NCBI GenBank assembly: GCA_963713545.1 | Contig: CAVQME010000001.1 | Span: forward strand, 130,809 to 194,808 | Length of the DNA: 64,000 bases | DNA from: an uncultured Actinomycetes bacterium | GTDB lineage: Bacteria > Actinomycetota > Thermoleophilia > RBG-16-64-13 | Direction of reading: 5' to 3' | Shown here: one piece after another, positions 1 through 64,000 of the stretch | How positions within the stretch are numbered: the stretch's first letter is position 1 | How the letters are laid out: each line of letters begins with the position of its first letter | Made by a program: the position numbers and the translations under genes | The notes under the pieces: generated by a model | The model's database searches: none | What the model saw: only the letters and a program-made list of their open reading frames with translations | What the model was told of the DNA's origin: nothing

Positions 1-426
1 CGATACCACCTCGTCGTTCGTCAAAAAGTACCGGTACGTGCGGCTCACAACATCCTTCCGCGCATCGAACCGCGCGTGTGCGCGGACGATGCGCGTGACA
101 GCGATACCCGGCGGTGTGAGAGCATTGAGAGAACGGATCAATCGCGCCGGCTCGATGCCGGCCGGCAGAAGAAGGCTCACCACCTGCCGGCGAGCGTGCA
201 CCCCGGCGTCGGTCCGGCCGGCCACCTGCAGCCCTGGGGCGGCGCCCAGCACGGTCGCGAGGGCAGCCTTCAGGCATCCTTCCACGGTGGGCAACCCCCC
301 CTGCCGCGCCCACCCGTGGAGCCTGGTGCCATCGTACTGCAGCTCCATGCGGTAGTTACGATCCACTCCAGCCCCCGTTCGCCGGTCCCTCGTTTGCCTG
401 ACCCCCGTCGGTCTAGCCCTCATCTG
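1..426 (-). CDS. truA: tRNA pseudouridine(38-40) synthase TruA, partial. The 3' end runs off the window edge and the start is uncertain (ATG near 426, or ATG/GTG near 349-366).
   Basis: Minus-strand translation gives ...RNYRMELQYDGTRLHGWARQ...VAGRTDAGVHARRQVVS..., with the catalytic GRTDAGVHA motif. It has the canonical position downstream of rplQ. It is absent from the ORF track because its stop lies outside the window. Confidence 0.6.
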
Positions 427-570
427 CGCAGCTCCGAACACCCCAGCCCTCTTGGATCGCCGAGGCAAAGCGTTCGCCCAATAAGCCGGATGCCGGGGCC
501 CGTCGGGCCCCGGCATCCGCATCTGCCGTCGATCTAGTTCCGCCTCGCCGTCACCCCGGCGCCGCCCTCG

Positions 571-921
571 CTACACGAGCTCCAGGTACACCATCTCGGC
601 GGCGTCACCCAAGCGGGGCCCGATGTGGACGATCCGGGTATACCCCCCCGGGCGATCCACGTACTTGGGCGCGATCTCGTTAAAGAGCTTGTAAGAGATC
701 TGCTTATTGCGTAGCTGGCTGATCGCCGTACGCCGGGAGTTGAGGTCACCAGCCTTACCCATGGTGATCATCTTCTCCACGATCGGCTTCACCTCTTTGG
801 CTCGCGCCTCCGTCGTCTTGATGCGTCCATGCTCAAGCACAGAGCAGGCAAGATTCGCCAGCATCTGCCGGCGATGGCTCGGCTGGATACCGAACCGCCT
901 TCCTTTCCTCTGGTGCCTCAC
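571..921 (-). CDS. rplQ: 50S ribosomal protein L17
   Basis: 116 aa. The sequence RHQRKGRRFGIQPSHRRQMLANL... is the typical L17 N-terminus. It follows rpoA. Confidence 0.93.
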   Translation of the reverse strand: MRHQRKGRRFGIQPSHRRQMLANLACSVLEHGRIKTTEARAKEVKPIVEKMITMGKAGDLNSRRTAISQLRNKQISYKLFNEIAPKYVDRPGGYTRIVHIGPRLGDAAEMVYLELV

Positions 922-922
922 T

Positions 923-1879
923 CTACTCTCCCTTAAGCTTCAGGTTGTTCTTCTCGAGGCGCTCGCGCACCTCTTCTATCGTCTTGCGGCCAAGATTGGG
1001 GATGCACATGAGCTCCTGCTCAGACTTCGCGATCAGGTCACCCACCGTCTCGATACCCTCGCGCTTGAGGCAGTTGTAGGAGCGCACTCCCAGCTCCAGC
1101 TCCTCGATGGGAGTGTCGTCCACGCCCGAGGGGCGGCCCAAAAGGACTTCTGTCTGCCCGGCCCCGGACTCAGGGCCGAACTCGTCCTCATCCTCGCTCC
1201 CATCCTCCAGGAAGATCGAGAGGTCGTCGCGCAACAGAGCCGCCGCCTTGGCCAGCGCGGCTCGCGGCTCGATGGCGCCGTTGGTCTGCACCTCGAGGGT
1301 CAGCTTGTCAAAATCGGTCCGCTGGCCCACTCGCGCCGGCTCCACGCTGTAGGCCACTTTTGTGACCGGGGAAAAGATCGAGTCCACCGGGATGACTCCC
1401 AAGATGGTCTCGGCCGGCTTGTTGTCGTCGGCCGACACGTAGCCCCGACCCCGGCGGACGGTCAACCGCATCTCGAGCCGGCCCCCGTCCTCGAGGGTGC
1501 CGATGTACGCAAGCGGGTCCACGACCTCGACGGTGGCAGGAAGCTGAATGTCGCCTGCTGTGACGATCCCCGGGCCGTCCTTGACCAGCTCGACCTCATG
1601 CTCGTCGTCCTCGCCGTGGAGCACGAAGACTATCTTCTTGAGGTTGAGGATGATGTCGGTCACGTCTTCCTTGACGTGAGGCACGGTAGAGAACTCGTGT
1701 TCTACCCCGGTGACCTTGACCGCCGAAATGGCGGCACCTTCCAGCGAGGAGAGCAAGACCCGGCGCAGAGAGTTTCCGAAGGTGTACCCGAAACCACGGG
1801 CCAGCGGCTCTACGACGAAGCGGCCTTGATTCTCACCGACTGGTTCGTAGGCGCTGTGCGGGGTGGCAAAATCTAACAA
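923..1879 (-). CDS. rpoA: DNA-directed RNA polymerase subunit alpha
   Basis: 318 aa. N-terminal domain motifs (GNSLRRVLLSS) and the alphaCTD (LSVRSYNCLKREGIETVGDLI...IPNLGRKTIEEV) are present. It sits in the alpha-operon context. Confidence 0.95.
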   Translation of the reverse strand: MLDFATPHSAYEPVGENQGRFVVEPLARGFGYTFGNSLRRVLLSSLEGAAISAVKVTGVEHEFSTVPHVKEDVTDIILNLKKIVFVLHGEDDEHEVELVKDGPGIVTAGDIQLPATVEVVDPLAYIGTLEDGGRLEMRLTVRRGRGYVSADDNKPAETILGVIPVDSIFSPVTKVAYSVEPARVGQRTDFDKLTLEVQTNGAIEPRAALAKAAALLRDDLSIFLEDGSEDEDEFGPESGAGQTEVLLGRPSGVDDTPIEELELGVRSYNCLKREGIETVGDLIAKSEQELMCIPNLGRKTIEEVRERLEKNNLKLKGE

Positions 1880-1892
1880 TCCGGCCTCCTAT

Positions 1893-2519
1893 CTACTTGG
1901 AGTACAGCTCGACGATGAGCGACTCCTGGATGGGGATGTCGATATCCGCCCTATCGGGCTGACGAAGGACCTTGCCCACCATGTTGTCGTGGTCGGCCTG
2001 CAGCCACGCAGGCACAGAGGCCGTGAGGTCGGTGGCATCCTCGACGACGGTCTTAAGACCCTCGCTGTCGAGCACCGCGGCGATGATATCGTCGGTCTTG
2101 ACCTTGTACGACGGGATGTTGACCCGGCGTCCATTGACCGTGAAATGGCCGTGCCGGATGAGTTGTCTCGCCTGCCGGCGGGACGCGCCGAAGCCCAGAC
2201 GATAGACGACGTTGTCCAGGCGCAGCTCGAGCAGGCGCAGCAGGTTCTCGCCGGTGATACCCGACTGCCTGGCGGCCACCTCATAGTAGTTGCGGAACTG
2301 CCCTTCGAGCACCCCGTAGTAGCGGCGAGCCTTCTGCTTCTCACGTAGCTGGGTGAGGTACTCGGACTGCTTGCGCCGCCGTCCCCGGCCGTGTTCGCCC
2401 GGAGGATACGCCCGCCGATCGACGCCGCACTTGTCGGTGAGACACCGCTCACCTTTCAGGAAGAGCTTCTCGCCTTCACGACGGCACTGCTTGCACTGGG
2501 GGGATCTGTCTCTTGCCAT
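1893..2519 (-). CDS. rpsD: 30S ribosomal protein S4
   Basis: 208 aa. It begins [26 protein letters not shown]..., including the zinc-finger-like N-terminus. Confidence 0.95.
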
Positions 2520-2534
2520 GATCGCCGCCCCGCC

Positions 2535-2942
2535 CTAGACCCGGCGCCGCTTCTTGGGGCGGCAACCGTTGTGGGGGATAGGAGTCACGTCCTTGACGCT
2601 GGTCACGTCGAGCCCGGCGGCCTGAAGCGAGCGGATGGCGGTCTCGCGGCCACTACCCGGTCCCTTCACGTAGCAGTCCACTTTCTGCAAGCCGTGCTCC
2701 ATAGCGGCCCGCGCGGCTCGCTCCGCCGTCACCTGCGCAGCGAACGGAGTCGACTTGCGCGAACCTTTGAACCCGGCCGAGCCGGCGCTTGCCCAAGCGA
2801 TCACGTTGCCCTCTTTGTCGGTGAGGGTCACAAGAGTGTTGTTGAACGACGTCTTGATGTAAGCGTTGCCCACCGCGATGCTCTTGCGCACCTTGCGGCG
2901 CCGTCCCTTCGGACCGGCGGTAGTGCGTTTGGGTTTCGGCAT
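2535..2942 (-). CDS. rpsK: 30S ribosomal protein S11
   Basis: 135 aa. It contains [18 protein letters not shown]...[14 protein letters not shown]. Confidence 0.95.
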
Positions 2943-2989
2943 GTCTCCTTAACTCCGTCCCTAGATATCCCTGCGAGGCAGCCGACAGG

Positions 2990-3367
2990 CTAGACCCGCA
3001 CCTTCTTCTTGACGCCCACTGTCGGCTTGTGCCCTTTGCGCACCCGGGCGTTCGTCTTGGTGCGCTGGCCACGGACGGGCATGCCCCGCCGGTGTCTGAT
3101 GCCCCGGTAGCAGCCGATCTCCATCAGTCGCTTGATGTTCTGGCCGCGCTCACGCCGCAGGTCGCCCTCGACCAGGACGTTGTCCTCGATGTAGCTACGC
3201 AGCCGGATCTCCTCGTCTTCGGTAAGGTCCTTGACGTGCGTGTCTGGATCGATCTTGACAGCGGAGAGGATCCTGTTGGACATTGATCGGCCGATCCCAT
3301 AGACATACGTGAGACCGATCTCGATCCGTTTCTCCCGGGGGAGAGTGACACCAGCGATACGAGCCAT
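2990..3367 (-). CDS. rpsM: 30S ribosomal protein S13
   Basis: 125 aa. It begins [26 protein letters not shown]. Confidence 0.95.
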
Positions 3368-3446
3368 ACGCTACTCCTGCCTCAATAGGCTGCTGAATGA
3401 TGAAGTTGCGCCGTCAGGGCGCGATCGGCGAGCGCGAAAGTAGGAG

Positions 3447-3522
3447 GCAGGGAGCGTCCGTAGCAGCGCTACGGGCGTGACCGAGGACGAACTATCGCGC
3501 CGCCCAGTGCGTACTGATGGCC
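3447..3522 (+). repeat. ~77-nt structured repeat element, copy A (rpsM-rpmJ spacer; plus-strand sense, antisense to the operon)
   Basis: ggcagggagcgtCCGTAGCagcGCTACGGgcgtgaccgaggacgaactatcgcgccgcccagtgcgtactgatggcc. It is ~85% identical to the reverse complement of 13927..14004. Confidence 0.6.
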
Positions 3523-3546
3523 GTGGCTTCATTGTTCGGCAGCCTC

Positions 3547-3660
3547 CTAACCTTGCCGCTGCTTGTGGCGCGGGTTCTGGCAGATCACCAGGACCACGCC
3601 CCGCCGCCGCACTATCTTGCACTTCTCGCACATCGGTTTGACCGACGCTCTGACTTTCAT
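3547..3660 (-). CDS. rpmJ: 50S ribosomal protein L36 (zinc-binding type)
   Basis: Not in the ORF track. Manual translation of the minus strand gives [37 protein letters not shown] (37 aa). It lies between infA and rpsM as expected. Confidence 0.85.
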
Positions 3661-3673
3661 CTGACGCCTTCCT

Positions 3674-3892
3674 CTACTTGAAGCGATACGTGATACGACC
3701 ACGGGTCAGATCGTAGGGCGACAACTCGACCTTGACTCTGTCACCGGGCAGGATGCGGATGTAGTTCATACGCATCTTGCCGGATATGTGCGCCAGGATC
3801 TCCAGCTCGTTGTCCAGCCTGACCTTGAACATGGTGTTGGGCAGGGCTTCGATCACCTCGCCCTCGAGCTCTATGGCTTCTTCTTTAGGCAC
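3674..3892 (-). CDS. infA: translation initiation factor IF-1
   Basis: 72 aa S1-like OB fold. It contains [20 protein letters not shown]...[22 protein letters not shown]. Confidence 0.95.
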
Positions 3893-3957
3893 AGCTCGCC
3901 ACCTGGCTACCCCCGCCTGAAAGTCGGCCGCTTATCTTAGCACAAGGGCCCATCAGG

Positions 3958-4719
3958 CTAAGCTCCCACTACTTCAGCCGTGGTAAGGATGCGAGGTCCG
4001 CCGCGGGTGATGGCCACCGTGTGCTCGAAATGAGCGGAAAGACTGCCGTCCTTCGTGTAGATGGCCCAGTTGTCGTCACCTATCTCCACCTCGAATCCAC
4101 CCACGTTCACCATGGGCTCGATTGCCAGGACCATGCCGTCCCGCAATTCGGGACCCTGCTCCGGCGGACCGAAGTTGGGCACCTGCGGATCTTCGTGCAT
4201 GTCGCGGCCCACGCCGTGACCCACCATGCTCCGCACTACCGAGAGCCCATGCGCCTCAGCGTGCTTCTGCACGGCATGAGAGATATCACCCACCCGGTTG
4301 CCCACCCGGCACTGGGCGATCCCCTCGTGCAGCGATTCCTCGGTGACCTGCAGCAGCTCGCGGGCGATATCGGAGATCTCGCCCACCGCGAAGGTCCGCG
4401 CGCCGTCGGCGATGTAGCCGTCCATCGTCACGCCTACGTCCACCCCGAGGATGTCGCCTTCCCGTAGCCGGGTGCCGTCGGGGATGCCGTGGACCACCAT
4501 GTCGTTGGGCGACGTGCAGATGGACCCCGGGAAACCCCGGTAGCCTTTGAAGGTAGGGACACCGCCTCTCGCGCGTATGAACTTCTCAGCCAAACGATCC
4601 AACTCCCTCGTCGTTACACCCGGCCTGATCTCCCGGGCCAGAAGGTCCAAGCACCCCTGGACCACCTTGCCCGCCCGGGCCATCTTCTCCAACTCGGCCT
4701 GCGACTTTCGTATGATCAC
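3958..4719 (-). CDS. map: type I methionine aminopeptidase
   Basis: 253 aa. It carries the metal-ligand motifs (DVGV..DGYIAD; HGVGR; EPM). It sits in the spc-operon tail. Confidence 0.92.
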   Translation of the reverse strand: MIIRKSQAELEKMARAGKVVQGCLDLLAREIRPGVTTRELDRLAEKFIRARGGVPTFKGYRGFPGSICTSPNDMVVHGIPDGTRLREGDILGVDVGVTMDGYIADGARTFAVGEISDIARELLQVTEESLHEGIAQCRVGNRVGDISHAVQKHAEAHGLSVVRSMVGHGVGRDMHEDPQVPNFGPPEQGPELRDGMVLAIEPMVNVGGFEVEIGDDNWAIYTKDGSLSAHFEHTVAITRGGPRILTTAEVVGA

Positions 4720-4765
4720 AGTGTCGTCGCCGTCTTCGTTGTCCTGTCTTCCCAGCTCTCCCGGC

Positions 4766-5428
4766 CTATTCCTCGGCCGGACCGAGAGCTGCGCGTATGT
4801 CTTCGTAGACCTTCTCCGGTGACTGGGCGCCGTCGACGCGGGTCACCAGCCCGGCCTGATCGTAGTAGTCGATGAGCGGCTCGGTCTGGTTGCGGTACAC
4901 CTCGAGCCGATTGCGCACGGTGGCTTCAGAGTCGTCATCACGCTGATAGAGCTCTCCGCCACACTTGTCGCACACGCCCTCCTTCTTGGGCGGGTTGAAC
5001 ACCACGTGGAAAGGAGCCTGACAGACCCGGCAGATGCGGCGCCCGCTGAGGCGGCGCACCAACTCCTCTTCGTCCACAAGGACGACGACGGTCTTCGTCA
5101 CTGCCCGGCCCAGGCCGTCCAGGGCGGCGTCCAGCGCCTCCGCCTGCGGGATGGTCCGGGGGAAGCCGTCCATCAGGAAGCCCTTGGCGGTGTCCGACTC
5201 CTGCAAGCGATCCTTCACTATGCCGATCACCACGCTGTCGGGTACCAGCTCGCCGGCGTCCATGTATTTCTTGGCTTCCAGACCCATCTGCGTCTGGTTC
5301 TTGACTGCCCCGCGCAGGATGTCGCCGGTGGATACGTGAGGAATGCCGTATTCCTCCACGATGCGTCCGGCCTGGGTCCCTTTGCCCGCGCCGGGCGGTC
5401 CGAGCAGAATGAGATTGAACTGGCTCAC
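4766..5428 (-). CDS. adk: adenylate kinase (Cys4 zinc-lid type)
   Basis: 220 aa. It has the P-loop GPPGAGKGTQ and the lid CRVCQ...CDKCGG. Confidence 0.93.
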   Translation of the reverse strand: MSQFNLILLGPPGAGKGTQAGRIVEEYGIPHVSTGDILRGAVKNQTQMGLEAKKYMDAGELVPDSVVIGIVKDRLQESDTAKGFLMDGFPRTIPQAEALDAALDGLGRAVTKTVVVLVDEEELVRRLSGRRICRVCQAPFHVVFNPPKKEGVCDKCGGELYQRDDDSEATVRNRLEVYRNQTEPLIDYYDQAGLVTRVDGAQSPEKVYEDIRAALGPAEE

Positions 5429-5460
5429 GCTCTTATCCCTTCTTTTCGTCTACCACGACA

Positions 5461-6711
5461 CTACTTGAGGAAGCCTTCGTAGTGCCGCATCAACAGCTGT
5501 GATTCCATCTGCTTCATCGTGTCGAGCGCGACCCCTACGACGATCAGGAGAGACGTCCCCCCGAAGTAAAAGGGTATTCCCAAGAGCTTGATGAGCAGGG
5601 TAGGCAGCAGCACTATGGCCGCCAGGAACAGCGCACCCGGGAAGGTGATGCGCGTCAGCACTCTGTCGAGATAGACGGCAGTGGGGCGCCCGGGGCGGAT
5701 GCCGGGGATGAATCCCCCGTATTTCTTGAGATTGTCGGCCTGGTCGATGGGGTTGAACTGCACGGCCGTATAGAAGTAGGTGAACAGGATGATCAAGATG
5801 ACCTCGGCCACCAGATACCACCAGGAGCTCGGCCCGAAGATATCGCCCAGCCTCTTGGCCCAGGTCCAGGGAGTCATCTGCGCCAGGGTGACAGGGAACA
5901 GGAGCACCGAAGACGCGAAGATCACCGGGATGACCCCGGCCATGTTGATCCGCAGGGGAAGGTAAGTGCTCTGCCCGCCGTAGACCTTGCGGCCCACCAC
6001 CCGCTTCGCGTACTGCACGGGGATACGCCGCTGGCCCTCGGTCACGTAGATGATGAAGATGATCACGAGCACGGAGATGATGCCCATGAGTACCCAGTAA
6101 CCGGGATTAAGGGTGAAGAGCTTCTGGATACCGCTCGGGAGCCGCGACACGATGCTCGCAAAGATCATGAGAGAGATGCCGTTCCCGATGCCCCGCTGAG
6201 TGATGAGCTCGCCCATCCACATGACCAGCGCAGTGCCGACCGTCAGAGTGAGCACTATCAGGTAGAAGCTGAGCGGTGTGAGCGGCGCGTCCGGGGGGAA
6301 GGCGCCATAGCTCCGGAAGAGAAACACGAAGCCTATGGCCTGGATCAGCGCCAGGATCACGGTGAAATAGCGGGTGTATTGGTTGACCTTCTTCTGCCCC
6401 GCTTCCCCTTCCTTCATGAGGGCTTCCAACTTGGGGATCACCATGGTGAGCAGCTGCATGATGATCGACGCCGTGATATAGGGCATGATGCCCATGGCGA
6501 AGACAGCCACGTTCTGCAGGCCGCCGCCTGCAAAAAGATTGTAGAAGTCGAACACACCCCCGGTGTTGAACATCCCCTCGATGGCGTCCACGTCGACGCC
6601 CGGCACCGGGATGTAGCAGCCCAGGCGGTAGATCGCGATGATCATCGCCGTGAAGAGCAGTTTCTTCCGAAGATCCGGCAGCCTCCAGGCGTTGAGCAGG
6701 GACTGAAGCAT
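5461..6711 (-). CDS. secY: preprotein translocase subunit SecY
   Basis: 416 aa polytopic membrane protein with SecY signature regions. Confidence 0.93.
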   Translation of the reverse strand: MLQSLLNAWRLPDLRKKLLFTAMIIAIYRLGCYIPVPGVDVDAIEGMFNTGGVFDFYNLFAGGGLQNVAVFAMGIMPYITASIIMQLLTMVIPKLEALMKEGEAGQKKVNQYTRYFTVILALIQAIGFVFLFRSYGAFPPDAPLTPLSFYLIVLTLTVGTALVMWMGELITQRGIGNGISLMIFASIVSRLPSGIQKLFTLNPGYWVLMGIISVLVIIFIIYVTEGQRRIPVQYAKRVVGRKVYGGQSTYLPLRINMAGVIPVIFASSVLLFPVTLAQMTPWTWAKRLGDIFGPSSWWYLVAEVILIILFTYFYTAVQFNPIDQADNLKKYGGFIPGIRPGRPTAVYLDRVLTRITFPGALFLAAIVLLPTLLIKLLGIPFYFGGTSLLIVVGVALDTMKQMESQLLMRHYEGFLK

Positions 6712-7184
6712 CAGATAACTTCCGCCGTCCCGCCGGCGGCCTCGATCTTAGCGAGCGCAGCCGCGCTGAATCCGTGAGCCTTGATCGTGAGGGGCTGAGC
6801 CAGTTCGCCCATGGCCAGGATCTTGACCCGGGCGTCGGCCTTCTTGATGATGCCCCGCTCCAGCAGCGCTTCGGGCGACACGACGTCGCCCTCGGCGAAC
6901 ACCGAGAGCCGCGACAGATTGACAGGCGTCATGTAAGTGCGAAATGGCCCGATGGGCATGGAGGTCTTGGCCAGCGGGCCCCGCAGTTTGGGCAACCTCA
7001 TGTGCAGAGGCATCTGACCGCCCTCGTACCGGGGCGATATCCGTCCCCCGGAACGCTGCTTCGAACCTTTGTGGCCCCGGCCCGAGGTCTTACCCACGCC
7101 GGAGCCCTCGCCCCGGCCCACGCGCTTCTTGTCACGCCGGGCGCCAGGGTCGGGCCGCAGATTGTGCAGGAAGATGTCTCCCAT
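6711..7184 (-). CDS. rplO: 50S ribosomal protein L15
   Basis: 157 aa. It contains KRVGRGEGSGVGKTSGRGHKG. Confidence 0.93.
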   Translation of the reverse strand: MGDIFLHNLRPDPGARRDKKRVGRGEGSGVGKTSGRGHKGSKQRSGGRISPRYEGGQMPLHMRLPKLRGPLAKTSMPIGPFRTYMTPVNLSRLSVFAEGDVVSPEALLERGIIKKADARVKILAMGELAQPLTIKAHGFSAAALAKIEAAGGTAEVI

Positions 7185-7186
7185 CT

Positions 7187-7378
7187 CTATCCTTTGTCCT
7201 TGATGTCGACCACGTCCACCTGGAGCATATACGAGATCTTATGCACCATGCCCCGGATGGCCGGAGTGTCTTCGTGATAGACCGTCTGGTGCATGCGGCT
7301 GATGCCGAGAGCATCCAGCGTGGCCTTGTGATCCTTCTTGCGATTGATGCGGCTCTTAACCTGGGTGATCTTCAGCAT
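7187..7378 (-). CDS. rpmD: 50S ribosomal protein L30
   Basis: 63 aa. It begins [26 protein letters not shown]. Confidence 0.9.
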
Positions 7379-7382
7379 AGGG

Positions 7383-7931
7383 TCACTCTCCGGTCCCGGC
7401 CGCGGCCGGCGCCGGTTCGTCGACCGGGCCCATGCCCAGGATCTCCCGCACGGTCTTGCCGCGCTGCAGGGCGATGTCTTCGGGCCGGCGCAGGGCGCGA
7501 AGCCCCTGCTCGGCGGCCCGCACCATGTTGATGGGGTTCGTGGTGCCCAGGCACTTTGTCAGGACGTCGTGGACCCCACCCAACTCGAGCAGCGCGCGCA
7601 CCCCGCCGCCCGCAATCACTCCCGTCCCCGCAGAAGCCGGTCGCAGTAGCACCCGCCCGGCGCCGTGATGACCCACGATCTCATGGGTGATGGTGCTCCC
7701 GTGCTTGGGCACGACGAACAGGTTCTTGCGTGCGTCTTCTATGGCCTTCTGGATCGCCAGCGGCACCTCTTTGGCCTTGCCGTAGCCGATGCCCACCGTG
7801 CTCTCTCCATCGCCGACCGCGACGAGAGCGGTGAACGAGAAGCGCCGGCCACCCTTGACCACCTTGGCCACGCGGTTGATGTGGATCACGCTCTCCTGAA
7901 GGTTAAGCGAATCTGCCTTGATCTGCGCCAA
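7383..7931 (-). CDS. rpsE: 30S ribosomal protein S5
   Basis: It contains [25 protein letters not shown]. The ORF track extends it to a GTG at 7979, which would overlap rplR by 29 nt. A TTG at 7931 is preceded by GGGAGAGAGAGG and gives an [22 protein letters not shown]-terminus, so 7931 is the preferred start. Confidence 0.88.
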
Positions 7932-7950
7932 TGTGCTACCTCTCTCTCCC

Positions 7951-8307
7951 TCAGAAGTCCAGGCCGCCCTCGCGGGCACCGTCCGCCAGAGCTTTTACTC
8001 GACCGTGATACAGGTAAGGTCCCCTATCGAACACCACGCGGCCCACGCCGGCGGCTTTGGCTCGCTCTGCGAGGATCGCCCCGACCTTGGCCGCTTGGTC
8101 TTTCTTCGACAGATCCTTCTCGGTGACGTGTATGCTGCCGGCGCTGGCCAGCGTGCGTCCGGTCCCGTCGTCGATGACCTGAGCCCAGATAGCCCGGTTG
8201 GATCGGAACACGGACAGACGCGGACGATCGGCAGTACCGCGCACCTTGCTCCGCACCCGGGTGGCGCGCCGCGCGCGAGACCGGTTCTTGTCATCCTGAT
8301 AACTCAT
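7951..8307 (-). CDS. rplR: 50S ribosomal protein L18
   Basis: 118 aa. It contains [18 protein letters not shown]. Confidence 0.93.
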
Positions 8308-8317
8308 CTGATCCTCT

Positions 8318-8851
8318 CTACGCCCGCTTGCCCACTTTGCGCCGCACCACTTCGCCTTCGTAGCGAATGCCCTTGCCTTTGTAGGGCTCGGGCTTGCGGA
8401 GGGCGCGGATCTCGGCCGCTACCTGGCCGACGCGCTGCTTGTCGATGCCCCTGACCACGATCTGCGTAGGAGTGGGCACCTCGAACTCTATGTTCTCCGG
8501 GGGAGGTACCACCACCGGATGAGAGTAGCCGACAAGGACCTCCAGGTCGGAGCCTTTCTTGGAGGCCCTATATCCGACTCCCACGATCTCCAGCTTCTTC
8601 TCGAAGCCCGTGGTCACACCGGTGACCATGTTGGAGAGAAGCGTACGGGTTAGGCCGTGCAGGGAGCGGTTCGGCGCTGTGTCGTCGGGCCGGGCGACGG
8701 ACATGATGCCGTCCTCCAGGGTCACCTGCATGTTGGGGTGGACGTCCCGGCTCAGCTCCCCTTTGGGGCCCTTGACCGCGACGTTGTTCCCGGCGATCGT
8801 GACTTCAACGCCGCCGGGTACTGTTATTGGTGCTCTTCCTATCCTAGACAT
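8318..8851 (-). CDS. rplF: 50S ribosomal protein L6
   Basis: The true start is the internal [15 protein letters not shown]. The longer ORF-track start would overlap rpsH. Confidence 0.92.
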
Positions 8852-8855
8852 ATCG

Positions 8856-9254
8856 TTACCAGACGAAACAGATGACTTCGCCGCCCACACCCTGCCGCTG
8901 CGCCTCCCGTGCGGTCATCAGTCCATGCGAGGTGGAGATGACGGCCGTACCTAGGCCCCCGAGGACCTTGGGGAGGTTGTCTTTCTTGGCGTAGATGCGG
9001 CGGCCCGGCTTGCTGACCCTCTTCACCTGCGAGATGACGCGGCGACGGCCGTCAGTGTACTTGAGCTCGATCACCAGTTTGTCGAAGCTGCCCTCTTTGA
9101 CTACCGAGTAGCCGGTGATGTAGCCCTCTTCCTTCAGGACGCGAGCCAAGTCCACCTTCTGGCTCGAGGAAGGCATCTCGACCGACGCATGGAGCGCCTT
9201 GTTGGCGTTCCGGATGCGGGTAAGCATATCGGCGATGGGATCTGTGTGTGACAT
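8856..9254 (-). CDS. rpsH: 30S ribosomal protein S8
   Basis: 132 aa. It begins [20 protein letters not shown]. Confidence 0.95.
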
Positions 9255-9262
9255 GACCCCTC

Positions 9263-9448
9263 CTACCAGCTCGACTTGGTGACCCCAGGGATGAGTCCCT
9301 GATGGGCCAGTTCACGCAAACAGATGCGGCACAGGCCGAAGCGGCGCAGGTAGCCGCGCGGCCGGCCGCAGCGGAGACAGCGGCTGTGCGCCCGGACGGC
9401 GTATTTCTGGGGGCGCCGCGCCTTCGCGATCATCGACTTCTTTGCCAT
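9263..9448 (-). CDS. rpsZ: 30S ribosomal protein S14 type Z (zinc-binding, 61 aa)
   Basis: It has the motif [23 protein letters not shown] (Cx2C...Cx2C). Confidence 0.93.
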
Positions 9449-9467
9449 GCGCTGTTGCTCCTATCCT

Positions 9468-10016
9468 TCAGCTCTCGCGGAAGGGCATGCCCATCAGTTT
9501 GAGGAGCGCCCGTCCCTCGTCGTCGGTCTTGGCCGTGGTGGTGATGGCGATGTCGAGCCCCCGGAGGCGATCGATCTTGTCGTAGTCGATCTCCGGGAAG
9601 ATGATCTGCTCTTTTACGCCCAGGTTATAGTTGCCGTGACCATCGAAGCTCTGGGGTGTGATCCCCCGGAAGTCACGGATGCGGGGCAGGGCCACGCTGA
9701 CGAGTCGATCGAGCATCTCGTACATGCGGTCGCCGCGCAGGGTGACCCGCAGACCTACCGGCATGCCGGTCCGCAACTTGAAGTTGGCCACCGACTTGCG
9801 CGCGCGCCGCACTTGCGGCTTCTGCCCGGTGATCTGCCCGAGCTGAAGCGACGCTTCCTCCATAGCCTTGGCATCGTGGGTGCCCTCGCCTATCCCCATG
9901 TTCAGGGTAACCTTGGTGACCCTGGGCACTTGCATGACGTTCGTGTAGCTGAACTGCTCGCGCATCGCCGGCACGATCTCTGCACGGTATTTCTCTTTGA
10001 GCCTCGGTACTGCCAT
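9468..10016 (-). CDS. rplE: 50S ribosomal protein L5
   Basis: 182 aa. It begins [22 protein letters not shown]. Confidence 0.95.
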
Positions 10017-10018
10017 CG

Positions 10019-10366
10019 CTAACCCTTATCCACCTGGACGTTGCATTTCTTGCAGTAGCGGATCTTGTCTTCGCCCTCCATGCGGACGCCCACCCTCGCG
10101 GGCTGGCCACATCCGGGACAGACCAATTGGACGCTACTGATGTGCATGCTCGCTTCCCGCTCGATGACCCCGCCCTGCGGCGTCTTCTGCGAGGGGCGCA
10201 CGTGCCGTTTGATGAAGTTGACCCTCTCCACCACCACGCGCTCTTCGTCCGCCAGCACGCGCATGACCTTGCCCCGCTTGCCGGCTTCCTTGCCTTGCAT
10301 AACCTGGACGGTGTCGCCCTTCTTGATCCGAAGCTTCTTCTTGTGCGCTGTGTCTTTGCTCATCAC
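10019..10366 (-). CDS. rplX: 50S ribosomal protein L24 with a C-terminal Cys4 zinc ribbon
   Basis: 115 aa. A KOW domain ([20 protein letters not shown]) is followed by [11 protein letters not shown]...CKKC. Confidence 0.92.
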
Positions 10367-10731
10367 AGCACCTCCGGCGCCAACGAGACGATCTTTGCGA
10401 AGTTCTTTTCGCGCAGCTCACGGCCCACGGGTCCGAAGATGCGGGTACCCCGCGGATTCATCTGCCGGTCGATCAGCACCGCAGCGTTCTCGTCGAAGCC
10501 GATGTATGTGCCGTCCCGACGACCGTATTCCTTCTTCACGCGCACGACTACCGCCTGCACCACATCACCCTTCTTGACCGACCCGCCCGGGATGGCTTCC
10601 TTGACCGCCCCGACGATGATGTCGCCCACCCCGGCGTAGCGTCTCTGCGACCCGCCCTTGATGCGGATGCAGAGAATCTCGCGTGCGCCGGTGTTGTCGG
10701 CCACTTTGAGTCTTGTCTCCACCTGTATCAT
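10363..10731 (-). CDS. rplN: 50S ribosomal protein L14
   Basis: 122 aa. It begins [27 protein letters not shown]. Confidence 0.95.
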
Positions 10732-10760
10732 CGTGTTCCACCCATCTCCTGACGGCCGGG

Positions 10761-11024
10761 CTACTCGGCCCGCTCGAGCACCTTGATCAGGCGCCAGGTC
10801 TTGTCACGGGAGAGCGGCCGGCATTCACGCACCAGGACCGTGTCCCCTAACCGAGCCTCGTTCTGCTCGTCGTGGGCTTTCAGACGGCTGGTGGTCCGCA
10901 CCACTTTCTTGTACTGGGCGTGGGGCCGTACGGCGCTCACCTGCACGACGATGGTCTTGTCCATCTTGTCGGAGACGACCACGCCCTGCCGCTCCCGTTG
11001 CTTTGTCGCTCGCTGCTCGGCCAT
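10761..11024 (-). CDS. rpsQ: 30S ribosomal protein S17
   Basis: 87 aa. It contains [21 protein letters not shown]. Confidence 0.93.
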
Positions 11025-11224
11025 CAGAACTCCCTCGCCCGTTCTCTCGCGGATTGAACCGTCATGATCCTGGCGATGTCCTGGCGCACCTGGCGCAGAC
11101 GGCTGGTGTTCTCCAGTTGCCCGGCCGCGTGCTGGAACCGCAGGTTGAACAGTTCCTCACGCGACTGCTTGAGGCGCTGGGCCAATTCCTCGTCAGCGAG
11201 TTCGACCAAGTCCTTAGACTTCAA
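11024..11224 (-). CDS. rpmC: 50S ribosomal protein L29
   Basis: The ORF-track frame contains [34 protein letters not shown]. The probable start is the TTG giving MKSKDLVEL..., 9 nt after AGGGAGG. The 5' extension in the ORF track is spurious. Confidence 0.85.
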
Positions 11225-11639
11225 TGCCTCCATCCTCCCTGGTCGCGAACCTGCATTTAACAGGAAGTTTGTGCGCCGCCAGCCTGATGGCCTCCTTGGC
11301 AAGCTCCTCGCTGACGCCCGCCAACTCGAACATCACCCGGCCCGGCTTGACCACGGCCACCCACTGATCGGGCGACCCTTTGCCGGAGCCCATACGGGTC
11401 TCGGCCGGTTTCTTAGTGATGGGTTTCTGCGGGAAGATGTTGATCCACACCTTCCCACCCCTTTTGATCTTGCGGGTCATCGCGATACGAGCAGCTTCGA
11501 TCTGCCGGCCGGTGATCCAGCCTGGCTCCAACGCCTGCAAGCCGTATTCGCCGAACTGGACCGTGGTCTGGCCCTTCGACTTGCCGGTCATGCGGCCTCG
11601 ATGCTGTTTGCGGTGCTTGACCCGTTTTGGTAGTAGCAT
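11214..11639 (-). CDS. rplP: 50S ribosomal protein L16
   Basis: 141 aa. It begins [37 protein letters not shown]. Confidence 0.95.
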
Positions 11640-11728
11640 CTCTTATCCTTTTCCCTCCCGGTCCTTCGCCTCAGATCCACGGGCCCGGGCGTTTCCGCCG
11701 GGGCCGGAGGCATGCAGACCGGCGACCG

Positions 11729-12403
11729 TCACCCTACACGGGCCTCCGCCTGCCCGCGGGAGCCCTGCTCGAACCCCTCGGGCATGATCTCACCCTTGTT
11801 TATCCACACCTTCACGCCGATCTTGCCGAACGTCGTGTCGGCTTCGCAAAAACCGTAATCGATGTCGGCCCGGAGCGTGTGGAGAGGCACCCGGCCCTCG
11901 CTGTAGCCCTCGATACGAGCCATCTCCGCGCCACCTAGGCGGCCGCCCGACCTCACCTTGATGCCGACGGCGCCGGAGCGCATGGCCGAGGTGATAGCTC
12001 TCTTCATGGCCCGCCGGAAACTCACCCGGTTGGCGAGCTGCTCGGCGATAGACTGCGCAACCAGGTTGGCGTCCAACTCGGGCCGCTTGATCTCGACGAT
12101 GTTGACGTGCACGGCCTTGCCGGTCATCTCGTGCAGGTCGCGCCTGAGCGCGTCAACCTCGGAGCCCGACTTGCCGATGACTATGCCCGGCCGCGCGGTA
12201 TGGATGTCCACGACCACCTTGTTCGTGTCCTTGCGGATCACGATGGTGGACAGGCCGGCATGACCCATCTTCTTCTGGATGTGCTTGCGGATCGCCAGGT
12301 CCTCGTGAAGGAAGCTGGCGAACTGCTTCTCGGTGTACCAGTGGGCCTTCCAGTCATGGATGATGCCGAGCCGCATACCTCCGGGATGAACTTTCTGACC
12401 CAC
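11729..12403 (-). CDS. rpsC: 30S ribosomal protein S3
   Basis: 224 aa. It has KH and S3-C domains ([18 protein letters not shown]...). Confidence 0.95.
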
Positions 12404-12406
12404 CTG

Positions 12407-12745
12407 CTACGACTCCTTTTTCTCGTCGACGCACACCGTGATGTGGCTGGTCCGTTTGCGTATGCGGCTGGCCCGTCCCATCGCCCGCGGCCGGAACCGC
12501 TTGATGGTCGGACCGCTGTTGGCATAGGCCTGGACCACGTAGAGGTCGTCCGCGTCAAGATCGTGATTGTTCTCGGCGTTGGCCACCGCGGAATCGAGCA
12601 CCTTGCCCACGATCTTGGCCGCAGCCCGCGGGGTCAGCGCCAGAATGGCCTTGGCTTCGGCCACCGGTTTGCCGCAGATGAGCCGGGTCATGTCGCCGGC
12701 CTTACGCGGCGAGACCCTCACGTACTTGGCAGTAGCGTTGACCAT
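12407..12745 (-). CDS. rplV: 50S ribosomal protein L22
   Basis: 112 aa. It begins [23 protein letters not shown]. Confidence 0.93.
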
Positions 12746-12748
12746 GCC

Positions 12749-13033
12749 CTACTTCCTCCTCATCCGGCGCTCTTTGTTGCCGCCGTGTCCGCGGAAAGTG
12801 CGGGTCAACGCGAACTCGCCCAACCGGTGGCCGACCATGCTCTCGGTGATGTAGATAGGCACATGCTTGCGTCCGTCATGGACGGCGATCGTGTGCCCGA
12901 TCATCTCCGGATAGATAGTGGACGCCCGGGACCAGGTCTTGAGCATGCGCTTCTCGCCGGTCTCGTTCATGGTCTCGACCCGCTTCATCAGCCGTTCTTC
13001 GACGAAGGGAGCTTTTTTGCTTGAACGCGCCAC
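12749..13033 (-). CDS. rpsS: 30S ribosomal protein S19
   Basis: 94 aa. It contains [30 protein letters not shown]. Confidence 0.95.
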
Positions 13034-13042
13034 GATGTTCTA

Positions 13043-13876
13043 TTACCTCCCTTTCCCCCGTCGCCTGACGATGTATTTGGTCGAGGGCTTGTTGGCTTTG
13101 CGGGTCTTGTGACCCAGGGTGGGGACGCCCCAAGGCGTCACCGGATTACGGCCGGGAGCAGTCGAGCCTTCGCCGCCGCCGTGGGGATGGTCGACCGGGT
13201 TCATGGTCGTGCCGCGAACCCCGGGCCTGACCCCCATCCAGCGCTTGCGGCCGGCCTTCCCGGTGGTGAGGTTCTCGTGCTCGGCGTTGCCGATCTCACC
13301 CACCGTGGCCCGGCACTCCATACGCAGCATGCGCATCTCGCCCGAGGGCAGACGGAGGATGGCATAGTCGCCTTCCTTGGCCATCACCTGGGCCGACGTA
13401 CCGGCCGATCGGGCAATCTGCCCGCCCCGGCCCTTGTATAGCTCGATGTTGTGCACCACGGTGCCGACCGGAATGTTACGCAACGGGAGAGCGCAGCCCA
13501 CGCGGATGTCGGCCTCGGGACCCGCTTCCACCATGGCGCCCACACCAAGCTTGTTCGGCGCAAGGATGTAACGCTTGTCGCCGTCGGCGTAGACGATCAG
13601 CGCGATGCGGCAGTTGCGATTGGGATCGTATTCGATCGCGGCGACCCGACCGGGCACACCGTCCTTATCGCGCTTGAAGTCGATGACCCTGTACAGGCGT
13701 TTGTGCCCGCCACCTTGATGCCGGGTGGTGATACGACCGTTGTTGTTGCGGCCGCCATTGCGCTTCACCGGACGGGTGAGCGCCTTCTCCGGCTCGGACT
13801 TCGTGATTTCGTCGAAGGCAGGCGTGGTCGCGAACCTGCGTCCGGGAGATGTGGGCTTGTAGCTCTTTATAGCCAT
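13043..13876 (-). CDS. rplB: 50S ribosomal protein L2
   Basis: 277 aa. It contains [15 protein letters not shown]...[13 protein letters not shown]. Confidence 0.95.
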
Positions 13877-13926
13877 GTGTCTCTTACCGCGTCCCTTCTA
13901 CGATGGGTCGCCTCAGGCCGACGATT

Positions 13927-14004
13927 CGGCCGCCTAGTCTGCACTGGGCGGTGCCATGCGTCGTCCTCAGTCGCGCCCGTAGCGCTGCCACGTTCGTTCC
14001 CTGC
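13927..14004 (-). repeat. ~77-nt structured repeat element, copy B (rplW-rplB spacer; minus-strand sense, same sense as the operon)
   Basis: Minus strand reads cgcagggaacgaacgtggcagcgctacgggcgcgactgaggacgacgcatggcaccgcccagtgcagactaggcggcc. The hairpin CGTRGC-agc-GCTACG is conserved with a G-U-compatible change. Confidence 0.6.
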
Positions 14005-14064
14005 GTCCCAGCCTCGCCCGCGCCCATCGCATCCTGTCTGCGAATAGTCATCCTTCACCAACCC

Positions 14065-14349
14065 TTACGTCGCGCCGAAGAACTCGATCCGGTTGCCCGG
14101 GGCGAGTTCGACCACTGCCTTCTTCCAGCGCTTGGTCACGCCCACATGGGCGCCCCTGCGCTTGGGTTTCGGCTTCATGTTGATCGTCTGCACGCCGATG
14201 ACCTTGACGTTGAAGATCTCCTCCACCGCGGCCCGGATATGGGGTTTGGTGGCCCGGTAGTTCACCTCGAACGAGTACCGGTTGCTGTCGACGGCCCGGT
14301 AGCTCTTTTCGGAGATGATGGGACGGATGATGATCTGCCGCGCGTCCAC
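14065..14349 (-). CDS. rplW: 50S ribosomal protein L23
   Basis: 94 aa. It contains IIRPIISEKSYRAVDSNRYSFEV. Confidence 0.92.
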   Translation of the reverse strand: MDARQIIIRPIISEKSYRAVDSNRYSFEVNYRATKPHIRAAVEEIFNVKVIGVQTINMKPKPKRRGAHVGVTKRWKKAVVELAPGNRIEFFGAT

Positions 14350-14987
14350 TAGGACTCACCGCCTTCGCTCAGGCCACCTTCTAGGAAGGACACGGCGCTT
14401 TCGGTGAACAATAGGCTCTTAGCCCAAACATAATCCTGCACCTCAGCCTCGCCCACGTTGAGTACCCGCGTGCCGGCCAAGTTGCGGAAGCTCTTGAGGG
14501 CGGCGATCTCCTCGGCGCCGACCAAAACCAACAGCGGCCTGTCCAACTCGGCCTTATCGAGGATGGAGGCTGCCCGTTTGGTCGATGGCTCATCGAAGAC
14601 GGTGCTGGACAAAACCCGCACCGTGCCCCCGTTTACGAGGTCGCTGAGCGCCATCCGGAAAGCCTGTACCTTGACCTTCTTGTTGACCTTCTGCGCGTAG
14701 CCGCGCGGGATCGGCGGGAAAGCCACGCCTCCGCCGACGAATTGCGACACCTTACCGGAGCCCACCCGGGCGCGGCCGGTGCCCTTCTGGCGCCACTGCT
14801 TGGCGCCCGTGCCGGAGACCTGGCTCCGACTCTTGGCCGCTGCGGTGCCCTGCCGGTGTCCGGCCAGTTCGGCCGTCACCACCTGATGCAGCAGACCGAT
14901 CTTGATCTCGTCCTGGACCAGCGCGCTCGCCAGCTCGTGCTGACCGATGACCGCGCCGCTCTCGTCGATTCTGTTGATGGTTGGCAT
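14349..14987 (-). CDS. rplD: 50S ribosomal protein L4
   Basis: 212 aa. It contains the L4 core (RQKGTGRARVGS). Confidence 0.93.
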   Translation of the reverse strand: MPTINRIDESGAVIGQHELASALVQDEIKIGLLHQVVTAELAGHRQGTAAAKSRSQVSGTGAKQWRQKGTGRARVGSGKVSQFVGGGVAFPPIPRGYAQKVNKKVKVQAFRMALSDLVNGGTVRVLSSTVFDEPSTKRAASILDKAELDRPLLVLVGAEEIAALKSFRNLAGTRVLNVGEAEVQDYVWAKSLLFTESAVSFLEGGLSEGGES

Positions 14988-14991
14988 AGGA

Positions 14992-15606
14992 CTAACCTCT
15001 GATCACGACCAAGGAGCCCTTGCTCCCCGGGATCGCGCCTTTGACCATTACCAGATTGTTGTCCGGGTCGGTCCTGACGACGGTGAGGCCCGTCTGGGTG
15101 ACGCGCACGCTGCCCATGTGACCGGGAAGCCGTGTGCCGGGGAACACCCGGGCCGGGTCGGCCGAGGCTCCGATGGACCCCGGGGCGCGATGGAAGTGCG
15201 CACCATGATAGCCCGGCCCACCGGCGAACCCATGCCGCTTCATGACACCCTGGAAGCCCTTGCCCTTGCTCACGCCGGTGACCTTCACCCGATCGCCAGG
15301 GGAGAAGACGTCCACCGTGACGGTGTCACCGATAGCCAGGTCCTCCTCGCCCCGCACCTCGACGAGGTGGCGCTTGGGCGTGGTCACGCCGGCCTTCTTG
15401 AGATGTCCGAGCAGGGGCTTGTTGAGCCTCTTGGCCTTGACGTCGCCGAAGGCGATCTGTGTGGCGGCGTAGCCGTCCTTTTCCACCGTCTTCTTCTGAG
15501 TCACTAGGCACGGACCAGCCTGGATGACCGTGCAGCGGACGATCGTGCCGTCCTCGTTGAAGAACTGGGTCATGCCCAGCTTTGTGCCTAACAGCGTCTT
15601 CATCAC
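14992..15606 (-). CDS. rplC: 50S ribosomal protein L3
   Basis: 204 aa. It begins [32 protein letters not shown]. Confidence 0.95.
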
Positions 15607-15911
15607 AATTTGATCTCTATGTCCACACCCGCGGGCAGATCCATACGCATGAGTGAGTCCACCGTCTTGGGGGTGGGTTGGTGGATGTCGATCAGGCGCT
15701 TGTGCGTCCTGATCTCGAAGTGCTCGCGCGAGTCCTTGTCCTTGAACGGGCTCCTGATCACGCAGTAGACGTTTTTCTCGGTCGGCAACGGCACGGGGCC
15801 GGAAATGGTGGCGCCGGTGCGCTCCGCCGTTTCGACGATGCTCCGCGCGCTTCTATCGACCAACTCGTGGTCGTAGGCCTTGAGCCTTATGCGTATCTTC
15901 TGTTGCGCCAC
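15603..15911 (-). CDS. rpsJ: 30S ribosomal protein S10
   Basis: 102 aa. It begins [27 protein letters not shown]. Confidence 0.95.
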
Positions 15912-15921
15912 CTGGTGACTC

Positions 15922-17127
<1,206 letters not shown>

Positions 17128-17208
17128 TGATTCCTCCCTTTCTACCTGAATCACTCAGGCGGCCGCCGCAGCCAGGCGGCCGGTTTCCCTTGGTTCGTCG
17201 TCCTCTTG

Positions 17209-19338
17209 CTAGTCGTTTGAGCTTCTGCCGCCCTGCTGGGCGATGATCTCCTGCGCGATCGCAGGGGGTACCTCGGCGTAGTGACTGAACTGCATGGTGT
17301 ATGTCGCCCGTCCCTGGCTCATCGAACGGAGGTCGGTAGCATACCCGAACATCGGAGCAAGGGGCACGTTCGCCCGGATGACCTGCGCGCCCGCCCTCGG
17401 CTCCATCCCCACGATGTGCCCCCGGCGACTGTTGAGGTCGCCCATGACGTCGCCCATGTACTCCTCGGGCACCACCACTTCCACGTCCTCGATGGGTTCC
17501 AGCAGCACCGGATGCGCCTTCTTGGCAGCTTCCCTGAAGGCCATAGAGCCCGCGATCTTGAAAGCCATCTCCGACGAGTCCACCTCGTGGTAGGAGCCGT
17601 CGATCAACTGCACCTTCACGTCCTCCATCGGGAAGCCGGCCAGCACGCCTGTCTCCATGGCCTCGATCATGCCCACCTGGACCGCAGGGATGTATTCCTT
17701 GGGAACGGCGCCCCCAACGATCTTGTTTTCGAAGGAGAATCCCGCGCCGTACTCGTTGGGCTCCATCTTTATGACCACGTGGCCGTACTGGCCTCTTCCG
17801 CCGGTCTGGCGCACGAAACGGCCCTCGATCTTTGGCACCGCTTTGGTGATGCCCTCCCGGTAGGCGACCTGGGGGCGGCCCACGTTGGCGTCGACCTTGA
17901 ACTCGCGCAGTAGCCGGTCGACGATGATCTCCAAGTGCAGCTCGCCCATGCCGGCGATGATAGTCTGACCCGTGTCCTCGTCGGTCCGCACCCGGAACGT
18001 GGGATCTTCGTCGGCCAGCTTCATGAGGCTCTCGGAGAGCCGGTCCTGGTCGGCCTTGGTCTTGGGCTCGATGGCCACAAAGATCACCGGGTCGGGGAAC
18101 TCGATGGATTCCAGGATGATGGCCCCGCTTGCATCGCACAGCGTGTCGCCCGTGGTCGTGCCCTTTAGACCGACCGCGGCGGCGATGTCGCCGGCGAACA
18201 CGTGCGTGATGTCCTCGCGGTGGTTAGCATGCATCTGCAGGATCCGGCCCACACGCTCCTTCTTGTCCTTGCTGGAGTTGTAGACGTACGACCCCGCTTT
18301 GAGGCTGCCGGAATAGACCCGGAAATAGGTGAGCTTGCCCACGAAGGGGTCGGACATTATCTTAAAGGCGATGGCCGAGAAAGGCTCATCGTCGTCGGCG
18401 TGCCGCACGACCACCTTGCTATTGTGCGGGTTGATGCCCTCCACCGGCGGCACATCCAGCGGCGAGGGGAGATAGTCGACCACCGCGTCGAGGAGCATCT
18501 GCACGCCCTTGTTCTTGAACGACGATCCGCACAACACCGGGGTGAGCGCGATATCGAGGGTGGCCCGCCGGATGGCGGCCTTGAGCCGCTCTTCGCTGAT
18601 CTCATCGCCCTCCAGGTAGTCCATCATCAGAAGGTCGTCGTCCTCGGCCAGTGTCTCGAGCATGTGAGCCCGCTCCGCCCGAGCCCGGTCCAGCATGTCG
18701 TCGGGGATCGGAGTCTCGTCCCACTCCACCCCCATCTCGTCTGTGAAGACATAGGCGACCATGCGCACCAGGTCGATGACTCCTCGGAACTGGTCTTCCC
18801 TGCCCAGAGGGAGTTGGATGACGAGGGGACGGGCATGGAGCCGGTCGACCATCATCTGCACGCCCTGGGCGAAATCGGCACCTACCCGATCCATCTTGTT
18901 TACAAAAGCGATCCTGGGCACCCGGTACTTGTCCGCCTGCCGCCAAACCGTTTCGGACTGGGGCTCCACCCCCGCCACCGAGCAGAACAGAGCGATGGCT
19001 CCGTCCAAAACCCGCAGCGAGCGTTCCACTTCCATGGTAAAGTCCACGTGCCCGGGCGTGTCTATGATGTTGACGCGATGATCACGCCAATCGCAGGTGG
19101 TAGCCGCCGAGGTGATGGTGATGCCCCGCTCTTGCTCCTGGGCCATCCAGTCCATGACCGCGGCGCCGTCGTGCACCTCGCCGATCTTATAAGTACGGCC
19201 GGTGTAGTACAGCATCCGCTCCGTGGTCGTGGTCTTGCCGGCATCGATGTGAGCCATGATGCCGATGTTGCGGACCATGGCCAGCGGATGCCGCTGGGCC
19301 GTCATAGTCTCGAGTCTATGTGCCGTCGCCTGTGCCAA
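17209..19338 (-). CDS. fusA: elongation factor G
   Basis: ~700 aa. It contains [24 protein letters not shown]. The start is either TTG at 19338 or ATG at 19305. Confidence 0.93.
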
Positions 19339-19355
19339 GTTCTCTCTTCTCTAGA

Positions 19356-19826
19356 TCACCAGCGGTAGTGGGCGAAGGCCTTGTTGGCTTCGGCCATCCG
19401 CAGCAGGTCTTCCTTCTTCTTCATGGTCACGCCGGTGCGGTTGTAGCCGTCGAGCAACTCGCCTGCAAGGCGCTCGGCCATGCTGTGCTCGCGCCGGCCC
19501 CGGCTGTGGGTGATGATCCAACGGACAGCCAGCGTGTAGGAGCGACGGGTGGGGACTTCCACCGGAACCTGGTAGTTGGCGCCGCCAACACGACGAGACC
19601 GCACCTCGAGCGCCGGCCGCACGTTCTCGACGGCCTCCTTCAGGACGCCCGCCGGATCGTTGCCGGTGCGCTCGCGCAAGATGTTCATGGCGTCGTACAT
19701 GATGTGCTCCGAAACCGACTTCTTGCCGTCGAGCATCATGCGGTTCACCATCTGGGTGACCAGACGGCTTCTGTACACCGGGTCGGGCTGGATGTCCCGC
19801 TTGGCCGCTCTCGCTCTTCTTGCCAT
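19356..19826 (-). CDS. rpsG: 30S ribosomal protein S7
   Basis: 156 aa. It begins [31 protein letters not shown]. Confidence 0.95.
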
Positions 19827-19848
19827 GACTGCGTGTGCCTTCCTGTAC

Positions 19849-20220
19849 CTAGCTACTCAGTTTGACGCCGTACTTCGAGCGGCCTTGCTTGCGATTCGCC
19901 ACCCCGGCGGCGTCTAGAGCCGCCCGGATGATCTTGTAGCGGACACCGGGGAGGTCTTTCACCCTGCCGCCCCGGATGAGTACCACGGAGTGCTCCTGCA
20001 GGTTGTGCCCGATGCCCGGGATGTAGGCGGTGACCTCCATACCGTTGACCAGCCGCACACGTGCCACCTTCCTCAGGGCCGAGTTGGGCTTCTTGGGGGT
20101 GGTGGTGTAGACACGCGTGCAGACGCCCCGCTTCTGCGGCGCGCCTTTGAGAGCGGGAGTCTTGGTCCTCTTGGACTGTTCTTCCCGGCCTTTACGGATC
20201 AACTGGTTGATCGTCGGCAC
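19849..20220 (-). CDS. rpsL: 30S ribosomal protein S12
   Basis: GTG start giving (M)[14 protein letters not shown]... The 16-residue N-terminal extension in the ORF track is not S12-like. Confidence 0.92.
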
Positions 20221-20310
20221 AAATACTCCTCGCCATCTTCTCACTGTGATATTCGCCGGCCGCTGCACGGGCGCGCGCGTATCACGCGTCTGGCCGCGCA
20301 GCGGCCGCGA

Positions 20311-20339
20311 AGTATAGCAAAGCCTCCGAGGGCCTGCAA
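20311..20339 (-). promoter_or_regulatory. candidate sigma70-type promoter of the rpsL-rpsG-fusA-tuf (str) operon
   Basis: Read on the minus strand: gtagggcTTGTTGCAG-N17-TATACT, in the rpoC-rpsL spacer. Confidence 0.35.
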
Positions 20340-20356
20340 CAAGCCCTACTCAGGCA

Positions 20357-24682
<4,326 letters not shown>

Positions 24683-24691
24683 CGAAGGCTC

Positions 24692-28447
<3,756 letters not shown>

Positions 28448-28501
28448 AGGGGATCACTCCTCGCATGCCAGGGGTTTTGCACAGGGTTCAACGCGCAACC
28501 G

Positions 28502-28530
28502 GGTATACTAACACGCCCTTTTGCGTGCAA
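28502..28530 (-). promoter_or_regulatory. candidate sigma70-type promoter upstream of rpoB
   Basis: Read on the minus strand: gtagggcTTGTTGCAC-N17-TATACC, ~55 nt before the rpoB ATG. The 15-mer gtagggcttgttgca is shared with the rpsL upstream region. Confidence 0.35.
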
Positions 28531-28590
28531 CAAGCCCTACCGCCACCGGACGACTATCAGTCCGCCGACAGCCGGGCCCAACTCGAACAG

Positions 28591-28627
28591 CCGGTCGGGG
28601 CGCCGACACAGTCGGCGCCCCGACCGG
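28591..28627 (-). promoter_or_regulatory. rplL-rpoB intergenic stem-loop (attenuator-like; no U tract)
   Basis: CCGGTCGGGGCGCCGAC-aca-GTCGGCGCCCCGACCGG is a perfect 17-bp stem 10 nt after the rplL stop. This is analogous to the partial terminator upstream of rpoB in other bacteria. Confidence 0.5.
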
Positions 28628-28636
28628 CGTTCTCTC

Positions 28637-29014
28637 CTACTTGACCTCGATCTCCGCGCCGACTTCTTCCAGCTGTTTCTTGGTATCTTCGGCCTCGTCC
28701 TTGTTGACACCCTGCTTGACCGGGTTGGGCGCGCCGTCGACCAGGTCCTTGGCTTCTTTCAGGCCCAGGCCCGTGAGAGCCCGCACGACCTTGATGACCT
28801 GGATCTTCTTCTCTCCGGCAGCCTTGAGGATGACGTCGAACTCAGTCTTCTCTTCTTCCTCGACCGCGGCGGCAGCCGCGCCGGCCGGAGCGGCGGCCAT
28901 AGCCATAGGCATGGCGGCGCTCACGCCAAATTCCTCTTCTAGAGCCTTGACGAGGGTCGAAAGCTCCAGCACCGACATCTTCTTGATCTCTTCGATGAGC
29001 TCCTGAGGGGTCAC
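28637..29014 (-). CDS. rplL: 50S ribosomal protein L7/L12
   Basis: 125 aa. It has the Ala-rich hinge followed by [22 protein letters not shown]. Confidence 0.95.
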
Positions 29015-29095
29015 CTTAGCTCAGCTCCTTCCTATCTCACTCACGTACTTTCGCTACGTACTCTTGAGCCCAAGGGCGCGTCCTAGGCGCGGACC

Positions 29096-29620
29096 TCAGG
29101 CGGCGTTTGCTTTCTGCTCGTGCACCTGACCAAGCACCATGACCAGTCCCCTGATGGGACCGTTCAGGACGCCTACCAGGCCCGTCAGCGGAGCGGCGAT
29201 CGTGCCGACCAACTGAGCGATGAGCTGCTCGCGGCTCGGCAGGGCGGCCAGCTTCTCCACCTCGGGCGCCGTCAGCATGGAACGCTGCAGCTTGCCCCCG
29301 CGGACGGCGGCCTTCTTCTTCTCCTTGATGAAGTCCTGGATAGTCTTGGCCACCCGCACGGGATCGCCATGGCAATAGGCGATGGCCGTGGGCCCTTTCA
29401 GGAGCTCGTCCAGACCCTCCACCCCCGCGTCGGCGGCGGCGATCTTGGCAAGGGTGTTCTTCACCACCTTGAGGCTGGCATCGACCTTCGCCAAGCGGGC
29501 CCGGAGCTCGGTGGCCTCCGAGAATGTAAGTCCCCGGTAGTCAACGAAGTAGTAGACGTCCGTGGCCTTGAGGTCGGCCGCTATCTCCCTGACCGCTTCG
29601 ACCTTGTCCGGTCTCGGCAT
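29096..29620 (-). CDS. rplJ: 50S ribosomal protein L10
   Basis: 174 aa. It begins MPRPDKVEAVREIAADLKATDVYYFVDYRGL. Confidence 0.93.
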   Translation of the reverse strand: MPRPDKVEAVREIAADLKATDVYYFVDYRGLTFSEATELRARLAKVDASLKVVKNTLAKIAAADAGVEGLDELLKGPTAIAYCHGDPVRVAKTIQDFIKEKKKAAVRGGKLQRSMLTAPEVEKLAALPSREQLIAQLVGTIAAPLTGLVGVLNGPIRGLVMVLGQVHEQKANAA

Positions 29621-29800
29621 ACTGTTTCACCTCCTTCAAGCAAATCGTCCACCTCCGATAGCAGAGGCGGACGATGACGTGAACAGGCTCCAACAAGCCG
29701 TTATGTCGGTCTCACTCTGCCTCGGCTGGCGGGTCGGCCCAAAGACCTCACCGCTTCTGCCGCCGTGACGGCACCAGCTGTCTCTGGCGGATAACGACGG

Positions 29801-29839
29801 GGAGTATACCCCGCTACGCTTCTTCTTCCAACAGGGCCC
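29801..29839 (-). promoter_or_regulatory. candidate rplJL promoter overlapping the end of rplA, followed by an ~180-nt L10-type leader (29621..29800)
   Basis: Read on the minus strand: TTGGAA-N17-TATACT, with the -35 inside the last rplA codons. The long leader before rplJ is consistent with an L10(L12)4 autoregulatory leader. Confidence 0.3.
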
Positions 29840-30527
29840 GGGTCTTGGAGGTGTCCAGGGGGACGCCGGGGCCCATGGTGGTGGTCATGGTGATGCTGCG
29901 CAGGTACTTGCCTTTGGCGGCGGCGGGTTTGGCCCGGACGATCTCCCCGAGCACCTCGCTGTAATTGGCCACCAACTGCTCGGCTTCGAAGGACTTCTTG
30001 CCCACGATCAGGTGCACGACCCCGAACTTGTCGGTGCGGTACTCCACCTTGCCAGCCTTCATGTCCTGCACGGCCTTGCCCACTTCGAAAGTCACTGTGC
30101 CCGCCTTGGGGTTCGGCATGAGACCACGGGGACCGAGCACCCGACCCAGCTTACCCACCACTCCCATCATGTCAGGCGTGGCGATGGCCGCGTCGAAATC
30201 GAGCATGCCACCTTCCACCTGGGCGGCCAGGTCTTCGGCGCCCACCAGGTCGGCGCCGGCAGCCTCAGCCTCGGTGGCCTTCTCCCCCTTGGCGAAGACA
30301 GCCACTCGTACGGTCTTGCCGGTACCATGAGGCAGCATGACTGTGCCCCGCACCTGCTGGTCGGCGTGACGAGGATTGACTCCCAGCTTGATGTGGGCTT
30401 CCACGGTCTCGTCGAAGTTGGCCGTAGTCATGCCCTTCAGCAACTTGGCTGCCTCCAAAGGCGTATAGAAGCGACCCGGCTCGATCGCTTTCTTGGCTTC
30501 CTGGAAGCGCTTGGAATCCTTGCTCAA
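29814..30527 (-). CDS. rplA: 50S ribosomal protein L1
   Basis: 237 aa. It contains [24 protein letters not shown]. Confidence 0.95.
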
Positions 30528-30604
30528 CGTACTACCTCCTGGTGGTCAGACGGGCCACGAAGCCCTCCCACCCTCAGGCCCGCCGGTGGCGGGCTCTTGC
30601 CAAC

Positions 30605-31030
30605 TTACTCCACTACTGTGACGCCCATGCTGCGCGCCGTGCCGGCCAGGATGTTCATGGCGGCTTCGATGTCGAGCGCATTGAGGTCGGGCATCTTCAC
30701 CTCGGCGATCTGCCGGAGCTGGTCCCTGGTGATCTTGCCCACCTTCTCCTTACGGGGGTTGCTGGCCCCCTTGGCTATGCCGGCAGCCTGGCGGATGAGG
30801 ACCGCGGCCGGTGCGGTCTTAAGGACGAAGGTGAAAGAACGGTCTTCATAGACCGTCAACTCCACGGGAACCACCTGGTCGATGCGGTCCTGAGTGGCCG
30901 CGTTGTAGGCCTTGCAGAACTCCATGATGTTGACGCCGTGCTGGCCCAAAGCGGGACCCACCGGGGGCGCCGGGCTGGCCTTGCCGCCCACGATCTGTAA
31001 CTTGACTATCGCCCGTACCTTCTTGGCCAC
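30605..31030 (-). CDS. rplK: 50S ribosomal protein L11
   Basis: 141 aa. It contains [24 protein letters not shown]. Confidence 0.95.
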
Positions 31031-31074
31031 CTTGACTCTCCGTCTCTATCTTTGGGATCCGCGGCCCGACCGAC

Positions 31075-31599
31075 CTAGATCTTCTTGACCTGCTCGAAAC
31101 CAAGCTCGGTCGGTGTGTCCCTTCCGAAGATGGACACCATGACCTTCAACTTGCTCTGCTCGATATTGACCTCGGACACTTCCCCCGTGAAGTCGGTGAG
31201 AGGCCCGCTCACCACCCGCACCTGGTCACCTACCACGAACTCCGCCTTCGCTTTGGGTTTCTCTACCGTGGAGGTGTGCAGGATGCGGTCGACCTCCGAG
31301 GGCATGAGCGGGGTCGGCTTGTTCTCCGATCCCACGAAACCGGTGACCCCGGGAGTGTTCTTGACAAGTGACCAGGAGTCATCGGTGATGATCATCTTGA
31401 CCAGCAGGTAGCCCGGGAAGATGCGCTTCTCCACCTGCACCTTCTCGCCGCCTTTCGTCTCCACCACCTGCTCGGTCGGCACGACGATCTCTTCGAAGTA
31501 CTGCGCCTGGTTCATCGACTGGATGCGGTGCTCCAAGTTCGCGCGGGCCTTATTCTCGTGGCCCGAGTACGTGTTGATGACGTACCACTTTGCATCCAT
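31075..31599 (-). CDS. nusG: transcription termination/antitermination factor NusG
   Basis: 174 aa. It has NGN and KOW domains (WYVINTYSGHENKA...GDQVRVVSGPLTDFTGEV). Confidence 0.93.
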   Translation of the reverse strand: MDAKWYVINTYSGHENKARANLEHRIQSMNQAQYFEEIVVPTEQVVETKGGEKVQVEKRIFPGYLLVKMIITDDSWSLVKNTPGVTGFVGSENKPTPLMPSEVDRILHTSTVEKPKAKAEFVVGDQVRVVSGPLTDFTGEVSEVNIEQSKLKVMVSIFGRDTPTELGFEQVKKI

Positions 31600-31641
31600 G
31601 GCTGTGATGGCTCCCGGCGGTGTTGGACTGGAGTCCGTGGA

Positions 31642-31962
31642 TCAGCCCAGCCCGACGACTTGCACGAGCGCGTTCCAGATGAAGTCGAACACCCCGATAT
31701 ACACGGCGGCTATGATGACGGCGATGATGACCACCCCGGTGGACTGCAGCAGTTCCCTGCGCGGCGGCCAGGTGACCTTGCTCATCTCGATCTTGACTTC
31801 GCGCAGGAATGTGCGGATACGGCCGTGAGGCTTGGTGCTCACGGTCCCCCGTGGAGCCGACGACGGACGCACGGCCGCGAGCCGCGAAGACGCGCTCTTC
31901 TTGGCCCCGGCCTGCTTGGACGGAGCCTCGCTCGCTGATTTGTCGCTCACTATCTTTGCCAT
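31642..31962 (-). CDS. secE: preprotein translocase subunit SecE
   Basis: 106 aa with a single C-terminal TM segment (VKIEMSKVTWPPRRELLQSTGVVIIAVII). Confidence 0.9.
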   Translation of the reverse strand: MAKIVSDKSASEAPSKQAGAKKSASSRLAAVRPSSAPRGTVSTKPHGRIRTFLREVKIEMSKVTWPPRRELLQSTGVVIIAVIIAAVYIGVFDFIWNALVQVVGLG

Positions 31963-31990
31963 CGTCTCTACTCTTACTTGAGGGGAGGAG

Positions 31991-32066
31991 TGGCAGGGCA
32001 GGAGGGATTCGAACCCCCAACATCCGGTTTTGGAGACCGGCGCTCTACCGTTGGAGCTACTGCCCT
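31991..32066 (-). tRNA. tRNA-Trp (CCA anticodon); 3' CCA is encoded
   Basis: Cloverleaf read from the minus strand: acceptor AGGGCAG/CTGCCCT, anticodon loop cuCCAaa, T-loop GGTTCGAATCC. Position between rpmG and secE is canonical. Confidence 0.85.
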
Positions 32067-32092
32067 ACGCCTAGCCTTGTCCCGATGCCGGA

Positions 32093-32242
32093 CTATTTGG
32101 TCTCCTTGTGGGCCGTCACCGTATCGCACCACTTGCAGTACTTGCGCAGTTCGATCCGTTCGGGGTCGTTGCGCTTGTTCTTCATGGTCGTGTAATTACG
32201 GCGCTTGCATTCTTGGCAGGCCATCGTTACCCGTACCCGCAT
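32093..32242 (-). CDS. rpmG: 50S ribosomal protein L33 (zinc-binding type)
   Basis: Not in the ORF track. Manual translation gives [49 protein letters not shown]. Confidence 0.85.
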
Positions 32243-32294
32243 TACTTCACCACTCCCTAGTCATTAAACGCCCGTGCATGCTACCACAAACACA

Positions 32295-32371
32295 GGTAGC
32301 GGCGAGAGGACTCGAACCTCTGACACGCGGATTATGATTCCGCTGCTCTGACCGACTGAGCTACGCCGCCC
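32295..32371 (-). tRNA. tRNA-Met (CAT anticodon; elongator-like, G1-U72)
   Basis: Acceptor GGCGGCG/CGCCGCT, anticodon stem-loop GCGGAauCATaaTCCGC, T-arm AGAGGttcgagtCCTCT. Confidence 0.8.
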
Positions 32372-32376
32372 CGTCA

Positions 32377-32452
32377 TGGAGCCCCCACTCGGATTTGAAC
32401 CGAGGACCCCTTCCTTACCATGGAAGTGCTCTGCCAACTGAGCTATGGAGGC
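32377..32452 (-). tRNA. tRNA-Thr (GGT anticodon); 3' CCA is encoded
   Basis: Acceptor GCCTCCA/TGGGGGC, anticodon loop cttccatGGTaaggaag, T-loop GGTTCAAATCC. Confidence 0.8.
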
Positions 32453-32510
32453 CCGTCGCGCCGGCTCCCCGCCGGCCGCTACTCCGGCCACAGCCACCGG
32501 CGGATCGTGA

Positions 32511-32597
<87 letters not shown>

Positions 32598-32626
32598 GCG
32601 TGAACCCCACGCGGAGGCGAACTCGC

Positions 32627-32655
32627 ATGATACCCAAACGATAGGGTCATTTCAA
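32627..32655 (-). promoter_or_regulatory. candidate promoter of the tRNA-Tyr/Thr/Met-rpmG-tRNA-Trp-secE-nusG transcription unit
   Basis: Read on the minus strand: TTGAAA-N17-TATCAT, ~30 nt upstream of the tRNA-Tyr 5' end. Confidence 0.4.
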
Positions 32656-32661
32656 GAAAGG

Positions 32662-32691
32662 CCGGGGCTCCGGCAACGCCCGGAGCCCCGG
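32662..32691 (-). terminator. stem-loop downstream of aqpZ (possible terminator, usable in either direction)
   Basis: CCGGGGCTCCGG-caacgc-CCGGAGCCCCGG is a perfect 12-bp stem. T-rich sequence follows on both strands. Confidence 0.5.
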
Positions 32692-32716
32692 TTTCGGCAA
32701 GATCCTTCTTCGGGGG

Positions 32717-33433
32717 TCAGGCGGTCTCTGGTTCGACCTTCGGCTTTCCGATCAGATAGCGGTACAGCAATCCTCCGACTGCGCCGCCGATGATGGGGGC
32801 TACGATGAACAACCAGAGCTGGGAGAGAGCCCAACTGCCCTGGAAGATGGCCGGCCCGATGCTCCGAGCCGGGTTGACCGAGGTGCCGGTCACAGGGATG
32901 CAGATCAAGTGGATGAGGGCCAGGGTGAGGCCGATGGCAAGCGGGGCGAAACCCTTGGGGGCACGTGAGTCCGTCGTCCCCATGATGACGAAGATGAAGA
33001 TCAGAGTGAGTACGAACTCGGCGACGAAACCAGCCGCCAGACTGTACCCTCCCGGGGAGTGCTCCCCATAGCCGTTCGAGGCGAAACGGTCGGCAGCGGA
33101 GAAACCATCCACTCCGCTCGCGATGACGAAGAGCACCGCGGCGGCCACGATGGCCCCGATCACCTGAGCCACCATATACGGGCCGACATCCTTGCCGGGG
33201 AAGCGCTTGCCCAGCCACAGCCCGAAGGTCACGGCCGGGTTGAAATGGCCTCCGGACACGTGACCCACAGCATAGGCCATGGTGACCACGGAGAGGCCGA
33301 ACGCAAGTGCTATCCCCAGAAAGCCGATACCAAGCTCTGGGAAGGCGCCTGCCAGGACGGCGCTCCCGCAGCCTCCCAGTACGATCCAGAACGTGCCGAA
33401 GAACTCGGCTATCAAGCGTTTGGCCATGCCCAC
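32717..33433 (-). CDS. aqpZ: aquaporin Z / MIP-family water channel
   Basis: 238 aa. It has two NPA boxes (HFNPAVTFG; NPARSIGPA) and 6 TM segments. The overlapping 291-aa ORF in another frame is rejected. Confidence 0.9.
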
Positions 33434-33697
33434 CTCCTACTCCCGAGTTTCCCTTCGCCGGTCGCCGCCCACCCGCGGTGCCCCGCCGGGACTCGGCTCT
33501 CCCTCGGCGGAGGTTGCGAACGCACAAACCCGGCGGCCGTAACCTACTTATGCGCGCAAACCTGCCAGAATCCTTTGTGACCGCCGCCCAGACCGGGTCG
33601 ACGGCGGGCGTGAGCGTGTCTATGATGGTGCGGATCGGATGCCTGCATCGGAAACGCGGATAGGAATCGCAAAGAGAGCAAAGGCCGGGAGATCCCC

Positions 33698-34120
33698 ATG
33701 CCCAGAGAACTTCGCGTGCGCGCCGTCCACCAGGGTGGCATGCACTTCCTCGCCGATACCGGCGAGCACTCGGTGCGCCTCGATTACCCCCTGCAACCAG
33801 GCGCGACTGCGGGCCCCACCCCTTTGGAGATGCTCCTTGCCAGCCTGGCCGCGTGCGCAGGCGGGACCCTGGCGATGCTGCTCCGCCGGGCGGAAGCGGC
33901 TCCCACCGGTCTCGAGGTCGAAGCCCGGGGGATACGCAGGGACGAACACCCCACCGTTCTCACCGACATCGATCTCGAGTTCGTGGTCCGCGGCCCCGGC
34001 CAGGACCCGGAAGTGGTCGCGCGGAGCCTGCGCATGGCAGAGGAACAGCTCTGCCCCGTCTGGGCCATGCTGAAGCCGGGGACGACCATCAGGTCGTCGT
34101 TCCGGATCGTGGAAGACTAG
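33698..34120 (+). CDS. OsmC/Ohr-family peroxiredoxin-like protein
   Basis: 140 aa with the two conserved Cys (LLASLAACAG...CPVWAML). It overlaps the 3' end of the LarA-like gene by 4 bp, and the two genes are convergent. Confidence 0.75.
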   Translation: MPRELRVRAVHQGGMHFLADTGEHSVRLDYPLQPGATAGPTPLEMLLASLAACAGGTLAMLLRRAEAAPTGLEVEARGIRRDEHPTVLTDIDLEFVVRGPGQDPEVVARSLRMAEEQLCPVWAMLKPGTTIRSSFRIVED

Positions 34121-35397
34121 CTGCGCACCCGGGGTACGGTGATGCTGGCCTCTTTCAGAAAGAGGACCTGTGCGTCATCGCCCTGCCTGGCCAAAGCTGC
34201 GTCAACGGCTGCCTGCACACCGGCGAAGGGGGTCATGAACATGGCCCGCACGTCCTCGTCCGGGAGCGAGGTCACCGCCCAGATCTCCGCCCGTTCGAGG
34301 ACCGCTGCGATGCGCGTGGCCTGGTGTGCACCCAGCCGGTACCCCTCTTGACCGGCGCGCTCGAGAGCCTCCGCGGGCGACCCGGCCCCCGCCAGTATCT
34401 CGAACAAGATCTGGTTCTCCCCCAGACCGAAGGGGCACTCGGACACCAGAATGAGGACGCCCCCGTCTTTGACGGCCAGTGCCCCGCTCTGGAGAACTTT
34501 GTAGGTCTGATAGAAATTGCAGTCCATCGGGTGGGTCGCGACGGCTACCACGATCTCGATACGCCGCTCTATGTCGAGGACGAACTGCTTGTCGGCCACC
34601 GCGACAGCCTGGCGGAAGGTGTCGTCCAAAGAGCCGGCGGCGGCGAAGCCCATGCGGTGCTCCTTGTCGAGCACCAGTTGGATGGAGAAGACCTGTTTGC
34701 CCGCAGTGCCCACAGCCGTCGCTTCCTCGAGATCCTCGTGCACGGGGTTTCCTCCCAAAACGAGGGTCTCAGAGCCGGCCTGCATCGTGAGCTTGTGGTT
34801 GGCCCAGACGGTCTCGTGCCCGGCTAGTCCGGGGAACAACGACTTGCGCCCGCCCGTGTAACCGGCGAAGTAGTGCGGCTCTACGGAGTTGATGAGGAGT
34901 ACGCTCCGGGCCTCCGCCAGGAGTCGGTTGACCCAGATCTCGGTGCCACGCGCGGTCCGGCCGAGGTGCACGAGCCTATCGGTGTCCTTGGCGTCGTGGC
35001 AGAATATGCGGTCTAAATGGGAGCGGGCAAGGTCCGGGCCGAAGATGTGCTCGATCTCAGCGGGAAGCGCCACCCTGTGGGTCCCCGTGGCGATAACGTA
35101 CGCCAGTCGGTTGCCCGGTGCCGCCAGCCAGACTTCCAGATCGGCTTGCAGCACGCGCAGGACTTCGGCCGACGGCGTGGGCCGGGTAGCGTCGTTCACC
35201 ACCACGAGGAGCGGCGACGGTGCCCTAGCCAGGAACTGCTTGAAGTCTCCCTCAGGCCGCCCGATCGCCGCTCTCAGTATCCCGTCCGGATCCTCCGCCG
35301 TCCCAACGTTCGCGCCCAGAACGCCGGCCACTCGGCCGGACTCAAGCTCCACGCGAGCCGTTCCGGTCCCCCAGGGCACGTCGACCCGCATACTCAC
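34117..35397 (-). CDS. LarA-family nickel-pincer cofactor-dependent 2-hydroxyacid racemase/epimerase homologue (DUF2088 N-domain)
   Basis: 426 aa. It has LLVVVNDATRPTP and IATGTHR motifs typical of lactate racemase LarA. No larB/C/E genes are nearby. Confidence 0.65.
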   Translation of the reverse strand: MSMRVDVPWGTGTARVELESGRVAGVLGANVGTAEDPDGILRAAIGRPEGDFKQFLARAPSPLLVVVNDATRPTPSAEVLRVLQADLEVWLAAPGNRLAYVIATGTHRVALPAEIEHIFGPDLARSHLDRIFCHDAKDTDRLVHLGRTARGTEIWVNRLLAEARSVLLINSVEPHYFAGYTGGRKSLFPGLAGHETVWANHKLTMQAGSETLVLGGNPVHEDLEEATAVGTAGKQVFSIQLVLDKEHRMGFAAAGSLDDTFRQAVAVADKQFVLDIERRIEIVVAVATHPMDCNFYQTYKVLQSGALAVKDGGVLILVSECPFGLGENQILFEILAGAGSPAEALERAGQEGYRLGAHQATRIAAVLERAEIWAVTSLPDEDVRAMFMTPFAGVQAAVDAALARQGDDAQVLFLKEASITVPRVRS

Positions 35398-35528
35398 CTT
35401 CCTCCTCCGCCGGTGGCTCGGTCAGGGCCCAGCCTAGCGCAGACGTCTCTCCTGCGGCAAGCACCGAGGCTGCGGTTTTTCGGTAGAATCCGGCCACGGA
35501 CACTTCGATCGGAGGGACGGTCGCCGCG

Positions 35529-36245
35529 ATGGAACACTACAGCTACAGCATCTCTCCCGAGATATTCGCCCGTTTTCCTGGATACGTCAGGGGAGTCGTG
35601 ATCGCTCACGACGTTGACAACAGCCCCTCTCCGCCGGAATTGGTGCAGATGCTGCGGGAAGCCGAGGAGTCGGTGCGCACCCGCGTGAACCTCGAGCAGA
35701 TAGCTGAGGAGCCGCGCATCAAATGCTGGCGCGAGGCGTACCGGGCTTTTGGGGCGAAGCCCGCTGAATTCCGCTCGTCCGTGGAAGCCATGGCCCGGCG
35801 GGCGCTCCGTGGGGACGAGTTGCCGGCGATCAATGCGTTGGTCGACATAGGCAACGTGATGTCCCTACGCCACCTCATCCCGGCCGGCGGGCACGCGATC
35901 GACCTCCTGAACGGCGACATCGAACTTCGCTTCGCCACCGGCGACGAGGACTTCGTGCCCTTCGGCTCGCAAGAGGTGGAGCATCCTCTTCCGGGGGAGG
36001 TGGTCTTCGTCGAAGGGAACACCGTCCTTACTCGCCGCTGGACGTGGCGGCAGGGCAATCACACGCTGACCCTTCCAGAGACCAGGGCCATCGAGTTCAA
36101 CGTGGACGGACTGCCCCCCGTCACTCGGGCCGAGATCGAGACGGCGTGCGTCGAGGTGGCCGAATTGATCCAGCGTCTCTGCGGGGGGACCAGCCGCGTC
36201 GACTACCTGACGGCCGAGACTCCCCGGATCTCTCTGGCACCATAG
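35529..36245 (+). CDS. B3/4-domain (PheT B3/B4-like) cytosolic protein, function unknown
   Basis: 238 aa. It contains ...NALVDIGNVMSLRHLIPAGGHAIDLL..., reminiscent of the tRNA-binding B3/4 fold. Confidence 0.5.
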   Translation: MEHYSYSISPEIFARFPGYVRGVVIAHDVDNSPSPPELVQMLREAEESVRTRVNLEQIAEEPRIKCWREAYRAFGAKPAEFRSSVEAMARRALRGDELPAINALVDIGNVMSLRHLIPAGGHAIDLLNGDIELRFATGDEDFVPFGSQEVEHPLPGEVVFVEGNTVLTRRWTWRQGNHTLTLPETRAIEFNVDGLPPVTRAEIETACVEVAELIQRLCGGTSRVDYLTAETPRISLAP

Positions 36246-36293
36246 GGGTGCCGCGTCGGCCTGTCGCGCGGCCGCCGAGCCTGCAACTTGTTC

Positions 36294-37493
36294 TTACTCC
36301 ACCGCTTCGACGACGGTCGCTATGCCCTGGCCTCCGGCGATGCACAGCGTGGCCAGTCCGTAGCGGGTCCCTCGCTTCTTCATCTCGTGGAGAAGGGTCG
36401 TGAAGATCCTGGCCCCGGAGCATCCCAGCGGGTGTCCCAGGGCGATCGCTCCACCATTTACGTTGAGGTCGGCCATACGGTCGCCTATGCCCAGCTCCTT
36501 GATGACCGATAAGGCCTGGCCGGCGAACGCCTCGTTGAGCTCGATGAGGCCCATGTCGTCAAAGGTCAGGCCGGCGCGCTCGAGGGCCTTGCGGCTGGCC
36601 GGGGCTGGTCCGATGCCCATGATCTCCGGCGGCACTCCTGCCACCGCCATGCCTCTGATAACCACCATCGGTTTGAGGCCTCTTCGTGCCGCCTCTTCCG
36701 CCGACATGACCACTGTGCAGGCCGCACCGTCGTTACGTCCCGAGGCGTTCCCCGCGGTGACGGTGCCTCCATCCTTGAACACTGCGGGTAGCGCGGCCAA
36801 CCCTTCCAGGGTGCTCTTGCGCGGGTGCTCGTCGGTGTCGAACACCAGCGGAGCGCCTTTGCGCTGCGGGATCTCCACCGGCACGATCTCGTCCTTGAAC
36901 CTGCCGGACTCGATGGCCGCGAAGGCCCTGTTCTGGCTCTGGAGGGAGAAGGCGTCCTGCTCCTCCCGGCTGATACCGTATTTGACCGCCAGGTTCTCTG
37001 CTGTGAGGCCCATGGTCAGGTTGCCGTAGACCTCGTAGGGCTGGGAGCGCGGCTGGCTCTCGGTATTGGAATCCACGAGCACGGCATTGCCGGCCCCATA
37101 CCCATACCGGGCGCCTCTCAAGTAATAGGGGGCCTTGCTCATGTTCTCAACGCCGCCGGCTACCACGATGTCGGCCTGACCGATCATGATGCTTGCCGCC
37201 GCATTGTGGACGGCCTGGAGGCCGGAACCGCACTGGCGCATCACCGTGTAGGCCGGAACCTCTACCGGCAGACCCGCTTTCAGCGAAGCCACTCGGGCCA
37301 AGTTGGCGGCGTCGGCGCTCTGCTTGGTCTGCCCCAAGATGACCTCGTCGACGGCCTCAGGCTCCACCTGGGCCCGAGCCAGGGCTTCCTTGATCACCAG
37401 CTTTCCGAGGTCCTCCGGCTCGACGTCCTTGAGTCCTCCGCCCAGCCTACCCACCGCCGTTCTTACGGCGCTTACGATCACTACTTCGTTCAT
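36294..37493 (-). CDS. acetyl-CoA C-acetyltransferase (thiolase II)
   Basis: The true start is MNEVVIVSAVRTAVGRLGGGLKD, and the 80-codon 5' extension in the ORF track is rejected. Catalytic Cys (MRQCGSGLQAV), ...GHPLGCSGARI..., and CIAGGQG are present. It is co-directional with, and 26 nt downstream of, the Mo-enzyme beta subunit. Confidence 0.9.
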   Translation of the reverse strand: MNEVVIVSAVRTAVGRLGGGLKDVEPEDLGKLVIKEALARAQVEPEAVDEVILGQTKQSADAANLARVASLKAGLPVEVPAYTVMRQCGSGLQAVHNAAASIMIGQADIVVAGGVENMSKAPYYLRGARYGYGAGNAVLVDSNTESQPRSQPYEVYGNLTMGLTAENLAVKYGISREEQDAFSLQSQNRAFAAIESGRFKDEIVPVEIPQRKGAPLVFDTDEHPRKSTLEGLAALPAVFKDGGTVTAGNASGRNDGAACTVVMSAEEAARRGLKPMVVIRGMAVAGVPPEIMGIGPAPASRKALERAGLTFDDMGLIELNEAFAGQALSVIKELGIGDRMADLNVNGGAIALGHPLGCSGARIFTTLLHEMKKRGTRYGLATLCIAGGQGIATVVEAVE

Positions 37494-37519
37494 GAGACCT
37501 TTCCTGGGTCGTTTTTCGA

Positions 37520-38359
37520 TCAGCTCACTGGATCGAGGATGATCTCGCCCAGATCGACATCTTTCTGCGTGACTACATCGAACTCCCGCGGCACGTAGCC
37601 GGCCAGCTCCACCCGCACCTTGTAGGCCGTGTTCTGCTCCAGGCCTTCGAACTCGAAGTCGCCGTAACTGTCGGAGCGCGTCTCCCTTTTCGCGCCGCCG
37701 GCCTCCAGCATCACGAGGACTCCCTCGGCGCACTCGCCCGGCTCGTCCCGCCGGACGACCTCGCCGGCGATGAAGCGTTTCGGGATGCCCACGTACTTGA
37801 CCAGCGGAGCCGTGTCGTACTCGGGGTGGTAGATCTCGGCCTCCAGCGCGGCCGACAGCTTGGCTATCTCGCTGGTGGGGTCGTCCAAGTCGCCGAACAC
37901 CAGGGCGCCCGTGGGACAGGACTCCACGCAGCGCGGCACCTTCTCGCCTTCATCCAGCCGATGGGCGCACAGGGTGCATTTCTGGGGTATCTCGAGATCC
38001 TTGTTCCAGAAGACCACCCGGTACGGACAGGCGTTCACGATCGCCTTCTGGTCCTTCGACCTGACAGGATCGATCAGCACGATGCCGTCTGGGCGACGAT
38101 ACACGGCCTCATCGGCGGCAACGTCCATGCACGGCGCCGTTTCACAGTGCAGGCAGGGGAGCGGGACATAGTCGAGCTTGGGCTTGGGGTAGCTGCCTCG
38201 CTCGATCTCTCTGATCTGCATCCAGAACTGACCGTCGAGCGGCTGGGGGGCCGAATAAGGGCTGTAGTCGTTGTCGTAGTATTCATCCCGGCAGGCCAGG
38301 AAGCAGTTGTGGCAACCGCTGCACTTGGTCACGTCGATGAGCAGGCTCAGGCGCGCCAT
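37520..38359 (-). CDS. 4Fe-4S ferredoxin-type beta subunit of a pyrogallol-hydroxytransferase-like Mo enzyme, with a C-terminal beta-sandwich extension
   Basis: 279 aa. Cys clusters: CSGCHNCFLAC, CLHCETAPC, CPYRVV, CTLCAHRLDEGEKVPRCVESCP. The C-terminal ~90 aa (SDSYGDFEFEGLEQNTAYKVRVELAGY) resemble a carboxypeptidase-regulatory/transthyretin-like domain. It is paralogous to 44659..45477. Confidence 0.85.
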   Translation of the reverse strand: MARLSLLIDVTKCSGCHNCFLACRDEYYDNDYSPYSAPQPLDGQFWMQIREIERGSYPKPKLDYVPLPCLHCETAPCMDVAADEAVYRRPDGIVLIDPVRSKDQKAIVNACPYRVVFWNKDLEIPQKCTLCAHRLDEGEKVPRCVESCPTGALVFGDLDDPTSEIAKLSAALEAEIYHPEYDTAPLVKYVGIPKRFIAGEVVRRDEPGECAEGVLVMLEAGGAKRETRSDSYGDFEFEGLEQNTAYKVRVELAGYVPREFDVVTQKDVDLGEIILDPVS

Positions 38360-38363
38360 GATC

Positions 38364-40889
38364 TCAGCCCTCCCATTTTTCGATCTCGATGAGGCACGAA
38401 TTGGGCGTCATTCCCGGCGCGTTCTTGGAGGTCATGCGCGACGGGGTGAGCATGCTGACGCACCCGCCTTTGTCCATGGAGTCCGCCTGGCCTGGGATCA
38501 GGGGATCGTAGAGGGCCGACGAAGCGTAGGAGTGGACGATGCCGGGACGGACGCGTCCGGTGACCACCGCGATGCAGAGCACAGAAGCGCGGTCGTTGTA
38601 GAGACGGACGATGTCGTGGTTGTTGATCCCCCGCTTGGCGGCGTCCTCGGGGTTGAGGCGGGCCGGCCACCAGGCGTAGCCGTCCTTCTTGATCCGGTGA
38701 CCGGGTATGTCGTTCAGCCAGTCGGTGTGCTTGTCGTAGTGGCAGTGGAACGTGAACCGCGGGTGAGGGGAGAGGAGCTGCAGCGGGTATTTCTCGAAGA
38801 GCTCGGTAGTGTGGTGCCCTTCCCAGCTGGGGATGTAGCGCGGCACCACCGGCCGCTCGTCGTCGTCGGGGAAGTACTGTTTGAGGCTCACCGACTCGAA
38901 CTCGATCTTGCCGCTGAAGGTGCCCAGCTCACCGCTCTTCTCGGTGAGGCGCTTGGGGTTGCCCAGATCCGGAGTGTCACAGGGCCGCCCCTCGTAGAAC
39001 CAGCGCATGCCCGGCGTCGGCTTGTAGTCGTCGTTGATGTTGATGATGTGATAGCCCTTACGGTTGAACTCCTCCCAGCTGATGTCTTTGGGCAGGTCGG
39101 AGATATCGAAGAAGGCTTTGACCCAGTCGACCTCAGTCTTGCCGCCGTCGGTGTACTCGTCTCTCAGGCCCATCTTCTCGAAGATGAGCGCGAAGATCTC
39201 GTAGTCCGACTTGGATTCCCACAGGGGCTCGATGCATTTCTGCTCGCGCACTATGACCCGGTAGTCGCACCCGCTGCTGGCGTGAACTGTGTAGCCATTG
39301 ATGGCAGCCCACTCGCCCATGTCGTCGCGCTCGAAGTTGGTGCAGGCCGGGAGGATGACGTCGGCCATACGGGTCTCGCTGTTGTACCAGATGTCCTGGT
39401 TGACCACGAACTCGAGCTTGGGACTCTGGTACATCCGCACCCACTTGGTGGTGTCGCTCATGGTGCCGATGAACGAGCCACCGTAGCGGTACCACAACTT
39501 GATCTCGGAATAGCCCTCCATGGGGTAGTCGAAATGCATGAACTGCTGCTCCAGGCTCCGGCCGCAGAAACCTTCCCCATACCACTCCACCGGCGGGTCC
39601 AGGATCGCCTCGGGCACAGTCAGCCGCCACAAGCGCTGTTTGGTCGTGTTCACCGGGATGTACTTGCACGCCTTCGTAGACATGGATATGCGGGCTTCCG
39701 GCTCGCCGTAGCTGGGGACCCACCGGGTGGTGTCGGACGGCGCCCCCATGGTCGTGCCCCAGATGCTGCGGCCCGGGGCACCCAGCCCCTGCATGGCCTG
39801 CAGAAGCACCATCATGCGGGCCCATTCGGTGCCGTAGGCTTCCCGGCAGGCGCCGCCTTCCCCTCCGCGCGAGCCGCCCGACAGGATCGTGCGCTTGGCG
39901 GCCCATTCGCGAGCGAGGGTGCGGATCACGCGGGCTTCGATGCCACACTCCTCGGCAGCCCACTCAGGCGTCTTGGGCTGACCGTCGACCTCGCCCACGA
40001 CGTACTTCCTGAACTCCTCGAACCCGATGGTGCGGTTCGCGACGTAGTCCTTGTTGTAGGTGCCCTCGGTGATCCAGACGAAAGCTATGGCCATGGCCAT
40101 GGCAGTGTCGGTGCCCATCCGCGGGGTGATCCACTTACCGCCCATGACGGCGTTGGTGTAGTTGTAGAAGGGGTCGATGAAGACCATCTTGACGCCCTTC
40201 TCCTTGAGCCACTGGCGCCATAGAGCGGAGTCCTGGCCGGAATAGGTGCCGCGGGTGCTATCTGGGTCGTTCGACCAGTAGACGATCATCTCCGCGTTCT
40301 GCAGGGCGTCGCCCAGCATGTCGTAGGGCTCAGGCATGCCCAGCCGCCAGAAGAAGCCGTAACTGTGCGTAGCTCCCCAGTGCCACCCCTCCCAGCTGTC
40401 GGGGTTGTCCAGTACCGGAGTGCCTTCCATCATGTTCAGAAAACGGGCGAAGGGTCCCATCTTGTAGCCGACGATGCCCCAGTTGTGGTGGGAGGAGGTC
40501 ATGCCGCTGATGGCCGACCCGCCATAGGTATCTTTGACCCGCTTGAGCTCGCTCGCCACCAGGGTCGCGGCCTCGTCCCAGGAGATTCGCTCGTAGCGTG
40601 ACTTGCCCCTGTTCTGAGGATTGCGCTCGCCGTTCGGATCGAAGTCGACCCGTTTCATGGGGTACTTGATGCGCTCGTCGGAATAGATCCGGCGGCGTTC
40701 GGCGTGGATGTAGGGTGAGAGGGTGACTTTCTTCGGAGGCGAGTAGCTCTTGCCCCCGGCCTCGATCACCCAGGGCTTCATGTCTTTCTCGTCCACCACC
40801 AAGGGACGGACCCTCGTGATCTTCCCGTCCTTGACGTAGACAGAGACCGGCCCGCTGTTGGTGCAACTCGCGAAAACCTTTTCAGCCAT
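38364..40889 (-). CDS. molybdopterin (bis-PGD) oxidoreductase large subunit, pyrogallol-hydroxytransferase/transhydroxylase-like; no N-terminal FeS Cys motif and no Tat signal
   Basis: 841 aa. Its motifs match the PHT alpha subunit as remembered: RISWDEA, NPDSWEGWHWG, ILPACTNFER, CGMT at the C-terminus. There is a single Cys in the N-terminal 60 aa and no RRxFLK. Confidence 0.85.
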   Translation of the reverse strand: MAEKVFASCTNSGPVSVYVKDGKITRVRPLVVDEKDMKPWVIEAGGKSYSPPKKVTLSPYIHAERRRIYSDERIKYPMKRVDFDPNGERNPQNRGKSRYERISWDEAATLVASELKRVKDTYGGSAISGMTSSHHNWGIVGYKMGPFARFLNMMEGTPVLDNPDSWEGWHWGATHSYGFFWRLGMPEPYDMLGDALQNAEMIVYWSNDPDSTRGTYSGQDSALWRQWLKEKGVKMVFIDPFYNYTNAVMGGKWITPRMGTDTAMAMAIAFVWITEGTYNKDYVANRTIGFEEFRKYVVGEVDGQPKTPEWAAEECGIEARVIRTLAREWAAKRTILSGGSRGGEGGACREAYGTEWARMMVLLQAMQGLGAPGRSIWGTTMGAPSDTTRWVPSYGEPEARISMSTKACKYIPVNTTKQRLWRLTVPEAILDPPVEWYGEGFCGRSLEQQFMHFDYPMEGYSEIKLWYRYGGSFIGTMSDTTKWVRMYQSPKLEFVVNQDIWYNSETRMADVILPACTNFERDDMGEWAAINGYTVHASSGCDYRVIVREQKCIEPLWESKSDYEIFALIFEKMGLRDEYTDGGKTEVDWVKAFFDISDLPKDISWEEFNRKGYHIININDDYKPTPGMRWFYEGRPCDTPDLGNPKRLTEKSGELGTFSGKIEFESVSLKQYFPDDDERPVVPRYIPSWEGHHTTELFEKYPLQLLSPHPRFTFHCHYDKHTDWLNDIPGHRIKKDGYAWWPARLNPEDAAKRGINNHDIVRLYNDRASVLCIAVVTGRVRPGIVHSYASSALYDPLIPGQADSMDKGGCVSMLTPSRMTSKNAPGMTPNSCLIEIEKWEG

Positions 40890-40943
40890 GAATCATCCGC
40901 TCCCTTGAGATTGGCGGTGGTCGGCGGTCCACATTTGGCAAAA

Positions 40944-40982
40944 CGATATCTCGATATTGGCGAGCAATACTGTTAATATCGT
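40944..40982. promoter_or_regulatory. AT-rich palindromes in the divergent promoter region between the PHT-like operon 1 and iclR1 (candidate IclR operator)
   Basis: cgATATCtcGATATtggcgagcaatactgttAATATCG. This comprises ATATC-N2-GATAT and CGATATT-N16-AATATCG inverted repeats in an otherwise GC-rich region. Confidence 0.3.
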
Positions 40983-41051
40983 AGAGTAGGCATGGGGCAT
41001 TTGCAAGGCACACGCTCATTATAGAGGTCGGTTCCAATCGACAGGGGAGAC

Positions 41052-41861
41052 ATGAGCACGACTACAGATGCGCGGGAAACCGACCCCTTCCAGGTCAGAG
41101 CGCTCGCAAGGGGGCTTTCGATCCTCTGCCTCTTCGATGTAGACCATCGCGAGTGGACCATCGACGAGATGGCCGAGCAGACCGGCCTCGTGCGCATGAC
41201 AGTCTATCGCATGGTGCGGACGCTCGAATCGATGGCCTTCCTTGTCCGCGACGCCACGACCAACCGTTACCGCCTCGGTCCGGCGGCGCTCGCCATGACC
41301 TACGTGTCGGACGATCAATCGGAGTTCATAGAGGCGGCCCGGCCGTACCTCGAGTCGCTCGTGCAGACGACCGGAGAATCGGTCACGCTGGCCGTTGAGG
41401 TGGACGGTTTCCCGGTATGCGTCGACATTGTCAACACGACACGCCCCTTCCGACGGAGAACGGCCCCGGGTCGTATCCTCGGCGATATCGCTTCGGTCCA
41501 CAGCAAGATCTTCGCCGCGCTCAGAGCCCCGGAAGAGCGGGAGACGATACTTACCAAGACCTATCCCCAGTTGACCCCGAACAGAGTCACCGATCCGAGG
41601 GAGCTGGCGCAGGAACTGGACCAGATCGCGAAGGAGAACGTGGCAGTGGACATCGAGGGGCTCTACCCGGGCATCTGTGCGGTGGGCGCCCCGGTGCGCG
41701 ATCAGTTGGGCGAGGTGATAGCCACCATCTCGGTCGTAGTCCCGTCAGGGCGGTTCGGAACGGCTGAGCGCGCCCTGTGTACCGAGGCCGTCAAAGCCTC
41801 TGCCGCCTCGTTTTCGGCTTACCTGGGCTGGAACCCAGCCGCTTCCGGACAGACGCGATGA
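41052..41861 (+). CDS. IclR-family transcriptional regulator
   Basis: 269 aa with an N-terminal wHTH (LSILCLFDVDHREWTIDEMAEQTGLVRMTVYRMVRTL) and a C-terminal effector domain. GGGGAG sits 4 nt upstream of the ATG. It lies between the two PHT-like operons and is paralogous to 55157..55981. Confidence 0.9.
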   Translation: MSTTTDARETDPFQVRALARGLSILCLFDVDHREWTIDEMAEQTGLVRMTVYRMVRTLESMAFLVRDATTNRYRLGPAALAMTYVSDDQSEFIEAARPYLESLVQTTGESVTLAVEVDGFPVCVDIVNTTRPFRRRTAPGRILGDIASVHSKIFAALRAPEERETILTKTYPQLTPNRVTDPRELAQELDQIAKENVAVDIEGLYPGICAVGAPVRDQLGEVIATISVVVPSGRFGTAERALCTEAVKASAASFSAYLGWNPAASGQTR

Positions 41862-41890
41862 GCGGACGAGATGCTAACGATCACTGTTGG

Positions 41891-41936
41891 GGCCGGTGCT
41901 GCCCCGTGTGACACGGGGTCCGGCCTCTTGATTATT
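41891..41936 (+). terminator. intrinsic terminator after iclR1
   Basis: GGCCGG..CCCCGTG-tga-CACGGGG.CCGGCC forms a compound hairpin followed by TCTTGATTATT. Confidence 0.5.
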
Positions 41937-42030
41937 CCGGGTCGTTAAGGTAGTAAGGGGGATGGGGGCCCTCGCAAGCGAACCGCTCCGAGTACGCTTA
42001 CCACTGACGAACGAAAGGACGACGATTGCG

Positions 42031-44658
42031 ATGACGGACGAGGGACGCAAGAAGGTCGATGTAAGCGTCGATAAGACAACGATCAAGAACTTGGCGATGG
42101 GCGGCCTGCTCGGTGGCGGCGGAGAGTGCTTCGTCGACGTCAAAGACGGCAAAGCCGTCCGGATCAGACCCTTCAAGTACGACTGGAAGTACGACTACGA
42201 CAAGCTGAACCCGTGGAAGATCGAACGTAACGGTGAGACCCTGGGTCCCCTGCCCAAAGCTCTGCCCGCGCCCTTCTCGCTCGCATATAAGAAGCGGACC
42301 TTCTCCCCGAACCGCATCAAGTTCCCCATGAAGCGGGTCGACTGGGACCCCGACGGCGAGAGGAACCCGCAGAACCGGGGCAAGAGCAAGTACAAGAGGA
42401 TCTCCTGGGACGAGGCCACCGACCTCATCGCAGCCGAGATCAGGCGGATCCACAAGGAATACGGGCCGCTCGCCATCCTTGCCCAGGGTGACGGTCACGG
42501 CGAGAACAAGACCATCCACACGCCCCACGGCCACCAGGCGCGGCTTCTCGACATGATGGGCGGCTTCACCCAGCAGGTCCGTAACCCGGACAGCTGGGAG
42601 GGCTGGTATTGGGGCGCCAAGCACGTCTGGGGCCAGGGCTTCCAGGGCATGATGTCTCCGGCCCAGAACCTCATCAAGGACATCTCCGAGAACTGCGACA
42701 TGGTCCTCAAATGGGGCTGCGACGAGGAGACCACCCCCTGGGGATTCACAGGGCAGTACGCCAGCCGGATCTCCCAATTCTGGACCCGGGCCGGCATCAA
42801 GCAAGTCTACATCTGCCCCGACCTCAACTATGCCGCCGCCGTTCACGGCGACAAATGGATCCCGGTGCTGCCCAACACCGACGCGGCTCTCCAGTTGGCC
42901 ATAATCTATGTGTGGCTCACCGAGGACACCTGGGACAAGGAGTACGTCGCCACCCACGCGGTCGGCATGGACAAGATCGCCGACTACGTCCTCGGTAACG
43001 ATGAAGAAGGCATTCCCAAAACCCCCGAGTGGGCTTCGAAGAGATGCGGGGTGCCCGAGTGGACCATCAAGGCCCTCGCCCGGGCGTTCGCCAAGAACAC
43101 CACGTCGATCATCCACTACTTCGGTGGCTCGGCTTTCAGGGGCCCGTACTCGCACGAACCGGGCCGGCTGGAATGCGTCCTCCTCGGCATGCAGGGCCTT
43201 GGCGGCCCGGGTGTCCACCAGTGCCAGATGACCTACTTCGGCATGCCGAGGGCGGAGGGACTAGGCAGCGTGCGCTTCTTCAACCCCGAACTGCCGGAGC
43301 GCCTCACGAAGCCCTGCTGGACCACGGTCCACGCCTGGGGCCCGCAGCTCATCCCCAAGACCCTCATCCAGGACGCCATCCTGAAGGCCCCGCTGGTCTT
43401 CTACGGCAGCGGCGGCCAGGAGTGCCAAACCGAGGAGCAGTTCGACCGCTACACCTATCCCATCGCGAAGGAAAAGGGCGGCGTCCCCATCCACATGATC
43501 TGGACCGACACGCCGTGCCGCATCACCTGCTGGAATCACGGCAACTGGACCATCGAGGCCATGAAGGACCCGAGCATCGAGTTCGTCCTCGCCCAGCACC
43601 CGTGGCTCGAGAACGACTGCCTCTACGCCGACATCATCCTACCGGCCAACACCACCCTCGAGGTCGAGGACATCGTCACCACGGTCCGGCAGGGCCCGCA
43701 TTTCGCAAGCGTCTCGATCCAGGAGCAGTCCGTCCTCCCCATCGGCGAGTCGAAGAGCGACTACGAGATCGTGCTGGCGGTCGCCGACAAACTGGGCATG
43801 ACCGAGGAGTTCACCGGCGGTCTCTCCACCCTCGACCTGCAGAAGCTGGTCTTCGACGCCATGAAGATGGACAAGCTCACCACCTGGGAGGACTTCTACG
43901 AGAAGAAGACCTACGTGTACGCGACCGCTCACGACTGGGAGCAGGACCCGCCCGGCTTCCGCCTGTTCTACGAGGACCCGAAAGCCAATCCACTCAAGAC
44001 CCCGAGCGGCCTTCTCGAGTTCTATTCAGAGCGTTTGGCGCAGCACTTCCCCGACGACAAAGAACGCCCGCCGTTCCCGAAGTGGGTCCCGAAGGGCATC
44101 ACGCACGACGAGGATCTTTCGAGCGAGCGGGCCGACATGTTCCCCTTGCTTCTCATGTCCAACCACCCGCGCTGGCGCACCCACGCTCAAGGCGACGATA
44201 TCAGCTGGGCCAGGGAGACTCCCACCGGCAAGGTCCTGGGCTTCGACGGCTACAGGTACGAGCCCATCTGGATCAACCCCATCGACGCCGAGGCCCGCTG
44301 CATCAAAGACGGCGACGTGGTCAAGATCTTCAACGAGAGGGGCATCGTGCTCGTCGGCGCGCGTGTGTGGGAGAGGATCAGGCCCGGCGTGGTCTACGTG
44401 GACCACGGTGCTCGCCATGATCCCCTGGTCCCGGGCAAGGTGGACCGGGGCGGGGCCATCAACACGATCGCTCCGAACGGGCTCACCTCAAAGAACGCGT
44501 GTGGCCAAGCCACCAGCGGCTACCTGGTCGACGTGCAGAAGGTCAAGAACGAGGAATGGGAAGCATGGCGTAGGGACTACCCCGAAGCTTTCGCCAGGGA
44601 ATACGACCAAGGCGCCGGACTGCGCTTCGACGCCTGGATCGAAGGAGGCAGGGACTAG
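42031..44658 (+). CDS. molybdopterin (bis-PGD) oxidoreductase large subunit, second pyrogallol-hydroxytransferase-like paralogue (cytoplasmic; no FeS motif, no Tat signal)
   Basis: The ORF-track start at 41962 has no usable RBS. The ATG at 42031 has AAGGA 13 nt upstream and gives MTDEGRKKVDV.... It shares DPDGERNPQNRGKSKYKRISWDEA, NPDSWEGWYWG and ILPANTTLE with 38364..40889. Confidence 0.85.
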   Translation: MTDEGRKKVDVSVDKTTIKNLAMGGLLGGGGECFVDVKDGKAVRIRPFKYDWKYDYDKLNPWKIERNGETLGPLPKALPAPFSLAYKKRTFSPNRIKFPMKRVDWDPDGERNPQNRGKSKYKRISWDEATDLIAAEIRRIHKEYGPLAILAQGDGHGENKTIHTPHGHQARLLDMMGGFTQQVRNPDSWEGWYWGAKHVWGQGFQGMMSPAQNLIKDISENCDMVLKWGCDEETTPWGFTGQYASRISQFWTRAGIKQVYICPDLNYAAAVHGDKWIPVLPNTDAALQLAIIYVWLTEDTWDKEYVATHAVGMDKIADYVLGNDEEGIPKTPEWASKRCGVPEWTIKALARAFAKNTTSIIHYFGGSAFRGPYSHEPGRLECVLLGMQGLGGPGVHQCQMTYFGMPRAEGLGSVRFFNPELPERLTKPCWTTVHAWGPQLIPKTLIQDAILKAPLVFYGSGGQECQTEEQFDRYTYPIAKEKGGVPIHMIWTDTPCRITCWNHGNWTIEAMKDPSIEFVLAQHPWLENDCLYADIILPANTTLEVEDIVTTVRQGPHFASVSIQEQSVLPIGESKSDYEIVLAVADKLGMTEEFTGGLSTLDLQKLVFDAMKMDKLTTWEDFYEKKTYVYATAHDWEQDPPGFRLFYEDPKANPLKTPSGLLEFYSERLAQHFPDDKERPPFPKWVPKGITHDEDLSSERADMFPLLLMSNHPRWRTHAQGDDISWARETPTGKVLGFDGYRYEPIWINPIDAEARCIKDGDVVKIFNERGIVLVGARVWERIRPGVVYVDHGARHDPLVPGKVDRGGAINTIAPNGLTSKNACGQATSGYLVDVQKVKNEEWEAWRRDYPEAFAREYDQGAGLRFDAWIEGGRD

Positions 44659-45477
44659 ATGAAGGTATTCGTTATTGACGTCGGCCTCTGCGTGGGCTGC
44701 TACGCCTGCCAGTTCGTCTGCAAGGACGAGCACGTCGGCAATGACTGGTCGCCGATCGCCAAGCCCCAGCCCGACACCGGCCAATTCTGGATGCGGTTGG
44801 ACGAACACATCAGAGGGACCGTGCCGAAAGTCGAGATGCACTACGTCCCTAACCCCTGCATGCACTGCGACGACCCGCCCTGCATCCCGCCCTGTCCGAT
44901 CGAGGGCGCCATCTACAAGCGAGACGACGGCTTGGTCGTCATCGACTCGGTGAAGTGCACCGGCTGCCGGTTGTGCGTCGACGCCTGCCCGTATGACGCC
45001 ATCTACTTCAATGACGACCTGAACCTCGCCCAGAAGTGCACCGGCTGTGCCCACCTGCTCGACGGCGGCGAGTGGAAGATCCCCAGGTGCGCAGATGCCT
45101 GCCCCACCCTTGCCATCAAGTTCGGCGAGGAGAGCGAATTCGCGGCCGAGATCGCCCAGGCCGAGGTGTTGAAGCCCGAGCTCGGAGCCAAGCCCCGGGT
45201 CTACTACTTGAACATTCCTAAGAGGTTCGTCGGCGGTACGGTGTACGACCCGGCTCAGAAAGAGGTGGTCATCGGCGCCACCTGTACCCTCACTGCAGTG
45301 AAGGGCGGCCCGGCCCTGACCGCCACCACCGACTACTTCGGTGATTTCTGGTTCAGGGGATTGGCCGACGGCACGTATAAGCTGACCATCTCGGCCAAGG
45401 GATTCGCCGATAAGACCTTGGCTGACATCAGCACTGAGAAGGACGTCAATCTCGGCGACATAGCGTTGACCAAGTAA
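44659..45477 (+). CDS. 4Fe-4S ferredoxin-type beta subunit (PHT-like) with a C-terminal beta-sandwich domain; translationally coupled (TAGATG) to the alpha subunit
   Basis: 272 aa. It is paralogous to 37520..38359 (GQFWM, YVPxPCxHC, AQKCTxCAH, NIPKRF, DVNLGDI). Confidence 0.85.
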   Translation: MKVFVIDVGLCVGCYACQFVCKDEHVGNDWSPIAKPQPDTGQFWMRLDEHIRGTVPKVEMHYVPNPCMHCDDPPCIPPCPIEGAIYKRDDGLVVIDSVKCTGCRLCVDACPYDAIYFNDDLNLAQKCTGCAHLLDGGEWKIPRCADACPTLAIKFGEESEFAAEIAQAEVLKPELGAKPRVYYLNIPKRFVGGTVYDPAQKEVVIGATCTLTAVKGGPALTATTDYFGDFWFRGLADGTYKLTISAKGFADKTLADISTEKDVNLGDIALTK

Positions 45478-45482
45478 CAATG

Positions 45483-45570
45483 CTCGTCGGGCTCAGGCGC
45501 CTGGGCCCGACGAGATCGGCAGAACCACCGGGGCCCCCGCCGCAGAAGCGGCGGGGGCCCCGGTCTTCCC
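45483..45570 (+). terminator. tandem GC-rich hairpins after the second PHT-like operon
   Basis: Near-perfect 16-bp palindrome CTCGTCGGGCTCAGGC/GCCTGGGCCCGACGAG. It is followed by a perfect 16-bp stem CCGGGGCCCCCGCCGC-agaa-GCGGCGGGGGCCCCGG and then TCTTCCCT. Confidence 0.55.
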
Positions 45571-45655
45571 TATGAGAGGGGGCAAACGGGTTCCCCGGAA
45601 GAGTCGCGCAGGCTTTTGCGCGCAGCTGGAGGGGGATCCGTTTGCCCCCTATCTT

Positions 45656-46471
45656 CTAACCCCAGGCGGCCCCCAGATGGCCCACGCCGGCGGCGAAGGC
45701 GTCGACGATATGGACGCCTCCGTCGGCCAGCACGGTCGAGCCGGTCATGAAGCCTGAGTCGTCGCTCGCCAAGAACACGAAAACACCCGCGATGTCGGGC
45801 GGGTCGCCTATCCGATGCAGGGGGACGTTCGTGCGCACCTTGTCGAAGACTCCGTCCATGTCGGTGTTCAAAAGTTCCGCCAGGGGTTTGAAGTTCATCT
45901 CCAGCATGCTCGTACGTATGGGGCCAGGGCAGACGACGTTGCAGCGCACGTTATGCTTGCCGTAGTCGAGCGCCACCTGCTTGGTCAGATGAATGATCCC
46001 CGCCTTGGTGGTGCAGTAGGCCGGCGCGCCCGGTACGGCCACCACTCCTGCCAGGGAGGATACGTTGACGATCGAACCTCCACCGCCCTCGATCATCTTC
46101 GGGATCGCCGCTTTCATCATGAGGAACGGCCCGGTGAGATTGACCTCCAGCTGCTGGCGCCACACCGCCGGGTCCAGTTCGACGACGTTCTCGTTCATCT
46201 CGATCGCCGCGTTGTTCACGAGGACGTCCAGGCGGCCGCTGAAGCCGAGGGCTGCCTCGACCATCTTCTGCGCGTTCCCGTCTTCCGAGACATCACCGCT
46301 GAATACGGTCACGCTCCCGGCGGGCAGTGCGTCTGCGACTGCCTGCAACATCTCCCGGCGCCGGCCGGTGATGCAGACCTTTGCCCCCTCTGCGACGAAG
46401 CGCTCCACGACGGCCCGGCCGATGCCGGTGCCACCCCCGGTGATGAGGGCCACCTTGCCTTCGAGCTGCAT
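45656..46471 (-). CDS. short-chain dehydrogenase/reductase (SDR)
   Basis: The true start is MQLEGKVALITGGGTGIGRA. NNAA and the YxxxK active site (APAYCTTKAG) are present. The 51-codon Arg-rich N-terminal extension in the ORF track is rejected. Confidence 0.85.
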   Translation of the reverse strand: MQLEGKVALITGGGTGIGRAVVERFVAEGAKVCITGRRREMLQAVADALPAGSVTVFSGDVSEDGNAQKMVEAALGFSGRLDVLVNNAAIEMNENVVELDPAVWRQQLEVNLTGPFLMMKAAIPKMIEGGGGSIVNVSSLAGVVAVPGAPAYCTTKAGIIHLTKQVALDYGKHNVRCNVVCPGPIRTSMLEMNFKPLAELLNTDMDGVFDKVRTNVPLHRIGDPPDIAGVFVFLASDDSGFMTGSTVLADGGVHIVDAFAAGVGHLGAAWG

Positions 46472-46539
46472 CTCTCCACTCCCCTCGTCTGTTGAAGTGC
46501 CTGCGGTCGGGCCGCCCCGTGGGCGACGGAGCCTAGTGC

Positions 46540-47466
46540 CTATTCCTTTGGCGGATCGCCGTCGAACCCGCCGCTCGGATTCAAGAAGATCTTGCCGGGT
46601 TCGCCTGGCAGTGGCGTGAACCAATCGGGGCAGCTGTGCGGGAACAGCAGTCTCGCCTGCCAGTGGAGGGCGAAATCCTCAGCCTTCACGTCGCCATAGT
46701 ACTTGTTCATGCCCTCCACCAGCTCAGCGCCGTTCGTGGCGGTGCCGTAGACCTCGTCGTAGACATCCAGATAGCGGAGAGACCAATCGACACAGTCTGT
46801 GTAGGTGCGAGACGTTTCTTCCTGGACCTCCTCGAGGATTCGCAACTTGGCCTCGTCGTGATGCCCGGGGATGACTACCCGCGGGTCGAAATCCAGCAGC
46901 TGGCGGATCGAGGTCCTCCACCTCACCCGCCGCTCCACGTTACTCTCGATCGGCCACAGGTTGCAGTCGTGGAAGGCCACATCCGTCGCGCATGCGACTC
47001 CTATCGAGGGGACCCAGACCACGGAGTTGTTTATGCTGTCGCCCTCCCAGCCGTCTGAGAACAGCAGCTCCTCGCCCTCCAATTCGAGACGAGGATCATG
47101 GAGCGGCATGGGGATCGTCGTCTTGGTGGGGATGTCGGGACCGAAACGGTCGATGGCCCACATGTCGACTTTGTCACTTGAGGTGAACACCACGTCCCTG
47201 ACTACGCTGGGCAAGGCCACGATCTTGGCTTGAGGGAAGGCGTGTTGTAGCACGCCCAGGCCGAAGTGATGATCAGGGTGGAAGTGCGACACGTAGATAT
47301 GGGTGAGGTTCTTCCTCATGGGGATGATCTGGGCGACCATCTTGTGAGTGTCGCTGAGGAGCTGGGAGGCGTCTATCAGAATCGCGTCCTTCTCCCCGTA
47401 GAAGAGCGTGGAGTTGCTGTTGAAGCCCAGATAGCTATGCAGAAACACCTTGTATTTGAGTGGCAC
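46540..47466 (-). CDS. MBL-fold metallo-hydrolase
   Basis: 308 aa with the HxHxDH motif (SHFHPDHHFG). Confidence 0.75.
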   Translation of the reverse strand: MPLKYKVFLHSYLGFNSNSTLFYGEKDAILIDASQLLSDTHKMVAQIIPMRKNLTHIYVSHFHPDHHFGLGVLQHAFPQAKIVALPSVVRDVVFTSSDKVDMWAIDRFGPDIPTKTTIPMPLHDPRLELEGEELLFSDGWEGDSINNSVVWVPSIGVACATDVAFHDCNLWPIESNVERRVRWRTSIRQLLDFDPRVVIPGHHDEAKLRILEEVQEETSRTYTDCVDWSLRYLDVYDEVYGTATNGAELVEGMNKYYGDVKAEDFALHWQARLLFPHSCPDWFTPLPGEPGKIFLNPSGGFDGDPPKE

Positions 47467-47577
47467 GCTCGCTCCCTTCTTGACGGCGGATCCTGGCGGC
47501 GGCGCCGCGCTGAGGCTACCGGCTTCGAATCCTTTCCGGTAAGCGCACAGATGCTAACGACCTAGAGAACAGCCTGC

Positions 47578-48684
47578 TCATGCCTCGTAAGGCGTGTACC
47601 CGATACCCACTCCCTCGGAGACCGATCGGTTCACCAGTTTGCCCTTGTGCACATTGAGCCCCTTGCGCAGAGGCACGTCGGCCTGTAGCGCCGCCTTGTA
47701 TCCCAGGTTGGCCAGCTTGGACACGTAGGGGAAGGTGGCGTTGGTAAGGGCGAAGGTGGAAGTACGAGAGACGCAGCCCGGCAGGTTGGCCACGCAGTAC
47801 ATGGTCACTCCATCGACCGTGAAGACCGGGTCCTCGTGGGTGGTGGGCACCGCCCCTTCCACGCAGCCGCCCTGGTCGATGGCCACGTCCACGATGACCG
47901 AGCCCTTCCTCATTTGGGCGATCATGTCCCTGGTGACCACCTTCTTGGCTTTGGCTCCGGGGATAAGCAGCCCGCCGATCACGAGATCGGCTCCCGCCAC
48001 AGCCTCCTCGATGTTGTAGACGTTGGAGGCCAGCACACTGAGACGCCCCTCGAGCACGTCGGCTAGATAGCGCAGCCGGTCCAGGTTGATGTCGAGGATG
48101 GTGACGTTGGCACCCATACCCAGAGCCACCTTGGCCGCGTTGATCCCGACCACGCCGCCTCCGATGATGGCCACGTTCGCGGGAGGCGTACCGGGTACCC
48201 CGGCGAGGAGCACTCCGCTGCCACCGTTCTCTTTTTCCAGCCAGTGGGCTCCCACCTGGATGGAGAGCTTGCCCGCTACCTCGCTCATGGGGGTGAGCAA
48301 GGGGAGAGAGCCGTTATCGAGCTGCACCGTCTCGTAGGCGATGCCGACGATCTCGCGCTCGAGCAAGGCCTGAGTGAGCTCCGGGGCGGGAGCCAAGTGC
48401 AGGTAGGTGAAGAGCACCTGGTCTTTTCTAAGGAGGGGATACTCCTGGGGCAGGGGCTCCTTCACCTTCACCACCATCTCTGCCTCGGCAAAGACGGCCT
48501 CGGCCGTGGGCCGGAGCTGAGCCCCGGCGCCGACGTACTGGGCGTCGGAGATGCCGGAGCCCTCTCCGGCCGAGGCCTGGATGATGACGGTGTGACCGTC
48601 CTCCACCAGGCTCCGCACTCCGGCAGGTACCAGCGCCACCCGGTACTCGTGGTTCTTCACTTCCTTGGGCACACCGACGATCAT
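47578..48684 (-). CDS. ald: alanine dehydrogenase
   Basis: The true start is MIVGVPKEVKNHEYRVALVP, preceded by GGAAGGGAAG. It has the Rossmann GxGxxG and is similar to AlaDH. The 91-codon N-terminal extension in the ORF track is rejected. Confidence 0.88.
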   Translation of the reverse strand: MIVGVPKEVKNHEYRVALVPAGVRSLVEDGHTVIIQASAGEGSGISDAQYVGAGAQLRPTAEAVFAEAEMVVKVKEPLPQEYPLLRKDQVLFTYLHLAPAPELTQALLEREIVGIAYETVQLDNGSLPLLTPMSEVAGKLSIQVGAHWLEKENGGSGVLLAGVPGTPPANVAIIGGGVVGINAAKVALGMGANVTILDINLDRLRYLADVLEGRLSVLASNVYNIEEAVAGADLVIGGLLIPGAKAKKVVTRDMIAQMRKGSVIVDVAIDQGGCVEGAVPTTHEDPVFTVDGVTMYCVANLPGCVSRTSTFALTNATFPYVSKLANLGYKAALQADVPLRKGLNVHKGKLVNRSVSEGVGIGYTPYEA

Positions 48685-48796
48685 GCTCTTCCCTTCCTTC
48701 TTGACCGATTCGACGGTAGCTGTAGCCGCGACGCTCCGGTCTCCACCAGTTCCCCCCGGATCGGGAGCGAGCTTCTGGCCCCCGACGCCCGGAGGC

Positions 48797-50677
48797 TCAG
48801 ACCACCAGCGACGGCTCGATGCCCAGGTCCGCGAGCGTCGCCGGCAGGGCACCTCCCGTCTGTGGATCCCAACCCATAGCCTCGAAGTACCGGTCACGTA
48901 GCGCCTCGAACGGGATCTCCTGTCCCGTCGCCGGTCCGACACTGAGCGGCACCTCAAATCTCCTCGGAAGCCGGAAATCGGCCGGGCTGACCCCCTCGCG
49001 GTAGTTGAAGGCCTGCCGCAGGGTGAGGATGCGTTTGCCCGCCCTCAGGGCTTCGCTCCAGTCCATGTCCCAACCCGTGACCGGCCGCAAGAGCTCCACC
49101 AACGGAGGAGTGTAGAACTGGCCGTAGAGGGCGCAGAGACCGGCCGAGCTAAGCAGCTGCATGTATGCCGCGCCGCGGGCGTAGATATCGCCCTTCTTGT
49201 CGTAGTCTCCGTACATCTCACCCGAATCGCCTGGCTGCAGAAGCGGGTCGGACCCCAGCGCAGCCCCCTGCTCGAGCACACCCATGGCCTGCGGTCCCAG
49301 ATGCTGGGCGGGCTGGGCGTCGCCGATGTAGAACGTGCCGCTGCTGGGGGCCATGCGAGGATCGTGATAGGGGACCGCCCGGCCGGCCACGGTCATCTCG
49401 TACTCCTCGCTGCCCCGGCCTATCTGCGCAGCCGCCACCTTGGCGCCGTCGGCCAGCGCCGCGCCCAGGCCTTCCCGTCTCGCCATCTGCCCGATCAAGG
49501 CGACCAGGGCCTCGGCGTTGCCCCAGTTGAGTTCCAAGCCCCCTATGTCTTTCGAATCGAGGAGACCGTTCTCATAGCATTCCATCGCGAAGGAGACACT
49601 GTTCCCCGCACCCATGGTGTCAAGCCCATAGCGATTGCAGATCTCATTCGCCCGGATGACCGCCTGCAGGTTGTCGTTGCGGCAGCAGGCTCCGAGGGCC
49701 GCGAGGGTCTCGTATTCCGGCCGGTGAAGCTCGTCCTGGCTGGCGAACGGGCCGTCGTCGATCTTTATGAGAGCGCCACAGCGGACCGGGCAGGTGCTAC
49801 AACCATAGGCCTTGAGCTTGAAGACGTCCATATTGGCGCTGTCGAGATTGTTGCAGGTGGGCAGAGCATCGGTGCCGGTGGAGGCCCAGTTGTCCGCGGG
49901 GCAGTCGCCGATGGACAGGAGGAAGCTCGTGCCCCCGCCTGTGCCGACGGCCGTGAGCCCTTGGTGGAAGGGGCTGTTCTTGAGGGCCTCGCCGTAGTCC
50001 TTGTGGACCAGTTTCAGCCCCGCTTTGTCGGCCACGCCGACGCGAGCGCCCTTGCCGGCGCGGATTGCGATGGCCTTGAGCTTCTTGGAGCCCATGACCG
50101 CTCCCACCCCGGAACGGGCGGCGATCCTGCCCTTTTCGTTCACGATCCCGGCAAGAAGGGAAAGCTGCTCGCCCGACGGGCCGATGCAGGAGATCTTCCA
50201 ATCGCCAGAGTCTCCCAGCGCGGCCTGCAACAAATCGTCGGTCTCATAGGTATCTTTGCCCCAGAGCTGCCCGGCATCCATGAGCCGCGCCTGCCCCGCG
50301 TCGATGACCAGGCAAACCGGGCGCTCGGCCGCACCGGTGAAAAAGACTCCGTCGTAACCCGCGGCCTTGAGTTCCGGTCCGAAATAGCCTCCAGAGTTGG
50401 AGTCGGCCCACGCTCCTGTGAGAGGTGATTTCGCGGTGACCGTGTATCTGCCCCCACCGTAGACCCCCGTCGCGGTGAGCGGTCCGGTGGTGAAGGCCAG
50501 CAGGTTGTCCGGTCCCAGAGGATCGATACCTGCCTTGGTCCGCTCCATCGTTATCCTGACGCCAAGACCGGTGCCGCCGATCCAAGCGCGATAGAAACCC
50601 TCATCGGGTACTTCTTCGCGAATGGTGCCGGAGGTCAGGTCGACGAAGAGCAGCTTTCCCGCGTACCCATAAGCCAT
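48797..50677 (-). CDS. tungsten-type aldehyde:ferredoxin oxidoreductase (AOR family)
   Basis: The true start is MAYGYAGKLLFVDLTSG, preceded by GGGAGGTG. It has the AOR N-domain plus the Cys ligands of the 4Fe-4S and pterin domains. The 52-codon N-terminal extension in the ORF track is rejected. Confidence 0.88.
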   Translation of the reverse strand: MAYGYAGKLLFVDLTSGTIREEVPDEGFYRAWIGGTGLGVRITMERTKAGIDPLGPDNLLAFTTGPLTATGVYGGGRYTVTAKSPLTGAWADSNSGGYFGPELKAAGYDGVFFTGAAERPVCLVIDAGQARLMDAGQLWGKDTYETDDLLQAALGDSGDWKISCIGPSGEQLSLLAGIVNEKGRIAARSGVGAVMGSKKLKAIAIRAGKGARVGVADKAGLKLVHKDYGEALKNSPFHQGLTAVGTGGGTSFLLSIGDCPADNWASTGTDALPTCNNLDSANMDVFKLKAYGCSTCPVRCGALIKIDDGPFASQDELHRPEYETLAALGACCRNDNLQAVIRANEICNRYGLDTMGAGNSVSFAMECYENGLLDSKDIGGLELNWGNAEALVALIGQMARREGLGAALADGAKVAAAQIGRGSEEYEMTVAGRAVPYHDPRMAPSSGTFYIGDAQPAQHLGPQAMGVLEQGAALGSDPLLQPGDSGEMYGDYDKKGDIYARGAAYMQLLSSAGLCALYGQFYTPPLVELLRPVTGWDMDWSEALRAGKRILTLRQAFNYREGVSPADFRLPRRFEVPLSVGPATGQEIPFEALRDRYFEAMGWDPQTGGALPATLADLGIEPSLVV

Positions 50678-50854
50678 CAGAGAGCACCTCCCATCTAAGA
50701 CAGTGAGCCTGCCTACCCCCAGGAACCCGTGATACGCCCTCATCCTAACTGTTCCGCGAGCGCCGCGCAAACGCAGTGAGTGGTCGCAGACGTCTTCCCA
50801 TGCCCGTGGCGGTCGAGAATCACGCTCCCACAAACGGTATTGTGCGTAACGTTG

Positions 50855-50876
50855 TGCATTATATCGATATCACTAA
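50855..50876. promoter_or_regulatory. perfect 10-bp palindrome ATATCGATAT in the divergent AOR / Mo-enzyme BCA promoter region (candidate operator)
   Basis: cattATATCGATATcact within the only AT-rich patch (50.84-50.90 kb) of the region. The half-site is the same as at 40946-40957. Confidence 0.3.
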
Positions 50877-50996
50877 ATGTGCTTGTATGCTACAATCGGT
50901 CTGATTCGATCCGCAAGCGCATTGGGAGATCCCCCTCGAGCGCGTCTCGAGGCGGGGAGCCGCAGACGACAGCCTAGTAGGGAACAGGAGGGGCCG

Positions 50997-51773
50997 ATGG
51001 CGAGATGGGGAATGGTTATCAACCTCGCGAAGTGCGTCCGGTGCCATGCGTGTGTGGCCGCGTGCCGGATCGAGCACTTCCTACCGCTTAGAGTGACCTG
51101 GCCGAGACTCATCGCCCTCGAGACGGACGACGGCATCACCGTCGACGTGACCACGTACCCGGTCAGATGCAACCAGTGCAAAGAGGCGCCGTGTGTCGAC
51201 GTCTGCCCTACCGAAGCATCCCACAAGCGCGAGGATGGAATCGTCGCCATCGATTCCGACAAGTGCTTCGGTTGCCGGTACTGCGTCATCGCCTGTCCGT
51301 ACCAGAACCGCACGTACCTCTCTCGCAAGAGGAATCCGAACTACTTCCCCGAGCACGCGATGACCAGCTTTGAGAAGAAGGGGAAAGAGCTCTATCCGCA
51401 CCAGGTGGGAACCACACAGAAGTGCAACTTCTGCATGGAGCGCATCGACGCCGGCCTCGAAAAGGGCTTGACGCCGGGCATCGACCGTGAGGCCACGCCG
51501 GCGTGCGTGAACATCTGCCAGGCAAGGGCCCTCACCTTCGGCGACCTCGAAGATCCCAACAGCGAGGTTGCCAAACTGATAAGAGAGAAGGCCGGCTTCG
51601 TGCTGCACTCCGAGTACGGCACCGAACCGTCCGTCTACTACATCGACTACAAGCTGGGCGGCGCCCCCTCGAACAAGGCGCCCGTCGAAGCTCAGACCGG
51701 CAGCCATATTCAGCACCTGAGTACCGTTTACTCTGTGTCCAAGCCAAAACTGGCCAAGAAGAACGCCGAATAG
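50997..51773 (+). CDS. 4Fe-4S ferredoxin subunit (PsrB/NrfC/TtrB-like) with no Tat signal
   Basis: The start is MARWGMVINLAKCVRCHACVAACRIEH, with GGAGG 6 nt upstream. It has four Cys clusters. The ORF-track start at 50877 lacks an RBS. Confidence 0.85.
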   Translation: MARWGMVINLAKCVRCHACVAACRIEHFLPLRVTWPRLIALETDDGITVDVTTYPVRCNQCKEAPCVDVCPTEASHKREDGIVAIDSDKCFGCRYCVIACPYQNRTYLSRKRNPNYFPEHAMTSFEKKGKELYPHQVGTTQKCNFCMERIDAGLEKGLTPGIDREATPACVNICQARALTFGDLEDPNSEVAKLIREKAGFVLHSEYGTEPSVYYIDYKLGGAPSNKAPVEAQTGSHIQHLSTVYSVSKPKLAKKNAE

Positions 51774-51792
51774 AGGAAGGAGGGGAAGCCAC

Positions 51793-52764
51793 ATGAATGC
51801 AAGAACAGCCCGCCAATGGATGGTCACCCATGAGTGGATGATCAAGCCCATGGCTCAGACCGAGTGGATCGAGGGCAAGGGTCTGCTCGTCTGGCTGGCA
51901 GAGGTCTTCTCGGCCCTCGGCACCGGTCTCTATCTCGTGTCGCTCTTCTTCGCCCTGCAGGAGGACTTCGCGGTCACCGCCTTCTGGGCCGGCATCTTCG
52001 GCTGGATCATGATCGCGATCTTCAAGCTGCCCCTGCACCTGGCCTACCTCGGGAAGCCCTTGCGCTTCTGGAGGAGCTTCCCACCGTTCAGCAACGCGTG
52101 GAGGACCTCCTGGTTCGCCCGGGGCATCGTCTTCACCATGATCTTCCTTGCCTTCGGGGTTCTGCAGTTGATAATGCAGGGTCTGATCGCTTACGACGTG
52201 ACCGATGGCTCGGGCGTCGTGGCAGCCAACTACGTCTTCATGGTGCTCGCGGGCGTCTTCTGCGTCATGACCTCTGTCTATTGCGGATTCGCCATGAGCT
52301 ACTGCAAGAGCGTGCCCTTCTGGAACACGGGTCTATTGCCTATCGTGTTCCTTCTCATGGGCATAGCCGACGGCCTGGCGCTGATCATGGGAGTGGGGCT
52401 GGTCACAGGCGAAGATGTCATACCGGCGGCGGAGTCGGCGACTCGGATCATGCTGATCATCAACTCCCTGCTCATCCTCAGCTATCTGGTCAATGCGAAC
52501 TATCAGTCGACCACGGCGGAGTTGTCGGTGAAAGAGCTAATCCGGGGAAAACTGGCCTGGGTATTTTGGCTGGGGATCGTCGCCCTGGGCATAGTGATCC
52601 CGTTCGTGATATCGATCGCCAGCTATTTCTCCGGCTCGGAGGCAACCGCCGGACTCCTCGTTTTTGCGATCATCTGCCATACGATCGGGGCGTTCTCCCT
52701 TAAGTACGGCGTACTCAAGGTCGGCATCTACAGGCCCCTCCTTCCGAAAGCCCACGCCTACTAG
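51793..52764 (+). CDS. NrfD/PsrC-family polytopic membrane anchor subunit
   Basis: 323 aa with ~8 predicted TM helices, between the FeS and catalytic subunit genes. Confidence 0.8.
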   Translation: MNARTARQWMVTHEWMIKPMAQTEWIEGKGLLVWLAEVFSALGTGLYLVSLFFALQEDFAVTAFWAGIFGWIMIAIFKLPLHLAYLGKPLRFWRSFPPFSNAWRTSWFARGIVFTMIFLAFGVLQLIMQGLIAYDVTDGSGVVAANYVFMVLAGVFCVMTSVYCGFAMSYCKSVPFWNTGLLPIVFLLMGIADGLALIMGVGLVTGEDVIPAAESATRIMLIINSLLILSYLVNANYQSTTAELSVKELIRGKLAWVFWLGIVALGIVIPFVISIASYFSGSEATAGLLVFAIICHTIGAFSLKYGVLKVGIYRPLLPKAHAY

Positions 52765-52793
52765 AGCACCAGCTTGGTGCCGAGGAGATATTG

Positions 52794-55013
52794 ATGGGAA
52801 AGAGAGAAATCGTTTATTCAACGTGTAAGAGCTGCCACGGCGGCTGCGGCGTCAAGGTGACCAAGGAAGACGGGGTCGTCGTCCATATCGAGGGCAACCC
52901 CAACTCCCTCACCGGGGGCACGATGTGCTCCAAGGGCCTCTCGAGCATCCAGCACATCGATAACCCCTACCGAATCAAGTACCCCATGAAGCAGGTGGGA
53001 AAGAAGGGAACGGGCAAGTGGAAGAGGATCTCGTGGGACGAGGCTCTCGACACGATCGCCGACAAGATGAAGGCCGCCATCGCCGACCCGGGGCCGCAGA
53101 CCATCGCCATCTCTCAGGGCACAGGGCGCGGGTACAACCGCTACACCATGCGGCTGGCGCGTTCCCTGGGCACCGGCAACGCCATCACGCCGGGCTACGT
53201 GTGCCACAGCCCCCGCCTGGGACTTTACGCTCTGGTCACCGGATACGGGCGGCTCTACTGTGACTACCACGGCTGGGGCGGCGAGTTCCCGAAGACCCAG
53301 ATCATGTGGGCGAAGCAGCTGGAGATCAGCAGCGCCGACTCCGAGATGGGCTACTGGTTCATGCGTTCCGTGGACTACTGCAAGAACCTCATCATCATCG
53401 ACCCCCGAGCCAGTGCCTATGCCACCCGGGCGAGCCTCTGGATACAGCCGCGCCCGGGCACCGACTGCGCCCTCGCTTTGGGCATGATGAACGTTATCGT
53501 CGAAGAGGAGCTCTGGGACAAGGAGTTCGTCGACAACTGGACCTACGGCTTCGACGAGCTGCGCGAGCGAGTCAAGGACTTCACCCCTGAGAAGGTCTCC
53601 GACATCTGCTGGATCCCCAAGGAGCAGGTCATCGAAGCCGCCCGGATGTGGGCCGTCGACACGCCCGGCTGCATCCAGGTCGGCAGCTCGCTCGAGCGGC
53701 AGGCCAACTGTGGCCACACCCTTCGAGCCATCACCTGCTTAATGGGGCTCGCCGGCAACATCGAGCGCCCGGGCAGCATGATCAGCTGGGTGCTCCCGGA
53801 CACCGGCCTCATCGAGGACTTCAACCTCGAACTGCCCATCACCGACGAGATGAAGGCGAACATCATCGGGGGCGACCGGTTCAAGATGGGCGCCACCCGC
53901 ACGTGCAACCCCGACACGATGGTCAAGAAGCTCCTTGCAGGCGATGCGCCCATCAAGGTGTGGTTCAGCGTCGGCGGGCAGCAGATCGTCCATATGGCCA
54001 ATACGAATGAGGTCGTTGCGGCCATCGAAAAGGTCGAGTTCATGTCGCACACCGATCTCTTCATGGGCCCGATGGCCGAAGCGGCCGACATCGTCCTCCC
54101 GGCCGCCCACTGGCTGGAACTTGACGACGTCTACGACATGCACCCGCGCTTCATGATCGAAGCTCACAACAAGGTGGTCGATCCGCCCGGGGAGGCCAAG
54201 TCCGACGCCTGGATCTTCAACGAGGTCGGGAGGCGAGTCGTGCCCGACAAGTGGTGGCCCACAGTCGAAGACATGCTCGACTACCAACTGAGAAGGGGCG
54301 AAGCCCCGGACGGCGGCCCGCTGAAGTGGAAGGACTTCAGCGAGAAGCTCGTGAGCGGCTGCTGGGGCCCCGATCAGGTGTATTACAAGTACAAGACCGA
54401 TTTCTGGAGAGAGGGCGGCGGCTTCCCCACCCCGTCCGGCAAGTTCGAGTTCAAGTCCCAGCACCTAGAGTCCCTCGGGTACGACGGGCTGCCGGTCTTC
54501 ACGGAACCGGGCGAGAGCCCCTACTCCACCCCCGAGTTGTTCAAGGAATACCCCATCGTGATGAGCAGCGGCTACCGCCAGCCGTTCTACTTCCTCGGGC
54601 AGTACCGCAACATCCCCTGGCTGCGTAGCTTCATGGAGTTCCCGACCTGCCAGCTCCACCCGGAGACAGCCGCGCTGTACGGCGTCGAGGACGGCGATAT
54701 CATCTGGATCGAGTCGCCACGCGGGAGGATCCGCCAGAAGCTGCGGACGTTCCCTGGTATCAAGAAGGACGTCCTCATGGCGACCGCCAACTGCTTCTAT
54801 CCGGAGGAACCTGCCGAGGGCTACCACGGGGTGTTCATCTCCAACCCGAACGTGCTCACCAGCAACGACCACCTCGATCCGATGTACGGCTCGCCAGACC
54901 TCACCTGCCTGATATGCAAGGTCTACAAGGCGAAGGACGAAGAGTTGCGGGAAGAGGTCTTTCGCAGTGAGGAGTACGGCTTCGTTCCAACCAGTATGAT
55001 GCAGGACGTCTAG
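52794..55013 (+). CDS. molybdopterin (bis-PGD) oxidoreductase catalytic subunit with an N-terminal 4Fe-4S Cys motif and no Tat signal
   Basis: ~739 aa. It begins MGKREIVYSTCKSCHGGCGVKV...GGTMCSKG (Cx2Cx3C...C) directly after the Met, so there is no room for a twin-arginine leader. GAGGAG sits 6 nt upstream of the ATG. TTG 52791 is an alternative start. Confidence 0.85.
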   Translation: MGKREIVYSTCKSCHGGCGVKVTKEDGVVVHIEGNPNSLTGGTMCSKGLSSIQHIDNPYRIKYPMKQVGKKGTGKWKRISWDEALDTIADKMKAAIADPGPQTIAISQGTGRGYNRYTMRLARSLGTGNAITPGYVCHSPRLGLYALVTGYGRLYCDYHGWGGEFPKTQIMWAKQLEISSADSEMGYWFMRSVDYCKNLIIIDPRASAYATRASLWIQPRPGTDCALALGMMNVIVEEELWDKEFVDNWTYGFDELRERVKDFTPEKVSDICWIPKEQVIEAARMWAVDTPGCIQVGSSLERQANCGHTLRAITCLMGLAGNIERPGSMISWVLPDTGLIEDFNLELPITDEMKANIIGGDRFKMGATRTCNPDTMVKKLLAGDAPIKVWFSVGGQQIVHMANTNEVVAAIEKVEFMSHTDLFMGPMAEAADIVLPAAHWLELDDVYDMHPRFMIEAHNKVVDPPGEAKSDAWIFNEVGRRVVPDKWWPTVEDMLDYQLRRGEAPDGGPLKWKDFSEKLVSGCWGPDQVYYKYKTDFWREGGGFPTPSGKFEFKSQHLESLGYDGLPVFTEPGESPYSTPELFKEYPIVMSSGYRQPFYFLGQYRNIPWLRSFMEFPTCQLHPETAALYGVEDGDIIWIESPRGRIRQKLRTFPGIKKDVLMATANCFYPEEPAEGYHGVFISNPNVLTSNDHLDPMYGSPDLTCLICKVYKAKDEELREEVFRSEEYGFVPTSMMQDV

Positions 55014-55063
55014 CCGAGGCCCAGCGGCGGACTGCCGCGGCCTCATGGTCTGGAAGACACGAA

Positions 55064-55101
55064 CCCCCGGGGCCGGCCCTGGCCGGCCCCGGGGGTTTTC
55101 T
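55064..55101 (+). terminator. rho-independent terminator after the third Mo-enzyme operon
   Basis: CCCCCGGGGCCGGCC-ct-GGCCGGCCCCGGGGG followed by TTTTCT. Confidence 0.7.
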
Positions 55102-55156
55102 ATTGCGCTCGGATCGGTCGCCGCTTCGGCACGACGCGGCTGTGGCTCCCCCCGCG

Positions 55157-55981
55157 CTATGGCTCCCTGTGCGAGTAGCCCAGGAAGGCGGAAAGAGAGG
55201 CGGCGGCGTTCTTCGTGGCCTGAACGAAGCGCGGCCTGTCCTCATCGCCGAACCGTCCGGTAGGGACGATGAGCGATATGGACGCGATCACCTTGCCCAG
55301 CTGGTCGCGCACGGGCGCGGCCACGGCGCAGGTGCCAAGGTTCCGTTCCTCAAGATCGAAAGCTATCCCCTCCCGCTTCACGTGCTCCAACTCGGCGGAC
55401 AGCGCTACCGAGTCGGTGATCGTGTGGGGCGTCGTCCTTGTACGTGGCTGAGCAAGGATCTCTACTTTCTCCGCCTCGGACTTGAAGGCGGCGAACACCT
55501 TGCCGTGAGCGTTGGCCGTGTCGCCGATGATACGGCCTTGAGCGACCTCCCTCCGGAACGGGCGGGCGGTATCGACGGTGTCGACGCTGACCGCCACACC
55601 GTCCACTTCCACCGCCAGGGTGGCCGACTCGCCTGTCTCCACCGCCAGGTCGCGCAAGTACGGTCGCGCGATGGCGACCAGTTCGGAGTAGGACTCCGCG
55701 ATATACGTGGTCGCCAGGAGCGCCGGGCCCAGATGATAGCGGCTGGTCACCGGATCGCGCACCAGATAGCTGGCCGCTTCCATGGTGCGGATCATGCGGT
55801 AGGCCGTCATCCTGGGAAGGCCGGCGCCCTCCGCGATCGCGTCCAGGGTCCACTCTCGGTTCTCGGCGTCGAACAGCCCCAGCACCGTGAGCCCTTTGGA
55901 CAGGGCCCGGACCAGAAAGGCGCCTTCCCCGGCGGTCGCCGGCTTCTCGTGAAGCTCAGAACTCACTCGTGGTCTTGGCAT
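55157..55981 (-). CDS. IclR-family transcriptional regulator (paralogue of 41052..41861)
   Basis: 274 aa. It shares an extensive identical block with IclR1 (ATLAVEVDG...VDTARPFRR...APVRDQLG.VIA.IS..VP.GRF). Confidence 0.88.
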   Translation of the reverse strand: MPRPRVSSELHEKPATAGEGAFLVRALSKGLTVLGLFDAENREWTLDAIAEGAGLPRMTAYRMIRTMEAASYLVRDPVTSRYHLGPALLATTYIAESYSELVAIARPYLRDLAVETGESATLAVEVDGVAVSVDTVDTARPFRREVAQGRIIGDTANAHGKVFAAFKSEAEKVEILAQPRTRTTPHTITDSVALSAELEHVKREGIAFDLEERNLGTCAVAAPVRDQLGKVIASISLIVPTGRFGDEDRPRFVQATKNAAASLSAFLGYSHREP

Positions 55982-56044
55982 AGTCGTTTCTCACCGGTGC
56001 TAGGCGCGACTGTTGCCTGCAGGCGAAGTCCCGGTCTCGAGAGA

Positions 56045-56818
56045 TCACGCAAACGCCGTCATCCCGCCGTCCGGATACAGGATCGTACCGGTCACGAAGT
56101 CTGACGCCTTAGATGCCAGGAAGATCGCGGGGCCGACCAGATCGGCGACGGTACCCATGCGGTTCATCGGGATGTTGACCAGCATCTTCTCGTAGCGGTC
56201 CGCTTCCCGCTTGACACGCTCCTCCGTCATGGGAGTGATGGTGATGACGGGAGCGATGGCGTTGACCAGCACCTTCTTCGACGCGAGCTCGACGGCCAAC
56301 TGCTTCGTGATCATGTCCACAGCACCCTTGCTGGCGCAGTAGGCAAGGTTGCCACCCAATGCCGCCCGCACCCCCCGGATGGACGAAAGGTTGATGATCT
56401 TGCCGCCCCCCTGCTCGACCATGTGAGCCGCGAAGTTCTTGCAGCAGATCATCACTCCCCGGACGTTCACGGCGAAGAGCCTGTCCCAGTCCTCCACCGG
56501 GAACTCGGTGGCAGGGGCCTTGACATTGAAGCCCTGGGCGTTGACAAGAATGTGGACACGACCCATGTCGGCCACCGTCTTCGCCACCAGCTCCTGGACG
56601 TTGCTCTCCTGTCCGGTATCGACCGAATAGGACCTGACAGTCTGGCCGGTAGCGGCTTCGATCCCCTTGACAGCGTTGTCCAGGCCGGTCAGGTTGACGT
56701 CGGCGATGGCCACCTGGGCGCCGTAGCGCACGAAACCTTCCGCGAGTCCGCTCCCGATACCACCGGCGCCGCCAACGATCACAGCGTTCTTGCCTGCCAA
56801 GGAGAACAGGTCGTCCAT
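56045..56818 (-). CDS. short-chain dehydrogenase/reductase (SDR)
   Basis: 257 aa. It has GKNAVIVGGAGGIGSG, NAQG, and the YxxxK active site (LAYCASKGA). Confidence 0.85.
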   Translation of the reverse strand: MDDLFSLAGKNAVIVGGAGGIGSGLAEGFVRYGAQVAIADVNLTGLDNAVKGIEAATGQTVRSYSVDTGQESNVQELVAKTVADMGRVHILVNAQGFNVKAPATEFPVEDWDRLFAVNVRGVMICCKNFAAHMVEQGGGKIINLSSIRGVRAALGGNLAYCASKGAVDMITKQLAVELASKKVLVNAIAPVITITPMTEERVKREADRYEKMLVNIPMNRMGTVADLVGPAIFLASKASDFVTGTILYPDGGMTAFA

Positions 56819-56876
56819 GAGAAGCCGTCCTTTCCTTTCAGCGTTTCCTGTCGGATCTGCCTGTGAGCCCAGGCCC

Positions 56877-57731
56877 TCAGCGCTTGACGATGCCGAGTAT
56901 CTGCCTGGCCTCGTCGGGTGTCGCGGGCTCTATGTTCAGTTCCTGGGCGATCCGCGCCGACCGCTCCACAAGCTGCGCGTTGCTCTCGGCGAGCACGCCC
57001 TTCGAGTAGTAAATGTTGTCTTCGAGCCCGACCCGCACGCATCCGCCCATGATCATTGCCATCGTGGTGACGGGGAGTTGAGCCGCCGAGGTGGCGGTGC
57101 AGTTGAAATAGCAGTTCTCTGGTAGGAACTGGTACATGGACACCAGCGTCTCCGGGTTGGCCTCGATGGCGCCCTGGTACATCATCCCCAGCACAAAGTT
57201 GACGTAGTACGGAGGCTTGAGCAGCTCCTTCTTGATCAGGTTGTTCACGTCCCGATACATACTCTGGGAATAGCATTCCATCTCGGGCTTGATCTCGAGT
57301 TCCTTCATCTTGGCCGCCCAAGCCTCGATGTCCTTGGTCATATTGGAGAACGGGGTACCGGCGAAGGCCCCAGTCTGACGCATGAGGGTGCCCATGTTGA
57401 GAGAGGCCGATTCCGGTTTGGCGTCGAGGCAGCGCACGCGCTCCTCGATGGTGAGGTTCGCGCCGCCCCCGGTGGAGAACTGCACGATGATCTCGCTGCA
57501 CTTGCCTCTGACGGCGGCCATGATCTCTTCGAACTTCTCCTTGGTGCCGGTGGGCTGGCCCTTCTCGTCGCGGGCGTGGATGTGCACGATGGCGGCCCCG
57601 GCGTTGTAGCACTCGAGCGCGGCCTGGGCGATCTCGTCCGGCTGCTCGGGGACATTGGGGTTCATCTCCTTGTTGACGAAGGCGCCGTTCAGAGAGGCGG
57701 TGATGATGACTTTGCCTGCAGGTAGCTTCAT
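56877..57731 (-). CDS. BKACE-family beta-keto acid cleavage enzyme (3-keto-5-aminohexanoate cleavage enzyme-like, DUF849)
   Basis: 284 aa. It begins KVIITASLNGAF and contains AAIVHIHARD, characteristic of Kce/BKACE TIM-barrel Zn enzymes. Confidence 0.75.
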   Translation of the reverse strand: MKLPAGKVIITASLNGAFVNKEMNPNVPEQPDEIAQAALECYNAGAAIVHIHARDEKGQPTGTKEKFEEIMAAVRGKCSEIIVQFSTGGGANLTIEERVRCLDAKPESASLNMGTLMRQTGAFAGTPFSNMTKDIEAWAAKMKELEIKPEMECYSQSMYRDVNNLIKKELLKPPYYVNFVLGMMYQGAIEANPETLVSMYQFLPENCYFNCTATSAAQLPVTTMAMIMGGCVRVGLEDNIYYSKGVLAESNAQLVERSARIAQELNIEPATPDEARQILGIVKR

Positions 57732-57760
57732 GGTGGTGACTCCTCTGACTCCCGTGTCGC

Positions 57761-58768
57761 TTATATCCGTTTGTAGATGAGGTCTTTGACGTCCTCGAAC
57801 ACCTTGATCAACGCGGCGTCCCGCTCGTGCAGGACCTGCTCCAAGGGACGGTCGCTGTAGTCGAAGAAACCCTTGCCGGTCTTGACTCCCAGCTCTCCTC
57901 GCTCCATGAGCTCCACCAGGCTCTTCGGCTGGTTGTCGATCGGGGGCTCGATGAAGTTGGGGTTCTGCAGGTTGCCATAGCTGAGGTCGACCCCGGTGAA
58001 GTCGTACCTCTGCACGAAACCTAGAACCATCGCCCGGGGGATGATGCTGGCTTTGACGGCCAGATCGAGCTGGTCGGCGGTCATGTAGCCGTTGTCGAGC
58101 AGGAAGAAGATCTCGCGGCCGATGATCCGCAGGAAGCGGTTGATGCAGAACCCGGGGACGAATCTCTCCAGCACTGTGGGGACCCGGTCGACCTTCTTGA
58201 GCAGGTCGACTACGAAGTCCACCGTTTCCTGGCTGGTCTCCGGCCCCTTGACGACCTCGACCAGAGGGACGATGTGAGGGGGAGCGAACCAGTGGGCTAT
58301 CACGGTCTGAGGCAACCGGCCGGCCGGCATCACCTCGTAGATGTTCAGGTAGGAGGTGTTGCTGGTGAGGATGGTGCGTTCAGGGCAGACAGCGTCCAGT
58401 TCCTCGTAGAGCACCTTCTTGGCGTCCAGCTTCTCGGCGATGCTCTCGATCACGAAATCCGCCTCTTTGCCGGCTTCTTCCACCGACTGGGTGGTCGTGA
58501 TGCGGGCAAGGATGCCGGGGACCGCACCTTCGGCGAGGAGCCCGCACTCGACGAAAGTGGCGAAATTCGCTTTGGCCACGGACATGCCCTTGTCGAGGGT
58601 CTCCGCTTTGCGCGAGTACATCGTCACATCGTACCCGGCGGTGGCGAACACTTGCGCCAGGCCCGGCCCCATGGTGCCTGCCCCAAAGATCGCCACTTTC
58701 TTGACGTCTTCGATTTTCACGTGATGCCCCTTGTGTCGTTCGTTCTGGTGGGAGACAGATGTCGTCAC
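57761..58768 (-). CDS. 3-hydroxyacyl-CoA dehydrogenase family protein (carnitine/3-hydroxybutyryl-CoA dehydrogenase-like)
   Basis: 335 aa. It has the Rossmann motif VAIFGAGTMGPGLAQV, and the HADH C-terminal domain is present. The real start may be slightly internal. Confidence 0.78.
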   Translation of the reverse strand: MTTSVSHQNERHKGHHVKIEDVKKVAIFGAGTMGPGLAQVFATAGYDVTMYSRKAETLDKGMSVAKANFATFVECGLLAEGAVPGILARITTTQSVEEAGKEADFVIESIAEKLDAKKVLYEELDAVCPERTILTSNTSYLNIYEVMPAGRLPQTVIAHWFAPPHIVPLVEVVKGPETSQETVDFVVDLLKKVDRVPTVLERFVPGFCINRFLRIIGREIFFLLDNGYMTADQLDLAVKASIIPRAMVLGFVQRYDFTGVDLSYGNLQNPNFIEPPIDNQPKSLVELMERGELGVKTGKGFFDYSDRPLEQVLHERDAALIKVFEDVKDLIYKRI

Positions 58769-58829
58769 GCTGGTATCACTATACCACTTTGTATATGCGC
58801 TATTTCGCTCGTCCGCGCGCCGGCCGGCG

Positions 58830-58868
58830 AAAAAACCGGGGGCTTCACGCTCCGCGTGAAGCCCCCGG
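58830..58868 (-). terminator. rho-independent terminator after the liv-type SBP gene
   Basis: CCGGGGGCTTCACGC-tcc-GCGTGAAGCCCCCGG is a 15-bp stem, preceded on the plus strand by AAAAAA. This gives a U6 tract on the minus-strand transcript. Confidence 0.75.
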
Positions 58869-58907
58869 TACAGGCCGTCATCCTGATCTCTCAGGAAGCT
58901 GTGACCA

Positions 58908-60155
58908 CTATTTCACTTGGTCGAGCGTACCCAGGAGGACGTTCGGGTAGGTCTTGACCGGCACCCAGGTGAGCACATCCCCCAACTTCTGCACTTCCAG
59001 CATGTAGAAGTCGCGGGTGCCGAGGAATACGGTCTCATAGGGGACCATCGTCAGTTTGCCGGTGGGCGTGTCTAGGCTCATATTCGACATAGCTTCGATG
59101 ACCGTCGCCGGTGTGGTGTCGCCGTTCGTCACCTTCAACGCCTCGGCGTAGAGCATGACGCTCTGCCAGGCCCCGTAGCCTTGCGGGGTGGGCGGCTCCC
59201 CGTTGTAGAGCTCCCTGTGCGCCGCCACGAACTCCGCGTTTAAGGGGTTATCGACGGTGTAGGCGTAGTAGTCGCAGGCCAGCATGCCCAACGCGAGATC
59301 GCCCAAATCCGCCAACTGGGCGTCGCTGAAGTTGTTGGACATCGTGTGGGCCAGCGGTGCGGTCAGGCCGTAGTCGTTGTACTGCTTGACGAAGGGGACG
59401 GCCCCGTTGCCGAAGATCCAGACAACAGTGACGTCGGCGGGCTTCATGGTCGACAGATAGGCACTGAAATCGACCGTGTCCAGGGGCACGTAGTTCTCGC
59501 TCAGCACCTCTCCGCCGCCCTCGTCGACGAATGCCTTCTTAAGGCCGGCCGTGAGGGCGTAGGCGGGAGTGTCATCGTAGTTGATGACGTTGGCCGTCTT
59601 GTAGCCCTTCTCCGCCAGGAACTTGCCGAAGTAATACCCATGGGAGTCGAAGAAGCCGGTGTGGATGAAGGCTAGGTTGTTGCCCGTGTCCAGATTCTCC
59701 GTCGGCTGCCCCACGATAGACATCTGCGGTATGCCGCTGGACTTGCCCAGGAAGTCGGCCACAGCCTTGGCGGAGGGCGAGAAGATGGGGCCGATCATGA
59801 CGTTGATCCCATCGCTCTCCACCTGTTTGCGGGCCTTGTCCACCGCGATGACCGGGTCGGAGGTGTTGTCCTCGGGGAAGTACTCGATCGGGCGGCCCAG
59901 GATCTGATTGTCGAGCATGGCGAAGGCGGTCTTGATGCCCCTCTCGGCCAGCTCGCAGTCGTAGGCCATGAAGCCGGTGAAGCCTTCGTTGAATCCGATC
60001 TTGACCGGCTCTCCGCTTGCGCGGGCCGTGGTCTCGCTGCTTGCCGGCGCCGTGGTCTCGCTGCCAGGCGGCGCCGTGGTCGTGGTCTCTTCCTCTTCGC
60101 CGCAGGCGACGGCAAACAGGCTCAACGCCAGGACGAGGACCAGCAACAGGATCAA
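58908..60155 (-). CDS. ABC-transporter substrate-binding lipoprotein, branched-chain amino-acid (LivK/Leu-Ile-Val-binding) family; intact
   Basis: 415 aa. It has a lipobox (LFAVAC), then a Thr/Ser/Pro/Glu-rich repetitive linker, then a type I periplasmic-binding-fold domain. Confidence 0.85.
   Translation of the reverse strand: MILLLVLVLALSLFAVACGEEEETTTTAPPGSETTAPASSETTARASGEPVKIGFNEGFTGFMAYDCELAERGIKTAFAMLDNQILGRPIEYFPEDNTSDPVIAVDKARKQVESDGINVMIGPIFSPSAKAVADFLGKSSGIPQMSIVGQPTENLDTGNNLAFIHTGFFDSHGYYFGKFLAEKGYKTANVINYDDTPAYALTAGLKKAFVDEGGGEVLSENYVPLDTVDFSAYLSTMKPADVTVVWIFGNGAVPFVKQYNDYGLTAPLAHTMSNNFSDAQLADLGDLALGMLACDYYAYTVDNPLNAEFVAAHRELYNGEPPTPQGYGAWQSVMLYAEALKVTNGDTTPATVIEAMSNMSLDTPTGKLTMVPYETVFLGTRDFYMLEVQKLGDVLTWVPVKTYPNVLLGTLDQVK
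60024..60093. repeat. ~2.5 copies of a 24-nt tandem repeat inside the SBP gene linker region
   Basis: gccgtggtctcgctgc(ttgccgg/caggcgg)c units. They encode the SETTA(P/R)A(S/G) repeats of the lipoprotein tether. Confidence 0.55.
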
Positions 60156-60239
60156 AGTCTCTTGTTCACTTGCTCACCCCTCCTTTTCGTAGCGCTTTCC
60201 CTCTAGTTTCCCGTTACCCCTGCTTGCCCCATCCACACC

Positions 60240-60945
60240 TCACTCGCCCACGCCCAGGTACGCGCTTTTGACGCTCTCGTTGTTGATGAGTTCATCCGGC
60301 GCGGAATCGTAGACGATGGTGCCCTTGCTCATGATGTAGGCGTAGTCGGCGACGCTCATCGCCATGCCGAAGTCCTGCTCCACCAGGAGGATGGACTGGC
60401 CGGCCGCCTTGAGCTCCTCGATCACCCTGAACACCTCTTCGACCACCACGGGGGCCAGCCCCTCGGACGGCTCGTCGAACAGGAGCAGGTCGGGATTGGT
60501 CATAAGTGCGCGGGCAATCGTCAGCATCTGCTGCTCGCCCCCACTCAGCAGGTTGCCCTTGTTCTTGCTCCTCTCTTCGAGCTTCGGGAAGACCGAGAAG
60601 ACCTTGTCTAGGGTCCAGGGGTCCTTCTTGTCGCCCGGCGGGCCGCCATCTTGAGGTTCTCGGTCACCGAGAGCGAGGAGAAGATCATCCTGCCCTGAGG
60701 GATAAGACCGATGCCCAGCCGAGCGATCTTGTGCGGGCTCGAGCCCGACGATCGTCCTGGCCGTTGTAGAGGATCGATCCCTTGCGCGGAGGCGTGAGTC
60801 CCATGATCGAGCGGATGGTCGTGGTCTTACCCATCCCGTTGCGGCCGAGGAGGGCGACGATGGTGGCGTCCTTGACGTCGAGGGACACGCCCTGAAGGAT
60901 GTAGCTGTCACCGTACCAGGTATGGATGTCGTGCAGTTCGAGCAC
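60240..60945 (-). pseudogene. livF: livF-type ABC ATPase, disrupted by about three frameshifts
   Basis: The Walker A N-terminus (GRNGMGKTT...ILYNGQD) is in one frame, the middle (PHKIARLGIGLIPQGRMIFSSLSVTENLKMAA) in a second, and the C-terminus (DKKDPWTLDKVF...LSGGEQQ...LLFDEPSEGLAP...) in a third. Confidence 0.75.
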
Positions 60946-60952
60946 CGGTCGC

Positions 60953-61713
60953 CTACCCGCCGCGTGTCAGGGACTTGCGAGAGCCCATATAGATGTCTCT
61001 CACCATCGGGTTGGAGCGGATCTCGTCGCAGGTACCCTCGCAGGCGATCTCCCCGTAGTGCAGGAGCATCACCCGCTCGGCCACGCCGAAGACGAGATCC
61101 ATGTCGTGAGCGATCATGAGGACGGTGATCTTGGAGCCCAGATCGCGTATGCGCGAGGTGATGTCCGCGCTCTCGTCGTGGTGAGTCCGCAACTCGGCTC
61201 GTCCAGCAACAGCAACTCCGGGTGACTGGCCAGGCTAAGAGCTATCTCGAGCTTCCGCTGCTGACCGTATGCGAGCGAGCTGACCACCTCGTCCCTCAGC
61301 TCCCACAACTCCACGGACTCGAGGAGCGCCTGCGCCTCGGCCCGCAGTGCCTTGTCCTTGAGAAAATCCCGGAAGATCCCGTACCGGCTCTTCTTGACTC
61401 CCTGGAGGCCGATCAGCGCGTTGACCTCCACCGACTGGTAGGGGAAGAGGCTGGTGATCTGGAAGGAGCGGGCCATGCCCATATGCGTGCGGGAGAATAC
61501 CGAGGCATTGGTGATGTCCTCTCCCTTGAAGTACACCTTACCGGCCGAGGGTTTCAGTTGGCCCGTGAGAAGGTTGAACAGCGTCGTCTTGCCGGCCCCG
61601 TTGGGACCGATGAGCGCCAACCTCTCACCCGGCTCGATGCCGAACGTGACATCCTTGACGGCGGCAAGACCCCCAAAATGCACCGAGAGTCCTTGGGTCT
61701 CAAGGAGCGCCAT
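60953..61713 (-). pseudogene. livG: livG-type ABC ATPase, disrupted by at least one frameshift
   Basis: The N-terminal part (MALLETQGLSVHFGG...GPNGAGKTTLFN...LLLDEPSCGL) then goes out of frame. The C-terminal part (THHDESADITSRIRDLGSKITVLMIAHDMDLVF...) resumes in another frame. The shift maps to a CC/CCC run near 61195. Confidence 0.75.
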
Positions 61714-61759
61714 GGAGACCTCCTCCCAACCCTTGAGGATCCACACGCCCGAGTCCTTC

Positions 61760-62766
61760 CGGGATGACCATGATCGTCACCACGAACATAGCTCCAAAGA
61801 TGAGGGGCCAACGGTCGGGCAAGTACAAGCTGGCGATGTACTCAATGCCCACATAGACGACGCTGGCGACGATCGGGCCGAAAAAGACGGTCGTGCTCCC
61901 CATGATAACGAGCAGGAAGGAGATATCGCTCGTTACCATCGCCATAGCTATTCGGGACCATGGTGGAACCGAAATAGGCGAAGAGGACCCCGGCTACGCC
62001 GCCGAACACGGCGGCGATGATCCAGGACGTGTACTTGTAGAGCCAAGTGTTATAGCCCAGGGCCTGCATGCGGCGCTCGTTGTCGTGTATACCGCGCAGG
62101 GCGTAGCCGTAGTGGGAGTTCACTATCCGATACATGATGTAGGCGCACACAACCAAGAAGACGAAGACAAGATAGTAATAGCTCCCGGAGTTCACTCGGA
62201 TGCCGAAGCCCAGGTCGGGTCGCGGGATGCCGGCCAGGCCGGTGGACCCCCCTGTCACGGGCCGCAGGGCGATGGCCACCCGGGAGAGTAGCTCTCCGAA
62301 AGCGATCGTGGCCAGCAGGAAGTAGATGGGGTTGGACGGCGCCCGCCCCCACCCCGAACACCCGGAACGCGGGAACGCCGAGAATGGCGGCGATGACCGC
62401 CGTCGCGATCAGAGCCAGAAGCAGGTTGAGCCAGAAGTTTTCGATACCGGCTTTGAGGACAAGGATGGCGGTGGCGTAGCCGCCCGCCCCGAAGAACGCG
62501 GCGTGCCCGAAACTGGGGATCCCAGCGTAGCCCCATATTACGTTCAGGGACAGACCGAAGAGGGCGTAGATCATCATTTTCGTGACTAGGCTGGAGACAA
62601 ACGTTGGGAGGAACAACGGCAGCACAAGGACAATGACGCCGATCACGAGAATCGGCAGCGCCAGCGTGACAAACGATCTTGGAGGTCTCCCGGCAGCAGC
62701 GCCCCTGACATCTTCTGGACTCCGACTTGCCGCCCGAGGGGGCTCATCGGTGCGCTCGACCATCAA
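61760..62766 (-). pseudogene. livM: livM-type ABC permease, split across three reading frames
   Basis: Consecutive LivM-like segments lie in separate ORF-track fragments: 62050..62766, 61842..62279 and 61700..61945. Confidence 0.7.
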
Positions 62767-63624
62767 AACACCCTCCTGCCAATGAGTCCGCTGGGCCTCA
62801 CGAGCAGAACGACGAGAAACACGATATAGGAGAAGAACAAAGCCCCATTAGGGAAGTAAGCTTTGCCGAACTGTGTCCAATAGGCCGATGACGAGCGCCC
62901 CCAGCATGGTGCCCTGGATGTATCCAGTGCCCCCCACTACCACGACGATGAGGGTCAAGAGCAGCAGATTGTCGCCCATCGTGGGGTAGGCGCCGATGAC
63001 CGGAGTCCCGATAACACCGGCCAGACCGGCGAGCGCCATCCCCAGCAGGAACACCAGAGTGCTGACCAAGCCGTAGTTGACACCTAGGCTGACGGTCATC
63101 TCCTTGTTGTCCATGCCGGCTCGGATGATCGCCCCCGCGCGGGTCCGGTCCTGCATCCACCAGAGGAGGCCAAGGATCACCGCACCGACCCCACAGATGA
63201 ATAGGCGATAGACAGGAAAGCTCAACTCCCCGATGGAGATGGTCCCCTGAAGCCACTCCGGTGTCTTCGCAATCTGGGCTCTCGGGCCCCAGATCCAAAG
63301 GACGACATTCGCCACCATGTAGGAGAGGCCGATGGTAAGGACCGCCTGCTCGGGGATCTTGTTGTAGAGACGCTTGAGGAAAAAGGAATACAGGCCGTAA
63401 CCGATTACGGCCAGGCAGATGGCGGCGACGACCACGGCCAGCCAGAACGAGCCAAGAGAATCGATGATCTGAAGCCCCACATAGGCGCCGAACATGTAGA
63501 GAGCGCCGTGGCTGAGGTTGAGCACCCCCATGACACCGAAGGTAAGAGAAAACCCCGCTGCCAACATGAACAGGATGAAGGCATATGAAAGCCCATTCAG
63601 TCCCGTGACCAGCGCTTGGTCCAT
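62763..63624 (-). pseudogene. livH: livH-type ABC permease, frameshifted near the 3' end
   Basis: The 258-aa ORF ends at ...IGLLDTVRQSLLP*. The genuine C-terminus (FGKAYFPNGALFFSYIVFLVVLLVRPSGLIGRRVF*) is encoded in a different frame immediately downstream. An indel near 62875 is inferred. Confidence 0.7.
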
Positions 63625-64000
63625 TCACCCCCCCTCGCGCGATGCCTTGCGACGACTTGGCGGTCTTAGGCCCTGCCCCTGCAGACCGGTCCCCGTCCGC
63701 CTGCGTGAGCCCCACTTGCGATCGCGACGCAGGTCGATCGGATCACCCTCCCCCTTGCGACGTGCGAAGCGACCCTCCTACTTCAGCAGCGAATGCCAAA
63801 CATGATAACGCTGTATCACAAAGCAGGCATGCGATTTCACAACCGCCTGCGATTCTAATATAGAACATCGACCTGCACAAGGGGAGGTCGGCTCCGGCCC
63901 ATCCTGACGGCACTACCAGCGAACCGGGTAATCAGCGCACCACCGCATAAGGCCCTTTTCATCACAAGAAGAATACCTCGAGACCGGCCATTTCATGATG

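Follow-up and report, generated by a model that had tools for sequence, protein, structure and literature searches.

A MITE-like palindromic repeat as the probable content of two long spacers in the ribosomal-protein operons of an uncultured Thermoleophilia bacterium

The ribosomal-protein cluster in the window, that is, in the whole stretch of 64,000 nucleotides analysed here, lies on the minus strand and contains two anomalous spacers. The first, of 179 nt, separates rpmJ (ribosomal protein L36; 3547–3660, minus strand; Pfam PF00444, a canonical L36 of 37 aa on translation) from rpsM (S13; 2990–3367, minus strand; PF00416), and the second, of 188 nt in the window, separates rplW (L23; 14065–14349, minus strand; PF00276) from rplB (L2; 13043–13876, minus strand; PF00181/PF03947). 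The gene names at both spacers are based on Pfam marks on identical proteins. Nearly all of both spacers is taken up by a repeat unit of about 165 nt, each copy of which constitutes one long hairpin. Copy 1, with rpmJ upstream and rpsM downstream of it, extends from 3386 to 3549, including the flanking TA dinucleotides at 3386–3387 and 3548–3549; its sense strand is the plus strand of the window, antisense to the operon, and it matches positions 3–168 of the family HMM (E = 1e-42). Copy 2, with rplW upstream and rplB downstream, extends from 13899 to 14067 (E = 3e-36), including TA at 13899–13900 and at 14066–14067, the latter inside the rplW stop codon TAA; its sense strand is the minus strand, co-directional with the operon. 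That the two copies face opposite ways with respect to the operon had been seen correctly in an earlier, sequence-only reading of this DNA.

These are the only two matches of the family HMM in the window (next independent match, E > 2), and the arms at 3388–3515 and 13936–14063 (128 nt, 75% complementary) form its second-longest inverted repeat. The whole units are about 71–77% identical in pairwise alignment, 77% being the mean column identity, and copy 2 is the older and more decayed. The sequence-only reading had described a structured repeat of 77 nt in both spacers, with about 85% identity between the copies. That both spacers hold a structured repeat is upheld, far beyond chance, by the inverted repeat and the HMM matches; however, the unit is about twice as long as supposed, and over the same 77-nt core 62 of the 77 positions are identical, that is, 80.5%.

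Copy 1 folds on the plus strand into a near-perfect hairpin of about 160 nt (3387–3545; 63 pairs, 11 of them G-U) with a dG of -107 kcal/mol (z = -7.4; 0 of 200 shuffles as good), against -75.7 kcal/mol for the complementary minus strand. For copy 2 the values are -73 on the minus strand and -64 on the plus strand, so each copy folds better on one strand (copy 1 on plus, copy 2 on minus) and the element has a polarity. The apex of copy 1 is an 11-bp stem closed by an AGC triloop, GCGTCCGTAGC-AGC-GCTACGGGCGT (3454–3478, plus strand), and this helix covaries across the family. It is set off by an internal loop whose purine-rich 5' half (3442–3453, plus strand) reads AGGAGGCAGGGA (family consensus AAGGACGCAGGGA) and whose 3' half (3479–3490, plus strand) reads GACCGAGGACGA (family consensus GACYGAGGACG). 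In copy 2, on the minus strand, the apical stem-loop ACGAACGTGGC-AGC-GCTACGGGCGC (13973–13997) is likewise accompanied by conserved loop halves, GGGACGCAGGGA on the 5' side (13998–14009) and GACTGAGGACGA on the 3' side (13961–13972). The CGTRGC-AGC-GCTACG hairpin with outer GGGCG/CGCCC pairing that had been pointed out earlier is therefore present, but it is merely the tip of a single hairpin of about 160 nt, and the G-U-compatible substitution (A>G), placed by that reading in the rpsM-rpmJ copy, exists in the apical stem of the rplW-rplB copy instead (CGTGGC...GCTACG). A covariance-model search of Rfam, which had been proposed as a check, returned four tRNAs at gathering thresholds and no family for the element, and a permissive search of both spacers gave noise only (E = 4.3 and 9.6). 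A C/D-box reading based on the weaker of these signals (E = 4.3) was dropped.

The element is small and non-coding, with no ORF of its own, and belongs to a large family. A 19-base core pattern was found in at least 119 stretches of a species-representative genome collection, nearly all real members lying in MAGs labelled Thermoleophilia, Gaiellales, Actinomycetota or Actinomycetes, and about 50 of the examined loci came from one contig of 4.6 Mb, JAOSKU010000001.1. The count of copies among relatives, also proposed in the sequence-only reading, amounts to 198 matches of the family HMM in those loci (nhmmer), 122 of them full length, with at least 78 copies in one 4.6-Mb MAG; the target-site duplication to be looked for at the same time is seen at the rplW site, as described below. 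A scan of metagenomes with a conserved arm segment gave at least 120 loci, whereas PLSDB plasmids and viral contigs yielded no copies. We found no description of this repeat family in the literature, and it appears to be undescribed so far.

Both sites are polymorphic among close relatives. Contigs encoding an identical RpsM have either the 179-nt spacer (L001, L003, L004, L007 and L008) or an empty one of 13–16 nt (L002, L005, L006 and L009), for example GGC-TAG-GAGGCGGGAGTAGCGT-ATG. Contigs encoding an identical RplW show three states: empty, with a 24-nt spacer (L014; GACG-TAG-AAGAAGGG); a short form, with a 122-nt spacer in which about 67 apical nt are missing (L010, L013, L015 and L018); and the full form, with a spacer of 188–191 nt (the window, L011, L012 and L019). 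The short-form contig L010 and the empty L014 are 99–100% identical in rplW and rplB. Since such close relatives are empty or filled at these sites, both copies are insertions. In the filled rplW site of L019, GACGTAG[...]ATCGTAG-AAGGG, the TA (up to CGTAG) that is present once in the empty site stands on both sides of the element, i.e., it has been duplicated. Between the window and L012 the genes are 97–99% identical and the element only 80%, which implies that the same rplW stop codon has been occupied repeatedly. Short forms arise by deletion between direct repeats, and nested and tandem copies also occur, a typical MITE-like decay. The suggestion of a small mobile or REP/MITE-like repeat, one of several offered by the sequence-only reading, is thus borne out by the empty and filled states in near-identical strains and by hundreds of dispersed, TA-flanked copies.

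Two main terminal types can be distinguished in the family, type A, (C)TA-RCAGGCTGYTGARGAATGACGC...CAGCCTSC-TA(G), and type B, TA-AGAGCTCGKTTCGGAATGAC...CGAGCTC; there are several further ones, and copy 2 belongs to one of these, the GGGTTGGTGAAGG type. TA is found at the 5' boundary of 51 of 113 copies (45%) and at the 3' boundary of 68 of 113 (60%), against a background of 14% in control windows; many copies without a boundary TA abut another copy, and the tandem arrays of subfamily B have linkers of 5–6 nt without TA. The inferred targets are CTAG (17), CTAA (8) and CTAC (3). The same NTAN stands on the left and on the right in 16 of 37 copies, where 9.2 would be expected (p = 0.004), which indicates a duplication of 2–4 bp, TA included. 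When 107 non-identical full copies were considered, the terminal TA(R) was the in-frame stop codon of an adjacent ORF with coding-type GC3 in 43, and the orientation to the stop-sharing gene was random, 21 genes reading into the 5' end of the element (sense) and 24, on the other strand, into its 3' end (antisense).

Both window copies are of this kind. The rpmJ stop codon TAG (3547–3549, minus strand) contributes its TA as the terminal TA of copy 1 and forms part of a CTAG in the empty alleles, and copy 2 occupies the rplW stop, TAG or TAA. In L130, a related MAG (RBG_16_64_13), a further copy stands at the junction matching 8275–8313 of the window, by position rplF-rplR. Insertion takes place at the TA inside (C/G)TAG or CTAA and leaves TA on both sides (a duplication of 2–4 bp). 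A TAG or TAA is kept either by the left TA with the element's first base, a G or an A, or else by a duplication of 4 bp. The upstream gene thus still has its stop, and the downstream Shine-Dalgarno sequence lies outside the hairpin: the AGGAG of rpsM lies outside the copy 1 hairpin, and in mRNA-sense folds the downstream Shine-Dalgarno sequences are largely unpaired and not sequestered. Because a GC-rich genome concentrates TA tetranucleotides at stop codons, and because the stop is preserved, the element can reside in essential operons in either orientation. The location in highly conserved operons, which had seemed unusual in the sequence-only reading, thus has a simple explanation in a TA target that lies largely in stop codons.

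The junction of the rpsM-site copy is less regular. In mRNA sense, the right junction of the window is ...GCAGCCTATTGAGGCAGGAG, that of L001 ...CCTCATGAGG and that of L130 ...CCTACTGAGG; from none of these is the empty allele CTAGGAGGCGGGAG rebuilt by a simple duplication of TA or CTAG. The alternative empty allele predicted from a TA duplication plus the present right flank, GCAAGGNTANTGAGGCNGGAGTAGC, had 0 matches in metagenome contigs, by which this simple reconstruction is ruled out. By eye, a loss of 2 nt in the right-hand CTAG copy fits better, and the junction variants look like one event. Because nine bases of the target (CTAGGAGGC) resemble the element terminus (CTAGGAGGCTG), the exact breakpoint is ambiguous.

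The same copy is shared with a more distant lineage. The window and L130 are 97% identical over a tract from 3304 to 3573, against about 63–90% in its flanks (84–90% in the flanking genes, with 58–79% at third codon positions), and the tract takes in about 27 nt of rpmJ and about 60 nt of rpsM. In L002, a much closer relative (94–96% identical), the rpsM site is empty. The simplest account seems to be that homologous recombination in the conserved flanking genes carries the filled allele from one diverged lineage to another; purifying selection on the rpsM-site copy is an alternative explanation of the tract.

Conservation in the family is highest in the interior of the element, whereas the outer 12 nt or so of the arms differ between subfamilies and change by compensatory substitutions; the arms are always inverted repeats. 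For 44 diverse members, RNAalifold predicted 44 pairs, 30 of which have double compensatory changes. Among members chosen by the arm segment alone, the apical stem took 50 different forms (with a triloop and a median length of 11 bp), on either side of which the loop halves AAGGACGCAGGGAG and GCGACYGAGGACG are constant. The sequence-only reading had considered that the repeat might be a GC-rich motif present in hundreds of copies without conserved structure; the hundreds of copies exist, but their structure is strongly conserved. The pairing is also biased towards one strand: over all copies, G·U pairs number 661 and A·C pairs 73, G·U exceeds A·C in 118 of 122 copies, the apical stems have 51 G·U and 3 A·C, and a common G·U is seen in 21 columns, a common A·C in 3. 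The rare states, however, are symmetric (50 G·U and 66 A·C). The bias is thus inherited and not maintained copy by copy. We infer that single copies decay neutrally, and that in the multiplying lineages one strand is under constraint or subject to a mutational bias. One-strand pairing together with a fixed interior loop suggests that the copying or moving step probably uses that strand as ssDNA or RNA. A fixed interior with variable termini is the reverse of the pattern of classical MITEs, and strand-specific G·U pairing is unexpected for an element moved by double-strand cut-and-paste. A protein-binding DNA site, another of the earlier suggestions, may at most concern the conserved interior loop.

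Taken as a whole, both spacers are best explained as copies of a non-autonomous, MITE-like palindromic mobile element, Correia/ERIC-like in function, a reading to which we assign a probability of roughly 0.7. Evidence against it is that no transposase was found in the loci covered, that the termini vary, that G·U pairing is strand-specific, that the right junction at the rpsM site is irregular and that the subfamily B linkers lack TA. The two window copies would be passengers, co-transcribed within the operon mRNA; the hairpin expected there is very stable and has no U-tract behind it, for which reason intrinsic termination is not expected. A reading as intrinsic terminators was rejected, there being no terminator-like site on either strand, and no promoter consensus was found. 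By analogy with Correia and ERIC elements, the copies may serve as RNase III/E substrates and modulate mRNA processing. Nothing points to selection of the copies for such a role.

The movement of a MITE-like element would require an enzyme acting in trans. In about 1.7 Mb of loci, we could not find any transposase, any IS with the same ends or any RAYT-like gene. Solo terminal repeats outside the known copies gave two matches, each due to chance or to a short form; among split copies with a gene inside, a group II intron was all that emerged; multi-copy ORFs across loci were orthologues only; and the ORFs between inverted copies and beside arm-only fragments were, as read from their translations, ordinary metabolic and regulatory genes. 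IS630 duplicates TA in CTAG and IS5 duplicates YTAR, and the MITEs of the IS630/Tc1-mariner and IS5 types share with the present element the CTAG/CTAA target and the duplication of TA or NTAN. However, no IS with matching ends was found, and the terminal nucleotides are not conserved here, which would be unexpected if they were what a DDE transposase recognises. Integron attC sites were considered and rejected: the GTTGAAG...CTTCAAC of subfamily A is in the reverse order of R''(RYYYAAC)...R'(GTTRRRY), the motifs are absent from subfamily B, and the copies lie scattered in either orientation, unlike attC sites in their arrays of gene cassettes of one orientation.

Correia elements (NEMIS/CREE) of Neisseria have a TA target duplication. 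They are non-coding, about 100–160 bp long and present in hundreds of copies, and form a long mRNA hairpin (PMC3184786, PMC10969869). The present element resembles them in size, in copy number, in inverted-repeat arms that fold in mRNA, in full and internally deleted short forms, in presence or absence between strains, in co-transcription, and in that no cognate transposase is known (PMC3184786, PMC10969869). Correia elements, however, are bounded by conserved terminal repeats of 26 bp and contain promoters and an IHF site, whereas the element here has variable termini, a constant interior loop, strand-biased pairing and no promoter consensus. ERIC/IRU sequences are imperfect palindromes of 127 bp in enterobacteria, with ERIC-like repeats in Photorhabdus/Xenorhabdus (PMC3184786). 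They too are palindromic over the whole element, lie in transcribed intergenic regions or gene 3' ends in either orientation, carry 5'-TA-3' at both termini and possibly have orientation-dependent effects on mRNA (PMC3184786); the present element is larger and is distinguished by its constant asymmetric purine-rich loop and the great excess of G·U over A·C. It has no sequence similarity to Correia or ERIC and is a member of neither family, all family matches being in MAGs of another phylum, the Actinomycetota, and not in Neisseria or Enterobacteriaceae.

As for classical MITEs (PMC3184786), whose size class is under about 400 bp, the element agrees with them in size, copy number and absence of an ORF, in target-site duplication (seen at the rplW site and in the TA enrichment, though the right junction of the rpsM site is degenerate) and in mobility, both sites being empty or filled beside identical flanking proteins. 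As to the conserved terminal inverted repeats of classical MITEs, the arms here are inverted repeats throughout, with outer ends that vary between subfamilies and a more conserved interior.

A further, less probable possibility is that the family is no conventional double-strand MITE but a class of structured, strand-specific mobile element that has so far escaped recognition, in which the sense-strand hairpin of about 160 nt, as ssDNA or RNA, is itself recognised and propagated. Recognition would be through the constant purine-rich loop between freely covarying helices, and an enzyme new to such elements would integrate the hairpin at the TA of stop codons. In that case Thermoleophilia would harbour a giant replicator of a REPIN-like or RNA-templated kind.

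It is unlikely that the hairpin is moved as ssDNA by an HUH/Y1 enzyme of the REPIN/RAYT or IS200/IS605 kind, and not as a DDE-type MITE. Such an enzyme would read the folded sense strand with its interior loop and cut at a tetranucleotide at the stem foot, and this would be in keeping with the one-strand pairing bias, with its occurrence in inherited but not in rare variants, with termini that covary freely around fixed interior motifs, and with the (C)TA(G/A) conserved at both stem feet. REP/REPIN-RAYT systems share with the element extragenic hairpin repeats in hundreds of copies, a stem-foot tetranucleotide, tandem or clustered arrangement and a one-strand fold presumed to be important. However, REP units are 20–40 bp long and tagged by GTAG or CGTC (PMC3733652), whereas the present unit is 4–8 times that length, with CTAG/CTAA as its tag. 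A REPIN, moreover, is an inverted doublet of REP units, and here a single hairpin of about 160 nt is flanked by CTAG/CTAA with a TA duplication. Palindromic elements derived from IS200/IS605 have no target duplication and an orientation tied to the replication strand; at the rplW site the TA is duplicated, and in the 4.6-Mb MAG no orientation bias with respect to GC skew was recognised, although at about 11 plus and 18 minus against 14 plus and 16 minus events this comparison has low power. No Y1/RAYT-like gene was seen between or beside the copies when the translations there were read.

That the sense strand is a functional structured RNA, either a dispersed ncRNA family or a cis-acting module whose copies are mobile by circumstance, we consider quite improbable. 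The constant purine-rich loop between covarying helices, the excess of G·U over A·C, the very stable fold and the 97% identity of the rpsM-site element between lineages with about 85% identity in the flanking genes would all suit a functional RNA, and copy 1 would then give rise to an RNA antisense to the rpmJ-rpsM junction, as the sequence-only reading had also proposed. However, promoter-like and terminator-like signals are absent, the orientation to the adjacent gene is random (the 21 and 24 given above), the rare variants break pairing symmetrically, so that individual copies are not maintained, near-identical strains dispense with the copies, no Rfam family matches, and the identity at the rpsM site extends into the coding flanks on both sides, as a recombination tract would. 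The antisense sRNA therefore finds no support in these data.

The rpmJ-rpsM junction is the place of the S4-binding alpha-operon leader in Gammaproteobacteria, and a location in ribosomal-protein operon spacers would by itself suit leaders with an autoregulatory role, or mRNA regulators specific to the operon, under selection at both junctions. Such a reading is hardly credible, being already contradicted by the opposite orientations of the two copies, by both sites being empty in strains with identical proteins, by the same element lying beside unrelated genes hundreds of times, and by the lack of a match to any leader family among the Rfam covariance models. The least tenable explanation, practically without any chance, is that the similarity is a chance or low-complexity match in a GC-rich genome, as many short repeats of the window indeed are; the HMM E-values of 1e-42 and 3e-36, the fold z-score of -7.4 and the hundreds of homologous copies with compensatory changes have already refuted it.

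For annotation, the MITE-like element accounts for both anomalous spacers, which lie in the most conserved operons of the genome, without recourse to regulation, and highly structured, covarying intergenic hairpins in these genomes should be taken as repeats and not as riboswitch or leader candidates. Repeats of the MITE type are hardly documented in Actinomycetota, and the Actinobacteria/Actinomycetota do not figure in a review of MITEs in prokaryotes from 2024 (PMC10969869). In metagenomes, strains can be told apart by whether a site is empty or filled. As to mechanism, variable termini, a constant loop and a one-strand bias are unlike a textbook MITE and offer a testable case for a single-stranded intermediate; with no transposase found, the element may move by a single-strand mechanism as yet undescribed for elements of this size. 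With respect to the biology of these bacteria, a selfish element can colonise essential polycistronic operons harmlessly by using the TA of a stop codon while the stop is kept, and, once it sits among ultra-conserved genes, its filled allele appears to cross lineages by homologous recombination.

In Actinobacteria bacterium RBG_16_64_13, a related MAG, a third insertion of the hairpin element into the ribosomal operon was found in a locus of MELN01000020.1 (L130:2022-2190), at a position that corresponds to 8275-8313 of the window, where the matching junction has a spacer of only 10 nt. The inserted element lies in the sense orientation and adjoins the TAG stop of an ORF that aligns with window positions 8318-8890 and that, by its position, is rplF.

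Copies of subfamily B also occur in tandem arrays with a period of about 164 nt at loci of JAOSKU010000001.1, the single 4.6-Mb MAG contig rich in these elements, and the linkers between the tandem copies are 5-6 nt long and lack TA. A composite also recurs on this contig, in which the left arm of one copy is followed by a whole B copy and then by the core and right arm, and its junction lies in every case immediately 5' of GGACGCAGGG. Arrays or composites were recognized in L109 (about 2640-3040), L030, L047, L076, L020, L032, L065, L081, L131 and L135, all of them loci of this contig. Two far-apart loci of the same contig (L078 and L104, starting at 2304001 and 2944001) have a common element copy with identical flanks (cagggcatctccgagcccctCTAGGAGGCTGC...), which may reflect either segmental duplication or an artefact of the assembly.

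Short forms, 75-120 nt long, were found repeatedly (L090:1126-1200; L104, about 5170-5250 and about 7700-7782; and L010:1786-1907), and several appear to have lost the stretch between the element's two GACGC direct repeats by deletion. At the rplW site, the short form and the empty site are polymorphic among strains with identical flanks.

One copy is interrupted by a group II intron (L123:505-2645; JAOSKU010000001.1, 3328001-3336000) with a reverse transcriptase/maturase-like ORF at 1093-2505 (+). The intron is inserted between AAGGACG and CAGGGAGCG, a point that, on the antisense strand of the element, follows the apical hairpin at a distance of 8 nt. This position is reminiscent of introns whose homing sites adjoin terminator-like stem-loops.

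Of the inverted repeats in the window, the longest (40536-40691/42295-42450; 156 nt, 73%) is probably due, like a direct repeat (42378-42440/53006-53068; 63 nt, 76%), to gene paralogues between 40 and 53 kb. Another inverted repeat at 45574-45653 (37-nt arms, 6-nt gap, 76% complementary) is unrelated to the hairpin-element family. Four tRNA genes clustered at 31994-32595 (-) are the only Rfam matches at the gathering threshold in the whole window.

Between the window and L130, a tract of about 270 nt (window 3304-3573), comprising the hairpin element and short coding flanks, is 93-100% identical, whereas the rest of the region shows about 63-90% identity per 30-nt bin. The sequence comparison suggests that the filled allele passed between lineages by recombination.

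Follow-up and report, generated by a model that had tools for sequence, protein, structure and literature searches.

Two ancient pyrogallol transhydroxylase-family enzyme pairs in a putative trihydroxybenzene catabolic island of an uncultured Actinomycetota bacterium

The window, that is, the whole 64 kb stretch of DNA analysed here, carries two alpha-beta pairs of Mo-bisPGD enzymes arranged around the gene for an IclR-type regulator, and further downstream a third Mo-bisPGD enzyme and a block of candidate pathway genes. The gene order given in a preliminary description of this DNA, alpha-beta-thiolase on the minus strand and alpha-beta on the plus strand around iclR1, was borne out with all genes intact, as were the sizes of the large (841 and ~875 aa) and small (279 and 272 aa) subunits. 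The features are as follows.

34117-35397, minus strand: LarA-like Ni-pincer racemase homologue (Pfam; NCBIfam below cut-off)
35529-36245, plus strand: B3_4-domain protein (Pfam; NCBIfam below cut-off)
36294-37493, minus strand: thiolase (acetyl-CoA C-acetyltransferase; Thiolase_N and Thiolase_C), third gene of the alpha1-beta1 operon
37520-38359, minus strand: beta1, ferredoxin subunit, 279 aa, starting 4 nt past alpha1
38364-40889, minus strand: alpha1, Mo-bisPGD large subunit, 841 aa, of a clade (A1) sister to PHT sensu stricto
40890-41051, no strand: divergent control region with an operator-like element at 40944-40984
41052-41861, plus strand: IclR1 transcriptional regulator (HTH_IclR and IclR_C)
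42031-44658, plus strand: alpha2, Mo-bisPGD large subunit, 875 aa, of a deep clade (A2)
44659-45477, plus strand: beta2, ferredoxin subunit, 272 aa
about 45656-46456, minus strand: SDR1 (Pfam and NCBIfam matches)
46540-47466, minus strand: MBL-fold hydrolase (Pfam and NCBIfam matches)
50997-55013, plus strand: Fer3 (four-cluster ferredoxin), NrfD membrane anchor and Mo3, the last at 52794-55013 (Pfam)
55157-58768, minus strand: block of IclR2, SDR2, BKACE and 3HCDH (Pfam)
56045-56818, minus strand: SDR2, candidate phloroglucinol reductase
56877-57731, minus strand: BKACE, candidate triacetate acetoacetate-lyase
57761-58768, minus strand: 3HCDH, candidate 3-hydroxy-5-oxohexanoate dehydrogenase

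The thiolase lies outside the segment covered by the preliminary description (37520-45477), which had nonetheless placed it correctly in the alpha1-beta1 operon; its ATG at 37493 is 26 nt beyond the beta1 stop codon and is preceded by a AGGAAAGG ribosome-binding site, and the product matches TIGR01930 above the cut-off (481 bits). The start of alpha2 was set by a GAAAGGA-N11-ATG arrangement kept in 15 orthologous loci, together with homologue lengths of 871–877 aa. The comparisons below cover 166 related loci; counts for the A1 clade refer to 80 genome loci. Past the thiolase, the LarA-like homologue and the B3_4-domain protein are lineage-specific neighbours kept in 13–14 Actinomycetota loci. 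SDR1 and the MBL-fold hydrolase are conserved island companions in Actinomycetota, both being found by beta2 in four loci (L001, L002, L087 and L091) and SDR1 alone in two more (L092 and L139).

Both pairs belong to the family of pyrogallol-phloroglucinol transhydroxylase (PHT; AthL/BthL, PgtL) of Pelobacter acidigallici, whose large subunit (4V4C chain A) is the best PDB match of alpha1 (877 bits) and of alpha2 (433 bits), at E-values of 1e-128 and below that leave the fold in no doubt. The small subunit (4V4C chain B) aligns with the whole of beta1 (202 bits, residues 4–273) and of beta2 (194 bits), the C-terminal CarboxypepD_reg-like beta-sandwich included. Alpha1 comprises the Pfam domains PF21423, PF00384 and PF01568, and the FeS-free AhtL-like first domain, PF21423, scores above its cut-off of 27 bits in both large subunits (74 bits in alpha1, 34 bits in alpha2). 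PF04879 is absent from both, and each N-terminal region (MAEKVFASCTNSG... and MTDEGRKKVDVS...) contains a single Cys and lacks a Tat leader and a Cx2Cx3C motif, as previously described; neither open reading frame can be extended upstream to a hidden Tat or Sec leader or FeS motif. The signatures RISWDEA and ILPA(C/N)T occur in both alphas, as had been proposed, but the third, NPDSWEGWHWG, reads NPDSWEGWYWG in alpha2. None of the NCBIfam models for alpha or beta subunits is matched at cut-off, and the A1 and A2 members seen all come from MAGs, under names that are generic or wrong. Both enzymes are cytoplasmic alpha-beta members of the PHT family with a Ser Mo ligand, and their earlier assignment to the PHT type rather than to respiratory reductases is right at the family level.

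At finer resolution, neither large subunit groups with the characterised enzyme. A neighbour-joining tree without bootstrap (98 sequences taken from a 367-sequence alignment) resolves three monophyletic groups, namely the PHT clade, A1 and A2, with alpha1 in the sister clade of PHT and alpha2 in a deep clade. Identity to the PHT clade is 45–60% for A1 and 31–43% for A2 (alpha1 ~50% and alpha2 ~34% to characterised PHT), and within either clade conservation across phyla is at least 65%. As neither alpha falls in the clade of characterised PHT, the kind of enzyme is known while the two variants are not. Alpha1 and alpha2 are 36% identical and beta1 and beta2 43%; a recent tandem duplication or a pseudogene was ruled out by these values, by the intactness of both pairs and by their separate clades. 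The paralogues are ancient, and A1 and A2 are widespread, MAG-only clades. The A2 clade includes proteins of RBG Chloroflexi, and the Chloroflexi MAGs RBG-2 and RBG-1351, from subsurface anaerobes, likewise carry two PHT-like operons per genome (PMC3971608); both operons were taken as PHT in that study, which does not describe the clade split or the differences in active site and cluster count. The 'PHT/catechol-dehydroxylase clade' of the preliminary description does not exist as such, as the catechol dehydroxylases cluster apart from PHT and adjoin acetylene hydratase (PMC7028382), against which (2E7Z) alpha1 and alpha2 score only about 52–55 bits.

Aligning the window proteins with 120 A1, 119 A2 and 120 PHT-clade homologues, with residue numbers checked against the 4V4C sequence, revealed that D174, S175 and W176 are invariant across the three clades, and that the Mo ligand Ser175 lies within NPDSWEGW in both alpha1 and alpha2. 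Roles in PHT have reportedly been ascribed by Messerschmidt and colleagues (in 2004) to H144, R153, D174, W354, Y404 and Y560. Alpha1 retains H144, H145, W147, Y152, D174, S175, W176, Y404 and Y560, and narrowly misses the residue set of PHT sensu stricto through R153K and W354E, both invariant in 120/120 A1-clade members. Combined with the position of alpha1 outside the PHT clade, these two invariant changes suggest that its substrate or co-substrate may differ. Alpha2 clearly misses the set; it retains H144, D174, S175, W176 and R359 and is changed at H145G, W147N (C in most A2 members), Y152T, R153P, W354F and Y404L, with Y560 deleted.

The small subunits differ in the number of [4Fe-4S] clusters predicted from their Cys motifs. 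Both had been described as three-cluster ferredoxins ending in a beta-sandwich, which holds for beta1 and for both C-terminal domains, but the 16 Cys of beta2 form four complete groups, CTGCRLCVDACP among them. In beta1 and in PHT BthL, with 12 Cys each, the third group is lost; alpha1beta1 shares with PHT this predicted three-cluster small subunit as well as H144, D174, Y404 and Y560. The third group is present in 61/63 parsed A2-clade betas and in none of the A1, PHT or other-clade betas. Four clusters in beta2, together with the absence of Tyr404 and Tyr560 from alpha2, make one common mechanism for both enzymes unlikely. The fourth cluster of beta2 may also be no more than an ancestral trait.

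The third molybdenum enzyme, Mo3, is an acetylene-hydratase-like Mo-bisPGD protein facing the cytoplasm, with an N-terminal FeS domain and no Tat leader. Its best match is acetylene hydratase (291 bits to 2E7Z), of which it keeps Cys141 and replaces the catalytic Asp13 by His. Among the catechol dehydroxylases (Dadh, Cadh, Hcdh and Cldh), Dadh-type enzymes are likewise accompanied by a 4Fe-4S protein plus a membrane anchor. Mo3, and not alpha1 or alpha2, is the enzyme in the window that resembles catechol dehydroxylases. At least 10 loci of Actinomycetota, Chloroflexota and SAR324 have a Mo3 orthologue (67–85% identity) next to alpha2beta2 or to the island. A strict alpha2–Mo3 module is only partly supported, being seen in roughly half of those close A2 relatives whose flanks are long enough; many A2 loci lack Mo3, and one locus (L015) has Mo3 without alpha2.

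The pathway genes were compared with the anaerobic phloroglucinol cluster of Clostridium scatologenes, which comprises PGR, DPGC (dihydrophloroglucinol cyclohydrolase), TfD, TAL and thiolase (PMC10470551). SDR2 shares its family with PGR, BKACE with TAL and 3HCDH (3-hydroxyacyl-CoA dehydrogenase family) with TfD, a match at the family level, such that PGR-, TfD-, TAL- and thiolase-type genes are all found in the window (the 56–58.8 kb block and the thiolase at 36294-37493). SDR1 and SDR2 have only generic SDR matches in PDB and NCBIfam, and SDR2 is indistinguishable from other SDRs by sequence. Cyclases, present in the C. scatologenes cluster and in related loci, are missing here: tblastn searches with the L078 cyclases found no cyclase-type DPGC, either in the window or in the Actinomycetota loci. 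The genome may have its DPGC gene at another site or use a replacement for it. The window further differs in having two IclR-linked blocks and two built-in PHT-family enzymes. Gallate decarboxylase genes (UbiD/LpdD), which adjoin true PHT, were likewise absent from the window, from the A1 loci and from all Actinomycetota loci (tblastn, queries from a PHT locus).

Conserved gene neighbourhoods connect both pairs with this pathway. Of the 80 A1 loci, 76 contain beta1 and 35 an SDR2-like gene, while BKACE and 3HCDH are present in 12 and 11, respectively. A thiolase gene is near alpha1 in 22 of them, directly past beta1 in most Actinomycetota loci and in 2/3 Bacillota loci. Homologues of SDR2, BKACE and 3HCDH adjoin alpha1beta1 in six loci (L049, L050, L062, L069, L077 and L078), and relatives of both pairs directly adjoin genes of the SDR-BKACE-3HCDH type in other phyla. 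Cyclase-family (DPGC-like) genes, mostly as tandem pairs, occur in 15/80 A1 loci, and several A2 loci have cyclases too. Locus L078 unites two cyclases, 3HCDH, SDR, an acetylene-hydratase-like Mo enzyme, alpha1, beta1, BKACE, thiolase and a CoA transferase, while L027 has TRAP transporter genes, alpha1, beta1, a cupin, an SDR and two cyclases; alpha2beta2 is near SDR and cyclase genes in L085, L106 and L132. Across the 166 related loci both pairs recur by pathway genes and cyclase-type ring hydrolases, although many A2-clade loci have none of these pathway neighbours. The range of substrates, left unnamed in the preliminary description, can on this basis be narrowed. The ring-cleavage route that had been read from the thiolase link also stands, though not as a beta-oxidation of an alicyclic compound, since the pathway genes match the phloroglucinol route; their presence in the window, and next to related pairs elsewhere, suggests that the thiolase serves the acetoacetyl-CoA step.

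A candidate for the regulatory wiring is a conserved operator-like element. It spans 40944-40984 (CGATATCTCGATATT-N15-TAATATCGTAG) in the control region, which also has a ATTTGCAAGG box, and is near-invariant in 16 orthologous Actinomycetota loci whose flanking DNA is unconserved; no second copy of the motif occurs elsewhere in the 64 kb window. The spacer between iclR1 and alpha2 is unconserved except for the ribosome-binding site, and a scan for promoters and terminators gave counts not above chance, leaving a promoter-like site upstream of alpha2 (41908-41935) as a lead only. IclR1 adjoins alpha1 in 22/80 loci and sits between alpha1 and alpha2 wherever alpha2 is present; IclR1 and IclR2 are 53% identical and both contain PF09339 and PF01614. 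IclR1 probably acts at this putative operator to control both its own gene and the divergent alpha1 operon.

We posit, with moderate confidence in the reading as a whole, that the region from 34 to 60 kb is an anaerobic catabolic island for polyphenol-derived trihydroxybenzenes in a Thermoleophilia/Gaiellales-like member of the Actinomycetota. Because alpha1 retains the Ser Mo ligand and the His/Asp/Tyr/Tyr set, it most likely performs the same hydroxyl transfer as PHT, so that alpha1beta1 would convert pyrogallol or a closely related isomer to phloroglucinol in a redox-neutral reaction. Family membership and synteny suggest that SDR2 would reduce phloroglucinol and, following ring opening by an enzyme outside those identified in the island, that 3HCDH would oxidise the ring-opened product and BKACE cleave it to acetoacetate and acetoacetyl-CoA. 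As the last step, the thiolase encoded in the alpha1-beta1 operon would cleave acetoacetyl-CoA to acetyl-CoA. Alpha2beta2 would most likely be a redox-active hydroxylase or dehydroxylase that acts on a related phenol and feeds the same pathway, and it might, more speculatively, exchange electrons with the neighbouring NrfD-anchored Mo3.

Other assignments of the two pairs were weighed against this one. Together with a true PHT encoded elsewhere, they could form a sequential transhydroxylation chain that starts from hydroxyhydroquinone or tetrahydroxybenzenes and ends in phloroglucinol. A chain of this type is reported to have been shown in cell extracts of Pelobacter massiliensis by Brune, Schnell and Schink in 1992, and we know of no published gene assignment for it. 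Three distinct PHT-family clades do occur together in single clusters (L037 and L042), both A1 and A2 are found near phloroglucinol-pathway genes, and the A1-specific K153/E354 pocket suggests another hydroxybenzene isomer, but alpha2 lacks the Tyr residues thought necessary for hydroxyl transfer, and we consider the chain unlikely. We attach slight probability to a further possibility, that alpha2beta2 and Mo3 are a coupled hydroxylase/dehydroxylase pair, which would shift a ring hydroxyl via a dihydroxy- or tetrahydroxybenzene (for example, pyrogallol or hydroxyhydroquinone to resorcinol to phloroglucinol) with electrons passing through FeS wires or menaquinone, or would make the tetrahydroxybenzene co-substrate of alpha1beta1. 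If true, this would supply the enzymes leading from hydroxyhydroquinone to phloroglucinol or explain the origin of the PHT co-substrate in vivo.

That both pairs are redundant, isofunctional pyrogallol-phloroglucinol transhydroxylases is suggested by PHT being the best structural-database match for both alphas and by the annotation of a pair of PHT operons in each genome from the same aquifer (Hug et al. 2013; PMC3971608). We regard this as improbable given that the alphas share 36% identity while neither clade drops below 65% conservation between phyla, that alpha2 lacks Y404, Y560, Y152, W147 and R153, and that beta2 has a fourth cluster; the pairing of alpha2beta2 with alpha1beta1 in 24/80 A1 loci, across phyla, also argues for distinct roles, as does a single cluster (L037) that contains A2, A1 and a PHT-signature alpha. 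Equally doubtful is that either pair is an oxidative, water-dependent hydroxylase of the type of resorcinol hydroxylase RhLS (Aromatoleum/Azoarcus anaerobium) or 3,5-dihydroxybenzoate hydroxylase DbhLS (Thauera aromatica AR-1), with hydroxyhydroquinone and not phloroglucinol as the product. RhLS and DbhLS belong to the same Ser-ligated PHT/RhL family (PMC10100899) and act on hydroxybenzenes. The electron transfer that these enzymes require would fit the full cluster set of beta2, a complete electron wire, and the NrfD-anchored complex nearby, whereas beta1 lacks the third cluster. The resorcinol cluster reportedly includes a hydroxyhydroquinone dehydrogenase (Darley and colleagues, in 2007). 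It also has sigma54 regulators (PMC10084136). Compared by gene context, the products of RhLS and DbhLS enter an oxidative hydroxyhydroquinone route under sigma54 control, unlike the window with its phloroglucinol-pathway genes and IclR regulators. An S- or N-oxide reductase (TMAO, DMSO or biotin sulfoxide reductase) is scarcely credible despite JGI naming homologues 'trimethylamine-N-oxide reductase' and second-best PDB matches to Tor and Dor enzymes (220–270 bits), which are periplasmic and have no beta subunit, as each alpha here has the PHT-specific first domain, no Tat leader and a PHT-type beta after it, and NCBIfam reductase models all score far under their cut-offs.

In metagenomes from peat, aquifers, marine sites and the gut, PHT homologues routinely serve as markers for the anaerobic breakdown of pyrogallol and tannins. 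The sequences compared here show that 'PHT-like' covers at least three old clades, conserved across phyla with differing pockets, one of which also differs in predicted FeS cluster count; only one of the three contains a characterised enzyme. Uncultured Actinomycetota, Chloroflexota, Desulfobacterota and SAR324 have A1 and A2 in abundance, placed within phloroglucinol-pathway clusters. Should the substrates of these enzymes differ (pyrogallol, hydroxyhydroquinone, tetrahydroxybenzenes or resorcinol), the inference of anoxic polyphenol turnover from marker genes would need refining, and the enzymes that lead from hydroxyhydroquinone to phloroglucinol would become testable.

Two divergently oriented enzyme pairs, each composed of a molybdenum bisPGD large subunit (alpha1, alpha2) and a ferredoxin-type small subunit (beta1, beta2), surround the regulator gene iclR1 in the following arrangement:

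36294-37493, minus strand: thiolase, its ATG 26 nt past the beta1 stop and behind a AGGAAAGG ribosome-binding site
37520-38359, minus strand: beta1, 279 aa, starting 4 nt past alpha1
38364-40889, minus strand: alpha1, 841 aa
40890-41051: spacer of 162 bp between the divergent genes alpha1 and iclR1
41052-41861, plus strand: iclR1, divergent from alpha1
42031-44658, plus strand: alpha2, 875 aa
44659-45477, plus strand: beta2, 272 aa, abutting the alpha2 stop codon

The start of alpha2 could be fixed from a GAAAGGA-N11-ATG conserved across 15 orthologous loci and from homologue lengths of 871-877 aa. Both large subunits combine a Pfam AhtL-like first domain with molybdopterin domains, and both small subunits a 4Fe-4S dicluster domain with a CarboxypepD_reg-like C-terminal domain. 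A twin-arginine leader and a Cx2Cx3C motif are missing from both large subunits, as the preliminary description had stated; this holds after checking the starts, since upstream extension of the open reading frames cannot supply either. The signature motifs quoted there are confirmed with one exception: alpha2 has NPDSWEGWYWG in place of NPDSWEGWHWG.

The best solved-structure matches, all full length, are to pyrogallol-phloroglucinol transhydroxylase (PHT) of Pelobacter acidigallici, with 877 and 433 bits for alpha1 and alpha2 against its large subunit and 202 and 194 bits for beta1 and beta2 against its small subunit. Acetylene hydratase scored only about 52-55 bits against the two large subunits, and none of the NCBIfam models reached cut-off on the window's alpha and beta proteins. 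Pairwise identity is 36% between alpha1 and alpha2 and 43% between beta1 and beta2. The PHT sequence, rebuilt from alignment output (866 residues, numbering verified), served as a third database query, and 367 sequences were aligned, the references for resorcinol hydroxylase (RhL) and 3,5-dihydroxybenzoate hydroxylase (DbhL) not being among them. Neighbour joining on 98 of these sequences, without bootstrap, resolved three monophyletic groups: a PHT clade (internal identity at least 58%, with one member matching the crystallised enzyme at 96%); its sister clade A1, which holds alpha1 (68-100% internally, 45-60% to the PHT clade); and the deep clade A2, which holds alpha2 and shares 31-43% identity with the other two. 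PHT-like genes are familiar from MAGs, and a 2013 study reported 'two operons' in Chloroflexi (PMC3971608); a description of this three-clade split was not found in the literature searched.

The clades differ in their predicted active sites and electron-transfer chains. The roles of the PHT residues compared here (PHT numbering) are those reportedly assigned by Messerschmidt et al. 2004, and each position falls on the expected residue type in the PHT sequence. Clade A1 keeps H144, H145, W147, Y152, D174, S175, W176, Y404 and Y560 and carries R153K and W354E, each in 120 of 120 sequences. Clade A2 keeps H144, D174, S175, W176 and R359, with H145G, W147C/N, Y152T, R153P, W354F and Y404L, and Y560 deleted. 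The K153/E354 pocket of A1 may thus select a different isomer or co-substrate. The small subunits had been described as three-cluster ferredoxins with an additional C-terminal domain; the domain is found in both and three groups in beta1, but beta2 has four. Like the PHT small subunit, beta1 has 12 cysteines, with a lysine-rich stretch in place of the third CxxCxxCxxxCP group, while beta2 has 16 cysteines in four complete groups, a state shared by 61 of the 63 beta subunits parsed from the A2 clade and by none from A1, PHT or other clades. By analogy with the four-cluster subunits of complex iron-sulfur molybdoenzymes, loss of the third group should delete one mid-chain cluster and interrupt the electron wire. 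Such an interruption in beta1 would fit a redox-neutral transhydroxylase, and the intact wire of beta2 would fit an electron-exchanging enzyme, although having four clusters may be no more than the ancestral condition. Published accounts of the invariant A1 substitutions, or of the A2 loss of Tyr404 and Tyr560 together with a retained fourth cluster, were not found in the literature searched.

An operator-like element, CGATATCTCGATATT-N15-TAATATCGTAG, occupies 40944-40984 in the alpha1-iclR1 spacer; its CGATAT half-sites occur both as direct and as inverted copies, and ATTTGCAAGG comes after it. The blocks are nearly invariant in 16 Actinomycetota loci amid variable flanking DNA and have no further copies elsewhere in the window, and we infer from this pattern that IclR1 acts on the divergent alpha1/iclR1 promoters. 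In the iclR1-alpha2 spacer the ribosome-binding site is the sole conserved part; a stem-loop and one promoter-like site are present there, the scan being not above chance.

Downstream of beta2 lies an island of further metabolic genes, beginning with:

45656-46456, minus strand: SDR1, a short-chain dehydrogenase/reductase
46540-47466, minus strand: MBL-fold hydrolase
47578-50833, minus strand: alanine-dehydrogenase/PNT-family gene and aldehyde:ferredoxin oxidoreductase (AFOR)
50997-55013, plus strand: the ferredoxin Fer3, the membrane anchor NrfD and the molybdenum enzyme Mo3 (52794-55013)

These are followed by IclR2 (53% identical to IclR1), SDR2, a BKACE enzyme, an enzyme of the 3-hydroxyacyl-CoA dehydrogenase family (3HCDH) and an ABC transporter that includes a Peripla_BP_6 binding protein. 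The transporter frames (60240-62766, minus strand) appear fragmented, with the ATPase (60240-60911) matching just the final third of the ABC_tran profile and the permease (62050-62766) just the initial third of its own, which may reflect frameshifts or assembly errors. The PNT-family and AFOR genes are absent from this position in the close relatives L002 and L091, where the same island has a different order, so the island has been rearranged between species; AFOR also occurs near alpha1 in L013 and L016.

The anaerobic phloroglucinol pathway of Clostridium scatologenes employs PGR, TAL, TfD and a thiolase (PMC10470551), and the window's SDR, BKACE, 3HCDH and thiolase belong to the families of PGR, TAL, TfD and thiolase, respectively, a family-level match in which sequence does not set SDR specificity. 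In C. scatologenes, TAL gives acetoacetate, acetoacetyl-CoA is also among the detected products, and the thiolase converts acetoacetyl-CoA to acetyl-CoA (PMC10470551). Because its family fits this route, the alpha1beta1-linked thiolase is most plausibly its final step, which would put the start and the end of the route in one operon and the middle steps in the IclR2-linked block. A ring hydrolase of the cyclase type, to whose family the ring opener DPGC belongs, was found neither in the window nor in any Actinomycetota locus, and its gene either sits elsewhere or has been replaced. The conserved companions in these cyclase-less loci are the MBL-fold hydrolase and SDR1 beside beta2, and the former could stand in, as a non-orthologous substitute, for the cyclase-type dihydrophloroglucinol hydrolase. 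On its far side the thiolase is followed, across 13-14 Actinomycetota loci, by a LarA-like Ni-pincer racemase homologue (34117-35397, minus strand; under NCBIfam cut-offs) and a free-standing B3_4-domain protein (35529-36245, plus strand); the window has no LarBCE genes.

Around A1-clade genes in 80 genome loci, neighbours include beta1 (76 loci), an SDR2-like gene (35), alpha2 with beta2 (24, in Actinomycetota, Desulfobacterium and SAR324), thiolase (22), BKACE (12) and 3HCDH (11), together with cyclase-family genes in 15, mostly as tandem pairs. A Desulfitobacteriia MAG (L078) unites two cyclases, 3HCDH, an SDR, an acetylene-hydratase-like (AH-like) molybdenum enzyme, alpha1, beta1, BKACE, thiolase and a CoA transferase, and a Desulfobacteraceae MAG (L027) has TRAP transporter genes, alpha1, beta1, a cupin, an SDR, two cyclases and an ADP-forming acyl-CoA synthetase. 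A true-PHT locus (L082) shares the TRAP and cupin genes of L027 but adjoins a UbiD/LpdD gallate decarboxylase, which was found near no A1 gene and nowhere in the window. Among 83 A2-centred loci, numerous of them on short contigs, beta2 follows alpha2 in 59; many longer contigs carry none of the window's genes. In L085, L106 and L132, A2 pairs have SDR and cyclase genes as neighbours, and one strand of L132 carries, in this order, alpha2, beta2, GntR, cyclase, SDR, 3HCDH, alpha1 and beta1.

The preliminary description had assigned both pairs to a 'PHT/catechol-dehydroxylase clade', which merges two clades: catechol dehydroxylases cluster by acetylene hydratase, apart from PHT, and have ferredoxin and anchor partners (PMC7028382). 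The dehydroxylase likeness belongs to Mo3 rather than to alpha1 or alpha2. Mo3 has an N-terminal Fe4S4 domain, no Tat leader and acetylene hydratase as best structural match (291 bits), and its CKSCHGGC motif keeps the Cys ligand, with His at the position of acetylene hydratase's catalytic Asp13. With the four-cluster Fer3 (likely start 50997) and NrfD encoded 5' of it, it is predicted to form a cytoplasm-facing, membrane-anchored AH-like enzyme. Orthologues (67-85% identity) lie by alpha2beta2 or the island in L015, L042, L052, L053, L084, L085, L095, L096, L097 and L157, spanning Actinomycetota, Chloroflexota and SAR324. A second AH-like type (L078:7373-9613; 34% identity to Mo3, same CHGGC motif, without a ferredoxin or anchor partner) neighbours alpha1 in loci of Desulfobacterota and Bacillota and in a few others: it sits immediately upstream of that gene in L048, L049, L051, L077, L078 and L080, and in L063 and L072 it is about 2.5 kb or less from the alpha1-beta1 pair. 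The pairing of a PHT-family with an AH-like enzyme thus recurs across loci, a link of which the literature searched yielded no published account.

The best-matching genome locus to alpha1 (95% identity; the 882 kb contig CAVPLM010000003.1) is an uncultured Actinomycetes MAG, and the other close relatives, among them one from the Rifle aquifer, are likewise MAGs, of Actinomycetota, Thermoleophilia and Gaiellales. The DNA is chromosomal, as rpoBC, nusG and ribosomal genes are also in the window. The RpoC (beta-prime) frame (20357-24682, minus strand, 1441 aa) ends in a match to PF03118, the C-terminal domain of the RNA polymerase alpha subunit (residues 1335-1393, E = 8e-12), by its sequence an unusual fusion.

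Drawing on the observed gene order, family membership, clade structure, residue and cysteine patterns and synteny, we propose that alpha1beta1 would shift a hydroxyl group between hydroxybenzenes in a PHT-like manner to yield phloroglucinol, which would pass through SDR2, a hydrolase, 3HCDH, BKACE and thiolase, with alpha2beta2 as a redox-active paralogue feeding the same route. We regard this scheme as a whole as somewhat probable, holding the pathway assignment with greater confidence and the role of alpha2beta2 with less. The two pairs might instead be isofunctional PHT isoenzymes. Three PHT-family clades occur inside single clusters, which argues against simple redundancy: L037:1-8924 and L042 hold alpha2, IclR, alpha1, beta1 and, bearing the PHT signature R153/W354, a third alpha, which in L037 has no beta gene of its own and in L042 is split into two overlapping frames by either a frameshift or an assembly error. 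Alternatively, such enzymes could form a chain of sequential transhydroxylations of the P. massiliensis type, or could be oxidative hydroxylases resembling RhLS. A role as S- or N-oxide reductases would echo database names, yet the A1 and A2 members seen, all metagenomic, are named either generically or, wrongly, as TMAO reductase. The pathway logic is ordinary, but alpha1beta1 and alpha2beta2 could plausibly account for conversions of hydroxybenzenes that have no assigned enzyme.

Follow-up and report, generated by a model that had tools for sequence, protein, structure and literature searches.

In PadBCD, an arylacetyl-CoA:quinone oxidoreductase, electrons go to quinone and water supplies the oxygen that is inserted, according to the IUBMB entry and, reportedly, Rhee and Fuchs (1999), and the active site should be cytoplasmic because a CoA-thioester substrate requires it. 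Published work places the catechol dehydroxylases of gut bacteria as sister to acetylene hydratase (PMC7028382, PMC11574389). As for the membrane anchors, a review of the NrfD family states that the iron-sulfur subunit and the quinone site are always on one common face, and expects SoeC to be inverted (PMC8076601).

The B-C-A locus and its neighbours

Within the 64,000-nucleotide stretch of DNA analysed here (the window), three consecutive genes, designated B, C and A, are found in the following setting.

41962-45477, plus strand: AhtL2/AhtS2, divergent pyrogallol-hydroxytransferase-like large and small subunits (PF21423 + Molybdopterin)
48797-50677, minus strand: tungsten-type aldehyde:ferredoxin oxidoreductase, AOR (AFOR_N, E 1e-72; AFOR_C, E 3e-98)
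50678-50996, no strand: divergent AOR/B intergenic region, putatively regulatory
50997-51773, plus strand: gene B, four-cluster ferredoxin (Fer4_11)
51793-52764, plus strand: gene C, 8-helix NrfD/PsrC-type membrane anchor (NrfD PF03916)
52794-55013, plus strand: gene A, Mo/W-bis-MGD catalytic subunit (Molybdop_Fe4S4 + Molybdopterin + Molydop_binding)
55077-55104, plus strand: terminator-like hairpin and T-rich tail 3' of gene A (consensus scan, pattern match only)
55157-55981, minus strand: IclR-family regulator, convergent and downstream (HTH_IclR + IclR_C)
56045-58768, minus strand: SDR, BKACE and 3-hydroxyacyl-CoA-dehydrogenase (HACD) genes (Pfam)

Domain searches bore out the original prediction of an iron-sulfur subunit followed by an NrfD-type anchor with eight transmembrane helices and then a catalytic subunit, divergent from a tungsten AOR (likely start at 50677). 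Its designation as a third Mo enzyme was also correct, since the window encodes two more (38364-40889 and 41962-44658). The AOR/B intergenic region contains an imperfect palindrome at 50835-50866, and a consensus scan found no sigma-70-like match in it; terminator-like patterns were no more numerous in such a scan than in shuffles.

The uncharacterised B-C-A family is widespread in uncultured soil and sediment bacteria. All of its loci come from MAGs, the gene order is intact in 81 of 85 of them, and the family is tight, A being 67-96% identical across phyla. Immediately upstream of the gene for a sister protein of 52% identity (P0241) there is likewise a C-like gene, and no adjoining iron-sulfur or NrfD gene was found on the short contigs of four looked-up relatives at 38-39% identity.

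The best explanation for B-C-A, to which we give a probability of roughly 0.62, is an inward-docked, three-subunit complex iron-sulfur molybdoenzyme (CISM) that performs quinone-coupled oxygen-atom transfer on aromatics, most likely as a dehydroxylase or hydroxylase of a cytoplasmic aromatic intermediate. We infer the quinone coupling, the substrate class and the possible directions of electron flow, and the substrate class is a guess made from the gene neighbourhood only. The neighbours, which differ between phyla, point to plant phenolics being broken down without oxygen. Outside the operon, the most frequent partner of B-C-A, and in other phyla its most frequent adjoining one, is the AhtL/AhtS pair: orthologues of AhtL2/AhtS2 (53-75% identity) lie less than 8 kb from B-C-A in about 27 of the 85 loci, and two Desulfobacterota loci (L002 and L003) have a single B-C-A-AhtL-AhtS operon. 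In the window, AhtL2 scores 433 bits to 4v4c_A, and AhtS2 consists of Fer4_11 and CarboxypepD_reg. The SDR, BKACE and HACD genes, which co-occur with B-C-A in 13-22 loci, represent the three protein families that supply PGR, TAL and TfD to the anaerobic phloroglucinol pathway (composition from PMC10470551). An IclR regulator is present in 38 of 85 loci, the one in the window matching the PcaR/PcaU subfamily at 126 bits, under the cut-off. The link to AOR is lineage-specific (17 of 85 loci, nearly all from Actinomycetota). Dehalococcoidia loci have B-C-A beside menaquinone-type genes and contain URO-D-like, carboxylesterase and UbiA genes; most of them have no AhtL gene within 8 kb. In locus L004, the genes close downstream include UbiA, a UbiE-type methyltransferase gene and two radical-SAM genes.

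Part of this neighbourhood would also suit an inward-facing PadBCD-type oxidoreductase that alpha-oxidizes phenylacetyl-CoA-like thioesters and does not act on ring hydroxyls, a reading that we regard as rather unlikely. Many B orthologues carry the IMG name of PadC, the 27-kDa subunit of phenylacetyl-CoA:acceptor oxidoreductase. Moreover, Actinomycetota loci carry AOR (17), an IorA-like 2-oxoacid:ferredoxin oxidoreductase (13), an ADP-forming acyl-CoA synthetase (ACD; 10) and an AlaDH-like gene, a set that parallels AOR, PadEFGHI and PadJ of the Aromatoleum phenylalanine route, in which AOR presumably has a role. However, that route (outlined in PMC5109826) finds no parallel in the Desulfobacterota, the Acidobacteriota and many Thermoleophilia loci, which lack the Ior/ACD/AOR set and have AhtL/AhtS instead. 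In addition, the Pad order is Mo-FeS-anchor, unlike the FeS-anchor-Mo order found here, and in IMG the name of A is just the generic COG0243 one and not padB. Desulfococcus multivorans has been reported to contain padCD paralogues and no padB, which suggests that the FeS-anchor module is common and the catalytic subunit different.

Cofactors and family of the soluble subunits

The 16 cysteines of B are all invariant in 78 orthologues, and B is predicted to be an electron-transfer subunit with four [4Fe-4S] clusters and no signal peptide. Its best NCBIfam matches are DsrO, ArrB, QrcC, NrfC and TtrB, all under cut-off, and its best PDB matches are ArrB (6cz7_B) and PsrB (2vpw_B). A has an N-terminal [4Fe-4S] motif, CxxCHxxC...C (FS0), and Cys11, Cys14, Cys18, Cys45, Lys47, Cys137 and His15 are kept in all covering orthologues (77-78 of 78). 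Among relatives of known structure, acetylene hydratase appears to be the closest to A (2e7z; 291 bits, E 1.5e-85, nearly full length), with Cys137 aligned with its W-ligand Cys141. In a 50% representative library, at least 150 clusters outscore acetylene hydratase as matches to A.

These motifs bear on the idea that A is a cofactor-less scaffold resembling QrcB or ActB, within a quinone-interacting electron or proton device serving, for instance, AhtL/AhtS. Mo-bisPGD has been lost from some NrfD-containing complexes (PMC10100899), the QrcB and QrcC models match partially, and in Desulfobacterota one operon contains B-C-A together with a second Mo enzyme. Nevertheless, such a role for A is very unlikely: the FS0 cysteines, Lys47 and the metal-ligand-aligned Cys are kept throughout, the Molybdopterin and Molydop_binding domains both score well, and the high identity of A across phyla, with 29% of columns invariant among orthologues, fits a constrained catalytic site.

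It also seems highly improbable that B-C-A is an inward-facing sulfur-compound enzyme akin to Soe, bacterial Sre, Psr or Phs. The textbook examples of NrfD complexes that face inwards are SoeABC and bacterial SreABC, the highest-scoring NCBIfam match of A is PhsA, and the PDB matches include PsrA and PsrB; however, all the sulfur-enzyme models score far under their cut-offs (for A, PhsA 266 bits against 694 and TtrA 61 bits against 1750), PsrA (173 bits) is far below acetylene hydratase, the gene order is unlike soeABC, and the neighbourhoods contain aromatic or phenolic catabolic genes and no sulfur-metabolism genes. More generally, B-C-A scored far under cut-off with the TtrA, TtrB, PhsA and ArrA equivalog models. 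A TtrA-type identity of A was rejected on its score, so that of the ttrBCA likeness initially proposed the gene order stands and the family does not.

Sidedness of the complex

There is no room for a Tat leader on either soluble subunit. The ATG of A at 52794 is preceded by GAGGAG 6 nt upstream, the sole alternative in-frame start is the adjoining TTG at 52791, and the frame is closed by a stop 30 codons 5' of that TTG, within gene C. The ATG of B at 50997 has AGGAGG 8 nt upstream. The mechanical open reading frame of B can be extended by 40 codons to an ATG at 50877, adding '...GSRRRQPSREQEGP', but the extension shows no hydrophobic stretch ahead of the first cluster Cys and has no counterpart in the orthologues, which begin M(A)RWGMV and most of which (81 compared) have no in-frame start upstream. 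An N-terminal h-region is also missing, the maximal 12-residue Kyte-Doolittle value over the first 50 residues being 0.39 for A and 1.21 for B versus 1.57-2.02 for the E. coli Tat substrates NrfC, HybA and DmsA, and hydropathy revealed no membrane-spanning segment in A or B. In the orthologous loci, about 80 in number and drawn from five phyla or more, both proteins likewise start without a leader; these loci span Actinomycetota/Thermoleophilia, Dehalococcoidia, Desulfatiglandales, Acidobacteriota, SAR324 and one Betaproteobacteria MAG. Start sites, hydropathy and orthologues thus agree with the earlier claim that both soluble subunits lack a Tat leader, and no upstream start adding an RRxF leader was found here or in the orthologues.

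The anchor C matches PF03916 (E 5.8e-17) and has eight hydrophobic helices, and its AlphaFold model (pTM 0.78) matches ActC (6lod_C/8k9e_C) and PsrC (2vpw_C). When aligned with E. coli NrfD by hhalign (98.2% probability), TM4-8 are in register, including the loop motif S..KS.PF.N. An inverted, N-in/C-in orientation is predicted for C by the positive-inside rule with a home-made hydropathy segmentation rather than a dedicated predictor. Lys+Arg averages 16.1 on the side of the N-terminus, L2, L4, L6 and C-terminus versus 1.2 on that of L1, L3, L5 and L7, and the bias has the same direction in 72 of 72 orthologues; by the same method E. coli NrfD (4 versus 8) and DmsC (2 versus 5) show the opposite sign, with a weaker bias than C. 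Highly conserved columns are concentrated on the K/R-rich face (22 of 96, versus 2 of 36 on the opposite one), and by the charge bias this docking face is cytoplasmic. A TMH2 serine described as strictly conserved in the NrfD review (PMC8076601) is not evident in helix 2 of C, which could therefore be a pure anchor.

Because A and B are leaderless across some 80 loci and because of the Lys+Arg distribution of C, the enzyme almost certainly faces the cell interior and not the exterior, as judged from sequence features, and the proposed cytoplasmic-side docking to an NrfD-type anchor is supported by both leader and topology analyses. Least probable of all is an outward-facing complex in which C has the usual NrfD orientation and A and B hitch-hike on an unlinked Tat substrate or use an unrecognised signal: PsrB- and DmsB-type subunits are normally exported leaderless by hitch-hiking on the catalytic subunit, but in those systems the catalytic subunit has the leader whereas here neither has one, no conserved Tat-type protein was seen in the B-C-A neighbourhoods inspected, and C has an extreme charge bias, opposite to that of NrfD and DmsC, with its conserved docking-type loops on the K/R-rich side.

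In the inward-docked oxygen-atom-transfer enzyme that we favour, A and B would be assembled in the cytoplasm, stay there and dock on the cytoplasmic face of C, which would sit upside-down in the membrane relative to NrfD, PsrC and DmsC. Electrons would travel, in one direction or the other, along a path that links a quinone site in C, located where its first four-helix bundle ends on the cytoplasmic side, with the four B clusters, then with FS0 in A and finally with a Mo or W centre that has a Cys ligand. Chemically, this would most probably be an oxygen-atom transfer involving two electrons, with an aromatic intermediate in the cytoplasm as substrate, either a reductive, catechol-dehydroxylase-like removal of a ring hydroxyl with menaquinol as donor or, equally, the reverse, a PadBCD-like, water-dependent hydroxylation with quinone as acceptor. 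Both directions would lead into an anoxic catabolism of polyphenols and hydroxybenzenes converging on phloroglucinol.

Comparison with known systems

The acetylene hydratase of Pelobacter acetylenicus (2e7z) resembles A in being leaderless, cytoplasmic and of about 730 amino acids, with an N-terminal [4Fe-4S] motif and a Cys at the W-ligand position. In contrast to B-C-A, it is a monomer that carries out a non-redox hydration with no ferredoxin or membrane partner, and its catalytic Asp13, beside the second cluster Cys, is an invariant His in A.

The catechol dehydroxylases of Eggerthella (Dadh, Hcdh, Cadh) and Gordonibacter (Dodh, Cldh), compared with B-C-A by description, use hydroxylated aromatics as electron acceptors. 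The Eggerthella type shares with B-C-A a bis-MGD subunit, a four-cluster iron-sulfur subunit and a membrane anchor (PMC7028382, PMC11574389) but has Tat leaders and faces outwards, whereas the Gordonibacter enzymes are soluble and have no Tat leader, FS0 motif or anchor. Unlike either type, the B-C-A family combines the absence of a Tat leader with FS0, a four-cluster subunit and an anchor.

PadBCD (EC 1.17.5.1; Thauera, Aromatoleum), set beside A and C by description, is likewise a membrane-bound Mo-Fe-S enzyme of anaerobic aromatic catabolism, and differs in gene order and in the IMG naming of A. SoeABC and bacterial SreABC have leaderless catalytic and iron-sulfur subunits and an NrfD-like anchor expected to be inverted, with an N-side quinone site (PMC8076601, PMC10100899). 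SoeABC, originally put forward as the best-known precedent, holds as an inward-facing one, but bacterial SreABC (PMC10100899) and PadBCD are others; it differs from B-C-A in its inorganic sulfur substrate, sulfur-oxidation context and A-B-C gene order, and its catalytic subunit forms a separate lineage, whereas A best matches acetylene hydratase. Finally, TtrBCA and PsrABC share the three-subunit CISM plan, the FeS-anchor-catalytic order being that of ttrBCA, B resembling PsrB (and also ArrB) and C having the PsrC fold, but the catalytic dimers of Ttr and Psr are Tat-exported and outward-facing.

Layout of the B-C-A operon

The genes B, C and A lie co-directionally on the + strand (50997-55013), with intergenic gaps of 19 and 29 bases, and a regulator gene follows them on the opposite strand.

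50997 (ATG start), + strand: B, FeS subunit, 258 aa, 4Fe-4S dicluster families
51793 (ATG start), + strand: C, NrfD-type anchor, 323 aa, NrfD (PF03916, E 5.8e-17)
52794 (ATG start), + strand: A, catalytic subunit, 739 aa, Molybdop_Fe4S4 (PF04879), Molybdopterin (PF00384) and Molydop_binding (PF01568)
3' of A, convergent with A: IclR-family regulator

Each gene is preceded by a Shine-Dalgarno sequence of its own (AGGAGG 8 nt before B, GGAGG before C and GAGGAG 6 nt before A). A hairpin followed by a T-rich tail was found 3' of A at 55077-55104 as a pattern match only, and the matches obtained in the promoter and terminator scan were no better than those in shuffled sequences. As stated in the original prediction, B is transcribed divergently from the gene of a tungsten-type aldehyde:ferredoxin oxidoreductase (AOR), which encodes AFOR_N and AFOR_C domains on the opposite strand and probably starts at 50677, leaving an intergenic region of 319 bp. 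An imperfect 19-nt palindrome was observed in this region at 50835-50866 (CGGTATTGTGCGTAACGTT / AACGTTGTGCATTATATCG), and one of the window's IclR regulators could use it as its operator.

The three genes were intact in 81 of the 85 orthologous loci compared, and in the remaining four B and/or C homologues were not detectable; the predicted order of FeS subunit, anchor and catalytic subunit was therefore borne out both in the window and across the family. The description of A as the third Mo enzyme of the window also held, the other two being the pyrogallol-hydroxytransferase-like large subunits AhtL1 and AhtL2.

Absence of Tat leaders and orientation of the anchor

The only in-frame start codons available to A are TTG at 52791 and ATG at 52794, and an in-frame stop is located 30 codons upstream, within gene C. 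The frame of B is open back to an ATG at 50877, which would add 40 residues including SRRRQPS, but this extension was rejected as a Tat leader because it has no hydrophobic stretch (h-region) before the first cluster cysteine, no counterpart in the orthologues and no ribosome-binding site. When the orthologues of A and B from the 85 related loci were taken for start-site comparison, those of A always started 8-12 residues before the first cysteine, with the pattern M..(R/K)..(V/I)..(S/T)TCKSCHGGCG, and those of B always started with M(A)RWGMV. No upstream in-frame start codon was present in most of the 85 loci, and the few long possible extensions in the orthologues are readings through gene C in another frame. 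The highest hydropathy of any 12-residue stretch within the first 50 residues was 0.39 for A and 1.21 for B, and the same measure gave 1.57-2.02 for the E. coli Tat substrates NrfC, HybA and DmsA, whose RRxF motifs are plain; no membrane-spanning segment was revealed by hydropathy in either A or B. The start codons, the ~80 orthologous loci and the hydropathy values thus agree with the original claim that both soluble subunits lack a Tat signal.

C consists of eight hydrophobic helices, with Lys and Arg concentrated in the N terminus, loops 2, 4 and 6 and the C terminus, and nearly absent from loops 1, 3, 5 and 7. With helix boundaries set by hand and projected onto the family alignment of 72 distinct orthologues, which share 38-96% identity with the window protein, the two faces had mean K+R counts of 16.1 vs 1.2, and the sign was the same in 72 of 72. 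In contrast, E. coli NrfD (4 vs 8) and DmsC (2 vs 5), counted likewise, showed the opposite sign, and the K+R pattern of the ten-helix HybB was that expected for the core with one extra helix at each side. The C family was aligned by hhalign to E. coli NrfD with a probability of 98.2%, helices 4-8 pairing with helices 4-8 and including the loop-4 motif S..KS.PF.N; the alignments of C with E. coli DmsC and HybB were not significant, and NrfD alone served as the register control. The alignment with NrfD and the opposite charge sign therefore point to a common helix register and an opposite predicted orientation.

Columns at least 95% identical were found at 22 of 96 positions on the K/R-rich face of C vs 2 of 36 on the other face. 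The FeS subunit and the quinone pocket are always on one face in the NrfD family (PMC8076601). By the positive-inside rule C would be inverted, so that its conserved K/R-rich docking face is predicted to be cytoplasmic and the C family is predicted to hold a complex that faces the cytoplasm. This predicted anchor topology, together with the absent leaders, supports the cytoplasm-facing membrane complex proposed originally. Regarding the fold, a phmmer search of C against PDB sequences gave no match and fold comparison was used instead; the best structural matches of an AlphaFold model of C (pTM 0.78) found with Foldseek were ActC, from alternative complex III, and PsrC. BtdS, a protein from a paper on a resorcinol regulator, was discarded as a relative of C, since it is an unrelated DoxX protein.

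Catalytic subunit, relatives and gene neighbourhoods

The best PDB match of A was by far acetylene hydratase (291 bits), followed by an FdhF (174 bits) and PsrA (173 bits). In the alignment with the hydratase structure 2e7z, the four FS0 cysteines and the Lys after the fourth cysteine match, Cys137 of A is opposite the tungsten ligand Cys141, and His15, beside the second FS0 cysteine, takes the place of the catalytic Asp13. Cys11, Cys14, Cys18, Cys45, Cys137, the Lys after the fourth cysteine and His15 are kept in every covering orthologue (77-78 of 78), and His was found in all 77 that cover position 15. B contains 16 Cys in four groups, corresponding to four [4Fe-4S] clusters, which are invariant in 78 orthologues, and its top PDB matches were ArrB and PsrB. 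The subunits of a complex iron-sulfur molybdoenzyme (CISM) with an NrfD-type anchor are thus all present, namely a bis-MGD catalytic subunit, a four-cluster ferredoxin and a membrane subunit of NrfD/PsrC fold, the absence of haem being assumed from family membership. Judged from sequence, the conserved FS0 and metal-ligand residues of A and the four clusters of B indicate that A is a redox-competent catalytic subunit, and neither a hydratase nor a cofactor-less scaffold.

A may belong to the catechol-dehydroxylase clade, the support for this placement consisting of the match to acetylene hydratase as best characterised relative and of the description of the clade as broad and environmental. 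A place in the SoeA/bacterial SreA lineage appears unlikely, indirectly, because acetylene hydratase leads the PDB matches so clearly. An identity as acetylene hydratase itself was rejected, since the catalytic Asp is replaced by His and redox partners are present. Ttr, Psr, Arr or Dms membership was dismissed because all scores fell below the cut-offs of the NCBIfam equivalog models (for A, PhsA 265.7 bits vs 694, TtrA 60.9 vs 1750 and ArrA 88 vs 1600; for B, TtrB 126 vs 416). In place of a Ttr or Psr name, these comparisons suggest that the label 'acetylene-hydratase/catechol-dehydroxylase-like catalytic subunit on a Psr/Pad-type FeS-anchor module' should be used.

A 5.8-billion-protein index contained, among the matches listed, at least 120 relatives of A (67-94% identity, 649-752 aa), and the names carried by the matches listed were Thermoleophilia, Dehalococcoidia, Desulfobacteraceae and 'Proteobacteria' MAGs. 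Among the species-representative genomes of GTDB, relatives are encoded in 163 stretches; the best 80 of the 163 are all MAGs, from Thermoleophilia and other Actinomycetota, Dehalococcoidia, Desulfatiglans, Acidobacteriota and SAR324, and the closest one (96%) is an uncultured Actinomycetes MAG. In an exhaustive search of the 50% representatives the family formed one cluster, the next full-length relative, P0241, being 52% identical and the rest 40% or less. A C-like gene (34% identical over 170 residues) is located directly upstream of P0241, and four relatives at 38-39% identity to A (P0243, P0247, P0249 and P0251) had no FeS or NrfD neighbour and no pad cluster on their short contigs. In the relatives sampled, coupling to B and C appears to be limited to this family and its sister P0241. 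Most of the 150 clusters nearest to A are leaderless, about a dozen having clear Tat leaders. A natural fusion was observed in P0279 (983 aa, 36% identity), in which an N-terminal four-cluster-ferredoxin-like region (MVIDLQRCVGCDGCTVAC...) precedes the A-like domain, an arrangement that recalls ActB.

The theme common to the B-C-A loci is anoxic aromatic/phenolic catabolism. The commonest partner outside the operon was the pyrogallol-hydroxytransferase-like pair AhtL2/AhtS2, whose orthologues (53-75% identity) were present in ~27 loci of Thermoleophilia, Acidobacteriota, Desulfatiglans, SAR324 and others; in Desulfobacterota the genes form a single operon, B-C-A-AhtL-AhtS. The window contains the following catabolic and regulatory genes.

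37520-40889, - strand: AhtL1/AhtS1, close homologue of Pelobacter pyrogallol hydroxytransferase (877 bits to 4v4c_A)
41052-41861: IclR regulator, between AhtL1/AhtS1 and AhtL2/AhtS2
41962-45477, + strand: AhtL2/AhtS2, divergent (433 bits to the Pelobacter enzyme), the paralogue accompanying B-C-A in other phyla
56045-58768 and 46540-47466, - strand: SDR, BKACE and 3-hydroxyacyl-CoA dehydrogenase genes, matching the PGR, TAL and TfD families of the anaerobic phloroglucinol pathway

The small subunits AhtS1 and AhtS2 have FeS and CarboxypepD_reg domains, and neither AhtL1 nor AhtL2 carries a Tat leader. Besides an IclR regulator, the Actinomycetota loci, including the window, contain genes for an SDR, a BKACE and a 3-hydroxyacyl-CoA dehydrogenase, the protein families to which phloroglucinol reductase, triacetate acetoacetate-lyase and the triacetate-forming dehydrogenase belong (PMC10470551). 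No dihydrophloroglucinol cyclohydrolase of the 'cyclase' family was found among the window ORFs scanned. A metallo-beta-lactamase-fold protein is co-conserved in 8 loci, and to regard it as the ring-opening enzyme is speculation. The Actinomycetota loci often add an AOR, an AlaDH-like gene, an IorA-like oxidoreductase and an ADP-forming acyl-CoA synthetase, whereas the Dehalococcoidia loci contain LuxR, URO-D-like, carboxylesterase, Zn-ADH and UbiA genes.

The combination of URO-D-family, carboxylesterase and LuxR genes near B-C-A was observed in the Dehalococcoidia loci L064-L071, L077, L081, L082, L085 and others. The URO-D-family proteins are possibly methyltransferases of O-demethylase systems, and these neighbours hint that the upstream substrates are phenolics with methoxy or ester groups. 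In other loci of Dehalococcoidia type (L004/L005 at 12232-18311, L054, L056, L057 and L059-L061) a FixC/FixX-like flavoprotein-ferredoxin pair follows B-C-A, and close downstream of it (e.g., in L004) are a UbiA prenyltransferase, two radical-SAM proteins and a UbiE-type methyltransferase. This set looks like menaquinone biosynthesis by the futalosine route beside a quinone-type anchor, a hint from one lineage.

The left margin of the catabolic region holds the genes for a LarA-like protein of the lactate racemase family (34117-35397, - strand), a B3/4-domain protein (35529-36245, + strand) and a thiolase (36294-37733, - strand). Four clustered tRNA genes (Trp, Met, Thr and Tyr; 31991-32595, - strand) separate the genes of core translation and transcription (EF-G, 17209-19338; very long ORFs, 20357-28447) from the ~30-kb aromatic-catabolism region; the mechanical ORFs around them show low third-position GC and are probably spurious.

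Proposed reaction and comparison with known systems

As read from the sequence, B-C-A contains the complete CISM electron path, i.e. a quinone-type anchor, four clusters, FS0 and a Cys-ligated metal. The quinone site would be at the cytoplasmic end of helices 1-4 of C, where the candidate residues are Lys78 and His82, both unchanged throughout an alignment of 25 sequences. By analogy with the nearest relatives, the reaction is probably an oxygen-atom transfer on an organic substrate. Menaquinol could drive the reductive loss of a hydroxyl from a catechol- or pyrogallol-type ring, as in the gut enzymes, or a hydroxyl derived from water could be introduced with quinone taking up the electrons, as in PadBCD; on this analogy the two directions are about equally plausible. 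With its quinone site on the N side, the enzyme itself would build no redox loop, and energy coupling, if any, would occur via proton channels in C or via a partner quinone reductase or oxidase.

A more specific proposal, to which we assign a probability of only about one in eight, is that B-C-A and AhtL2/AhtS2 constitute a membrane-wired 'split transhydroxylase'. Of the two Mo enzymes, one would use water to hydroxylate a polyhydroxybenzene, and the reductive removal of an adjacent hydroxyl would fall to the other; two electrons would pass between them through the four-cluster subunit and the inverted NrfD anchor or the menaquinone pool. If so, uncultured soil and sediment bacteria could isomerise phenolics that are otherwise inert to phloroglucinol in the cytoplasm without O2, e.g. 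hydroxyhydroquinone or pyrogallol by way of resorcinol or tetrahydroxybenzene, and the NrfD complexes that face the N side would include a second class, one with organic substrates. The location of B-C-A beside transhydroxylase and phloroglucinol-pathway genes makes it a candidate for a missing O2-independent step in anoxic-soil polyphenol turnover, the subject of the 'enzyme latch' debate, and the operon offers three defined genes that can be expressed and assayed. An inward-facing family of this kind would also bear on how NrfD-type anchors with an N-side quinone site couple quinone chemistry to the membrane potential.

PadBCD, the phenylacetyl-CoA:acceptor oxidoreductase (EC 1.17.5.1), is a membrane-bound Mo-Fe-S enzyme that catalyses a water-dependent hydroxylation with a quinone acceptor, and its CoA-ester substrate forces a cytoplasmic active site. 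Many B orthologues are named PadC subunit in IMG, the padC name being on B only; no PadB or PadD model was among the NCBIfam matches, and a plasmid tblastn search for Pad returned generic homologues only (36% identity or less). A Desulfococcus genome paper describes padCD paralogues in the absence of padB. This absence and the PadC naming of B suggest that the FeS-anchor module may be common to Pad and B-C-A, with a different catalytic subunit.

The gut catechol dehydroxylases, a sister group of acetylene hydratase, include an Eggerthella architecture with Tat leader, four-cluster subunit and anchor, and a Gordonibacter architecture that is soluble, of two subunits, without Tat and without FS0 (PMC7028382, PMC11574389). 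B-C-A fits neither and appears as a hybrid, with no Tat leader, yet with FS0, a four-cluster subunit and an anchor. Acetylene hydratase is a stand-alone soluble monomer, whereas A is accompanied by conserved B and C genes. PsrABC and PhsABC carry a Tat leader on the catalytic subunit, but A has none and misses the PhsA cut-off. The likeness to ttrBCA that was originally noted stood for gene order (ttrB-ttrC-ttrA), but not for the TtrA and TtrB scores, the Tat leaders of TtrA and TtrB or the periplasmic orientation.

NrfD-anchored molybdoenzymes are almost always drawn facing outward. Nevertheless, inward-facing complexes are known (SoeABC, bacterial SreABC and PadBCD) and the principle is therefore not new; what is new here is a conserved, multi-phylum, uncharacterised family that is predicted to face inward in an organic-substrate context. 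SoeABC and bacterial SreABC share with B-C-A the lack of Tat leaders on the catalytic and FeS subunits and an anchor that is expected to be inverted (by prediction for B-C-A), but their gene context is sulfur metabolism, whereas the neighbourhoods of B-C-A, in the window and the orthologous loci, are aromatic/phenolic catabolic and contain no sulfur-metabolism genes. SoeC is the only NrfD-family member singled out as expected to be inverted (PMC8076601), and beside this single exception B-C-A would be a second inward-facing family, with a catalytic subunit of another clade and with organic rather than sulfur substrates.
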